Of a DNA stretch of 64,000 nt, positions 1 through 64,000 are shown one piece after another. Origin of the DNA: Zygnema circumcarinatum SAG 698-1b. Its lineage: Eukaryota; Plantae; Zygnematophyceae. Numbering within the stretch: the stretch's first letter is position 1; every line of letters begins with the position of its first letter. The stretch covers positions 3,236,829 to 3,300,828 of the forward strand of contig CM074807.1 of the NCBI GenBank assembly GCA_037447605.1, given 5' to 3'. The translations under genes and the position numbers were made by a program. Below the pieces are notes generated by a model. That model did not search any database and was not told the DNA's origin. It worked only from the letters and a program-made list of their open reading frames with translations.

Positions 1-3000
1 CATAACTGACCGGGTGTTCCCCATCCGGGAAGGCTTGACTGGCCACTGCCCCAAATCCCGTCTGACTCCAGTCAGCGTCAATGATGGTTGGCAGGGTGGG
101 GTCAAATTGATGCAGACAAGGAGCCTGAAGGAGGGCACTCTTGAGCGCGTGGAAGGCCAAATCCTGCGCTCGGCTCCATTCGTATTGGACTCCGTGCTTC
201 TCCAAGGCATGTAGGGGACGTGCGATAAGGGCATAGCCCTTGATGAACCGGCGATAGAATGAGGTGAGCCCCAAGAAGGACTTGAGCTGAGTGAGGGTCT
301 GTGGAATCGGCATAAGGGCAATCGCTTCAATCTTGTCGAGTGATGGTTTCAGGCCATTGATGCCGAGGCGGTGCCCGAGATGAGTGATCTCCTGATGGCC
401 CCATTTGCACTTCTTGGGTGCAATCTTCAAACGCGCACTAATGAGCTGTTGAAGCACTTGGTCAATGTGTTGCAGGTGGGAGGACCAGTCCTTGCTGTGG
501 AGGGATGCATCATCCACGTAAGGCTCGCAGAAGGCGCGACAGGGGCCGAATACCTGGTTGGCCAGGCGCTGGTGAGTCTGGCTGGAATTCTTGAGCCCAA
601 AGGGAAGCACTGTCCACTGCACGAAGCGTGTGGCTGTGCGCAGCCCTGTCTTGCAGCGATCGGCCTGTCGCAGGGGAATCTGCCAGAAGGACTTCTGCAT
701 GTCCAGGGCCGAGAACCATCGGTCCTCAGGGGAGACGCCGTGGAGAATCAGGTCCACATCCGGTAACGTATAAGGATCCCACTTCGTTATGGCATTCAGT
801 TTCCGATAGTCACCACAGAAGCGGAGTGTGCCATCCGGCTTTGGGGGCAGAACGGCCGGGCTGGCCCAAGGCCCTTCTCCGGGTTCCATCAAGCCGGCTG
901 CCACGTTCTCATCGATCTGTCGTTCGACATCGGCCTGCTGAGCGGCGGAAAAGCGGTAGGGAGTCATGGTCATCACGGGAGGTGCATCCCCCGTATCGAT
1001 GTGGTGCTCAATCAGGTGGGTCTTGCCGATGTCGAGTGAATGTCGTGCGAAAACTAGGTGATTTCGGCGCAGCACTTGGCGTAGTTGAGAATGCTTGATC
1101 GGGTCTGAGAGTACTGCTGGCCCCAATCGCATCTGACCCTCTATCTCCAGCCACTCTTCATCACTGATGGTCTCGTGGGCTGGGAAGCTGGGTGCAGCTA
1201 TCACCGGCGGCAAAAGTTCCTCCGTCGGCGCACAGAGGGCTGGACTCGGGGGAGCAGGAGGGGAAGTCTCGTCATCGGTATCAGAATTAGCCGATCCGTA
1301 GGAAGAATGGGGGCTGCCGACAGCATGGTACATGGTGATCTCTGGGTAGGAGACCTGCGCCGTGGCGTGGCGTTTGGGGAAGGCGGAGGTGGCAAGGGAC
1401 TCGAGGATGATGGGGAAGGAGCAGTCTGTCCCGCCAGCAGATAAGTGCAGCTGACACGTAGCAAAGTCGATTTGTGCTCCCATCGCAATGAGCCAATCTG
1501 AGCCCAGCAGGATAGAATAGTGCTCAGCGGCCGTGATGACCGCATTCACCGTGGCTCCCATCTCGCCAAGGCTGATGATCACTTGGGCACTGCCCAATCC
1601 TTCATGTAGGCTCCCCTCAACCCCCACATATCGGGGAATGGGCTCGAGCGTCTTGTCCAACTTAACCCCTGCAGCCTTCATCACTGGCTTGGACAGAACT
1701 GTGCGCATAGCTCCTGTGTCGATCATGGCTTTGCTTGGATGACCGTTTAGCCATACATTGACAATGATTCGCACGTTGGGTGTTGGGATCAGAGGAAGAA
1801 CGTGAATCTGGCGAGGAGGATGGCGGGGAGAGCGAACTGGGTCTGGAAGAGGCGCCGTGGCCATGTGGTGGATATCTGCCGGCGAGGGGATGTCCGGAGG
1901 AGGTGCCATGGGAACCGTGGGAGGCCGCAGGGTGGCCTCTGCACTGTCGGCCAGCTTACGAACTACGGCTGCAGCACCTGGTACCAGCTGCATCAACTGT
2001 GACAAGGTAATGCCGATCTTAGCCTTGTCTCCCATGAGCTGATGAACCATGCGTTCAATCAGGGATAGGCCGTCTGTCGGGGGGGGTGGTCGACGATCGG
2101 CTGCTTGGGGGTAGAAACGGGCTGCCCGAGGGCGATGGGGCGGGTTGACATGCATTTCTTCTGTCGCCGGTGCTGTCGGCTCTGGCTGCGCCTCTGTCGG
2201 CTCCTCCTCATCGGGATCGTCAGTTTCCTCCTCAGGCATGGATCCCAAGGGATGACCTGTGGAAGGAGGGAGGACTGAAGTTCTCCGGACAGGGGTGGCG
2301 ACCGGTGGAGCCGTGCTAGAGGAGCTGGCGCCGTTGACATTGGCAGGGAGGAAGGGCAGGGGATGAGCATGAGGATCGCTTTGGTTGACAGGGAGCCTGC
2401 GCAAGGCAGTTGCAATCTCGGCGATCCTGGCTTGAGCACCCTCTTCAGAATTGATGGGTGATTCAGACCAAGCCGGCTGTAATGCCGCGGCAATCTGTGC
2501 AGTGCGGGCGCGGGCAGCCAGATCGGGCTCGGCCCCTAATGCGTTTGTCAAGGAAGGGGACTCCATGGGGTGCAGATGGATAGGCGGACGTTGCAGGATG
2601 GTATAAGCGGGTGAAGGAGGTGGAGGCGAGCGAAAGGGAGCCGGAGTTCTTGGTGGTGTGTGAGTAGCCGGGAGCATGTCCATGAAGGTGATCTCTGCAG
2701 GTGAGCTCCCTGCAGCTGCCTCTTTCCCCTTTCGGGCCTTCTCACTTGAGAGTCTCCGCATGCATACACGGGCATCATGTCCCGTGATCTGGCAGAAGGT
2801 GCAGGTCCATGGTCCACAACGCAGCCGCGGATTATGATTCAGGCCGCAGGCAAGGCAAACGCCCTCTGGAACCCCTGCCTCTGTCATCCGACGGCGCAAA
2901 TCGGCTCTGGCGGCTTCTCTCTCTTCGGGTGTTCGATCGGAGTAAGGACCCCGATATCCTGGACGAGAAACATCGGGTATGTGAGGATTCACCGACGGCT

Positions 3001-4447
3001 CAATGGGATGCGCAGGATCATGAGGGTATGGGGAAAGGGGAAGGGGCTTGGTCGCGTTGGCTATAGCCAGAGGCTGCACCACAGGGGCTGCCCGGACGTC
3101 CTGAGCAGGGATGCCGGAGAAAGACGGCTTGTTCCTAGAAGATGTAGCGTAGGGATCATACAACTGTTGATTCTGTGTCTTCAGGAACTGCTGGTAGAGT
3201 CGATCTTGTCGTGGATCTGTAGCATTCATGTAATGTGGTCGTACATGTCGGTTGCCTCTCTCTTGATCCTTCTGAATTCGCTCTGCCCTTTCTAACAATG
3301 CCTGGGCATCTGCTGGTGGGTTGTCGCGCAGCTCACGATCCAGGTGGAGATCCTTCTCGCTGATGGCCTTGCGGAACCACTGGAGAACTTCGGGAAAGTC
3401 AGGCAAGTTCTCGATCGTATTTGCCATGCGCACGAAACGCTCAGTGAATTCGAACAGCCGCTCATCACTGTAGCACTCTATGTAGCGAAGGCGGTCTAGC
3501 ACAGTGATTGGATCTGAAATCCAGCGTTTTCTGAAAGCTTGCTTGAATGTGTCCCTTGTCAGGTTGCCGACGACATCCGCTTTGTGCCAGTTTCGGGACA
3601 GCTTCCAGTTGACTGCCTCTCCTTCCAGCGCTCCAAGGGCCAGCTTGATCCACTGGTCTTCCTTCAGGTCTGCTTGCGCTGCCTTCTCCTCAAGATGTCT
3701 CAGCCAGGCTTCTGCATCTTCCTGCTTGCCGGTGAAACCTCTAGTGATGATGCCCGTGGTATCCCTCACCTCACTCTTTTCAGGAATCATGGCTATCAGT
3801 TTTGTCATCATCTCTTCCATCTTGCTGGGAAACTCAGATCTGACACGTGTGCTTCTCTGCAGGTTGGTGCGAAAGCTGGAGGGTCCTTGCGATCGTCCTG
3901 CCCTTGCCCCTGAAGCCGCTCGCCTGGGGCTGCCGGATGGGTAAGTTGTGAACGCCGGAGGTGAGGGTGTCTTCTGAGGAATCCCTTGCTCTGCTGTAGG
4001 ACTGCGTGCCGCTGCTGTGCTTGAAGGGACTCCTGGTGCAGTAGTTATCCGACTGAGATCCCGTGGGTTCTGTCTCTGGTGGGCCGCGGTGGGGACCTCA
4101 GGTTCGAACGGCACTCCTCTCTTCACGGCATCTGCGGCCGTGACAGCGACTGGGCAGGCTGCAAGCTTGATCATCCGGCGTGCATATTGCCAGCGGAGTT
4201 TATGGCCATCACTGCCTAGATGGAGTCGCTGCAGCTCTTCAATCGAGTCGATCTGCTCAAGGTAAGCCAGACTGGGATAAGGGTTCTCTTCGGTGATGCC
4301 CATCTTCAGTCTCTCTCTGACTGCTTCTTCCTCTGAGTCTGAATCCGTCCTTGGATTTCCGATCGCCTGTTCTTCTTGAGGTCCCAAGTCTTCATCTGAA
4401 TACTCATGAAGATCTGCTTGTCCCTCTTGTTGCAGCTCTTCATCCAT
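1..4447 (-). CDS. Gag-Pol polyprotein in a single frame, 3'-partial (over 1480 aa)
   Basis: ATG at 4447 in context accgccATGG. Same frame carries gag (MEEMMTKL...FRKRW, from 3820), a CX2CX4HX4C knuckle CTFCQITGHDARVC (2803-2762), protease IDTG (1723-1712) and LLGSDWL, RT motifs DYRKLN, ALDMQKSFWQI, LPFGLKN, YVDD (520-509), and RNase H start IIDADWSQTGFGAV. It is absent from the ORF track, consistent with no stop before the window edge; I did not check every codon. Confidence 0.88.
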   Translation of the reverse strand, partial: MDEELQQEGQADLHEYSDEDLGPQEEQAIGNPRTDSDSEEEAVRERLKMGITEENPYPSLAYLEQIDSIEELQRLHLGSDGHKLRWQYARRMIKLAACPVAVTAADAVKRGVPFEPEVPTAAHQRQNPRDLSRITTAPGVPSSTAAARSPTAEQGIPQKTPSPPAFTTYPSGSPRRAASGARAGRSQGPSSFRTNLQRSTRVRSEFPSKMEEMMTKLIAMIPEKSEVRDTTGIITRGFTGKQEDAEAWLRHLEEKAAQADLKEDQWIKLALGALEGEAVNWKLSRNWHKADVVGNLTRDTFKQAFRKRWISDPITVLDRLRYIECYSDERLFEFTERFVRMANTIENLPDFPEVLQWFRKAISEKDLHLDRELRDNPPADAQALLERAERIQKDQERGNRHVRPHYMNATDPRQDRLYQQFLKTQNQQLYDPYATSSRNKPSFSGIPAQDVRAAPVVQPLAIANATKPLPLSPYPHDPAHPIEPSVNPHIPDVSRPGYRGPYSDRTPEEREAARADLRRRMTEAGVPEGVCLACGLNHNPRLRCGPWTCTFCQITGHDARVCMRRLSSEKARKGKEAAAGSSPAEITFMDMLPATHTPPRTPAPFRSPPPPSPAYTILQRPPIHLHPMESPSLTNALGAEPDLAARARTAQIAAALQPAWSESPINSEEGAQARIAEIATALRRLPVNQSDPHAHPLPFLPANVNGASSSSTAPPVATPVRRTSVLPPSTGHPLGSMPEEETDDPDEEEPTEAQPEPTAPATEEMHVNPPHRPRAARFYPQAADRRPPPPTDGLSLIERMVHQLMGDKAKIGITLSQLMQLVPGAAAVVRKLADSAEATLRPPTVPMAPPPDIPSPADIHHMATAPLPDPVRSPRHPPRQIHVLPLIPTPNVRIIVNVWLNGHPSKAMIDTGAMRTVLSKPVMKAAGVKLDKTLEPIPRYVGVEGSLHEGLGSAQVIISLGEMGATVNAVITAAEHYSILLGSDWLIAMGAQIDFATCQLHLSAGGTDCSFPIILESLATSAFPKRHATAQVSYPEITMYHAVGSPHSSYGSANSDTDDETSPPAPPSPALCAPTEELLPPVIAAPSFPAHETISDEEWLEIEGQMRLGPAVLSDPIKHSQLRQVLRRNHLVFARHSLDIGKTHLIEHHIDTGDAPPVMTMTPYRFSAAQQADVERQIDENVAAGLMEPGEGPWASPAVLPPKPDGTLRFCGDYRKLNAITKWDPYTLPDVDLILHGVSPEDRWFSALDMQKSFWQIPLRQADRCKTGLRTATRFVQWTVLPFGLKNSSQTHQRLANQVFGPCRAFCEPYVDDASLHSKDWSSHLQHIDQVLQQLISARLKIAPKKCKWGHQEITHLGHRLGINGLKPSLDKIEAIALMPIPQTLTQLKSFLGLTSFYRRFIKGYALIARPLHALEKHGVQYEWSRAQDLAFHALKSALLQAPCLHQFDPTLPTIIDADWSQTGFGAVASQAFPDGEHPVSY

Positions 4448-4517
4448 GGCGGTTGTGACACGGGTCACAGGATCGGCAGCCTCACGTATCAAGGTACGTG
4501 GATCTGCAAAACCTTCA

Positions 4518-4529
4518 GCTCTGATACCA
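4518..4529 (-). promoter_or_regulatory. Primer binding site complementary to initiator tRNA-Met
   Basis: Minus-strand TGGTATCAGAGC, directly 3' of the LTR and about 70 nt before the gag ATG. Confidence 0.92.
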
Positions 4530-4530
4530 A

Positions 4531-5471
4531 GATAAGTGGGGTTAAGAGGAGACTGCTGAGCTAGTTGCAGGTGCTGTACGGCCACTCGCGCGTCCGTGCT
4601 GAAACTGATAAAGGGTTGTGTTGGTCCTGTGGGTCTGCCTGCAGCATAGAGCCAGGATCCAGGAGATTCAGAGGTACGCGCAGCGGAAGACGTAGGGATC
4701 TTGAAGATGTTCCCACCGGCGGCTGGACTCGATGCGCAACGAGCCCTTCCTTAGGGGCTCTCTTCCCCTGTCCTCTCCTCGGCTAGTCTCTTAGCCAAGC
4801 TTCTGGTTATCATTGGTCATTGGGAGGGATGCAAGGCAGGATAGAACAAGATGGTAGCTTGGCATAGTGACAGCAAAGGGAAAACAGGACTCAATTTAGA
4901 TAAAGGTTGTATTTTGGAAGGTCACCCCAGCCAGCAGTTGGCTGGGGATAGTCATTGAAATGAGAAAGGATCTTCTCACCAGTATCTCTTTACAATGCAA
5001 AGCACAAGGCTGAATGGGACGTCCTAAAATGCTATCAGCAAGAAGACTCTTTCTCTCTCTCTCTCTCTCTCTATCTATGGCATGGAACTCTCTCTCGCTC
5101 TCACACTTAGCATCTGTTGCTGGAACTGAAGAGGAAGAAGAGAAGAACAAGACAACAAACCACACAGCAAATACAAATACTAAGCCCAGCGCTAAAAGAC
5201 AAACAAGCATCACTGACATCCCATCTACCTAACACTGACAATAGATCTTGAGCCTTAGTAGTGACAGTCCCTGATTGGCCAACTGCCCACTGAGTGGCCT
5301 GACTGACTGCGTGGAGCCTTCGGATATGTCAACTGATGACAATCGGCGGCATCTTGCGGCGCTTCCGAGTGCGCCTAGCTGGATGGTGTGCTGTCCCGTG
5401 GGCCGCCAACAAATGGCGCCGCCGTCTCGCATTTTCCGTCGGCAATTCCTGGATCAGGCCGGTCCGTGACA
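4531..5471 (-). repeat. 5' LTR (~940 bp)
   Basis: Begins TGTCACGGACC on the minus strand and ends next to the PBS. The end reads ...CACTTATC(T) rather than a clean CA. The second LTR is outside the window, so boundaries are inferred. Confidence 0.65.
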
Positions 5472-5900
5472 CTGAATATGAACATGTCAAGTACAACTGA
5501 ACGGGCGCGGATCCGTCGAACGCAGCTCCGTTGCGCTACATCGTTTCGGCGTTGGCGTTGCGAAATGCGTCCGTCTGGTTCACTCTGTCTGCTCGTGCAT
5601 CCGTACCGCATAATACCGTACAGTCGTTCGACCGTACGACCGTGCGACCGTACATGTTGTAAAGGCGTTGTAAATTAATATATATCAGCCGTTATCTAGT
5701 CGTCACAGTTGTATAATATAATATATAATATATAGTCGTAACTAATCCATCCCTACACACGACAAAAAGGTCTCCCTTACTCTGTACGGCCCCCGTTAGT
5801 GGGCCCATTCCTACCAACGGTTGGCCAATGGTTGGCGATTCAACGGTCGGACAAGTGAAACCGCTCTGCGAAAAACATACCGTAGAGATCAAACTTTCAA

Positions 5901-5918
5901 TAGCGGGTGTCAGACTTA
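5901..5918 (+). mobile_element. Solo terminus of the MITE family seen at 48130-48286
   Basis: TAGCGGGTGTCAGACTTA matches TAGGGGGTGTCAGACTTA (48128-48145) at 17/18 positions; no partner inverted repeat nearby. Confidence 0.5.
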
Positions 5919-6520
5919 GCCCGGAGCGTACTAAATTCCCGAATTTAGTAATACTAAAATTCAAAGTTTCGTGTACGAATTCCGGATCGGGATCCGCGGC
6001 TCCGCCGAACCCAGCCGCATCGAAATACGTACCTAGCCAATGCTTGATTCGCCCGACAGGTTTACTAAATCGATTTGCCCATGTGTTAAATCTGATCTTT
6101 ATTTCTCTAGCGGGATGAGGCTTGAGGCCACCATGTTCACATTTACACCATGGTTAAACATGTCCATCATGTTCACATGCCCATCATGTTGATCGAGTTA
6201 CATAGGATGTGACCATGTTGAGCAAGCTGCAACTACATGGGTGCATGTTGTTCCTCTTATCATCAAATCACATCATCCTCATCCCCTATGTACAATGGAG
6301 CCCCCCATCACTCACCATATAACCCCCATACCCACATCACACATACTATCTCTCCAAACCCTGAGAGCCCACGACCCCATCTCCTCGCCCATCATGTCAT
6401 CCGCATCGCTATCACCTCCTCGTTCCTCCTTCCTCTCTCCTTGACTCCCATTGCCTCCCGCTCTCACTTCCCTCCCACACCCCTAGGCTGCCTCTACTCT
6501 CTCCCAACCTCCCTCCCATT

Positions 6521-9500
6521 TCAGTGTTCTCCCATTCCTCCTGAATGCCAGAATTCAGGCCCTCCTGCATGTCCCTCACTCATAGGCAGCAGAGTTGGGC
6601 TTCCTTCCGACGCAAACTCCTCTGCGTCCGCATTTAAATCGAACCCTCCACGGAAATGTGCCGTCTCCCGCGCTCTCCCCATCCCTCCCAAAAGGCCATC
6701 CTCACTACCACTCTCCTCACGCTCTTCCTCTTCCGGGGCAGCATTCATATCAATCTCCATAGGGTGCCTCCCAGTCCCCCACTCCTGCCGCTTCTCTTCC
6801 TCTTCCACCTCACCCTCCCCTTCTCGCTCTCCCTCTCCCTCTCCTTCTCCCTCTCCCTCTCCCTCTCCCTCTCCCTCTCCATCTTCCACTTCCTCCTCTT
6901 CCTCGTCCTCTTCCTCTTCCTCTTCCTCTCCCTCGCCCTCTCCCTCTCCTTCTACCTCTCCCTCTCCCTCTCCCACCCCCTCTCCAACCCCCTCTCCTTC
7001 TCCGTCTCCTACTTCCGCATCCACTGCCTCCGCCTCCACCTCTCCCTCCTCCTCCTCCTCCTCTTCCTCCTCCTCCACCTCCTCCTCATCCTCTTCCTCC
7101 TGCTCCTCCTCCTCCTCCTCCTCTTCCTCTTCCTCTTCCTCCTCCTCTAACTCCTCCTCCCCATCTTCGCCGCCTTCTTCAACATTTGCTTCTGATGGAA
7201 CGGAACCTTCTTCGAAGCTTCTCTCAAATCCCTCCACCTCCCCTCTCTTCATGTTCTCTTCCTGCTCCCAAGCTGTGGGAGGAGTTGAAGTTCCCCCTTC
7301 CTCAGTAGACAAATTTCCATCCTCGGCCACAAGGCCAAGCGGAGAAGGAGAAGACTCTTGTGTAGCATCTGTTCCTTGGCTTGAAATCAAATTGCAACCA
7401 TTTTCTTTCTTTAGCCCGGAATCCCTCTCTTCGCCTCCTCCCTCAACAGCAGAAGGAACCCCAATCCCCCCACTCTCTGCTACCTCCATTTTTTTTTCAA
7501 ACCGCAAAAACGAAAGTTCCCTGCGAAAGTTGGTACAGCGGTCTGCATTTGGGAGCTCTTGAATGAGTCGGCAAATGACGGGGTGGGAGAGGCCGTACAT
7601 CTCCGTTCCATTGATGGCAACCTGCCGGCACGGCAGATGGTGGGAGGAGGGAAGGAGGGGGGGGGAAGAGAGAGTGAGAGTGAGAGGCAGAGAGAGGTGG
7701 AGAGCGAGTGGAGAAAGAAAAAAGGAGGGAGAACAGTTGAACACTCTTCCTGTAAACCCTCCCAAACTCTCACCTCATAGCAACAACCAAACGAGCAACA
7801 AACAAAAAATTTGAAGTAGGAAAGGACCCAAGAAAAAAAAAGCCCCCCNNNNNNNNNNCCCCCCCCCCCCCCCCCCCCCCCCCAAAAAAAAAGCCCTCCC
7901 CTGCCCACTCCTCCACTTCCCTCTCTCCCTCCCCATCCCTCTCCCCCACCTTCTCTCTCTCTATCCCCTGCAGTCGGTTCTGCAGCATGCAGACTGCTGC
8001 CCAAGCACCGGAAGCTGAGTCTTTCTCCACTGCAAGATGGGGGGGCTCGTTTTGGACTATGCGGAAGGAGGGCCCTCCTACTCCAGTGTCCACTATGGAG
8101 CAGGTGAAGGAGGAGCGGGAGAGGGAGGGAGAGAGAGAGAGAGCCCTGCGGGAGGCAGCGGGAGAGTGTTCGCGGATGATAGTGAAGCCGGCAGGGAAGA
8201 TGTGACGCTCGGTATGCCATCCAGCGCGGTCCGCGACAATGTGGCCCTGGGGAGGGAGAGTGGGAGAGGGAAAGGTGGGAGAGGGAAGTGGGAGGAGAGA
8301 GAGATGGGAGAGGAGGGAGGTGAGAAGGGGAAGAGTATGGAGAGGGGAGAGGGCGAGGGGAGAGGTGGGAGAGGGGAGAGATGAGAGACGAAGAGGTGGG
8401 AGTGGGGAGAGGTAGGGAGAGGAAGAAGGGAGAGGTGGATGTGCATAGAGAGAGAGTGGGGAGCTCATAAGCAGGTTTGACATTTCACATATAATTGAGT
8501 TTCAAGAACTTTTTCATGTACTTATTACTTCTTATTTCTCTCCTTCTCTCTCTCTCTCTCTCTTCCCTCTCTCTCTCTTTCTCCCTTTCTCACCAGGTCG
8601 ACCAATCGAAGGCGATCTGTGAGCACCAAAGGGAGCCGAGGCATCCCATTTTCATCGCGAGGAACTTCAATAATTTTTGTATATTTCGCCTTTTTTGGGA
8701 GTCTCTCCCTCTCCCTCTCCCTCTCCCTTTCCCCCTCGTCGTAGCCCCCCTCCTCTCCCTCCCTCTGCCACGTGGCAGCCTCCCGTTGGGCGGCGCTGCG
8801 CTTTCCTGGCAGTAAGCCGGACCCTCCTTCAGCTTTAGGGTTTGTATCGATTTTCTTTGCCTTCACGCTTCTCCTTGACTGCTGCGGCAAAACAATGCAG
8901 TTAGAAATCCCTCTCTCTCTCTCTCTCTCTCTCTCTCCCCCTCTCTTGCCCCCATATCCTCCAACTCTTTCTAACCTGCTCTCCCTTCCACTCCCTCTCA
9001 CCCTGATTCCCTTCCCGACAACCTCCTTCCCCTTCTTCCCTCTCTGCTCTGCTCTGCTCTCTCCGCTCTCTCCTCTCTCTCTTTGCTTTGCTCTCTGCTT
9101 CTGTACCCCCTCCAGCTCTCCCACCTCGCCCACCCTTGCCGTCTCACGCTCTCTCTCCTCCCTTCCCCCCTCCTCACTATTCGAATCCCTCTCTTCGAAC
9201 AATTCAAAACAAATTTAATCTCGTCCCACTACCCCAGATTACGGAATCTAATAAAAAATTGTTGCATTTGAACCCTTAATCTTCCAAGTAAAGCATTTAT
9301 TGACTGATTTTTCCTTGAGTGAAAAACTGCCCCTCCATACCTTTGCCATCTGCCTCTTCAGCAACTTCTCCACATACTTCAATCGCCGCACCAACACCTT
9401 CGTGTGTATTACCACTCCCCCGTCCACTCTCGCACCCTCTCTCACCTTCTCTCCCTCTCCCTCTCCCTCTCCCTTTCCCCCCCTCTCTCCCTCCTTCCTC

Positions 9501-12500
9501 TCTCCCTCCAGCTCCTCCTCCCAGTCGCTCGCCTTCGTTCCAAACCCCATAGGGTCTATGCCCGCCGAAACGTCCAACCCTTTCCCTCTCTGTTCATGGC
9601 TCTCTCCCTTCAGGGAGGGAGAGGCTGCGGGAGGAGCCGAGAGAGAGGGAGAGGGAAAGAGTCGGCAAAAAGGCAAACTCGGGTCCTTCAAAACCGCAAC
9701 CCAGTTGCCAAATCCGTGCTTCAAGACCCCCTGCAGGACACAGAAATTGAAAATAGAAAAGGGAGAGGGAGGGAGGAGGGAGAGGGAATGCTGATTCAGG
9801 TTCGTTCTCCACTAGAGAGTGTCCTAACCATCCTTAAACAATTTTCTGACTTATAAAATTATTTCGGTTTTTAAATGCTTTGATTAAGAGTTCCATCGTC
9901 TTTAGCTTGTAAAATATTCAATAATAATATGTAAGAAACAATCGGGATGAGAGAGAGTGAGGGATAGCGCGAGCGCGAGCGCGCGAGAGCGAGAGAGAGA
10001 GAGCCTAAAAACAACCCTAGTAAACCCTAACGACCATGAAACCCACCCGGAAAAAGGGCTTTTAGGGTCTTTTGGGTCTAGAGAGAGAGAGATGGAGAGC
10101 AAGAGCGAGAGGCAGAGAGAAAGAAAGGGAGAGAGAGCGACAGAAAGAATGAGAGAGAGCGAGAGCGAGAGCGAGAGCGAGAGGGAGAGGGGGAGAAAGA
10201 AAGAGAGAGAGAGAGCGAGAGAGCGAGAGAGAAAGAGAGAGAGAGACAGAGCGAGAGAGAGAGAAAGACAAAGAAAGAAAGAGCGAGAGAGAGAGAGAGT
10301 GAGAGAGAGAGAGAGAGGGAGAGAGAGAGGGGGAGGGAGAGAGAGCGAGATAGAGACCCGTGCGAGTGCCTTGTCGTGCAGCGGCGGGTCCCAATTGGGC
10401 GGCAGGCCGTGCGCCCGCACGTGCGGCAGGTTGGGGAGGGTCCCCCCGCGAATCCCGGCGAGCGCCCAGCGGAGGACGGAGGCCTGCTCGAGCCGCTCCT
10501 GGAGGCGGGCCCGGCATCATTGCACGCGGACACAGCGTCCGCTGGACAGCCGAAGGAAGGAAGGAAGGGAAGGGAAGGAAGGGAAGGGAAGGGCGAAAGG
10601 AAGGAAGGAAGGGAAGGAAGGAAGGGAAGGGAAGGATGGAAGGAGCGGAAGGAAGGAAGGGAAGGAAGGGAAGGGAAGGAAGGAAGGGAAGGGAAGGAAG
10701 GAAGGAAGGGAAGGAAGGAAGGAAGGAAGGGAAGGGAATGGGTTGAAGGGCGAAGGAAGGGAAGGAAGGGAAGGAAGGGAAGGAAGGAAGGGAAGGGAAG
10801 GGAAGGGAAGGAAGGGCGGAAGGAAGGGAAGGGAAGGGAAGGGAAGGAAGGGAAGGGAAGGGAAGGGAAGGGAAGGGAAGGAAGGAAGGGAAGGGAAGGG
10901 AAGGGAAGGAAGGAAGGGAAGGAAGGGAAGGGAAGGAAGGGAAGGAAGGAAGGGAAAGGAAGGGAAGGGAAGGGAAGGGAAGGAAGGGAAGGGAAGGGAA
11001 GGGAAGGAAGGGAAGGAAGGGAAGGAAGGAAGGGAAGGGAAGGAAGGGAAGGGAAGGAAGGGAAGGGAAGGGAAGGGAAGGAAGGAAGGGGAAGGAAGGA
11101 AGGGAAGGGAAGGGAAGGGAAGGGAAGGGAAGGAAGGGAAGGAAGGGAAGGAAGGGAAGGAAGGGAAGGAAGGAAGGGAAGGAAGGGAAGGGGAAGGGCG
11201 GGAAGGGAAGGAAGGGAAGGAAGGGAAGGGAAGGGAAGGAAGGGCTGGCTGAAGGAAGGAAGGAAGGAAGGGAAGGAAGGGAAGGGAAGGGGAAGGGAAG
11301 GGAAGGGAAGGGAAGGAAGGGAAGGGAAGGCTGAAGGGAAGGAAGGGAAGGGAAGGGAAGGAAGGGAAGGGAAGGAAGGGAAGGAAGGGAAGGGAAGGAA
11401 GGGAAGGGAAGGAAGGAAGGGAAGGGAAGGGAAGGAAGGGAAGGGAAGGAAGGAAGGAAGGGAAGGAAGGGAAGGGAAGGGAGGGAAGGAAGGAAGGAAG
11501 GGAAGGAAGGCTGAAGGGAAGGAAGGAAGGGAAGGGAAGGAAGGGAAGGAAGGAAGGAAGGGAAGGGAAGGAAGGAAGGAAGGGAAGGGATGGGGCTGGA
11601 AGGGAAGGAAGGGAAGGAAGCTGGAAGGGAAGGGAAGGAAGGAAGGAAGGAAGGAAGGGAAGGGAAGGAAGGAAGGAAGGAAGGAAGGAAGGGAAGGAAG
11701 GGAAGGAAGGGAAGCTGAAGGAAGGAATGGAAGGAAGGAAGGGAAGGAAGGGAAGGAAGGGAAGGAAGGAAGGAAGGAAGGAAGGAAGGGCGAAAGGGTA
11801 TGAAGGGGAAGGAAGGGAAGGGAAGGGAAGGAAGGGAAGGGAAGGGGCGCAAGGGAAGGGAAGGAAGGGAAGGGAAGGGAAGGGAAGGGAAGGAAGGAAG
11901 GGAAGGAAGGGAAGGGAAGGGAAGGAAGGAAGGAAGGAAGGGGCGGGAAGGAAGGGAAGGAAGGGAAGGGAAGGGAAGGGAAGGGAAGGGAAGGGAAGGG
12001 AAGGGAAGGAGGGAAGGAAGGAAGGGAAGCGGGAAGGAAGCCGGAAGGAAGGGAAGGGGCTGAAGGGAAGGGAAGGAAGGGAAGGGCTGAAGGAAGGGAA
12101 GGGATGGGCGAAGGAAGGGAAGGGAAGGAAGGAAGGAAGGAAGGAAGGGAAGGGAAGGGAAGGGAAGGAAGGAAGGGAAGGAAGGGAAGGGAAGGGAAGG
12201 GAAGGGAAGGGAAGGGAAGGGGGGCTGAAGCTGAAGGGAAGGGATGGGAAGGAAGGAAGGGAAGGGAAGGAAGGAAGGAAGGAAGGAAGGAAGGAAGGGA
12301 AGGGAAGGGAAGGAAGGGAAGGGAAGGAAGGAAGGAAGGAAGGAAGGGAAGGAAGGAAGGGAAGGGAAGGGAAGGGATGGAAGGAAGGAAGGGAAGGGAA
12401 GGGAAGGGCATGTGGAAGGAAGGAAGGGAAGGGAAGGGAAGGGAAGGGCAGCGGAAGGGAAGGAAGGGAAGGAAGGCGAAGGGAAGGGAAGGAAGGAAGG

Positions 12501-13535
12501 AAGGGAAGGAAGGGAAGGGAAGGAAGGGAAGGGAAGGGGAAGGGAAGGGTAAAGGGAAGGGAAGGGAAGGAAGGGAAGGGAAGGGAAGGGAAGGGCGAAG
12601 GGAAGGGGCATGGGAAGGAAGGGAAGGAAGGGAAGGGAAGGGAAGGGAAGGAAGGGAAGGGAAGGAAGGAAGGAAGGAAGGAAGGGGCTGGAAGGGAAGG
12701 AAGGGAAGGGAAGGGAAGGGAAGTGAAGTGGGAAGGGAAGGGAAGGGAAGGGCGGGGAAGGGAAGGAAGGGAAGGGGCAGGTAAGGCTTGAAGCATGGCG
12801 GTTCAGTTCAGTTCAGTTCAGTGGGGGCTGAGGTCTGGTGGGAGGGAGTCGGAGAGTTGATCCGGATTTGATTCCGAAGGAAGGGGGCGTTTGGATGTGC
12901 GAGGTTGGGGAGCTATGGGAGGGAGGGAGGGAGGGAGGGAGGGAGGGAGGGAGGGAGGAGAACATTGAGAAAGGGGGAGGAATGAGGGAGAGTGAGGTTC
13001 TCCTACCGCAGTGTTGAGAGTGAGGATGTTGGGCCCTGTCTGCTCCGTCCCGCCTTTTGCCCTCTCTCCCTCTCTCCCTTCCTCCGCCCCTCCCGCCTGC
13101 ACTTTTCTTCTCACTCTGCAGACCAGGCACTGCCACCCAACAGGCCCAAAGTCACCCCCTCCAAAAGACAAAGTTAAAACTCAAACGCACGCCGAATCCC
13201 AAACCCTAGACTGAGAGAGACCGAAAGAGACAGACAGAAAGAGAGAGGGAGAGAGAGAGAGAGAGAGAACGAGACGAGGGGGCGAAGAATACGCACTGGA
13301 CAGGTGGCAGGATGATTGAAGAGTTTGACTTTTCCCGCCTTCTCCCGCTGCGCTATGGAGACGCCCGCTGTCAGGTGGTGCAGCTCGCCAAGCAGCGCTC
13401 CCACTCCCGCCTCTATCGCTCCCACCGACTTCTCTCTCACACTCGGGAGGAGGCTCTTCTCCCGCAGGGTCTTCCACGAGGGCTCGCTACCTGGCCCCTG
13501 TGGGAGAGGAGGGGGGAGAGAGGGAGAGGGAGGGG

Positions 13536-13573
<38 letters not shown>

Positions 13574-13588
13574 AGAGANNNNNNNNNN

Positions 13589-13629
<41 letters not shown>

Positions 13630-16600
13630 CGAGAGAGAGGGAGAGAGAGAGAGAGGGAGAGCTTTCAGGAGATGGAACGCTGAGAGACCCCCCAAAAAAA
13701 ATGGAAAACAACAAAACATGGCCTAGAAGCACACCGTAAAGGAACAAACTTGTAAATTAATAGTGGTAAGGAAAGTGGTAGAAAGAGTGAGACTGGGAAA
13801 GTGTGGAAGAGCGGGAAGCTTCTAAAACCTTATTATGACTTTTTTTGAATTTCATGGAGAATGCCTTTGTAAGGAAAGGTAAGAAAAAGTCAGATTGCTT
13901 GGTTAGGAAAAACAGATTTTAGAATTTTTTAGGTTTTTTTCCTGCACCGTTGGGAGGCCCCACTGCATGAGAAGTCGCAGAAGTTCAATTTTTTCGCGTT
14001 TCAGCCAGAAATTCGCCCTCCTTGACCCAGTAGGATGCTGACACGTGTCATCCCCTGACTTGCCTGAGGGCTTCTCGGGTCCCTGCACAACAGAGCGAAA
14101 AAATCCGTAAGAAATAAAGAAATTGAAAAAGGGTCATGGAAATGGAAGACGTTCAGAGTCAGGAATAAGAAAAAATCCGAAAACAAAATTTTGACCTCAT
14201 AACTGATTCTTTTAGGGGCTATTACAACCCTGCATAGAGAGAAAATCCCGGAACTCTGAACCCTAATTTTTTCCGCACCTTTCGGCACAATTTATAGAGG
14301 TGGTCCAAGAGTCGCTTTAGTCTTCTCGTGAGAGTGTAAGCATCAGGCCACACTGCGCTCTCCCTCTGCTCTCCCTCCTCTCCCTCCACTCTCTCCTCTT
14401 TCTCCTCCACAACCCTACAGAATTAAAGGACAAATATTAGCAGAAACGAAAATACAACCGTTAAAACGTTCCCTTTGGGGTTTGTTTTTCAGTTGAACTT
14501 TTAAGCATCAAAGCTGGCATAGCACTTATAATAAAAAATACTTGAAATGATCCCAAAGCAGCCTCCCATGTTATTGACTGTAAGAAGCTCTCCCCCTCTC
14601 TCACTCTCCCTCTCTCTCTATCTCTCCCCTTCTCCCTCTCTCTCCCCCTCTCTCTCCCTCCCCTTGTCCCTCTCTCTCTCCCTCTCTCTCTCCCCTTCTC
14701 CCTCTCTCTCTCCCACTCTCTCTCTCCCCTTCTCCCTCTCTCTCTCCCTCTCTCTCTCTCTCCTTCTCCCTCTCTCTCTCCCTCTCTCTCTCTCCCCTTC
14801 TCCCTCTCTCTCTCCCTCTCTCTCTCCCCTTCNNNNNNNNNNGGGGTAAAGAAAGGGAGATGGGGGGTGGGGAGAGGAAGAGGGGGAGATGAAATAGCAG
14901 AGAGAAGCAGAAGGACACAAGGGGGAAGACAAGGGGGAAGGAGACAGGGGTAATGGGGGGGGGGAAGAGGATGGAGGACACAGGGCAAGGGGAGAGAAAA
15001 AGGGGGAAGAGAGCGGTAAGGGTCGGCGAGAGAGGCAAAAGTTAGGCAGAGAGGAAAACATATAAGGGAAGGGGACAGATGGAAAGATAAGGCAATAAAG
15101 CATTAAGAGCGAGTGCGAATAGAAAGCATGAAAGGAGAAACAGGAGTAAAAAAGAAGTGAAAAAGGAGCAAAGGAGAGGAAGAGAGAGACAAAGAGGCAG
15201 AGTGAGAGGGAAGCTACCAGACGGTCGAGAAGCTCCAGTCGGCGCGCCCATCCTCTTGCGCAGCTGGCCACTCTTGCCTTCTCCCACACTCCCACTCTCT
15301 CGTCCACCCCCTGGCTAAGGTCCGCATCTCCCTCTCTCTCCACCTCCCGCAGCTTCCTCTCCGCCCATTGGCGGGTCCTCGCTTCCGCGTGCGGGGCCAC
15401 CGCCCGCAGAAAGGCCCAACTGGCGTCTGCCACGTCACCCACTCCGTGGCGCATCTGCCTCAGTAGGCCGCGCATGCAGCTCTGAACCTGTTCGGAAATT
15501 GGTTCGGAAATTGGTTCGGAAATTGGTTCGGAAATTGGTTCGAAAATTGGTTCGGAAATTAGGGTTTCAGGCATTGGCAACCACTTATTTAAGGAGAGAA
15601 AGGAGGGAGTGGCAGGTGGGGAATGATGGGGGATGGAGTAGAGAGAGAAAGAAAGTGAGGAGAGAGAGAGAGAGAGAGAGGCTCCTGGGACATCTGACGG
15701 TGAAGGCTGAATGTTAGAAGCTGACAAGTACGCTTGAGAAAGGCTTGAGGTGGCACACTTGCTCGAGAGGTTATAGAGGTTATAGATAAATTAGGGTCTT
15801 CAGCATTGATGAGTTTTTTCTTTTGGTGAGATTAGTCGAAGCAGGAGGAGGGTGGAGAAGATGATTTACCTTTTCGGATCGGCCGAGTCCGAACATTAAA
15901 AGAGATTTTCTCAGAGCTTCGCGTTCGTTGCTTTGCCAGCGAAGTTTTCTTCTTAGAAGGGACCTTTTGGAACTTAGCGACGCTGCTAACAAAGAAAAAG
16001 GGAAAGAGGAGAGAGAGAAAGTTTGAGTTGGATCAGTAAGAGAGACAGACAGAGTGTGGGAGAGACAGAGAGTGAGAGAGTAAAGCATCACCTGCTGCTC
16101 CTCCTGCTTTTTTATTAACATTTGCAGCAATGGCTTTCGTTTGGTGTCCGTTTCCAGACCCTTCGGCGAGTTTCGGAGTTCCAAGATTGGGAGCTTTGAA
16201 GCCTCCGCCCTCTTGAGGGAGAGAGAGTGGGGAGAGAGGGGGCTTTGAGCGAGAGGGAGGGAGAGGGCTGAGAGCTGAAGCCATTGGTGGCTGGAGTCCT
16301 GGAATGGGATCATCAAGTTCCTGGAAAAGAAGAAATGAAAGGCCAACATAGGGTCAATTCTGGGCTCTTTATCACACACACTACTAAGGGTAGGAAATAG
16401 GGATAGCATATGTAACATAATTGTGAAATGGAATCATTGGAAAAAAGAATGGACAATTATAGAATTGAGTAATGGAAATATACAACGACAAAATAAGGTG
16501 ACGATAATGATAAGGATAATAATAGAGATGACAAAAGCAATAGTAATAGTAACATTATTACTATTGCAAAGTCGAATGATAGCCATAACATTGAAGGAGC

Positions 16601-17590
16601 AAATACGTCTTTACGGACCTTTCGCCAGACCCTCTGCGCAGCGAGAAGGTCCTGGCAGCATTGGAGGCACTGCGCGCGATACCACGCGGTGAGATGAGCG
16701 GCTCTCGCTGCTCTCGCATTCTGCATGGCCCCTGGAAACCCTAGAAACCGTTTGTACTGAACATTCCTCCACTCCTTCCGAAACCGAAATCTATGGCTTC
16801 AAATGAGGGTAATCAAATCACTCTGTTCTCTCTCAATCTCTCTGCCTCCCTCTCGCATTTTCTCTCTCTCTCTCTCTCTCTCTCTATACATATATCCACT
16901 GACTATACATTCCTTCCATTTAACGAAACATAAATTCCTTTTAAAGGAGAACACAGCCCACAACCTTGCAAACTTAATAAGGAAAAGGAGGAGAGGGTCC
17001 AAAAAGTACCCTGAATCCGGCCATCATGGTCGACCCCTACTCCTGATCCTCTCCTGCTCTCGCTCGCTCCTCGCCTTTCCCTCTCCCGTTCTCTTTCGTT
17101 CTCTCGCTCCCTCTCCTTCTCCCGCTCTCTCTCTCTCTCCCTTTCTATCTCCCTCTCCCTCTCGTTCTCTCTAACCCTCATCCTCTCCTTCTCCCGCTCT
17201 CTCTCCCTCTCCCTTTTTATCTCCATCTCCCTTTCCCTCTCTTTGTACCTAACCCTCATCCTCTCCTTCTCCCTCTCCCTCTCCCTCTCCAACTCTCTCT
17301 GCCACTCCTTCTCCCTTCCTCGCTCCCCCTCCTTCTCCCTCTCCCTCTCCCTCACCCTCATCCCCCCCCTCTCTCGCTTCCTCTCTCCTACAACCGACTC
17401 AACCTTTCGACCTCCGTGCATGACCCCTCCCTCCACCCCCTCTCCCTCCCACTCGTCTCCTTCATCACATTCCGCCCACGCCTCCTCTCTCAGCATACCC
17501 GCACCGCCTGCCACGTGTCTCTCTCTCCCTCTCTCCCACCCCCTCGTCCCTCTCTCCCTCCCCCCTCCCGCTTGCTGCCATCAAATCCAT
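6521..17590 (-). CDS. Multi-exon chromatin protein: two CHD6-9/Kismet-like SANT/SLIDE-type modules, FYRN + FYRC, and a long acidic Glu/Gly tail; no SNF2 ATPase or chromodomain exons seen
   Basis: Exon motifs in order: RWQSNEREALRKSLLMFGLGR (~15950-15870), WARRLELLDRL (~15250), WPDAYTLTRRLKRLL (~14350), FWLKREKIELLRLLMQWGLP (~14010), RLQERLEQASVLRWAL...LPPNWDPPLHDKALAR|GVLKHGFGNW (10498-10358, 9730), LVRRLKYVEK, EVPRDENGMPRLPLVL...DL|GHIVADRAGWHTERHIFPAGF (exon 8246-7950), VAINGTEMYGLSHPVICRLIQELPNADRC (exon 7621-6521). The start is uncertain: ATG 17590 needs an indel to join the 17514 frame. Confidence 0.72.
7849..7858. other. Assembly gap of 10 N; others at 13579-13588, 14833-14842, 21398-21407, 24008-24017, 33749-33758, 35011-35020
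   Basis: Uniform 10-N runs, almost all inside homopurine/homopyrimidine tracts. Confidence 0.98.
10552..12780. repeat. ~2.2-kb irregular GGAA/GGGAA purine satellite inside an intron (pyrimidine on the sense strand)
   Basis: Nearly pure mix of GGAA and GGGAA units with rare C/T interruptions. It accounts for the long spurious PFPS/GREG ORFs. Confidence 0.95.
15490..15561. repeat. 12-bp tandem repeat GTTCGGAAATTG, about 6 copies
   Basis: Directly visible. On the minus strand it lies between CCCTAAT and the likely acceptor ...GAACAG|GTTCAG. Confidence 0.85.
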
Positions 17591-17924
17591 GGCCGCCTCC
17601 CCCGTTAGGGCCAGCTGTCGCTCCCTCCAGCGCCCTCCCCGCAAACCCTAAAATTGCAACCAGAGGTTCCGTACGGACTGGCCAGACAGACCAAAAGCCT
17701 TTCAGTTGGTTAAGTTGACCAAAACTTTCCGGACAGCGGGAGCGAGGGAGGAGGGAGGAGGGAGGAGGGAGGGGATAGGGAGGAGGGAGAAGGGAAGGGT
17801 TAAGGGAAAGAGCGGCAGAGGGTAGGTGGAGAGAGTGGGAGAGGGAGAGGGAGAAGGAGAGGAGCCTACTTATGGTAACTTTCAAAAATGCGATTTAATA
17901 TGCCACATTCCCTTAACCAGCTCT

Positions 17925-19485
17925 ATGCCTCCTATCACACCCCGTCCCAGCGTTGCAAAAAACGGCCGACAGTGTCCATGGAAACACCACACCAGAGACC
18001 TGCACTACGCATTCAGCAGCGCTTCTCCTGCTGCCACATGGCACTTCTGCTGGCCTTCTTGCCCAGACCCTGTTCTCAATAATGGGGTTCCATATTTAAA
18101 AGGAGAGTCTATATGGAGGCGATTTGCAGTTCCAGTGCTGGTGGTAGCCATGGCTGTCGTCTCCTTCACAATGCAGGTAGCCCTTGTATTGTTATTTCTA
18201 AAGAATCCCAAAAGCTTAAAAAAATTCAATACAGTGCCCATTGTGTTGGAACTTAATCAAATCCCTTCACTCCCTTTCCGACCATGCAGTTAACGGCTGG
18301 TCAATCATTGCCCGTTCATCGTTGGTTTTATGATTTTTGGAGAGATTCCTAAGATATTGAGATGCGGAGATGTAGGAATGACGGAGTTATCCAGAAACTA
18401 AGTCTGAAACTTATTCTCGTTATTGTGTGTACGGAAAGTAAGGAGAGAAATTGGTTTGCATGGGAGCAGGTGTGGGAGCTCTCATCTCTGCAGTTAGGAA
18501 ACCTTCTAGGGTTTGCAGCAGCCTTGGGAAGCTTGCTCGTATTTAAGGCTCTATTTTCTGGAGCTGTTGTAAGAGGTGACTTCACAATTCTAAGCACATC
18601 AAAACTATTGCGTTGCAATAAGCAAGATTTCTATTTCAAAGAGGTTTGGTCATATAACTTTGTGATGTTTTCTTTTTCCTTTTTCTATCTACATATTCAA
18701 TCAATGATGGCTTATTTTTTACCTTTCCTTCCCTAATTTGTTGCGCAGAATCTATCATTGTATGGCCTGGTTTGGGAATTCAGCTGGAAGCCACTACTCG
18801 CGGGTAGGTCAAAAGCTTCTTTATTAGCACATTACGCCAATATGTAAAAATTTAAGCCACTTTATAGTCCTTTTCTAACTTCAATTTTCTGGGATTTTTT
18901 TTCTTTTCGATTTTTTCCAATTTCCAGGGGGTACGTGACGAGGAGGTTTGTTCCCTTCCCCCTTTTGGGAGCTGTAGTTATCAACGAGGCTGTGACTCCC
19001 ACCGGCTGCTTTTTTTACTTAGCCCTAATTCTGCAGGGGAGGGACCACCTCCATCTGCCCTTCGAGGTGAACCCTAATTTCTCTTTTCTCTTCCCTTCAA
19101 ATTTAAATCGAATTGAATTTTTTGTTTCTCATTGTTTGTTGTCAAATTTTTTTTTTTTAACCCCTTTGTTAGAAGGGAGGGAGGGCCCTTGTTGGATATG
19201 TCGAGGTTTATATTAAAAAATTAACTTGTACTGAGAAAGGGGGGAAGGGGGGAGGGGGGGTCTGATCAGAGTTTGAGACCGCCCTTGGCTGTTCTCGTGC
19301 CTCTGCGGAGTTCCCTGGCAGCAACTCTCGCGTTGCAGGGAGGGGGGGGAGAGGGAGAGAGTGGGGGTGAGGAAGAGAGAGAGAGAGGGGGGGAGGTGAG
19401 GGGAGAGAGAGAGGACGGAGGGAGAGAGAGTGGAGGGGAGGGACGAGGGGAGGGAGAGAGGCAGACCAAGGGAGGGGGAAGGTGA
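17925..19485 (+). CDS. PIGH: GPI-GlcNAc transferase subunit PIG-H (5 exons)
   Basis: Exons 17925-18176, 18470-18575, 18749-18803, 18928-19066, 19270-19485 with consistent phases. Product contains ESIIVWPGLGIQLEATTRGGYVTRRFVP...VVINEAVTPTGCFFYLALILQG...FESLRPPLAVLVP, matching the PIG-H domain. Confidence 0.85.
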
Positions 19486-19905
19486 GGAATGGAGAGGGAA
19501 GCCAGAGAGAGAAGAGAGGGGGAGGAAGAGAACAGTCATGAAAACGATATTTGTAACGCAAAGAAGAATAAAAATAAAAACATGCAAGTTCTTTTTTAAG
19601 AATACCTAGTTACTTGTTTAGAACACATGCTTCACTTTTAGTAAGCTATTTACAACTGGAATCACAGCATAACTCTGATTCCCATCAATCTCCGCCTCCA
19701 CTCAGCCTCTCGCTGCATCCTGTACAATATCGCCTTTAATACTTTACCCAACTTGCACGGTAAAAACAAATTGAAAAGGATGCTGCCGTCTATAAAATGA
19801 GCCTTGAAAAATGCTTCGTTCTCCTCAATAAGGAACCCTCCCCCCCTCTTAAGACTTGTGAAGGTGCCGTGTATCCTCCAATTCGTTGGCCAAACTCGCC
19901 TCCGT

Positions 19906-22900
19906 TCAACAGGTCAACGGCTTACATGTGACATGTAAACGCTCAGCCGTTCCCTTGTCATCTACGGCTTCCGTAATCTCCTCTTGGCGCACATTTTCAT
20001 GGTTGTGAAGTATCTGCTCAATCGAAAGTGGTAGGGAGGGAGGGAGGGAGGGGGGAAGGGAGGGAGGGACGACGAGAGGGAGTGAGGGAGAGGGAGCGAC
20101 CAATGTAGAAAAAGGAGGGAGAGGGAGGGGGGGAAGGGAGGGAAGGGAGGGAGAGAGAGAGAGAGTGGGGCGACGAGAGGGAGAGGGGGAGAGGGAGAGA
20201 GGGGAAGGCGGAAAGGGATGGAGGGAGGGAGAGGGACGACGAGAAGGAGAGAGTCAGAGTGGGAGGGATGAGACGAAGTAGGGAAGGGAGGAGGGACGGA
20301 GGAGGAAAATGGAGGAAAGGAGACGATAGGTGTGAGAAAGGAAGGGAGTGAGGAGAAGGCAGGGAGTTAGGGGCGAACGGAATCGACGGGTGAATGGAGG
20401 TAGAGAGAGGGAGGGAAGGAGGGAGAGAGAGACGTCCAGTTGGATCTCAACATACTACTTCCTTTCCTCTTTCCTCTCCTTCCCAATTTCTTTCCATTTT
20501 CTTTCCCCTTTCTTTCCCGTTTCTTTCCATTTCCCCTCCCTTCTCTTCTCTCCCCGGGGCTCACCTCGCGCATGGAGGCGGCGTTGTCACTTTCCATCCG
20601 CCGCACATCGCCCATCGTCACGTCACACCACTCGTCCATCCATCCAAATATCTTCTTGTGGCTCTCCAAAAATAGGGCTCGCTCGCCCTGCCCCAGTTCG
20701 CACTCACAAGCAAATGTCAAGCCAAAACCAAGCTAACTCGAGTAAAGTGAAGGCAATTCAAATGAAGGCAAAAGGAAACGTAAGTCAAATCAAGTCAAGC
20801 CAAGTCAGGCGAATTCGAGCGAAGTCAATTTTCATCAAGCAGAACGAGTTTGCCATTCACCGAAAGGATAGTTTTCTCGGCCCGCGTGCCCCATCCCCAA
20901 TATGGGACATTCACTGTCACTAATTTGTACGCCGTCATAATCGGAGATGTGCGGGTCTGCATCATCACGCATCGACGACATCACTCAGACACGTGTCAGT
21001 GCATACGCTCCCAACATCACGCAAACTATCCCTTCCCTCACTCTGTCCCCGTCCTTTGAGGAATGGGAATCGAACACAGAATTGAAGAACGAGTGCGAGA
21101 GAGAAAGTGAGAGAGAGAGGGAGGGGAAGGGGGAAGGGGGAAGGGTGAGGAGCGGGGAGGGAGAGGGGGGAAGGGGGGAGGGGAGATGGGGAGAGGGGGA
21201 CAGAGAGAGAGAGAAGAGGGACAAAGAGGGGGAGAGGGTGAGAGAAGAGAGAGATGGAGGAAGGGGGGAAGGGAGGGGAGCGGGGAAGGGGGAGGGGGGA
21301 GGGGAGAGAGGGAGGGGAGGGAGAATGGGAGAGAGAGAGAGAAGAGGGACAAAGAGGGGGAGAGAGTGAGAGAAGAGAGAGAGGGGGGGAGGGGGGANNN
21401 NNNNNNNAGAGGAGAGAGAGAGGGGGGAAAGGGGGGAAGGGGGGGGAGTGGGGAAGGGGGAGGGGGGACGGGAGAGGGGAGAGGGGTAGGGAGGGGAGAG
21501 AGGGAGAGAGGGGGAAAGAAGGGGAGCGAGGAGCGGGGAGCGGGGAGGGGGGAGGGGAGAGGGGAGAGGGGGAGAGAGGGATAGGAAAGGGAGAAAAAGG
21601 GGGAGAGAGTGAGAGAAGAGAGAGAGGACCTGCCAGCCTGGCAGCAGCGGGCCTCTCCCTGTCTTTTGCGACCTCGTGGCGGCGAGGTCAAGGCCCGCTC
21701 CGGGGATGACGTAGCTCCACCAATCGAGGGCGGTCTCTGCCACGTCGACAAAGTCCACGTGTCTCATCTCCAGCGCCTCCTGAGAGAGCTGGAGAGCCTG
21801 CCACGTGGCCACCCGGGTTTCATGTCTCAGTCAAACCAAAAAAAAACATTAGTCTAATAAATAAGGGGTTGCGTGAGTAATTCCATTAAGAACTCCTCTC
21901 CCTCTCTCTCGTTCACTCTCTCTATCTCTCTCTCTCCCCCTCTCTCTTTCTCTACCTTTCTCTCACATCGTTCTTTTAAGTTTTTTCAGAAACTTCGCTT
22001 CTCTATATTTTTCTGATTTCGAGATGCAGGCCAGAGAGGACAAAGGACAACAGAAGGAACCAGTTTCCATGTGGAAAATTTCGCACATTTTCTGTTGAAC
22101 CTGTGTCGGGAAGATGTATGGACTCCACTGTCAGCTTGAGACTGCTAAAATACGGACACTGCAAAATAAAAATAAAAATAAAAAATATGTATACATGAGA
22201 TGCGAGGAAGAAACAGTAGGTAAAACTTTTATTCACTCCATTTCAAGAGAGATCTTTGCCAGGCTTTGGCCTTTGTACTCACAGTTAGTTCTGACGGAAT
22301 GTAACGGAACCACCGTAGCAGGGAACAAGTTCCATGTGTGAACACCCCAACCAAAGTTCAAAAAGTTAAGCCCACAAAGACCGTAAGGACCTACTCTAAT
22401 GTTGTTTTTCATTAATACTATTTAAAAAAATGAATTAAAAAGCTAAAAAACAAAGAATTAAAAACTGGGGAAGATGATCTGCACCTGTCTTTATATGAGG
22501 AAATGCGTTCCATGACTTCTCCTCCAACTGGAGAGCGCTCGAAGGGGCAATAGCGCTCACCCACGAAGGGACTTTACTGTTATATATATACCCCATTTAG
22601 CCCTTTCCGAGAAAAGTAAAAATTTGGGCTAGCTAGCAACTAAACGACGAACAAATTACGAAAAGATTAAGAACGAATTAAAGAGGGTAAATTGGTGTTT
22701 TAGTGAGAAAAAAAAAATTACAAGTAGGAACTATCTACGGAGATAAGGCAGACCTGGCCAGCCGATATATCTTATGGGTGTATCGGCCCTTTCCCATTTT
22801 TTCATCGCTGAAATTTTCATTCACTAAAACTTCCACTCCTTCCGAGCCGTTCGTATTTTCCATTTCCATTTTCGTAACCGAATAGAGATGCCCCAATTCG

Positions 22901-25900
22901 TACTGCGCAAAAAAGTTACAATTTTTTCTGGTTGGGAGGATATTTGGGTGGAATAATATGAGAGGGAGAGAGTGAGAGAAAGGGAGGGAGAGAGGGAGGG
23001 AGGAAGGGGAGGGAGAGAGAGCAGGAGGAAAGGGAGAGAGAGGGCGCAGCGGAAGGAGAGAGAGCGGAGAGAGAGAGGGAGGGAGCGGGAGGAGGGAAGA
23101 GAGGAGGGGGAGCAGAGAGTGCGGGGGATAGGGCGAGAGGGAGAGGAGCAGGAAGGGGAATGAGAGGATGGAATAGCGAGAGTGGGGGTGAGGGAGGGAG
23201 AGAGGGAGCAGGAGGGGAGGGAAAGAGAGGGCGCAGCGGAAGCAAGGGAGAGGGAGCGGGAGAATGGGAAGAGCGGAGGGGGAACAGAGAGTGCGGGGGA
23301 TAGGGCGAGAGGGAGAGGATCAGGAATGGGAATGAGAGGATAGAATAGAGTGAGGGGGGGTGAGGGAGAGAGGGAGAAGTCCGCTGAAGAGAGTACTGAA
23401 GATAGTAGAGAGAGAGTGTGTTGATAGAGAGAACGAGGGAGGCCTTCAAGTGAGGCCTTAAAAATGGTCCCAAATTCCTTACTTAGATTATACAAATTCA
23501 AAGTTTAAAAGAAATAAACGTGTAGCTTTCTTACCTCCTCCAAAGAGAGAGGCATCACCACTCGACTGCTCGAACGTTCTCAAACAAAATTTGAGACTCG
23601 CGTTAAGGAATGAAACGATTAAAGATTACAGATGGACCAAACCTCATGAACACAATATAAGGAAAGGAAAGGGAGGAAAGATTGGCCTTGTTGATTGCAG
23701 GCCAGAGCGATGCTCTTGCATTTACACGCAGCCATCTATTAGGAGAGAGGGGAGGGGGGGAAGGGGGGAAGAGGCAGAGAGCGAGAGAGACAGGGGGTGG
23801 GGAGAGAGAGAGAGAGAGGAAGCGAGAGAGAGGGGAGTTGGAGAGAGAAGAAAGGTGAGAAAGAAGGGGGAAGAGAGAGAGGGAGATGGCACGGAGAGTG
23901 GGGGGGGGGGGAACAAGGGAAGAACGAGAGAGTTTTTTTCATTTTCTTTTCCTTTAACTTTCTTAAGTTAAAACCCAATAACGAGCCCATAAAGAAGACA
24001 CGGAAAANNNNNNNNNNCGCTTCTCTATATTTTTCTGATTTCGAGATGCAGGCCAGAGAGGACAAAGGACAACAGAAGGAACCAGTTTCCATGTGGAAAA
24101 TTTCGCACATTTTCTGTTGAACCTGTGTCGGGAAGATGTATGGACTCCACTGTCAGCTTGAGACTGCTAAAATACGGACACTGCAAAATAAAAATAAAAA
24201 TAAAAAATATGTATACATGAGATGCGAGGAAGAAACAGTAGGTAAAACTTTTATTCACTCCATTTCAAGAGAGATCTTTGCCAGGCTTTGGCCTTTGTAC
24301 TCACAGTTAGTTCTGACGGAATGTAACGGAACCACCGTAGCAGGGAACAAGTTCCATGTGTGAACACCCCAACCAAAGTTCAAAAAGTTAAGCCCACAAA
24401 GACCGTAAGGACCTACTCTAATGTTGTTTTTCATTAATACTATTTAAAAAAATGAATTAAAAAGCTAAAAAACAAAGAATTAAAAACTGGGGAAGATGAT
24501 CTGCACCTGTCTTTATATGAGGAAATGCGTTCCATGACTTCTCCTCCAACTGGAGAGCGCTCGAAGGGGCAATAGCGCTCACCCACGAAGGGACTTTACT
24601 GTTATATATATACCCCATTTAGCCCTTTCCGAGAAAAGTAAAAATTTGGGCTAGCTAGCAACTAAACGACGAACAAATTACGAAAAGATTAAGAACGAAT
24701 TAAAGAGGGTAAATTGGTGTTTTAGTGAGAAAAAAAAAATTACAAGTAGGAACTATCTACGGAGATAAGGCAGACCTGGCCAGCCGATATATCTTATGGG
24801 TGTATCGGCCCTTTCCCATTTTTTCATCGCTGAAATTTTCATTCACTAAAACTTCCACTCCTTCCGAGCCGTTCGTATTTTCCATTTCCATTTTCGTAAC
24901 CGAATAGAGATGCCCCAATTCGTACTGCGCAAAAAAGTTACAATTTTTTCTGGTTGGGAGGATATTTGGGTGGAATAATATGAGAGGGAGAGAGTGAGAG
25001 AAAGGGAGGGAGAGAGGGAGGGAGGAAGGGGAGGGAGAGAGAGCAGGAGGAAAGGGAGAGAGAGGGCGCAGCGGAAGGAGAGAGAGCGGAGAGAGAGAGG
25101 GAGGGAGCGGGAGGAGGGAAGAGAGGAGGGGGAGCAGAGAGTGCGGGGGATAGGGCGAGAGGGAGAGGAGCAGGAAGGGGAATGAGAGGATGGAATAGCG
25201 AGAGTGGGGGTGAGGGAGGGAGAGAGGGAGCAGGAGGGGAGGGAAAGAGAGGGCGCAGCGGAAGCAAGGGAGAGGGAGCGGGAGAATGGGAAGAGCGGAG
25301 GGGGAACAGAGAGTGCGGGGGATAGGGCGAGAGGGAGAGGATCAGGAATGGGAATGAGAGGATAGAATAGAGTGAGGGGGGGTGAGGGAGAGAGGGAGAA
25401 GTCCGCTGAAGAGAGTACTGAAGATAGTAGAGAGAGAGTGTGTTGATAGAGAGAACGAGGGAGGCCTTCAAGTGAGGCCTTAAAAATGGTCCCAAATTCC
25501 TTACTTAGATTATACAAATTCAAAGTTTAAAAGAAATAAACGTGTAGCTTTCTTACCTCCTCCAAAGAGAGAGGCATCACCACTCGACTGCTCGAACGTT
25601 CTCAAACAAAATTTGAGACTCGCGTTAAGGAATGAAACGATTAAAGATTACAGATGGACCAAACCTCATGAACACAATATAAGGAAAGGAAAGGGAGGAA
25701 AGATTGGCCTTGTTGATTGCAGGCCAGAGCGATGCTCTTGCATTTACACGCAGCCATCTATTAGGAGAGAGGGGAGGGGGGGAAGGGGGGAAGAGGCAGA
25801 GAGCGAGAGAGACAGGGGGTGGGGAGAGAGAGAGAGAGAGGAAGCGAGAGAGAGGGGAGTTGGAGAGAGAAGAAAGGTGAGAAAGAAGGGGGAAGAGAGA

Positions 25901-26158
25901 GAGGGAGATGGCACGGAGAGTGGGGGGGGGGGGAACAAGGGAAGAACGAGAGAGTTTTTTTCATTTTCTTTTCCTTTAACTTTCTTAAGTTAAAACCCAA
26001 TAACGAGCCCATAAAGAAGACACGGAAAAAGAACAAACTATGATAAGAAGACAGATCTGAGACAGAAGGGCCCCAACACCCCTCCTCCCCCCTCCTTCCC
26101 ATAACTTAATAAAATGGGTTCTCTCGGCTACAGGATACAACTCCGTCATCTGCACCAT
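19906..26158 (-). CDS. PITP: Class-I (START-like, IP_trans) phosphatidylinositol transfer protein, 288 aa, 10 exons
   Basis: Exons 26158-26139, 23565-23535, 22902-22754, 22576-22485, 22290-22283, 22158-22087, 21797-21630, 20956-20861, 20687-20565, 20013-19906 sum to 867 nt in frame. Motifs [67 protein letters not shown]. The last exon is the least certain. Confidence 0.92.
21996..26029. repeat. Direct duplication of 2012 bp (21996-24007 and 24018-26029) on either side of a 10-N gap; probable assembly overlap artefact
   Basis: Offset 2022 with identical ORF translations; the gap at 24008-24017 sits exactly at the junction. Confidence 0.9.
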
Positions 26159-27252
26159 CTCTCACGTTCCCGCCTTCGGATTATATAAATCAAATTAAAA
26201 AATAGAGGGGCAGGCGAGCCTGCGATAACCTCCTCAGTTAACTTCAACTTCTCTCTCTATCTCTCTCTCTCTCTCCGTTCTCTCCCCACTCTCTCCCACA
26301 CTCTCTTCCCACTCTCTCTCCCACTCCCTCTCTCTCCTACTCTCTCCCCACTCTCTCTCTCCCTCTCTCTCCCACTCTCTCCCCCCTCCTCTCTATCTCC
26401 CTCTCCCTCCCTCTCTCCCTGTCCTCCCTTCACCCCACCCCTCTGCCCTCTCTAGCCTATCGCCGCCCTCCACTCGGCCGCCTCCCCCCTCCCCACAAAC
26501 GGCCGCCAAGTCGCCAGCTGGGAGACCCAGATCAGTGAATTCTCTGTTTCTTTCGTCAAATTAAAACGTTTCAAGTTCTGCCCAATGTGCTCCGCCGGCA
26601 CCACCCGACCCCTCTCCGGCTGCCCGTCACCTAGAAACAAATTTCGAAAATTTTTCGCCAAATTTTTTTTTTGGAAGGGGTGGAATATCCTATTGGAGTC
26701 CACGTCAGAGCATTTGACTGACGTGGCTCCACTTCCGTACAAAGGAAATAAGATCGACGGCCATAATATGGACCACGTCCGAAAACAATTACGATCGGAC
26801 GCTGCAGAGCCTGACACGACTTAATGACCGATCTTGACCGAACTCGGGAGTGCCAGGTGGGAACAGAATCCGACAAGGCGTACACGTGTCTTTCATCGGG
26901 AACTTAACGCGACTTCAACTGTAACTGGAAAGGGGACTGTGAACTGCCCCTGTAAGAACTCAAGCCGTGATATCTGGTAACGAATCGGATGACTACATGT
27001 GACAAAATTTTGGCTGGTGATTGGCCGTGTCTGTCACGTCAGCATGCTGATGGGCTCCGAAACTGGAACATGCATGGGTCCCATGACTCCCGCAGGCCCT
27101 AACCCTAAAAGGCAAAGCGAGCGGGAGAGTGTGGGGAGAGAGAGCGAGAGGGCCCTACCCCTACAAAGCAAAGCGAGAGGGAGAGGGGGGAGAGAGAGAA
27201 AGAAAGAAGAGAGAGAGGAGAGAGAGGCTCTTTCACCCGCCTCCCTCCCATC

Positions 27253-31956
<4,704 letters not shown>

Positions 31957-32459
31957 TTGTGGGCTACTTGTGGACCAAAATCAAGTTATTTATCAATTTT
32001 TTTTTTTTTTTTTTAAATAATGAAATATAGAAGAGCATCTCAAATGTTTGGGTCTGTTTGCTTTGTTTTAAGGATGCATGAGTTGCCTCCATGCCATCCC
32101 ATGGGAAGTGGGGGGGGCATGGGGGGCCCATCTGCCTCATGGGGGGGCGCGGGGGGGGGGGGCATGGGCCCCATGCGGGGGATGGGGGGATGGCTCTCTC
32201 CCATGGAGACATGGATGGGGTCATGGGTCATGTCAGAGACGTTCTATGTTGGAGTTCTATGTGGCCGTGCAATCTGCTTCAGTGAATGCTCCGTTGAATT
32301 TCGCGCATGGAAATGGGCGCAATTCGAGTGTAGCGAGAGTCGTCCGTGCGGATAGTTCGCAGAATCGCAGAACGTCGGTTTGCACAAGGAGCTGTACGGT
32401 CTTTGTTTTGTTGTTCATACTGATGACGGTATTGTGACGTCACCATCTACTGCTGTCCG

Positions 32460-33660
32460 TACATCGTTTCAGACACCTACGTAGGTGTAATTTGTCGTTT
32501 TTTGAAAACCGCGTGGAAGAGGAGCAAGAGACAAACCATCGGGAGTCAGCAGGCCGATATATTTTGTCGTTTCAAATTACGACGATGTACCCGTCCTTTA
32601 CCGACAAAAGCTTTCCGGCTTTGGCGCTGACCGTGCAGATGCCAGCCGGCTGAACTGCCGGTGGGTGCTGGAACTATCGTCCGTCGGTCTTTGCCGATAC
32701 GCCGGCGATATGCTGATATGTGCTGCATCTTTGTCCGACATGCACTTACCGTACGGACGGTGCCGCCAAGGATGGTCGGTGGCTGGTGATGCGTTGGGAC
32801 AAAAGTCACAAAACGTTCTTGTCGCCTTCTCCGCGGATGAAGGGGTATTCGGCCGTACCGCTACCTTACAGCTAGCATGTACGAATTTTCTGGACGTATC
32901 TGTTCCTGGACATTTGTCGTGTACAATACATATGTTGCTTGTCGGTTTGGTGCGACCTAAAATTGACACGTATACAAAGGGGGTAGAAACGACAAAAATG
33001 CTTTGCTGGCATTCGTTCACAGCGCTTGGAAACAAAAATGATGACGTAAATGTAACGTCACTTCACGTCCTGGGTCGGAGGTCGAGTTTGGTTTAGGTTT
33101 TGTGCTATACTCTACAACCTTTGACCAGAGCCGACCGTTGTTGGTACGTCCAATGGCTTGGCTCATAAGGACCGTACGAAACGACTTCCTCAATTGCCAT
33201 GTCAGCAACGTTGTCCAATGGTCACACGCCACGTATCCAAACACGGGGCAACGACAAAAAGCAATCTTGTCGCATATTGTAAAATACAATATGGAACTGT
33301 ACGGCTCACTTTCTTCGATATTGTATGATGTTCCTGACCTCACAGAACCTGTCGTGTAGCGGATCACGTCACCAATGTTCCCTAATAAGACAACAAAATG
33401 ACCAAGGGGATACGACAAAATTAAAAGACAATACGACAAAAGCTGCTACATGGACCAACCATAGGCAGCGAATTTCGCCGACACTGCATAAGGACAAAAG
33501 AGCATCTAAGAAGCTTCGGCGAAAGTGCCTCGCTGATCCTTGCGCCAATCAGAGACGAGATGCCTCCCAGAACGACCTCCGCCGTACAAATATATGCCGA
33601 TACGCTACTCGGTATATAATATGCTGGGCGATATTCCCGATACTCGGCTGGCGAACCAGA
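32460..33660. mobile_element. CpG-rich intergenic element with inverted ACGACAAA repeats; possible non-autonomous DNA transposon
   Basis: TTTGTCGT at 32491, 32563, 32913; ACGACAAA at 32989, 33251, 33412, 33433; 16-bp palindrome ACACCTACGTAGGTGT at 32473-32488. No clean TIR or TSD found. Confidence 0.4.
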
Positions 33661-34126
33661 CGAAAGGGTAGGGCGGTGGGGGAGGGGGGAGGGGGGTCGA
33701 GGAATGGAGGGAGAGAGAGGGGGAGAGGGAGAGGGGAGGGAGGGAGATNNNNNNNNNNGGGGAGGGGGAGGGGGAGGGGGAAAGAGAGGGAGCGAGGGAC
33801 GGAGTGGGAGGGAGCGAGAGTGGGGGAGGGAGGGGGAGAGAGGGAGGGAGGGAGGGAGCGGGAGGGAGGGGCTTGGTGGAAAGGAGGGAGAGTGGGGGGG
33901 GAAGGAGGAGAGGGGGAGGGTGGGAGGGAGCGGGAGGGAGGGAGAGAGTGCGAGGGAGGGAGAGACAGGGAGGGAGCGAGAGCGAGGGAATGAGGGCGAG
34001 ACAGTGAAGGAGGGAGGAGAGAGTTGTAGAGAGGGAGAGAGTGGGAAAGCGAGCACGATAGAGAGAGCGAGAGACCGCGCAAGAGAGCGCGCGAGAGAGC
34101 GCGAGAAAGCGCGAGAAAGAGGGGAC

Positions 34127-34523
34127 ATGTCCGTGACGATTGTCTGCCATCCCTGGTCCTTTGATGGCGCCATCTCCATCGCCAAATTTGACCTAAAAGA
34201 CTCGCGTCTCAATGTTGACGACATCCTGAAGCGTTTCCGCCTCCTCCACATCGTCCTCTTCCGGACGTCGGACCCCGACAGCCGGAAGCTCTCCATGGAG
34301 CCCATCCCGGGGAGCGTTTGGAGCCGGAGGAGGTTCAGGGAGGGCGCCACTCTTCACATTTCGGGGACGAGGACGCCGGGAGGGCAGACGGGGGAGCTTC
34401 TCTCCGCGCTTCGGAGGACGGTGAAGAGGGCCCTCGGGTGCGACTTGAGGGAGGCGGAGCTTCCGCCTCCGGGAGAGCCGCCAGGTGGGTCTCTCTCTCT
34501 CTCCCTCTTTCTCTCTCACTCAC

Positions 34524-34559
<36 letters not shown>

Positions 34560-35392
34560 CCCACTCTCTGACACACTCGCATGTGTTTCTCTCATCGTGT
34601 GCCTGCCTTTCCTTCCCTACTCCCCGCCCCCTCTCTTCGACTCCCTTCAGCCAGCCTCTCCGACATAGAACTTACGCTTCCACCCTCCTTCCACTTTTAC
34701 TCTCTCATTCCATTTCTTCTCCCCTCGGTCCTTGTCTCTGCCCCTCCCGCCGCTCTCTCTTCTCCCGTCCTCCCTCCAACGCTCCCCTCATTTCTTCCCT
34801 TTTCCTCTCCCAGCAAAGTCCCCTTCCCCCATTTCCCGACTCCCTTCTCCACTCCCTCCCCCTCATTCCTTCGTTTTCTCCCACCCCCCCGCTTCCCCTA
34901 GGTAAGAGATCTTTGTCATTCTAAGACTTAATCTGTAGGCTTGTGTAAATCAAGTGAAAGGATAGCTCTCCCCTCTCCTCCTCTACCCCTCTCCCCCTCC
35001 CCCTCCCCCTNNNNNNNNNNCCCCTCCCTCCCTCCCTCCGTCTCTCCCTCCCTGCAGGCCCGGATTTCCCTCCCGATCGCTGCGAAGCTGAACTCATAGA
35101 GAGGGAGTTTCCAAGCCGCCGGTTCTCGTCCTCCTCCGTCGGCTCCGCCCCTTCCCGCGGTCGCCCGCGGGGGGGGTCCGCCTCGCAATTGGAGGGAGCG
35201 CCCTTGAGCGCCCTCGGGGGGAGCCGCCGGCACGTGCTCGCAGAGGAGGGGGGGAGAGGGGGGGAGAAGGTGGGGATGCAGTTTGAACCCAACGGACAAA
35301 TTACAATTCTGGTCGGCTCGGAGATGCCCGTTTCGAAAAGACTCGGAGATTCTGGGAGGTATTCGAGAGGAGCAGGGGGAGGGAGGGTGTGA
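34127..35392 (+). CDS. Hypothetical protein, ~230 aa, 2 exons
   Basis: ATG 34127 (MSVTIVCHPWSFDGAISIAKFDLKDSRLNVDDILKRF...), donor CCAG|GTGGGT ~34484, acceptor CTGCAG|GCC ~35058 in phase, stop 35392. The intron is CT-rich like other plus-strand introns. No family recognised. Confidence 0.65.
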
Positions 35393-36463
35393 GGGGGAGA
35401 GGGAGAGGGAGAGGGAGAGGGAGAGGGAGAGGGAGGAGAAAGGGTGAGATAATGCTGTGGTGCGGGAAACCCTAGGTTTCCGAAAGTTTTGGAGAGTGTG
35501 AAACGCTAAAAAAACAAAAATGAGTGGACGGAATGAAGGGGAGAAGTCTTCTAACGTTCAGAGAGAGGAGGGCGACACGTGTACAGAATGCGGCGCACAT
35601 GGCTTGCATACAGGGGCTCCATGTGGACATTTTTGAACAGAGAGAGGGGCGAAATCGGAGGGGTAGAAGGAACAGATTCGTTTGTAACGAAATGTGACAT
35701 AGTCATTTTTGTGAGACTGCAAAGAGAGGGAGAGAGAGGGAGTATAGAGGATTCACTCGTCAATTGCAAAGTACAAAGGGAGGTGTTGATGAGAGAGAGT
35801 TTTCCGGTGATCGGAAAGCCCTGCCAACCCTAATCGCTTTGGGTTGGAGGTTAGTGCAAATAAAGCAAAAGTTCTTTTGCTTGTATGCTATCATTTTTTA
35901 CTTCTATGTTGCCTTCATGCTTTGGCATTTGCAATCGAAATGTTTCTGGTCATGGAGATGATGATGATGCATGGATGGATGAGCAATGGAAGCCCAAGGA
36001 ACCACAGAATTTTTTTTCATAATACTTCAACGAAGGAAGGGCATTTGCTTTCCATTTAGGGTCTGTGTTTAAATAAATTCTTAATTTAGTATCTCAGTAC
36101 ATTCCTACCAGGATATCAACTAAAGCCTGTCGCCAATGAGCTAACAATCCTAATAAAATTTCTGTAAGAGAAGAAGCCTTAAAGGTCTGAACTAAGCCTG
36201 AACCCTTTCCAGTAATAACTCTTGTGCAGGATTGGCAGGATGAGGTTGCATGAGAGGAGGAGAAAAAGAAGCAGACCTTTCCTTGCTCTGAGTATCTTAC
36301 AGATGATTGAAACCGTACATTTGCAGAAAGAATTCGCTCCTGCCTTCAGCTGCTGCGCTATATTTGAAACATTCTAATCACAGCAAGGGTTAGAAACAAC
36401 ACACTGCCTACTCTTTCTATGTGAAATTTTGGCAACACATGAAGGGATTTTTTTACAAAAAAA

Positions 36464-37555
36464 TCAACCAAGAAGTGGTGGCTCCTGCTCCTTGTCATCA
36501 TGCAATGCCTGTGCGATCTTCAGCTGAAAGTTAAAGATCATTTCGAGCATCTCTCTCCTCCATTGCCTATCCATCTCCTCCGCATCCGCTTGCGCTTCAT
36601 TCATCATCTCCATCAGTCTCAGGCAGCCATCGCCCTTTGCATCTTTCCATTTCCTTTTCGTTCTATTCTCAGCCTCACTTCCCATACTCCCATTCAGCAT
36701 CAGCCTCAAATATTCGGTTTCTCCCCCTTCCCCTTTCTCTTCACGTTCTACTTCTCCTTCTACTTCATCGCCATCTTCACCTTCTTCCTCTTCTTCACTT
36801 TCAACCTCGTCTTCGTCCTCATCCTCTTCCTCATTAGCTTCCTCTTCATCATCCTCTTCCTCATCTGCTTCATCGTCCTCTTCTTCCCCTTCTTCTTCTT
36901 CCTCCTCCTCTTCCTCATCATCATCATCCTCGTCCACTTCAGCTTCTGCTTCACTTTCTGCTCCCTTTACTCCTCCTCCCTCTCCTCTCTCGCCGCTCTT
37001 TCCTTGTAATTCTACCTCTCTCCTTGCTTCATTCACTTCTCCTTCTACGATAGCTTCTTCCTCCCCTGAGGCGAAGGCGTCGCCCTCCTCCGAAAGCACC
37101 GCCATGACTACTCCATTCCTCCACTCCAAATCATCACCTTCTTCAGATCTCCCTCTGTTAACAGAACCTTGCTTACTCTCCTGCAGACATCCATCCTTCA
37201 CAGATTCAACATAATCCTCTTCTCCCTCCTCCCTCTCCCTCTCCCTCTCCCCCTCCCTCCCCCCCCATCTCTCCCTCTCCCCCCTCCTCCGTTTCTTTTC
37301 CAGCTGCATTCTTCTCCGTTCGCCTCTCTCCATTTCCATCCTCCTCGCCAGCCATATCAATTCTGAAAGAGGCAGTTTCTTATCTCTGCAGGCGAGGGGC
37401 TTGCTTGACATGATAGTCTCCATGGCCATGTGATTGGACGAAAGCAGAAGAAAGAGCAGCACCTTCCTCCTCTCCGTTTCCATGGCTGCCTGCGCCTTCT
37501 TCAACCTCTTCAGATCCTGCACATCCTCCTCCTTCAACACAAACAGTTCAGCCAC
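36464..37555 (-). CDS. Hypothetical acidic coiled-coil protein (~360 aa open frame, start uncertain)
   Basis: Long open frame with non-repetitive ends (LFVLKEEDVQDLKRLKK...; EEMDRQWRREMLEMIFNFQLKIAQAL) around an E/D tract. Confidence 0.6.
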   Translation of the reverse strand: MAELFVLKEEDVQDLKRLKKAQAAMETERRKVLLFLLLSSNHMAMETIMSSKPLACRDKKLPLSELIWLARRMEMERGERRRMQLEKKRRRGERERWGGREGEREREREEGEEDYVESVKDGCLQESKQGSVNRGRSEEGDDLEWRNGVVMAVLSEEGDAFASGEEEAIVEGEVNEARREVELQGKSGERGEGGGVKGAESEAEAEVDEDDDDEEEEEEEEEGEEEDDEADEEEDDEEEANEEEDEDEDEVESEEEEEGEDGDEVEGEVEREEKGEGGETEYLRLMLNGSMGSEAENRTKRKWKDAKGDGCLRLMEMMNEAQADAEEMDRQWRREMLEMIFNFQLKIAQALHDDKEQEPPLLG

Positions 37556-37835
37556 ACCATATCATATCATATCAAGACCCCCACTTCCTTTTCTCTCATC
37601 GCCTTCACAACCGCATCCCATTCTCACAAATACATCCTGTCTCTATACATTGCTCCCGTAGCACGGAAAAAAAAAACACCCCAAAAAAAACGAGAATGAA
37701 ATAATCGACGCTTGAATCTACGCCCGCCACTAACCCTAACTTCTCTCCGCTGCTCTCCAATCAAACCCTAATCTTCAAAGCGCGCCCTCCTCTCGCAACA
37801 CGAGTGCCTCCTTCAGCTCAGCATTCAGTCGAGCC

Positions 37836-39271
37836 ATGGCGGCCTCCTGCACTGCCACAGCTCTCTCTGCCCCTCCTTGTTCCCCTTCCTTCTTCTCCCG
37901 TGGAACCTCCAGCAGCACCTCCTTTGCCACGTGTCACACCAGTAACCATGCCACATGTCTCCTTCCCAGCAGCAGCAGAAGCCACTCTTCTCTCTCTCTC
38001 CTCTCCCTCTTTAAAAAAAGAGCCTCTTATTTTTCTTCTTCTCCTTCTTCTAAGAGAGGGAGCAGGGCGGCCTCAGCTTCTTCTAGTGAGGAGGCTCCTC
38101 CCTCAGCTTTGAACTCTCCTCCTCCTCCTTCTCCTCCTGCAGTGGGAGGAGCTGCAGGAGAGAATCCCTCTTCTCTTAGCAGTGAGAAGCCCCTTCAGAG
38201 GAGGAGACAGGCGGCGCAGTCTACTGACTGGGTTGCAAGCAGCCTCACGCGGAGGTTCGGGATAGGAGCGGGCTTGGCATGGGTTGGAGTTTTAGGGTTT
38301 GGAGTTGTCTCAGAGCAGATCAAGACTCGCACAGAGGTCTATTTGGAGCAGAGAGATACGAGGTAAGGTTGGAGATTTCTGAACGGAGGTGATGGCTTTG
38401 ATGGTTTTGAGCTTGAGCTGCTTTGATTTGAAGCAGAAGATATGGAAAGAGTTACTTAGGCGGCATTGAGCTGTGAACGTGCTTCACATTTTTTCGGGGA
38501 GGAAGTTGGAAGACTATTGAAGTTCAGCGTCATTTATCTATGTTTTTCCTTTTCAAGGGTTACAATGCTTGGAGATTGAAAATTGAGAGCTTCAAATGCT
38601 GATGCTAATGATGATAGAAATCGCCATCTACATTTTTTTTTGTTGAGTCTGGATTGGCCCTTCTTTACAGAGCAGAATATTAGACTAACTAGAAGCCTGA
38701 AGCCTTGTCTGTGTCACATGGTAAAATGTGTTACTTTTTATGACAATTACGACCTTTCGGAAAGTACGGTTAGTGTTTTTCTAAAGTCGAATGCTTATTA
38801 AATAGATGCATGAAGGATTTAAGCTACTGTCCGTTCAATCTGATGATTTGATTTTCATTTTTATTTTCTTATAGAGAAGTGGAGAACGGCCAAGAAATCG
38901 TTACGCCGGAAGGTGTCCGTTACACTGACATTCGAATTGGAGGTGGTTCTTTCCCCTCTAAAGGAGACTTAGTGCTCGTTTCACTTCTGGGAAAAGTTGA
39001 AGGAGAAGATGTTCCTTTTGTTGATACCTACTCGCCGGGAAAGAAAGACATAGTTTTCACATTTGGGGCGAGACCATACATTGGAGGCGTCTGTTATGGT
39101 CTTGAGATAGCCATGAAAACTATGAAGGTGGGAGGGAAAAGAAAGGTAGTTGTTCCTCCGGCATTAGGGTTTGGAGTGGATGGAGCAGACTTTGGTGGAG
39201 TGAAGGTGCCTGGAGACGCCGAGTTGGGATATGTTGTCGACCTCCAAAGGGCTTCCATTCCTCCTTCATAA
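37836..39271 (+). CDS. FKBP17-2: Thylakoid FKBP-type peptidyl-prolyl isomerase, FKBP17-2-like, with plastid transit peptide (2 exons)
   Basis: Exons 37836-38362 and 38875-39271. STDWVASSLTRRFGIGAGLAWVGVLGFGVVSEQIKTR, MKVGGKRKVVVPPALGFG, Ser-rich N-terminus. Confidence 0.92.
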
Positions 39272-39825
39272 AGGCTTCTTCTTTCCGAAAGAAAGACTCT
39301 GATCAAACATTAGGTTTTTGCAGTCGAAACCTTTCATTTTGGTTTGTGTAACCCTTCCATTTACTCAAGTAGGGCTGAGAGATTGACCGACTTTTGTAGT
39401 CATATGTAGAGATCATCGGAAGGACCCCAAGATAACATTTTTTGCTATTGGTTTTGATTTGTTTCAGGGGGAAGAACAGATGCCATGTAACAAGTGCAGT
39501 CTTGAAGGGGACAGCATCAGGTGCTTTCCATGCAATGTATAGATAGAGAACAATTAAGCTGAAACTCGAGGGCTTCTGCCACACTTTTCCTGTATGCTGA
39601 TCAAATCGAACCAAGTACCACACCCTCATTCTTTCCCCTACCGGTCCTGGTTGTTGTTTACTTATTTCGAATGACAGAGTTTCCGTTAGCTATTCTTAAA
39701 GCATGCGCTTCCATCCTGTTCTTTCATTCTTTCTTCTTGGACCTTCGCGGCTGCTTCGAGTGAGGGCTTGAAGCGTTGTTGGGCCCAGGCGTAGCTTTCT
39801 ACTCTTAGCTTTTTCTTTTGTGCTT

Positions 39826-39930
39826 AGGTCCTTTGCGACCAGGTTCTCGTGGTTCCCCATTTGGCCATGTACATTTGATGGCATCATCGCCATCGTGAGA
39901 TCAATGCCACATCCTCCCACTTCCATCCAT
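39826..39930. repeat. Dispersed repeat; related copies at ~44299-44410 and ~44476-44555
   Basis: Shared GGTCCT(T/C)TG...CTCGTGGTTCCCCAT...ATGGCATC...GCCA core in all three places. Confidence 0.7.
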
Positions 39931-40659
39931 TTCACAAATGGCAAGAAAATGGAACCAGTCGTTCAGAGTACCGAGGGGTGCCGGCTTGCGTTGATTAATC
40001 ATAAGCCTCTGGGCTTTGATAGGAAAAGGTTACGATGCAAAGAGAATTTATTCCAAAAAATAATAACTAGCCAGACGTGTTTATTAATTAGCAAGGATGC
40101 TTACCTTGAGTCACATGTTAGTCACTTGACCTATTGTAGTCACATTAGACAACAGTTTTGATTCTACAGTACGATCCTCAAACTACACATCCATACATGC
40201 ATGTACATGCACATGCATACATAATGTACAACCAAATAATGCACAATCAGCATAAAAAACTGAACTGAACTGAACTGGCGAATGTCTTCCTCCTTATTTC
40301 CTGTGTTGCTTTCCTCTCCACCAGAGGCCATATGGCCATACGGCGGAGGCGAATCAATAATGTTTAATTACACAATGACTGCGTCCTGTTATTTACAGAA
40401 CATCCCTCCTCAGTGATGTCGGGTTGCCGACCTAAGCATGTCCTCAACCACAATAATGTGGAATTCATTTTCAACCCTAATGGCCTAACACTAACCCTAG
40501 CAAGGCCTAAGTTTACCAATCCCTCTTTCGATTTTTTTTTTAATAAATTCCAATGACCCATTCTTTCCTTTCTTCTGATCCCAATGATCCCGACTCCTCC
40601 CTCCCCTTTTCTACCTCCCCTCTCCCTCTCCCTCTCCCCTCCCGTTCTCTACCTCCCCT

Positions 40660-43361
40660 CTAAACGCTTGCGTTCGTCTCACTCCCCGACCCGTTCCCAC
40701 TCCCCATCTTTCTCACCACCTTCCCTTCAAGAAATGGAGTCCGGCTGAGCTTCCCACTCTCTCTGAGAGCTGCTGCATCCTCCTCCCTCAGCCGAGTCCC
40801 CTGCTGCGCCACCACCACAGCTGCCACTTTTGAAGCAAAATTTCCCATAGTGCGGAGGTCCGGAGCCCCCTGAAGAAGGCCATAGAGAACGCCTGCAGCA
40901 TATGCATCTCCGGCTCCGCATGTGTCGGCCGGATCACATGGGGATGGGGGGATGTATACTATCTCTCCCCTGCAGCCAAGGTATGAGCCCTTTGCGCCAT
41001 CCGTCACAGAGACGAGAGGGCAAAAGCGGGACAGATGCTGCGCTGTGAGAGCTGGAGATGTGGACGATCCGAAACCAGTCAGCGCCCTCGCCTCATCTGT
41101 ATTGGCAAAAAGGATGTCGGTACTTTCGCACATCACATCCCTGCATCACCTCCATCATCATCATCATCATCATCATCATTAGGAACAGAACAAGGAACAT
41201 AAGGTTACAGAAAGCTCAAGGGGATCGCGATACACAGGACTGAAACGGTAGAACGTATTACATGGAAGGTATACATACCAAAAGTTTTTTCGGAAGCGGA
41301 GTACGCAGCTGACATCACTAGCAGTCAGCGCCACCAACACTCCCTTTGCTCTCGCAGCCTCACATGCTTTAGCGATAGCTTCTACAGTTTCCGGAATTTC
41401 CCATAAATAGCCCTCCACTACAAGAATCTTAGACCTCGATATAGCGCCTTCTAGGGCGGCATCAAATTCCACTAGAGATGACATACCCTGCGAAAGGAGT
41501 CAATGTCGACAATTGGTTAGTTTAGGGGCAAGGAAAGAGGCTGAGGTCAGAGTGGGCTGTGTGTGAACAAACGAAGCGGAAAGTGTCCACAGAATGGTCA
41601 AAGGTTGCGGCGGAAGAAGTAAAAGGATTACAACATTCAAACAACAATAGAAGACGGAGAGAGAGAAAGGGGGAGGAGGGAGAGACATAATAGAAGGAGG
41701 AAAGGGCATTTACAAGTTGACTGCTAGTGGACGCCGAAAAAACGGGTGTTACTAAAGTGGGAGAGGAACAGACAAGCATGCTTAAAGGAAGGAGAGGATG
41801 AAAGAAGATGGACCACTGCTATTACCTGATATGCGACCATAGTGCGCTGTGCATCCGGGGTTGTTAGTACCACCACTGTACCGGTCGTACCGTCAGCAAT
41901 GGGACGAGACAGAAAATTAACATTGGCTCGGAGAAGCTTCGCTCTGGAAGGAAAAAAAACCCCTTCCCCATATATCACTATGGATCATCTATGGATATTG
42001 GAAACTGGATATACGGATACGAATATATGGATCAATGTATCAGTATGGATATGGAAAAACTACAACTGTAAACTACAACTATAACTACAGATTGTAAAGT
42101 ATTAACGAAACCACATCGAATTTTGCTTCGACTTTTCTTAGAAGGATCACAATTCTCCAGCAAACTCACATTCCCTTGACCTTACCTATAAAATTCTCCC
42201 AGTGGGTCGCTCCCTACACTTCCTGTCATCGCCACATTGAACTCCTCCGATCCGAGCCGAGCAAGAGCTACCAAAGTATTTGAAAGAGATCCTCCAGCAG
42301 ATACTTTGTATGAATTTCCATCGAGTGCTTGCAAGAGTTTTCCACGCTCTTCATGATTCACCACCTTTCTTCGGCCTTTTTCAAGCCCCAATTTCTCTAA
42401 GAACTCGTCGTCGACCACTCCTGAAAAGTCCACCTGTTCGAAAACATGACCCGAGGAAAATGAACCATGAGATAATGAGGTTCAAGAAACTCAAAACACC
42501 AACAAGCATGGGCAAAATGGGACCTTTCGGATTCCCAACGCTTCAAAAATCCCCACAGGAGGTGTCGTTTGCAAAAGCGGGGAGGAAGCGCCAAAGGACG
42601 CCTACATTCGAAACCCTAATTTCGTGAGAAGCTCATGATTGCAAGAAAATCCTGACAAGCCCTAAATGGGGTGCGCAATGCACCACACTAAGCTCCTGAA
42701 AACGAGACCATTCAGCTGGAAAGCACATCCATACTGCAAAATGCTCACATACAACAATGCAGCATAGACCAACATAGAGCTTCTAGTCAGAGCGACATAG
42801 TCCAATAGAGATCAAACATAAACACGAAAGACCAATTATGCTTCATCAATGTGAGAAACAAAGTGGACATTTTCGTGTGCAATTTCATGAATTAGCAATT
42901 TAATTCAATCCAATTCAGTGCAATTCAAACCTTACCATGGCCTGCCCCAAACCCACAACGTCCCAGCGCTCTGGAAGCCTCCGACCCATCTCCGCCGACA
43001 CCACCCCCTTTCCATGCCGCACCGTTGCACGGCCAGTATTCCTTGACGTAACTGAACCTCTTAAGAGCTCCCCACTGCGACCTCTGCGCTGACAAACGCT
43101 GCTCCATCTCTCTCCTGAATTCGCTGCTCCCGCATTTCCACGCGCGGCTTTCAGGGCAGTTTTTCGATTCTGATTAGGAGGAGCCAATACACTCTGATTC
43201 AGAAGCTCTTCGCCATGGCGGAGGCTGCAGGAGAACGAGCCACTGTGGACTCTACAAGCAGCCATGGATGCGCCTCTACCTCCCGCCTCTCTGCTTAAAG
43301 GAGGCGAAGCAAGAGGCCCTGCCACTTGAAGCCTTGCAGAGAAGGCCTGCAGAGCATCCAT
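40660..43361 (-). CDS. NARA5: Plastid pfkB-family carbohydrate kinase, NARA5-like (5 exons)
   Basis: PERWDVVGLGQAM|VDFSGVVDDEFLEKLG...AGGSLSNTLVALARLG...KLLRANVNF...TTGTVVVLTTPDAQRTMVAYQ...VVEGYLWE...TASDVSC...DTCGAGDAYAAG. Confidence 0.9.
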
Positions 43362-43467
43362 GGCGGCTACTTCAACCTCTTTGGCGGGGAATCAGCGCGC
43401 CGCCCTCTTTCTCTCTCTCCTTCCCTCCTTCACTCTCCTCGCGCCTCCCCCTTTCCGGCTATTGCAC

Positions 43468-43707
43468 CAAACCCTAATTTGCGACGGATATCTTTCCGAC
43501 ATGCAACGGCGCCATTACGCGCCACGTGTCACGCGAAGACGCCCTGCTGGTAATGATACCTTGGAGCTGACCTTGGAGCTCACAGGCTATGGCGGTGGCG
43601 GGGAAAGTGAGAGGGAGGGAGAGTGGGAGAGTGGGAAATGAAGAGGCGATCGTGGAGGACGACTGAAGGTTCAGGGTAGGTACTCTAAACGAAGTAGAAA
43701 CCCTAAT
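43468..43707. promoter_or_regulatory. Telo-box (AAACCCTAAT) pair at the NARA5 5' end; similar boxes near other gene starts (~17643, ~37764, ~49500, ~49767)
   Basis: Exact AAACCCTAA/TTAGGGTTT matches; telo-boxes are known plant promoter and 5'-UTR elements. Confidence 0.5.
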
Positions 43708-44691
43708 TTTTGTTTTCGGTCAGGGCAGGGAAAACGCTACAAAGTACTGCCCAACGGTTCGGGCGCTTACAAACGTTTTTATATCCGTCCGATCAAAACA
43801 TCTAATGAATGGGATAATGACAGCCGTACGATATACTAGAAATGACAAACAAAACTTTTTGTTTTTCTGCCCGAAAAGCTCCAAAAGTTTTCGCTGGATG
43901 TCGGTGGATTGTCGGCAACCGGCGCCGATTGGACCAACGGCGAAACTTTTTCAGGATTCAAACCAGAGCAGCGTGGGTCAATCTTAGCCGTCTAAATTTC
44001 AAAAGTAGGTGACGTGGAGGATTAATAACCCTCGATCGCACTGTGAGAGAGCAGTTCAGGATAGGGAGAAACGGATGACGACGTGTCCTGTGGAGGGTCA
44101 CAATGGGGTGGACCCGTCGAAATGGAGGGGCTTACTTTCAGAGCATGGAGGGTAAACCTGGTTGAATTTCATGGTGGAACTTCTCCCCGTAGGGTCAACT
44201 TATCCTTCTCCAGGTGTAGACCTTCAGAAAAAAAAGAATGGTCTTGAGAAAAAAAAAATGTATATGCACAAAAGGATAAAAGAAAAAGGCTAGGAGCTTT
44301 GGTCCTTTGTGAGCCGTTGGCTTCTCGTGGTTCCCCATGTTCTTGTTGTTGAACATGTTCCTTTTATGGCATCGCCATCATGCGACCAATGCCAATGCCT
44401 CCTCCCTCCTGCTCTTAAACCGTGTTGTTGTTGGCCGAGTTGCAAAATTCCTCTCATGCCTTCCCCTTTCGTCCCTAGGTCCTCTGTGAGCGGTTGTCTC
44501 CTCGTGGTTCCCCATGTTCTTTGTTGAACATGTTCCTTTCATGGCATCGCCACCCCGTTTCAAGGGTGGCCCTCTCAATGGCCGCCACGTGCGTATATTT
44601 GTCCACGTGGCATGTTGTGATTGGAGCAACCTGGAAAGACGCAGCTTCAATGGAGCCCTGACCCTTGTTGCAGCACACTCTGTTTCAAGGC

Positions 44692-45944
44692 ATGGCCTAC
44701 AAAGAGGGCAGAGCGGCACCCTCTCAGGGACTCAGCGATTGTGCTGAAGCGGAGGAAGATGATGAGGAAGATGATGCGTCTCTTGCTGCGCTGAAAGTGC
44801 AATGGATAAGGTGAGGTGCAGACGGGAGGGTTGTTTTAGTTTATTTAGAGTTTGTAGGGTGTAATATTTCCACACCGCAATCCTTGTCCTTCTGCTAGCT
44901 CGAGCCCTATTTCTCTGGCCCAGTTTTGGACCTTTCAGGAATTTTTGGATCGATTAGTTTGTGAAGAGAGGTTCTTAGAAACTGCAAGAAGCTTGAAACG
45001 GGGAAGATTAGTAAAGGGAGTTCATTCATTGGCTGTTTCTGCAGGGAGCAGGAGGAATTGAAGATGCACTTAGTCCTGCAGGACGACTTCTCCTGGCACA
45101 TCCCTTCACCCTCCAAACCGAAGCACTCGGAACTGAGTCTTCTTCCAGCTCTGGAATCCGCATCACAAATCGGTCGACAAATAGTCATCACAAAGAATGC
45201 AGATTCTCACAACCACTGCTATGAAAAAGCAGCTGACACATCAGCAGCGTCGCCCGTCGTGCTCGAATGCAAACATGATGAAGATACCCTCGGGTCCGAA
45301 CAGGCAGCGAATACAGAAACAAATCATGATTCGTATCACCTTTCTACCAGCCAGTCGAGTGACCACTTGCTAAGCCATCAAGGACGAGTCACTGGCTTTG
45401 AAGAGGCAAAATGCGCAGAATGTTTTCTTTCCATGTGCCTGAACTCTGAGCATTCCCTATCCCGTACTTCTCCTCCAAACGCTCCTCCAATGCATGTTTC
45501 ATCAACCTCCATTGCCACAAACATTGTGACTACAGGCGGAGAGAATGAATGCCATGAGACTCCAGAAAATCAGCACAATGTTAGGGAAAGGCTCAAGCAC
45601 CGCCTTATTAGAGCCGGCGACTACACAATTCCAAAGGGACTTGAAACTCCACTTTGCGAACTTCAATATGTGGGTGGTGTCGATTTGAGCTTTGATACTG
45701 AGGATCCAGACGCCGCATGTGCTGCTTTGGTGGTTCTCGATTTTTCCACATTAGAAGTGATCTATGAGACCTACGAATCAGTTCGGATGACACTGCCATA
45801 CATGGCCGGTTTCCTTGCCTTTCGAGAGGTGAGACAGTCATGTTTGCATTTGTCGAAGTTAAGCTTAAAAATGTACTATTTATTGAATCTCGCCTTAACA
45901 TTCTTGTTTCAATGTGGCCTGTGGCATGTGGCATCTGGTATAGT

Positions 45945-46022
<78 letters not shown>

Positions 46023-47783
46023 ACCTCCCTCTCTGTCTCCCATTCGCCCTCCCCCTTTCAAATACTTTTTGCGGCAGTGAATATTTCAACCATGTGCAGT
46101 GCCCCGTGCTTTTGCGGCTGCTAGAGAAGCTCCGTCGGGAAAAGCCGGCTTTAACTCCTCAAGTAGGTCCTCAATGCTCTTTTCTGCGGAGCATCACAAC
46201 TCAGGTTTAATACTGGAAGAAGATTGTCTGCCTCATTTTGATCCTCGATACAAAGATGAGATCTGCCCACAGTTTTGTCAAAGAGACGATGGGTTTATAC
46301 ACAAACAGTTCAGCCTTTCATAGAGAGACACGTCATTTTTACTCCATATGAAGTACTAGTTGTGTTCCAGGTTTTTGAGCAATCTGTGATGTAAACTGGG
46401 ACAGCACTACATTGCATGGTGACGAGAAATTATGTGCCACATAACAACTTTTGAGTTATCTAGCATGGGAAAGAAGTGTAACCTGTGGAAGGAGAAGGGG
46501 TTGGCCAGGTTCTTTTAGTCGATGGGAATGGCTTGTTACATCCAAGAGGTGGGCAGCATAGTCGTAGCTTTGCCGCTTTCAAAACCGAGGTGGAGAGGGA
46601 CATTGGAAATTGTAGGAGTATGGAGCCATGATGGGGCCATGTCTCTGAAGTATATTACCTTTCTGATTCTTTTGCTTTTGTGGCTTTTGGAGGACACAGG
46701 ATTTGGGCTTGCATGCCATCTGGGGGTATCCGCAGATATTCCAACGATAGGAGTTGGCAAATCTGTAGGTTTCATGGTCTACGTTGCCCCACTTGCTTGA
46801 AGAATCTATATGCTACCACAGTATGCTTTCTTAGCACAGATAAAGTTTGATTCCACTGTTGATTTTCGCCACAAAATTGTTAATAAATGGGTTAATATAT
46901 GGATAGTGAACGAACATGGGTCCCTTGTGATGGTGCAGATGCATCATGTGGACGGAATGACAGCCAATGAGGTTCGAGCATTAGCCTCTCGCTGCTCCCT
47001 TCAACCGGGAGAAGCCTTGACTTTGATAGGCCGCAGTGGGCACATATGGGGAGCGGTAAAACACCCTCTTTTGACCTACAAAGTCACGTGAAGATAAATA
47101 TATGGGCCAGAAAAGTAATCATTTAGTTGGGGAGAGGCTGAGGTCGGTGGGGATGCAGGTTCAAGACGTAAAGGAACGTGATCATGATGATTTCTTGACT
47201 TCTATCATGACTTGTATCTCCTTCTGTTGACTGAGGTTGCTGGAGGGGGTTGAGATGCAGGCCTTCAGAAGCCATGGGGAGAGCATTAAGCCCATCTTCG
47301 TCTCTATTGGGCACCGCATTTCCCTGTCGACAGCCATTGCCGTCGTTCGTCAATGCTGCAATTTCCGAATTCCGGAACCAATTCGACAGGTGCAGGCTCG
47401 TGCTCTAGTCATGATTCAGCATCTCAAAATCTATTCCTTTTCTTTGGGCTGTTCCATATTTTAGGGCTTCTAAGTGTTCACACTGATCGGAGACTGCCAG
47501 TTTTTTCGTATCAATTTGTAAGGCTAAAGATGGGCGCTGCCAACAGAGAGTATACCTTCTGCCAATGACTTTGAGGAAGGATCCTTATTATAGCGTTTGG
47601 TAGAGTTAAAGCTCGATGGGGCTCTTCTGTCACTTTCTCTCTGTTTTATTCGCCCTCCCCGGATGCCGCATTGAACATAGAACTCAAGACTGCTGTGGTT
47701 TGTATTCACGGTGGTTAAAATTGCAGGCAGATAAGCGTTCCAGAGAGCAGCTCCGGCAGGGCCTGCAAGGGAAGGGCCTGTAA
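44692..47783 (+). CDS. ENDOV: Endonuclease V (inosine-specific nuclease), 8 exons
   Basis: QWI R EQEELK...DDFSW, YVGGVDLSF, LPYMAGFLAFRE, CPVLL...PQ, VLLVDGNGLLHPRGFGLACHLGV, PTIGVGK, KPIFVSIGHRISL, RIPEPIRQ|ADKRSR; stop TAA 47781-47783. Confidence 0.92.
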
Positions 47784-48129
47784 GGCTCATCATCGTAACT
47801 CAGAACCCAGTTGGGCGCACTCAAATTGGTCATGAATTTGCATGTTCGCGCTACTTGTATTGCGTATGCTAACAATGTCGTTATGTTCTCAATGGAGGGG
47901 AGGGAAACTTAATCGTTTAGTGCCTCACTAGGAAAGTTGGCAAGTTGTTCAAACATGAACATTCATGACCCACCAACATAGTGCCAAGACAGCCTTATTG
48001 TAACGCACCTGCCCATTGTAAGGCAACGTTTGTATAATGTACAATGTATAATGTTAAAGAAGAGATAGTTCATAAGGCGTGACGCACCGTCCTCTTTTTC
48101 GCACAAATTGGACCATTTCCGTACGAATA

Positions 48130-48286
48130 GGGGGTGTCAGACTTAACAAAATCTTACGAAAAGCGTTACGAAAAAAAAGGTTACGAAAGTACTCCGCCGC
48201 AGCAGGATCGCGATTATACTGGAGTACTCGTTCTGATGTCAAACTTACGAACACGCGTACTGAATTTTTTTAAGTCTGACACCCCC
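48130..48286. mobile_element. 157-bp MITE with 17-bp perfect TIRs and TA target-site duplication
   Basis: ta|GGGGGTGTCAGACTTAA ... TTAAGTCTGACACCCCC|ta. Confidence 0.85.
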
Positions 48287-48386
48287 TAATGGGCCCAAAT
48301 CCGGCTTGTTTTCTTCCGAAAACCGTCGCCCATTTTCAGACTTTCCCCGGCCTCGAAATTTGGCCGAGAGCGCCACCGACCTACTA

Positions 48387-48861
48387 CAGTCTAATCACGT
48401 TATAGTGACACTGTTTATAAGAACAGCATGGATATACTGACTTTTTTTCCGGGAACGGAATTGCACCACTGCAGATCCTGCGCCAGTAGTGACGCCATTA
48501 CGGATATAATGACGTTTGAAAACCCTAATTGTTACTATATATTCAAAATCTCGATATTACCCACGGAATATATGTTACAAATATACTACAACCGTATACA
48601 TAATCGACAAATACCGTCAGATATCGACTTGATCGTACATATCAACTTGACCGTACACATGCTCACTAGGGTTCGTACACACCTACCCACGTGACGACTG
48701 CCCAAAAAGTACAATGTACGGTATCAAAGGCGTACGGATATACCGCAAAAACATATCTAATAACATTGTTACTATAAATGTGAAATGACAAACGGGTCAT
48801 TACCGATATAGTGACACAAACATGTGGGGACCGACACAGTCACTATAACGTGATTAGACTG
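48387..48861. mobile_element. 475-bp MITE with 23-bp perfect TIRs starting CAGT (Tc1/mariner-like ends)
   Basis: CAGTCTAATCACGTTATAGTGAC (48387-48409) and GTCACTATAACGTGATTAGACTG (48839-48861). Flanks are TA and GTA, so the TSD is imperfect. Confidence 0.8.
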
Positions 48862-49908
48862 GTATCCGGGTTGGCGCTGCTGCACCGACCAATGAAAGCC
48901 ACCGGAGGGGGAGGTTCGTACGAATTCGTACGATGGCACAGACACAGCCCTTTGGGTGGTGGTCGTATCAACCACCGCCGTATGTCCGTCCCAAGAAACG
49001 GCCGTGCAAGTAACGGAACAGAAGAGCCGTTCGATGCTCGAAAATATGTAAAATATCGAGGGCCAATATTCCCCGTCGCAAATCCGCGCGAGTTTTGAGA
49101 CTCGGCAGTTTCCGGTTTCTGGAAAACCGCGAAACCATATGAGTCTGGGTTTTCGGTTTTGAAAGGGTACGAGAAAAACCAGGTTTTTCCTGGAAAATGC
49201 CACTCGGTTTTCCTTTACGCATATTTCTGTACGGTAACAGCATGAATTCGGTGCCGTATCATACAAAAACAATTGTTCAAATGTCCCAGTTTTTATTCTC
49301 CACCCAAAATTTTGTTTTTTTTTTCTGGCCGGTTTGTACGACCCAACAAACCGGTTTCTAAGTTTTCGACATTTCGAAAAGACGAGACCTTTCTCGTGTG
49401 GTCAAGCGTCCCCAATGGTGGTTTGCCAGGTGTCACATGGCTACACGTGACGACTAGCCATTGGTGAGAACTTCAATATGGAGCGCCCTCCTTTCTCAAA
49501 TTAGGGTTTGCTGCTCCCGACAAGAGGCTGTGGGAGTGGGTGAGAGGGAGGGAGGGGCAGAGAGGGAGAGAGGTGTGAGAGAGGTAGAGAGAGGGAGAAA
49601 AACTAGAGAAGGCAAGTGTAAGGAAAGTTGAATTTTAGAGGGAAGAGAGAGAGAGGGGGTTTAGGGACTTGTCTGTGTGAAAGAGGGAGAAGGAGGCGGG
49701 CAGGAGCTGCCAAATACGAGACTGACAGGTGGATCTCGACTAAATTCTGCACTGTCTACAAGAAATTAGGGTTAATTTTTTGAGCAGTTTCTGCTGATTT
49801 CACGCCAACTGTCCTGCAAACTTGGAGCTTCCGTGCAACTTCATGCACAACTTGTTGTGTGAACATGGTTTGAAGATGCAAGCCTAGTTCTGTTGCCGTC
49901 TCAGATAA

Positions 49909-52900
49909 ATGGCGGACTTTTCCTTTGCAGAAGGGGGGGAAGCCCTGCCTTCTTCCAGCAGGGTTGCAGGAGGAAGCGTGCAGATAGAGGGTTGGAGAGC
50001 GAGAGAGCGGAAGAGAGAGATCGAGCGGGAGAAGGAGAGAGAGAGGGAGAGGGAGAAGGAGAAGGAGATGGAGAGGGAGAGAGAGAGGGAGAGAGAGAGG
50101 GAGAGGGAGAGGGAGCTGCGTAGCGGATACGCCAACGAAGAGGAAGAGGACGTTTGCAGGATTTGTCGAACAGCAGGGGAGGAGAGCAGCCCTCTGTACT
50201 ACCCCTGCGCGTGCAGCGGCAGCATCAAATATGTGCATCAGGAGTGCCTTCTGCAGTGGCTCAACCACAGCAATACTCGGCACTGCGAGGTGATCCTTAG
50301 GCCCAGTATTTTCCTGCAGTCTCTGTTGGGGGAGGGGCGTAGGGAGGGGGCCCAATGTATGAGCTGCAGTGGGAGAGAGTCGATAAAGTAAAGAGGGTAT
50401 AGAGAGAGAGAGAGGGAAGAGGAAGGGGTGGGAAAGGGATAGAGGGTAGGGAGAGAGGGGCAGCGAGAGAGAGGGAGAGGAGAGAAAGAGAGGGAGGAAA
50501 GTGAGGGATAGGGGCGAAGAGAGAATGAGAGAGAGGGAGAGGGGCGAGATTGTATGGGAAAAATAGAGAGTGGGGGGGGAGAGGGAGAGGAAGCGAGAGA
50601 GAGAGAGGGAGAGGGGGAGAGAGAGCGGGGGACGGGAGAGCGAGGAGGGGAGAGAGAGTGGGGGAGAAAGAGGGTTTAGAAGCGTGTACATGTTTAAAGA
50701 CACTGCTGCAGGAAAGAAACTGTAGCAGAATATCGATTGCTTTAGTTCGTTCGCATGTTTCTCTATTGATCTTTAGGGTTTCGTACATGAAAAGCGTGCA
50801 GGCTGCAATTCAGCAGTTTATATGCAATTCGGTTATACTTGTTTAAATGCTGTCGAAGTTGGAGAAACATTTGTAGAGCAGCTGATACTGACAAAAAAAT
50901 CGTTAAGGGAGTCGATACATCCGTGGTCGGATCTCATAAAGTGAAGAGCGACCTTAGTTGTAGTCTGTCCTTTCTCGTTTTAAGGCTTAGCGAGTCATTT
51001 GTGGGAACAGATAGTCATCCATTATCATCTCCAGGCATTCGTTCTCTTGTTTATTTTTCCAAATAATCGCAATCATGCTTCCGTAAGCATCATGGACAGG
51101 GTTTTCGACTGAACAATCTTCATCACACATACTACGTCCTTTCTCCAGTATTGAATTCGAAATTAATTTCGGAATGGATACTGGTTTTCCGGTGCAGGTC
51201 TGCAAACACCCATTTTCATTCTCTCCCGTGTATGCGGAAAATGCCCCTGCAAGACTTCCTTTGCAAGAGCTCTTAATTGGAGCAGCACTAAAAGCAGGGA
51301 GAGGTCTTCGATTTTCCGCCCGCCTAGGACTTGTTCTTAGTGTGTGGCTCCTCTTTATCCCCTTCACAACATGTTGGCTTTGGAGACTCACATTCGTCCG
51401 AACCTTTCAAGAAGCTCAAACTCTCCTTGCAGCTCGACTCTCTCCTCTCCTCCTCCTCACCGACTGCGTCTATGGCTCCTTGCTTTCTGCTGGAATTGTA
51501 TTTGTTTTCCTCTGCGCTACTTCACTCCGAGAATACTTTCGGCATGTGCACGATCACGGGAGAGAGGGAGAGCGAGAGCAGGACGAGGCTGCTGGAGAAA
51601 GAGAGAGAGTTAGGATAGGAGCTGGAAGAGGCAGAGGCGCTCGAATTGGTCGGCAAAATGCGAGACACGGTGATGGGTTTAATGGAGCTAATGGTGTAGT
51701 ACAAAGAGGAGTAGAAGGTGCAGGTCAGCAGGAGGTTGAAAATGCAGCCATAGGCGGAAGGTTGGAAGCTGTTCCTGGAGTTCCTGCTGCTCCTATTGAT
51801 GCGGAACCCGTTTTTGAAATCCCTGAGGAGTTGGATGCTATGGACGATATGCCGTTCGATGAGCTTGTGGGAATGCAGGGACCCATTCTTCACCTGGTGG
51901 AGAATGCTATCACGGTAAGATGAGAAGGGAGAGGCTTGTCGTTTTGCTTTTTCTCAATTGCCACGTTCGAGAAGTAAGATAATGAATATCTCCTTCTTGA
52001 TGTGAATGTTGCCTTCTTGTGTCTTGCAGGTTATGGCCAGCAATGCCATCTTTTTGGCGATTGTTCTACTCGCGCCCTTCACATTGGGCCGGATGGCTCT
52101 CTCTACAGCTGCATATCTCAGTATCACTCCACTAGGGGCTACTCTCCTCACCACTTGTTCAATGTTTTCCTCTTCCCTACATTCTCTGCTCGGATTAACA
52201 TATCTTCAAAAAGCAGCTCCAAAGATCAACAATCATTTGCCCATCAATGATTCGACCATCGTTTCGACAGTCCTTCCAAACATGTTGGATAACATCTCTT
52301 CCATACTTTCCACAAGTCTTCATGAGTCAAACCTATCCACAATGTACTCAAAACTGCTCGAACTCGGCAGTGCATTTGGAAGCAATAACGCATCCACTCC
52401 ATTAGGCTCAGTAATGCATACTTTGAAGAGCGTTTCTCAAAGGTACAGCAACCTTGTGGGTTTAGTGGGCTTCAGCAATCTAGTAAAGGCCCCTCACGAT
52501 GAGACGGTTCAGAGGACTCTTAAAACACTGGCTGCCTTCTCCGATGCAGCCACTGTGGCAGTAGGGTATGGAGTGATGGTAGGGGTACTACTCTCCTATG
52601 TGGCATTAGTGATGCTTGTTCGATATGTGAAGTCGGAGCCTCTTGTTGGAAGGAGTGGAGGCGGAGTGGCTACAGTTGCTGAAGCAGCACCTTCAATTGT
52701 GCGGCAAATTGTTGCAGGCGTGAGGTGAGTAGGTGGGAGAGAGAGAGAGGGAGAGGACGAGAGAGAGCAACAGAGAGAGCAACAGAGAGAGCAACAGAGA
52801 GGTTGGCAGAGAAACTGACCTGTAAGACATGCCTGTTTTTGAAACTTTGGAAGGGACAAAGTTCAGTTTTTGGGGTCCTGTAGATGAATGGGACCCTCTC

Positions 52901-55900
52901 GGAATCGCCATTCTCTGGTTAATGAAGCCCCTTTAACTTCACGCTGCTTTTGGGTTTTAGGAGGGCCTCATTAAACAGGTCTTTTTTTTTTTGGGGGGGG
53001 AGGGCTCAGATATATGGGCATGCTGATCAAAGTATTAGGCCTTTTGCTGGTGGAGCTGGGAGTCTTCCCCCTCTTCTGTGGATGGTGGCTGGATGTATGC
53101 ACTATGGGTCTGCTCAATGCGACATTGGCCCAACGCATCGCCTTTCTCAAGAGGGCCCCTCTCTCATGCTCTCTCCTCCATTGGCTGGTGGGCATTCTCT
53201 ACATGCTACAAGTCAGCATTTTCATCAGTCTTCTCCGGGAGGTAAGCTTTTCTTTCCTTTTCGTATCTTTGCCTCTCGTTCCTTCTTCCCTTTGACCTTG
53301 GTCTATTTTCTTCACCCGTGTTCGATGCCCAACACCCTCTCTCTCTCTTTCTCTCTCTCTCTCGCTCTCTCCCTCTCTCTCTCTCTCTACCCTCTCTCCA
53401 CCCCCTTCTGACCTTCCTCTATTTCCGTCACCCATTTCCTATGCCCCAAGTCCCCCCACTTCTCTCTCTCTCTGTCTCTCCCTCCTCCCTCTTTCATTCG
53501 TCTATTTTCTTCACCCATTTTCTATTGTCCCATTCCCTTCCCCCCCTCCTCTCCCTCCTTCCCCCTGCCCCCTCCCTCTCTCCCCCTCATGATACTTCCA
53601 ACACTACCATCCCAAAGCACGAGGATACATGAAGGCTGAAACCCCTCCTTCCCCCTGCCCCCTCCCTCTCTCCCCCTCATGATACTTCCAACACTACCAT
53701 CCCAAAGCACGAGGATACATGAAGGCTGAAACCCCTCCTTCCCCCTGCCCCCTCCCTCTCTCCCCCTCATGATACTTCCAACACTACCATCCCAAAGCAC
53801 GAGGCCCATATCATATCCCATACATGAAGGCTGAAACCCCTCCTTCCCCCTGCAGGTCCTCCGCCCTGGAGTCCTCTACTTTTTGCGGGACCCCACTGAC
53901 CCCAACTACAACCCCTTTAGGGATCTCGTGGATGACCCCGTCCCCAAACACGCTCGCAGAATGCTGCTCTCTCTGCTGGTCTATGCAAACCTCATCGTTC
54001 TGCTCGTTTTTCTGCCCGTGCAAGTGGCGTTGGCAATGGCTCCCTCCATCTTCCCTCTCAATCTCAGGTGAATGCAGATAATAAGAATCCGGATCGAAGC
54101 AATGTCTGTGTTTCACGTTTTGTTTTCGTTATTACTTTCGCACCCTACGTTTTTTTTTTCTTTTTTTTTTTTTTTTTTTCGTTTTTTTGTTCGGTTGTTG
54201 TTTGTGGTTGAGTTTTGGAGCCATCTCTTATGCAAGCTGTAGAGTGGTGCAGATTTTCGGACCCCTTCACTGAAATTCCGGCCGATATGCTGCTCTTCCA
54301 CGTATGCGTCCCCTTCACTATTGAGCATTTTCGACCCCGCCTCGCTATGAAGAGGATTTTGGGCCACTGGTTTACTATTGCAGGCCGAGCATTAGGGTTA
54401 ACCGACTTCCTGTTACCCCTGCCCGATAATGGCAATGGAGGAGGTGATGGTCGAGAGGTCAGAAGGCAGAATGGGCAAGCAGGAAATCTTATGCTGGAAG
54501 CACCCCCCCCTCCTCCTCCTCCTCCTCCTCCTCCTCTCCCTCACCCCCTACCAGGTGTTGCCGTTCCCTTTGAGAATGTTCTAGGAGAGGAGGCAGAGGG
54601 GAGAGATGAAGCTCGCAGGAAGGGTCCGGGACAAGCGTGGGAAGGAGATGAGAGTGGGGAGTCGGAAGAGTGAGCCCCTTTCTCTCCACTTTTTTTTTCC
54701 CTCGAAGTTTTCAGCTTGAGAAAATTTTACTCCCCGAAATCATGGAAATCGTTCTGCCCCCAACAGCGTTGACAGCCCTAATTCTGCAACAAAGAGAGAT
54801 GCTCGAACCCTGAATGAGACTGCTCTCTTAGCTTAAAACCCATCAAGAATCAAAAGTCCCAAAGGCTTAGCAGCAACCCTAGCCCAAACGTTGACTCTTG
54901 ACTTTTAACTACAGCAACCCTAAATCCGTCTCTTAACCCTGACCTTTTAACCCTAGAATTTCCCATAATGCTCACCCTACCTAACCCCTACTTTCGTTTC
55001 TTGGGCTGCTTGGTTTCAGCGGCACTTTAGCGGCCCGGCTCGTGATATTGGTGGTGGCTGCATGGCTCAGTTTGCTGTTCTGTAATGCGGCCGTTATGGT
55101 GTTCCCTGTGGCAATTGGCCGTTGGGTTTTCGGTCACATCACACGGCTGCCCTTCACATATGGAGCGCAATGTAACGGTGAGTTCTATGCCAGCCCCTCA
55201 TAATGTCAAACCTTTACGATGTCAAATTTGTATAATGTCAAATTTTAGCTCACCCTAGCAACTCTCGAAACCGACAATTCCTTCACCTTAAATCCCAAGA
55301 ACTTCCCCTTCCCCCCCCCCTTCCTTTTTTCCTTCTACACATCCATCTTACTTTCTGCTTGTCTCAGCCTTCCCATTCGGTTGCTTCTTAACCTTCTACT
55401 GTTCAGCTCTGAGAACTGTTCGAATCGGTTCGGTTAACTTATCAAGCTATCTGGATGGGTCACTGAGGCTTTTGAGCCCTCCTTTTTGGAGTGTATGTGC
55501 AGATATGTACGCATTTGGAATTGGCTGCTATGTTCTATGGGGCTCTGTGGCTGGTCTCCGTTATCTCGAGAGTTACCTTCACACCCATAATGCACGTGTT
55601 CTCCTTCTCCACATTCTGAAGTGGACCGGAATTGTATTGAAGAGCACCGCTCTATTGGCACTTTGGGTAAGCCTTGTTCAACTTCTCTGGCGATATTTGC
55701 TAGATCTACTATGCCCCATATTATGTATACTAAATTTCCAGTGAAATTGAGCTAGGTTAAACGGCTAAACTGCTACTTTTTTGTTGTTTTTGGCTCGTAT
55801 TTTTTCTGCAGATTGGAGTTGTTCCCGTTCTTATCGGCCTCCTATTTGAGCTCGTTGTTGTGGTGCCCCTCCGAGTGCCCGTAGATGAGAGCCCCGTCTT

Positions 55901-56760
55901 TCTACTCTATCAAGATTGGGCTTTGGGGCTACTTTTCCTCAAAATATGGACCCGTTTGGTATGCTACCAGTCTCTCCTCTCCGCTTTCTAATGAATGAAA
56001 AACCTTACCTTGGACATTGGCAGAAACCACAATCCTGTTGCACACTGAACAAATCTTTGTTCTTTCATGAAGGAAAGGAAGCTGTATGTTTTTTGGTTTA
56101 ACCCTTAACTGGAACTAGTGTTGCAGGTTATGGTGCCTCCTGCATGCATATTCATCATGAGTTCTCGCTTGTTCTAAAATATAGCTTCAGATTCACGTGT
56201 TTGACTACCAAGGAGGGTGTTTCGGCCCACTTGGGTCTGTTCGATTTCTGCAATCGTTTGGGCTTTCATTTCGGTTCTGTTTGCCATTAATTTCTACTGC
56301 TTGAAATTCTGAATCCCTTGTTGTCTTGATGCTGTTCAAGCAGGTAATGATGGGGCAGGCGAACCTCATAGCGGATGAGAGCTGGAGGGCAAAACTCGAG
56401 CGAGTGAAGAACGACGGCTTTGCTGGTCTTAACGGCTTTTGGGTCCTTCGAGAAATCATCTGCCCAGTCCTAAGGGACCTTCTAACGGCCCTTTGTGTCC
56501 CCTTCGTCTTATCAAAGGGACTATTTCCACTTCTGGGCTTCCCCCTGGTAGTCAATTCCGCCGTTTACCGCTTCGCTTGGCTCGCCTGTCTCGCCCTAAT
56601 TCTAGGGTTCTATGGCTTGAAGAGGGCGCATTCATGGCTCACGGACCTTCACAATTCCATAAGAGATGATCGGTATTTGGTGGGAAGGAGGCTCCATAAC
56701 TTCAAGGAACTGGCAAGCGGCCCCTCCCGGGGGGGAAGAGCGGTACTGCAAGGTCGTTGA
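49909..56760 (+). CDS. SUD1: ER-membrane RING-CH E3 ubiquitin ligase SUD1/CER9 (MARCH6/Doa10 family), ~11 exons
   Basis: EEEDVCRICR...LYYPCACSGSIKYVHQECLLQWLNHSN, VCKHPFSFSPVYAENAPARLP, DMPFDELVGMQGP, ELGVFPLFCGWWLDVC, RDPTDPNYNPFRDL, FSDPFTEIPADMLLFH, LHNSIRDDRYLVGRRLHNF. Confidence 0.95.
53553..53855 (+). repeat. 90-bp tandem repeat (3 copies plus a partial) ending at a SUD1 splice acceptor
   Basis: TCCCCCTCATGATACTTCC at 53581, 53671 and 53761. Confidence 0.9.
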
Positions 56761-58607
56761 AGAGAACGAGGGGAGGATATTGGAGGAGAGAATTGGCGGC
56801 CATTGGGAGAGTTTAAACTCCGGCTTCAAGGTGTAAAGAGGAAATTGGGTCGTTTTTTTGGGGGCTTCTGTAGGTTAAGTGGTGTTCGCACTTACGCCCT
56901 TTTCTGTGAAAACGCAGTTGTGCCTGGTTCTTCAAGAGGGCCTTGTCAGGGTCCCGTGGGTTCTGTGTCAGCCAGTGTTGGGGCTTGTACTGAATGGAGG
57001 TTTCAAGTGAGGTCATTGAAAAGTAGTTCTTATGTATATATGTGGTGTTGTGGCTGTACCCAGCTTGTTGTGAAGGTCATGTTCCTTTATGTCAAACAGA
57101 TAGCCCAGCGCCAATGACGCTTAGCATATGAGTAGGAGATGTTGGGGGTGATGATCTCATGTCATCGTATGATGTTGCGGTGCTTTTTTTTGCCGTGTTT
57201 TTGTGCCCTATACCTAATCCCTAAACCTAAAGCCCTCCCTTACTCCATGTTCAAATGCAAACCCTATTTCTCGCCTGCGAATTGCCAGCAAAAGGAGGAC
57301 ACATTTGCCGGTACCGGCAGCTCAGCCGCACCACCGATGCCTACGGACCAACAAGGAAATAGTTATTTCGAAAATTCAAACGATGGTAGGCGGATCAAGA
57401 TCGCGAGCGTTGCCTATTTGACCATACAATACTTGTCAGCAAGTGCACCTTATCTGACGGTTAGCCTAGGGAACACCCATTCACAATAATGTCCCTGACA
57501 TGCAGCTGAGTGAGCACCGCCATAGCCCACAAGAGGGAGGAAGGGGGGGGGGGGGGGGGCGGACAAAGGGCGAGCCGTTTGCGCTCCTACAATGTTCAAT
57601 GTTCTTACTAAAAAAGGCAAGATTTTGTTTAACATGCATGCATGCTTGCATGCGGTGGGTTCCGCGCGTGCGAACAATGTTCGCCGATGAACATGCCTAG
57701 AACTTGCGTTGCACCCACAAGGTAATATGCTCAACGGAACGGGGTCCCACGGAAAGGGCACCGCTACTGCCGTACGGTATGGAAGGCTTCCTCGGTAGCT
57801 TTTTTGCCGGCGACCGGCGGAAACACTTGCCGGCCGGTCGGACCCGGCTCAAAAAATTCCGCTAAACGACAAGCAATACCGCACGCTCTAATGGTTGTGA
57901 TTTGTACGGTCGACGACCGACAGCCGACCAAGGCAGCCGGCCGGCGAAAAGGAGAATGGAAATGGACGCGTGGCAATGGTCGGGCAGGAGGAGCTGCCCT
58001 GAAAAAATTGCCGCCTTTGGAATTTGTTTCTTTATTTTTGCGATTTTAATTGTTCTGATGGTACCGGTAAAGTTTCTCGGTCCGTTTAATGCTTTTTTTT
58101 TTGCATGCGCGTGCATGGCCACAGATTGCAGACTCGCAGGATCCATCTCAGCGTTCGGTGCTCACTGCGTTCGCCTACGGCGGAGGAGCGGACATGCAGC
58201 AGCATGCATGCATGCATGCAGGGAAGGCTAGCTTCTTGACGACGTGAGAGAGAGACGTTTTTCTCAAGGAGAATGAGTTGCTGGAATGAGTTTGGGAAGT
58301 GAGCAGAGAGGGAGAGGGAGAGAGAGTTGACTGCTGAAGAGTTTCAAAGACACCTATCTCTTTTGATCTCTTTTATCTCTTTTTCTCTCCCTCTTTCTCT
58401 CTCTTTCTCTCTCTCTCTCTCTCCCCCTCTCTCTTTCTCTCTCTCTTTGGATGCAGGCCTGCTCGCTGCATGTACGCTCGGATTTGTGATGTTGGACGGA
58501 TGCTTGACTGTCTACTGATTGGGAGAGAGAAAGTAATTGAGAGAAACTCGAAGAAATTTGGGATGTCTTCTTTAACGTATTGAATAAAATACCTCAAAAG
58601 TTGTCGT

Positions 58608-58958
58608 ATGGAGCATCTTGAAGAAGTTTCAGGTTCCCTTTGCTCATTCTTCCTATCTCCTCCCCTCATTTTTGGGATTAAACTGTTACTGCTGAAGCCT
58701 GCACATGGGTTTTCGTATCTGAGGTTCGCTCGATTTTTTCAGCGATCAGGAAATTTCATCAAAGAAAGCTCCACTTCAAGTACTTATAATGTTATCTCAG
58801 TACTTCTACTTTTTTTTTTGGCTCTTTTTTTGGCTCTCGCAGATAAAGAGCTGAACGAAATTGGCATTCTTTTGAGCAGCACATGCATTCCATCGAACAT
58901 GGGATACAGTCGTGACTATCGGTCACGCCCTCCCAGACACCACAGGTATCAACATCAC

Positions 58959-59000
<42 letters not shown>

Positions 59001-59780
59001 CTTGCGGGTAACTTTCCCTCAATAAAGCTTTAAATAAGAAAGCAGAAATCCAAAAAATAAAACAAAAAATCCAATGATTGTCAGCCTGAAGCCTGAGATA
59101 CAAACTCGTACGAACCTCACTTTCCTCTTCAATACAACACCCTCTGCTTGCCTGCATTGAAACCTTAAAGAAACCCCTAAAGCAAAAGTCATAGGAGGAC
59201 GCATAACACTTTTTCCAAATATCGATGTCGATTTCCTTTTATTTTAGGGTTTGCAGGAGGTTGGCGGTGAAGAAGGCCTTCAAAAGAAAGGCTCAAAAGT
59301 CGTCTTCAACTTCAGCCGTTTTTCGACATTTGAAACCTTTTTCTCAAAATCGGTACTTGGCCGGCTGCGCGACTCATCCATACGTACCTTCGGGCGTGGA
59401 TCTGGAAGGCGGCGAAGTACTCCTTTTTCACGGCACATGCGAGCCGGCGGCGCTTGCAATCATCGAAAGCGGCTTCGACTCGAAGTTCTGCAAAGCGCAA
59501 ATGTTTGGGAGAGGAATTTACTTCGCGGAATGTGCCTGCAAGGCCGATGTCTATTCTCAGCCTGCTCCATCCTCAGGTTCGCCCTTTTTTTCCAGTTTTT
59601 CATTCAATGGAAGGACGGATGGAACAGAAGTAATGACGACTAGTTTATGAATGATAATTGTTGCTGTATTCATGTTTTCAAGACATGGAGCTGGTTTGGT
59701 GTCTATTCGTTTGACCCATTTTTAGAGTGAGAGAGACGCGTGGAATGGTGTGGTAGACCTTAGACCCCCCATCTCTCCCC

Positions 59781-59811
<31 letters not shown>

Positions 59812-60446
59812 TCTCTTTCTCACTTTCCCTCTCCGCCTCCTCCCTACCTCTTCTCTCGCTGTTCAGAAAGCAACTCTTCCCACAAGGTTGTGGATAGAAA
59901 TTCTGGCTCAAACGAAGATGTTGTTTCTCCACCAGTGGTTTCGTTGCTGTTTTCTTATCCACTTATAGGTCTGTTTGTTATGATTTTGGCTCGAGTATTC
60001 ATGGGAGTTCCTCACCTTCAACTGCATCATAACAACTCCCTCACCTGTGCTCCAGAGGGGAAGGACTCTCTCATAGCTCTCAAACGGGTAAGTAAACGCA
60101 AATTATTGAATCTCTAGCACTAAGCTTCGACTGACTGCAACACCCTGCAATGCTTTTGAATGTGAATTTTTATATTTCCTGAGACTGAAGTAGCATTTGC
60201 AAAGCATTGAATTATAATCGTCTCCGGGTATGGGTATATTAGAGCACAATATCTGTTCATTTTTCTTATTATTTATTTTGGCTTTCTAGCGTTATTTTTT
60301 TTTTTTTGCTTGTATTTTTTACATTTTGACTGTTTTTTGTGCAGGATGACAATCCAAGTGCGGAGCTTGTTCTGTATAGAGAGTTTGTGCAATACGATTC
60401 GGAAAAGTGTGTTCCTCTGTACATCGTGTACTACAGCCGGGAATAA
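58608..60446 (+). CDS. Stand-alone PARP catalytic-domain protein (tankyrase-like ADP-ribosyltransferase, H-Y-E triad), ~225 aa, 5 exons
   Basis: Exons 58608-58632, 58843-58945, 59248-59576, 59969-60087, 60345-60446 join in phase (678 nt). Motifs EVLLFHGT, IIESGFD, MFGRGIYFAE, MILARVFMG, PEGKDS, LYREFVQY...PLYIVYY. Exons 1-2 are less certain than exons 3-5. Confidence 0.82.
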
Positions 60447-61188
60447 AGGCTTACAAATTAAAAAATAAAACAAAAAATCCAATGATTGTCAGCCTGAAGC
60501 CTGAGATACAAACTCGTACGAACCTCACTTTCCTCTTCAATACAACACCCTCTGCTTGCCTGCATTGAAACCTTAAAGAAACCCCTAAAGCAAAAGTCAT
60601 AGGAGGACGCATAACACTTTTTCCAAATATCGATGTCGATTTCCTTTTATTTTAGGGTTTGCAGGAGGTTGGCGGTGAAGAAGGCCTTCAAAAGAAAGGC
60701 TCAAAAGTCGTCTTCAACTTCAGCCGTTTTTCGACATTTGAAACCTTTTTCTCAAAATCGGTACTTGGCCGGCTGCGCGACTCATCCATACGTACCTTCG
60801 GGCGTGGATCTGGAAGGCGGCGAAGTACTCCTTTTTCACGGCACATGCGAGCCGGCGGCGCTTGCAATCATCGAAAGCGGCTTCGACTCGAAGTTCTGCA
60901 AAGCGCAAATGTTTGGGAGAGGAATTTACTTCGCGGAATGTGCCTGCAAGGCCGATGTCTATTCTCAGCCTGCTCCATCCTCAGGTTCGCCCTTTTTTTC
61001 CAGTTTTTCATTCAATGGAAGGACGGATGGAACAGAAGTAATGACGACTAGTTTATGAATGATAATTGTTGCTGTATTCATGTTTTCAAGACATGGAGCT
61101 GGTTTGGTGTCTATTCGTTTGACCCATTTTTAGAGTGAGAGAGACGCGTGGAATGGTGTGGTAGACCTTAGACCCCCCATCTCTCCCC

Positions 61189-61219
<31 letters not shown>

Positions 61220-61880
61220 TCTCTTTCTCACTTTCCCTCTCCGCCTCCTCCCTACCTCTTCTCTCGCTGTTCAGAAAGCAACTCTTCCCACAAGGTTGTG
61301 GATAGAAATTCTGGCTCAAACGAAGATGTTGTTTCTCCACCAGTGGTTTCGTTGCTGTTTTCTTATCCACTTATAGGTCTGTTTGTTATGATTTTGGCTC
61401 GAGTATTCATGGGAGTTCCTCACCTTCAACTGCATCATAACAACTCCCTCACCTGTGCTCCAGAGGGGAAGGACTCTCTCATAGCTCTCAAACGGGTAAG
61501 TAAACGCAAATTATTGAATCTCTAGCACTAAGCTTCGACTGACTGCAACACCCTGCAATGCTTTTGAATGTGAATTTTTATATTTCCTGAGACTGAAGTA
61601 GCATTTGCAAAGCATTGAATTATAATCGTCTCCGGGTATGGGTATATTAGAGCACAATATCTGTTCATTTTTCTTATTATTTATTTTGGCTTTCTAGCGT
61701 TATTTTTTTTTTTTTGCTTGTATTTTTTACATTTTGACTGTTTTTTGTGCAGGATGACAATCCAAGTGCGGAGCTTGTTCTGTATAGAGAGTTTGTGCAA
61801 TACGATTCGGAAAAGTGTGTTCCTCTGTACATCGTGTACTACAGCCGGGAATAAAGGCTTACAAATTAAAAATAAAACAA
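59052..61880 (+). repeat. Head-to-tail 1408-bp tandem duplication of PARP exons 3-5; the second copy (exons ~60656-61854) lacks exons 1-2
   Basis: Identical ORFs at offset 1408 (59225/60633, 59890/61298); no N gap; AAAAATAAAACAA at both unit ends and at the junction. Confidence 0.9.
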
Positions 61881-62624
61881 GGGGAAAGAATGAAAGAAGT
61901 GACATTACTGAGGTTCCGTCCTTTTTTTTGCCAATGACAGGTTTAAGTGTAACGTTGAGTTGTCCATGCATCATTTTTCCATGCGCCTTTCAGGAGAAAT
62001 GAGCAGTATGCGGTCCAGGAGCTACATCATGTGATGTTGCACACGGGGATTATCAATGTCCATTGAATGTTGCGGTTGTATGTGCCCAAAGGAGACTATA
62101 GCACATGGAATCGAACGGAAACACAGCCTCCCTTCAGTCACTCAAGTTGTGATTGTAAACGAAAAGGGGAAAGGGGTAGTTGCACACCGACACTGCCTGC
62201 CACCTTTTTGGGGGGTTCGGACTTTTTAATTTCTTTCGACCTTTTTTTTGCTACTTTTTTGGCTGACTTCTGAAGATACGTTTCATAGGAAAAGCTGTTC
62301 GTTCCTGGTGTCTTGATGCTGCGCCATAATTTGCGCTACACACATCATGGACATCAGTTTTGCTATCGAAGTAATGGCATCATCGTCATCAACATACTCT
62401 GTTGTGGGTTCTGTCACACCACACAGAAATCCCAAGCTCCTGCAACACCCACCTTGCCAAAATCAATTCGGTAAATTTCCCCATCCTCAGTCGTTTGCTA
62501 CCAGGAGAATTTTGTAGGGTTTTGGGAATTACTCCAAAGCCCTACAACCCCAACCCTCAGTCAATTCAGGCAACGCCATCCCATGCTCCACCCCATCCAA
62601 CTCTGGTCTCAGTTCAGTTCCAGT

Positions 62625-63880
<1,256 letters not shown>

Positions 63881-64000
63881 CCCTTGGGTCTTTGGGCGGT
63901 TTCCGATGAACAATAATGGGTTCCCTACGCGGGAGTCTCTCACTACTCAGCTAACAAATTCTATATACTAAAACCCATACTGACTTTACAAAAGCTGAAA

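What the first reader, a model, noticed from the sequence alone, without database searches (positions are those of the whole stretch)
6521..17590. CHD6-9/Kismet-like C-terminal half as a stand-alone, ATPase-less gene fused to FYRN/FYRC
Seen: exon motifs occur in the same order as the conserved regions I recall from the CHD7 C-terminus (LLxFGxGR; RxxLL; WPxxxTLTxRLxRL; WxxRExxxxxRxxxxxG; RLE; WxxxxHDxxLxxGxxKHG; RRL), followed by FYRN, FYRC and an acidic tail. The gene is bounded 5' by divergent PIG-H (ATG 17925), about 330 bp away, leaving no room for chromodomains or a SNF2 ATPase. Known: Arabidopsis has CHD1 (CHR5) and CHD3/Mi-2 types (PKL, CHR4, CHR7) but no CHD6-9. Inference: this is a split or motor-less CHD7-type DNA/nucleosome-binding subunit, possibly working in trans with a separately encoded ATPase or as a decoy.
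Basis: partly seen in the sequence, partly recalled or inferred. Interest (0 to 1): 0.72.

Follow-up and report, generated by a model that had tools for sequence, protein, structure and literature searches.

The report
Motor-less CHD remodeler relative in alga
This alga carries a gene for the DNA-binding tail and FYR domain of a CHD-type chromatin remodeler with no ATPase motor. The same motor-less protein is conserved from green algae to a conifer, and red algae and trichomonads keep the full motor-bearing version.

Summary

All exons align colinearly to unnamed orthologues of 930-1440 aa in Mesotaenium, Diphasiastrum, Taxus, Ostreobium, Bryopsis and the haptophyte Diacronema. None has chromodomains or an SNF2 motor.

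The N-terminal half is two tandem SANT-SLIDE modules of CHD type (profile vs yeast Chd1 DNA-binding domain, E 1e-13 and 3e-9; modelled orthologue module, Z 13.9). The FYR module is TBRG1-type (E 5e-43).

New here: full chromo-SNF2 remodelers with the same tail plus FYRN/FYRC exist in Cyanidiophyceae and Parabasalia. The FYR "fusion" is therefore ancestral, and the green lineage kept a motor-less copy (one clade, support 100/98).

The CHD6-9 assignment is likely but indirect: Pfam HTH_CHD6-9 is above cut-off only in the red-algal relatives, CHD7 has two SLIDE domains, and IMG labels family members CHD7.

Gaps 7849-7858 and 13579-13588 lie in introns and are harmless. Gap 14833-14842 probably hides the exon for the first SLIDE: the block is absent and the splice phases do not match.

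No ATPase coding exists anywhere in the 64-kb window. The scan has not noted this on other DNA.

The parts
16619..16726 (-). Exon A: probable start codon (ATG 16726) and a 36-aa N-terminal motif specific to the motor-less clade
   Evidence: tblastn to Diphasiastrum P0006 residues 93-128, E 0.009. Aligned with five orthologues in A4. The junction ...RVWRK|ELDD... matches P0006 ...QWRQELED....
16092..16320 (-). Exon A2: variable linker. It ends in phase 1, which fits exon B.
   Evidence: Acceptor TTTTCCAG and donor GTGATG read. One carried base plus the two leading bases of exon B restore a codon.
15870..15985 (-). Exon B: SANT/Myb-like helix of module 1 (W..NEREALRKSLLMFGLGRSEK)
   Evidence: tblastn to P0004 94-128 (E 9e-8) and P0006 189-227 (E 6e-10). 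Orthologues hit Pfam Myb_DNA-binding at this position.
15218..15487 (-). Exon C: helical linker of module 1, ending ...RRLELLDRL in phase 0
   Evidence: tblastn to P0004 123-221 (E 5e-16) and P0006 220-309 (E 1e-16). Codons read.
14415..15217 (-). The exon or exons for SLIDE 1 (about 65-130 aa in orthologues) are missing here.
   Evidence: P0004 residues 222-348 and P0006 residues 310-449 have no counterpart. A SLIDE-1 profile finds only exon H anywhere in the window. Exon C ends in phase 0, but exon D needs two bases from the previous exon.
14279..14414 (-). Exon D: WPDAYTLTRRLKRLLDHLYKLCRK block between the two modules
   Evidence: tblastn to P0002 81-116, 72% identity, E 3e-10, and to P0006 450-474.
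13948..14082 (-). Exon E: first helices of module 2 (W.KREK.E..R.L..WG). This position matches Pfam HTH_CHD6-9 in relatives.
   Evidence: tblastn to P0004 423-441 and P0006 495-518. The homologous segment of P0199 (1273-1359) hits PF23078 at 38.7 bits against a cut-off of 27.
13297..13497 (-). Exon F: rest of the tri-helical/SANT-like part of module 2
   Evidence: tblastn to P0002 171-242, 44% identity, E 2e-12. Gap 13579-13588 lies in the E-F intron; orthologue residues are contiguous across it.
10358..10498 (-). Exon G: helical linker and start of SLIDE 2 (LPPNWDPPLHDKALAR). The 5' boundary is uncertain, because an in-frame TGA lies at 10517-10519.
   Evidence: tblastn to P0002 291-341, E 8e-5. 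Codons read.
9341..9730 (-). Exon H: SLIDE 2 helix-turn-helix (GVLKHGFGNWVAVLKDPSLPF), an acidic linker, and the RRLKYVEKLL helix
   Evidence: Pfam HTH_CHD1_Hrp3, E 1.5e-4. tblastn to P0004 614-743, E 2e-10.
8594..8881 (-). Exon I: basic linker and the pre-FYRN strand (IEVPRDENGMPRLPLVLTDRLRLVDL)
   Evidence: tblastn to P0006 747-797, 54% identity, E 9e-9. This segment falls inside the TBRG1 2WZO match.
7950..8246 (-). Exon J: FYRN plus the first half of FYRC
   Evidence: Pfam FYRN E 7.8e-8; FYRC profile positions 1-39. Used as the query that found the family.
6521..7621 (-). Exon K: second half of FYRC, a long acidic E/G-rich tail, and the stop codon at 6521-6523
   Evidence: Pfam FYRC E 1.2e-10, profile positions 41-81. 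tblastn to P0006 871-913, 70% identity, E 6e-14. Gap 7849-7858 lies in the J-K intron.

Best explanation
The gene encodes a non-catalytic chromatin protein of about 1,150-1,250 aa. It belongs to a conserved but undescribed family that is the motor-less counterpart of an old CHD-FYR type of nucleosome remodeler.

Shown:
- The protein has a short clade-specific N-terminal motif.
- It has two tandem SANT-helical linker-SLIDE modules, each homologous to the DNA-binding domain of Chd1.
- It has a TBRG1-type FYRN/FYRC domain and an acidic tail.
- It has no chromodomains and no SNF2 ATPase.
- Motor-bearing proteins with the same C-terminal half exist in Cyanidiophyceae and Parabasalia.
- The motor-less proteins of green plants and a haptophyte form one clade.

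Inferred:
- An ancestor, most likely a subfamily III (CHD6-9-like) remodeler, lost its chromodomain-ATPase half in this lineage.
- The remaining protein binds extranucleosomal or linker DNA through its two SLIDE-type modules.
- Its FYR domain docks a partner such as a remodeler, a histone-modifying complex or a transcription factor. It would then act as a targeting or spacing subunit rather than as an enzyme.
For: Domains in the window:
- FYRN and FYRC in exons J and K, and HTH_CHD1_Hrp3 in exon H.
- Exons colinear with P0004, P0006 and P0002.

The family:
- The 99-aa exon J retrieved proteins of 930-1440 aa with FYR at about residue 770-900.
- Sources are Mesotaenium, Diphasiastrum (11 isoforms), Taxus, Ostreobium, Bryopsis and Diacronema.
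- Pfam on these gives Myb/SANT, two HTH_CHD1_Hrp3 hits above cut-off (40-53 bits), FYRN and FYRC, and no SNF2 or chromo domain.

No motor nearby:
- Motor profiles find nothing in the 64-kb window.
- PIG-H diverges upstream.
- Upstream neighbours are a raffinose synthase in Ostreobium and an RWP-RK gene in Bryopsis.

CHD homology:
- Family profiles against solved structures: module 2 vs yeast Chd1 DNA-binding domain, E 1.3e-13; module 1, E 3e-9; CHD4 SANT-SLIDE, E 1e-4 to 8e-4.
- AlphaFold model of P0004 411-681: pLDDT 80. Best matches are Chd1 DNA-binding domains at Z 13.9 (rmsd 3.0 A over 183 residues) and CHD4 at Z 11.0; the next unrelated match is at Z 6.
- FYR vs TBRG1 2WZO, E 4.6e-43.

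Motor-bearing relatives:
- P0199-P0202 (Cyanidiophyceae) and P0030, P0185-P0190 and P0192-P0197 (Parabasalia-type; named ones are Trichomonas vaginalis P0196 and Histomonas P0187) carry Chromo + SNF2 + Helicase_C + the same tail + FYRN/FYRC.
- P0004 aligns to P0199 colinearly: 100-652 to 968-1528 (E 2e-15) and the FYR region (E 4e-23).
- In the tree, the motor-less clade has support 100/98.

Subfamily III pointers:
- PF23078 HTH_CHD6-9 scores 38.7 bits in P0199 and hits 7 of 16 family members at E up to 1, all sub-threshold (best E 6e-4); no CHD1/2-specific SANT_HL1 or CHD1-like_C hit appears.
- CHD7 has two SLIDE domains, and all 13 metamonad CHDs were placed in subfamily III (PMC9113485).
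- IMG labels eight family members 'chromodomain-helicase-DNA-binding protein 7'.

Precedent for an FYR protein as a remodeler subunit: T. brucei FYRP in the ISWI complex (PMC4646403).
Against: - No transcript evidence was obtained. Expression rests only on one run of the same organism that holds 0.24 of the sampled words, against an exon fraction of 0.23.
- The window copy lacks SLIDE 1 as assembled, so a truncated or decaying copy is not excluded.
- DNA binding and partner docking are inferred from homology alone.
- The subfamily III call is indirect. Every solved-structure and Atlas neighbour is CHD1, CHD4 or ISWI type. The red-algal motor scores best against human CHD1, with no CHD6-9 chain among the matches to compare.
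- The tree is unrooted, so 'one loss' is the simplest reading and is not proven.
Confidence: 0.72

Rival explanations
1. Split gene. The protein is the detached C-terminal half of a subfamily III CHD and works as an obligate partner, in trans, of a separately encoded chromo-ATPase half in the same genome.
For: [quoted passage not shown]
- No green-lineage protein with both a motor and FYR was among the 150 listed of the 152 FYR hits.
- An FYR protein is a subunit of the T. brucei ISWI complex.
Against: - Taxus keeps the motor-less protein although gymnosperms have no subfamily III motor.
- Haptophytes have many subfamily III motors as well as the motor-less form.
- The motor-less N-terminus shows no vestige of the post-motor segment (hhalign probability 0.2%).
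- No ATPase gene lies next to it in three genomes.
- The C-termini of green subfamily III motors could not be inspected.
Confidence: 0.15
2. The tail derives from a CHD1-type (subfamily I) remodeler rather than from CHD6-9, and the CHD7-like motif order is shared CHD heritage.
For: - The best solved-structure matches are Chd1 DNA-binding domains.
- The nearest Atlas cluster is a CHD1 DNA-binding domain, score 0.90.
- HTH_CHD1_Hrp3 is the strongest Pfam hit.
- The red-algal motor scores highest against human CHD1, 592 bits.
Against: - No CHD6-9 chain matched in the solved-structure searches, so those rankings are one-sided.
- CHD1 has a single SANT-SLIDE unit, whereas this family and CHD7 have two SLIDE domains.
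- PF23078 HTH_CHD6-9 is above its cut-off in P0199, while the CHD1/2-specific families (SANT_HL1, CHD1-like_C) never hit.
- Metamonad CHDs are all placed in subfamily III.
Confidence: 0.15
3. Assembly or annotation artefact. The ATPase exons exist but lie outside the window or in a gap, for example with PIG-H nested in a very long intron.
For: - The assembly has gaps, and one gap probably hides an exon of this very gene.
- The Diphasiastrum orthologue spans 107 kb, so long introns do occur in this family.
Against: - No motor-like coding occurs in the 46 kb upstream.
- Independent gene models and transcripts from at least six species start with the same short N-terminal motif and no motor.
- Exon A has an ATG, and its stop-free frame extends only 24 codons upstream of that ATG.
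Confidence: 0.03
4. Chance resemblance. The gene is simply a TBRG1 orthologue whose helical N-terminus mimics CHD motifs.
For: The FYR module is TBRG1-type, and single exons give no significant Pfam or PDB hit for most N-terminal pieces.
Against: - Profiles of both modules hit the Chd1 DNA-binding domain at E 1e-13 and 3e-9.
- The fold match reaches Z 13.9.
- The tail is colinear with motor-bearing CHDs.
- TBRG1-like proteins in the hit list carry an INO80E/F-like N-terminus instead.
Confidence: 0.01

Closest known systems
CHD subfamily III remodelers (CHD6-9, Kismet)
   Same: - Post-motor order: SANT-like LL.FG.GRW, a helical RxxLL segment, SLIDE 1, WP...LT.RL.RL, a tri-helical domain (Pfam HTH_CHD6-9 in relatives) and SLIDE 2.
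- Two SLIDE domains, as reported for CHD7 (PMC9113485).
   Different: - No chromodomains, no SNF2 ATPase and no BRK domains.
- A TBRG1-type FYRN/FYRC domain and an acidic tail are present instead.
- No direct sequence comparison with metazoan CHD6-9 could be run.
Motor-bearing CHD-FYR proteins of Cyanidiophyceae (P0199, Cyanidiococcus CCYA03G0976; P0202, Cyanidium) and Parabasalia (P0196, Trichomonas vaginalis 'F/Y-rich N-terminus family protein')
   Same: The whole C-terminal half is colinear: two SANT-SLIDE modules plus FYRN/FYRC.
   Different: They keep tandem chromodomains and an intact SNF2 motor. The window's family starts with its own 35-aa motif instead.
Chd1 DNA-binding domain (SANT-SLIDE; PDB 3TED, 2XB0, 5J70)
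   Same: Each module has the same fold and is detectably homologous in sequence (E 1e-13; Z 13.9 over 183 residues).
   Different: Chd1 has one such unit attached to a motor. Here two units stand in tandem, with no motor and no CHD1 C-terminal helical domain.
TBRG1/NIAM (FYR domain, PDB 2WZO)
   Same: Contiguous FYRN-FYRC with the preceding strand; profile E 4.6e-43.
   Different: TBRG1-like proteins are about 400 aa and have an INO80E/F-like coiled coil at the N-terminus, not SANT-SLIDE modules.
Trypanosoma brucei FYRP, an FYR-domain subunit of the ISWI complex (PMC4646403)
   Same: A non-catalytic FYR protein that works with an SNF2-type remodeler.
   Different: FYRP is 54 kDa with an N-terminal FYR domain, and no SANT-SLIDE is described for it. 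Homology beyond FYR was not tested.

Membership tests
CHD subfamily III (CHD6-9/Kismet) | Tandem chromodomains N-terminal to the motor | tested here: not met
   No Chromo hit in the window's exons or in the nine orthologues scanned. A chromo+motor query finds nothing in the 64-kb window.
CHD subfamily III (CHD6-9/Kismet) | SNF2-family ATPase (SNF2-related domain plus Helicase_C) | tested here: not met
   Absent from the window and from the motor-less orthologues that were scanned. Among the session's proteins, motors occur only in the cyanidiophyte and parabasalid groups.
CHD subfamily III (CHD6-9/Kismet) | Post-motor tail with a SANT-like domain and two SLIDE domains | tested here: met
   Orthologues have Myb/SANT and two HTH_CHD1_Hrp3 hits. 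The window has SANT 1 (exon B) and SLIDE 2 (exons G/H). SLIDE 1 is missing at the assembly gap. Two SLIDE domains in CHD7 are reported in PMC9113485.
CHD subfamily III (CHD6-9/Kismet) | Tri-helical domain, Pfam PF23078 HTH_CHD6-9 | tested here: inconclusive
   No hit for exons E or F taken separately. Sub-threshold in 7 of 16 family members, best E 6e-4. Above cut-off (38.7 bits against 27) only in the motor-bearing red-algal relative, at the homologous position.
CHD subfamily III (CHD6-9/Kismet) | BRK domains near the C-terminus | tested here: not met
   No BRK hit in any Pfam scan. FYRN/FYRC occupies the C-terminus.
Chd1-type SANT-SLIDE DNA-binding domain | SANT-helical linker-SLIDE fold and sequence homology | tested here: met
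   Profiles A2 and A3 against Chd1 DNA-binding domain give E 1.3e-13 and 3e-9. The model of orthologue P0004 411-681 reaches Z 13.9, rmsd 3.0 A, 183 residues. This was tested on orthologues, not on a joined model of the window's protein.
FYR-domain proteins, TBRG1 type | Adjacent FYRN and FYRC forming one domain | tested here: met
   Pfam FYRN E 7.8e-8. FYRC profile positions 1-39 (exon J) and 41-81 (exon K). Family profile against TBRG1 2WZO gives E 4.6e-43, against 6e-13 for KMT2D.
FYR-domain proteins, TBRG1 type | INO80E/F-like N-terminal coiled coil, as seen in the TBRG1-like hits | tested here: not met
   Present in P0018 and P0023. Absent from the window's exons and the orthologues.
Motor-less CHD-FYR clade (Mesotaenium ME000052S08124, Diphasiastrum O6H91_07G007200 and others) | Colinear orthology over the whole length, including the clade-specific N-terminal motif | tested here: met
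   tblastn hits for exons A-K in order, with the single exception of SLIDE 1. N-terminal motif aligned in A4. The clade has support 100/98.

The most novel reading that the evidence does not exclude
An ancestral subfamily III CHD remodeler carried a TBRG1-type FYR domain. In the green lineage its DNA-binding/FYR half became an independent gene. That gene outlived the motor, persisting in a seed plant that lacks subfamily III motors, and now serves as a detachable linker-DNA 'ruler' or targeting subunit for other remodelers or histone-modifying complexes. By the same logic, animal CHD6-9 and TBRG1 could be separated descendants of one ancestral protein.
Probability: 0.25. Interest if true: 0.8.

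Novelty: new variant of a known kind. Interest (0 to 1): 0.6.

Why it matters
CHD remodelers are defined by their motor. A tail-only version conserved from chlorophytes to a gymnosperm suggests that the SANT-SLIDE/FYR half has a function of its own.

The finding adds FYRN/FYRC to the accessory domains of CHD-type remodelers. A survey of 8,042 CHD homologues (PMC9113485) does not mention this domain, and its chromo-ATPase criterion could not have detected motor-less relatives.

It gives plant chromatin biology an unstudied candidate regulator that seems absent from Arabidopsis-centred lists.

It also offers natural contrasts for asking what the tail does without the engine: motor kept in red algae and trichomonads, decayed in parabasalid paralogues, and lost in the green lineage.

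Tried and rejected
1. Word-index search with the FYRC part of exon K found nothing. The orthologues are probably longer than the length window allows.
2. phmmer of exon G against solved structures found nothing. Single exons are too short.
4. Word-index searches with the tails of P0030 and P0199 returned only close kin, parabasalid-type and cyanidiophyte, plus P0199 itself as a weak hit (E 1.9e-4) to the P0030 tail. No metazoan CHD6-9 was retrieved, so no direct comparison was possible.
5. The Atlas feature search gave generic CHD1, ISWI and CHDCT2 neighbours only.
6. I tested whether the motor-less N-terminal motif is a vestige of the post-motor segment. hhalign probability was 0.2%, so the idea was rejected.
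7. The low-complexity ORF at 16903-17514 as a 5' coding exon: no homologue supports it.
8. Paper searches for FYRN with Trichomonas and for TBRG1, FYRN and CHD7 together found no description of this architecture.
9. Supplements of PMC9113485 are not held.
All searches were exon by exon or used orthologues.

Full report
**What is in the sequence.**
Between 6521 and 16726 the minus strand carries a multi-exon gene in a genome rich in GA/CT microsatellites. Reading the codons around each conserved block gives twelve exons with canonical AG/GT borders:

| Exon | Coordinates |
|---|---|
| A | 16726-16619 |
| A2 | 16320-16092 |
| B | 15985-15870 |
| C | 15487-15218 |
| D | 14414-14279 |
| E | 14082-13948 |
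| F | 13497-13297 |
| G | 10498-10358 |
| H | 9730-9341 |
| I | 8881-8594 |
| J | 8246-7950 |
| K | 7621-6524 (stop codon at 6521-6523) |

Pfam confirms FYRN (E 7.8e-8) and both halves of FYRC (E 0.006 and 1.2e-10), plus a weak CHD-type helix-turn-helix in exon H (HTH_CHD1_Hrp3, E 1.5e-4). The coding sum is 3,409 nt, about 1,136 codons, without the missing piece described below.

**The assembly gaps.**
- Gap 7849-7858 lies in the J-K intron. The FYRC profile runs 1-39 in exon J and 41-81 in exon K, and orthologue residues are contiguous across it.
- Gap 13579-13588 lies in the E-F intron. Both borders are phase 0, and P0002 and P0004 align without a break.
- Gap 14833-14842 is different. Exon C ends in phase 0, but exon D needs two bases from its predecessor.
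- About 125-140 orthologue residues, including the conserved first SLIDE block, have no counterpart in the assembly.
- A profile of that block finds only exon H, the second SLIDE, in the whole window.
- This gap, flanked by low-complexity repeats, therefore most likely hides one or two exons. True loss in this species is not excluded.

**Reads.**
One run of the same organism holds 0.24 of the sampled words of 7600-17590. That is close to the 0.23 exon fraction of my model.

**Relatives.**
- The 99-aa exon J, searched against 1.84 billion representative proteins, gave 152 hits.
- The best long hits are proteins of 930-1440 aa with FYR near residue 770-900.
- Their sources are Mesotaenium endlicherianum (P0004), Diphasiastrum complanatum (P0006, eleven isoforms), Taxus chinensis (P0009, partial), Ostreobium (P0033), Bryopsis (P0048) and Diacronema lutheri (the P0010 cluster). 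All are unnamed or labelled 'hypothetical'.
- Pfam on them shows Myb/SANT, two HTH_CHD1_Hrp3 hits above cut-off, weak CHDCT2 and HTH_CHD6-9, then FYRN and FYRC. There is no chromodomain and no SNF2 domain.
- tblastn of P0004, P0006 and P0002 against the window hits every exon in order. This includes exon A, where the junction ...RVWRK|ELDD... mirrors ...QWRQELED... of Diphasiastrum.
- The window's gene is thus an orthologue of this family, closest to P0002 and Mesotaenium.

**Is a motor hidden?**
- Chromo+motor queries from P0199 and P0196 find nothing in any frame of the 64-kb window.
- PIG-H is confirmed on the opposite strand at 18848-19213.
- In Ostreobium the upstream neighbour is a divergent raffinose synthase. 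In Bryopsis it is an RWP-RK gene.
- The stand-alone, ATPase-less reading is therefore well supported.

**What the N-terminal half is.**
- Profiles of the two halves of the tail each match the yeast Chd1 DNA-binding domain over its helical linker and SLIDE: module 2 at E 1.3e-13, module 1 at E 3e-9. Human CHD1 and CHD4 SANT-SLIDE follow.
- An AlphaFold model of Mesotaenium module 2 (pLDDT 80) finds Chd1 DNA-binding domains as its top twelve Foldseek matches.
- In the second-look alignment the Chd1 match reaches Z 13.9 (rmsd 3.0 A, 183 residues) and CHD4 reaches Z 11.0, with a drop to Z 6 below them.
- The protein is therefore two tandem SANT-SLIDE units followed by a TBRG1-type FYR domain (2WZO, E 4.6e-43).

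**Motor-bearing kin.**
- A local profile of the tail also picked up FYR hits that carry motors.
- Pfam shows Chromo + SNF2 + Helicase_C + the tail + FYRN/FYRC in P0030.
- Follow-up found the same architecture in Histomonas and Trichomonas vaginalis ('F/Y-rich N-terminus family protein') and in the red algae Cyanidiococcus and Cyanidium.
- Mesotaenium P0004 aligns colinearly to Cyanidiococcus P0199: 100-652 to 968-1528 (E 2e-15), plus the FYR region (E 4e-23).
- A group of parabasalid-type paralogues has decayed motors.
- In a maximum-likelihood tree of the shared region (24 rows, 666 columns), ten of the eleven motor-less proteins (green plants, Diacronema and unnamed environmental ones) form one clade (100/98). 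The eleventh, the long-branch P0076, sits unresolved beside it, and all eleven as one group get only weak support (62/31). The cyanidiophyte and parabasalid groups are separate, and the decayed paralogues form their own clade (99/96).
- The tree is unrooted. One loss of the motor is the simplest reading.
- The FYR domain is thus not a new fusion. It belongs to an old CHD-FYR architecture.

**Which CHD subfamily.** Direct comparison with metazoan CHD6-9 was not possible. The word-index searches did not reach them, and no CHD6-9 chain matched in the solved-structure searches.

Indirect evidence favours subfamily III:
- Pfam HTH_CHD6-9 is above cut-off in P0199, at the position homologous to exons E-F, and sub-threshold in 7 of 16 family members.
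- CHD1/2-specific families never hit.
- CHD7 is reported to have two SLIDE domains, and the 13 CHDs of the one metamonad species sampled all fall in subfamily III (PMC9113485).
- IMG's automatic naming calls eight family members CHD7.

Evidence against: the nearest structural and Atlas neighbours are CHD1-type, and the red-algal motor scores best against human CHD1. I put about 0.75 on subfamily III.

**Literature.**
- Neither paper mentions FYR domains, as far as the passages I read show. The first never uses the term, and its chromo-ATPase criterion could not have found motor-less relatives.
- Searches for FYRN with Trichomonas, and for TBRG1 with CHD7, found no description of this architecture.
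- T. brucei FYRP, an FYR protein in the ISWI complex, is a precedent for an FYR subunit of a remodeler.

**How it most likely works.**
- Shown: the domain content and the lack of a motor.
- Inferred: the two SANT-SLIDE units bind linker DNA as in Chd1, and the FYR domain binds a partner. The protein would then target or space nucleosome-directed activities without hydrolysing ATP itself.
- An obligate in-trans pairing with a separately encoded subfamily III motor is possible. It is weakened by Taxus keeping the protein although gymnosperms have no such motor, and by the N-terminus showing no vestige of the post-motor segment.

**Verdict.** This is a real, conserved and apparently undescribed motor-less variant of a CHD-type remodeler family.

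Noticed in passing
window 10520-12810: The F-G intron holds about 2.3 kb of purine-rich GGAAGG-type repeat on the + strand. GC and AT skews are near +0.9. It is open in all three minus-strand frames, giving 760-916-aa 'PFPSLPS' pseudo-ORFs.
   Followed up: partly
window 18848-19213 (+): The divergent neighbour is a PIG-H gene (Pfam PF10181, E 2.4e-8). Its first exons lie about 1.2 kb from exon A, across a GA/CT low-complexity stretch that is a likely bidirectional promoter region.
   Followed up: partly
P0107, P0135, P0060, P0143 (parabasalid-type proteins): These paralogues of the motor-bearing CHD-FYR proteins keep chromo remnants and the tail, but their SNF2 region is eroded to fragments. 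This is a second, independent route to motor loss.
   Followed up: partly
P0018, P0023 (TBRG1-like, about 410-440 aa): They combine an INO80E/INO80F-like N-terminal coiled coil with FYRN/FYRC. This is another link between FYR domains and SNF2-remodeler complexes.
   Followed up: no
P0092 (Tritrichomonas musculus KAK8837464, 1831 aa): It is labelled 'choline dehydrogenase 6', but Pfam shows a protein kinase, Sel1 and TPR repeats, a weak HTH_CHD6-9 hit and two FYR units. The name is probably wrong or the gene model is chimeric.
   Followed up: no
window 59911-60102 / 61319-61510 and 22820-22915 / 24842-24937 (-): Pairs of stop-free segments gave identical scores in a local profile search. This suggests near-identical duplicated stretches about 1.4 kb and 2.0 kb apart.
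   Followed up: no
window 10517-10519: An in-frame TGA sits directly upstream of the conserved ...ARLQERLEQ... of exon G. The only canonical acceptor would cut off residues that are conserved in orthologues. Possible causes are a sequence error at the edge of the long repeat or an unusual acceptor.
   Followed up: no
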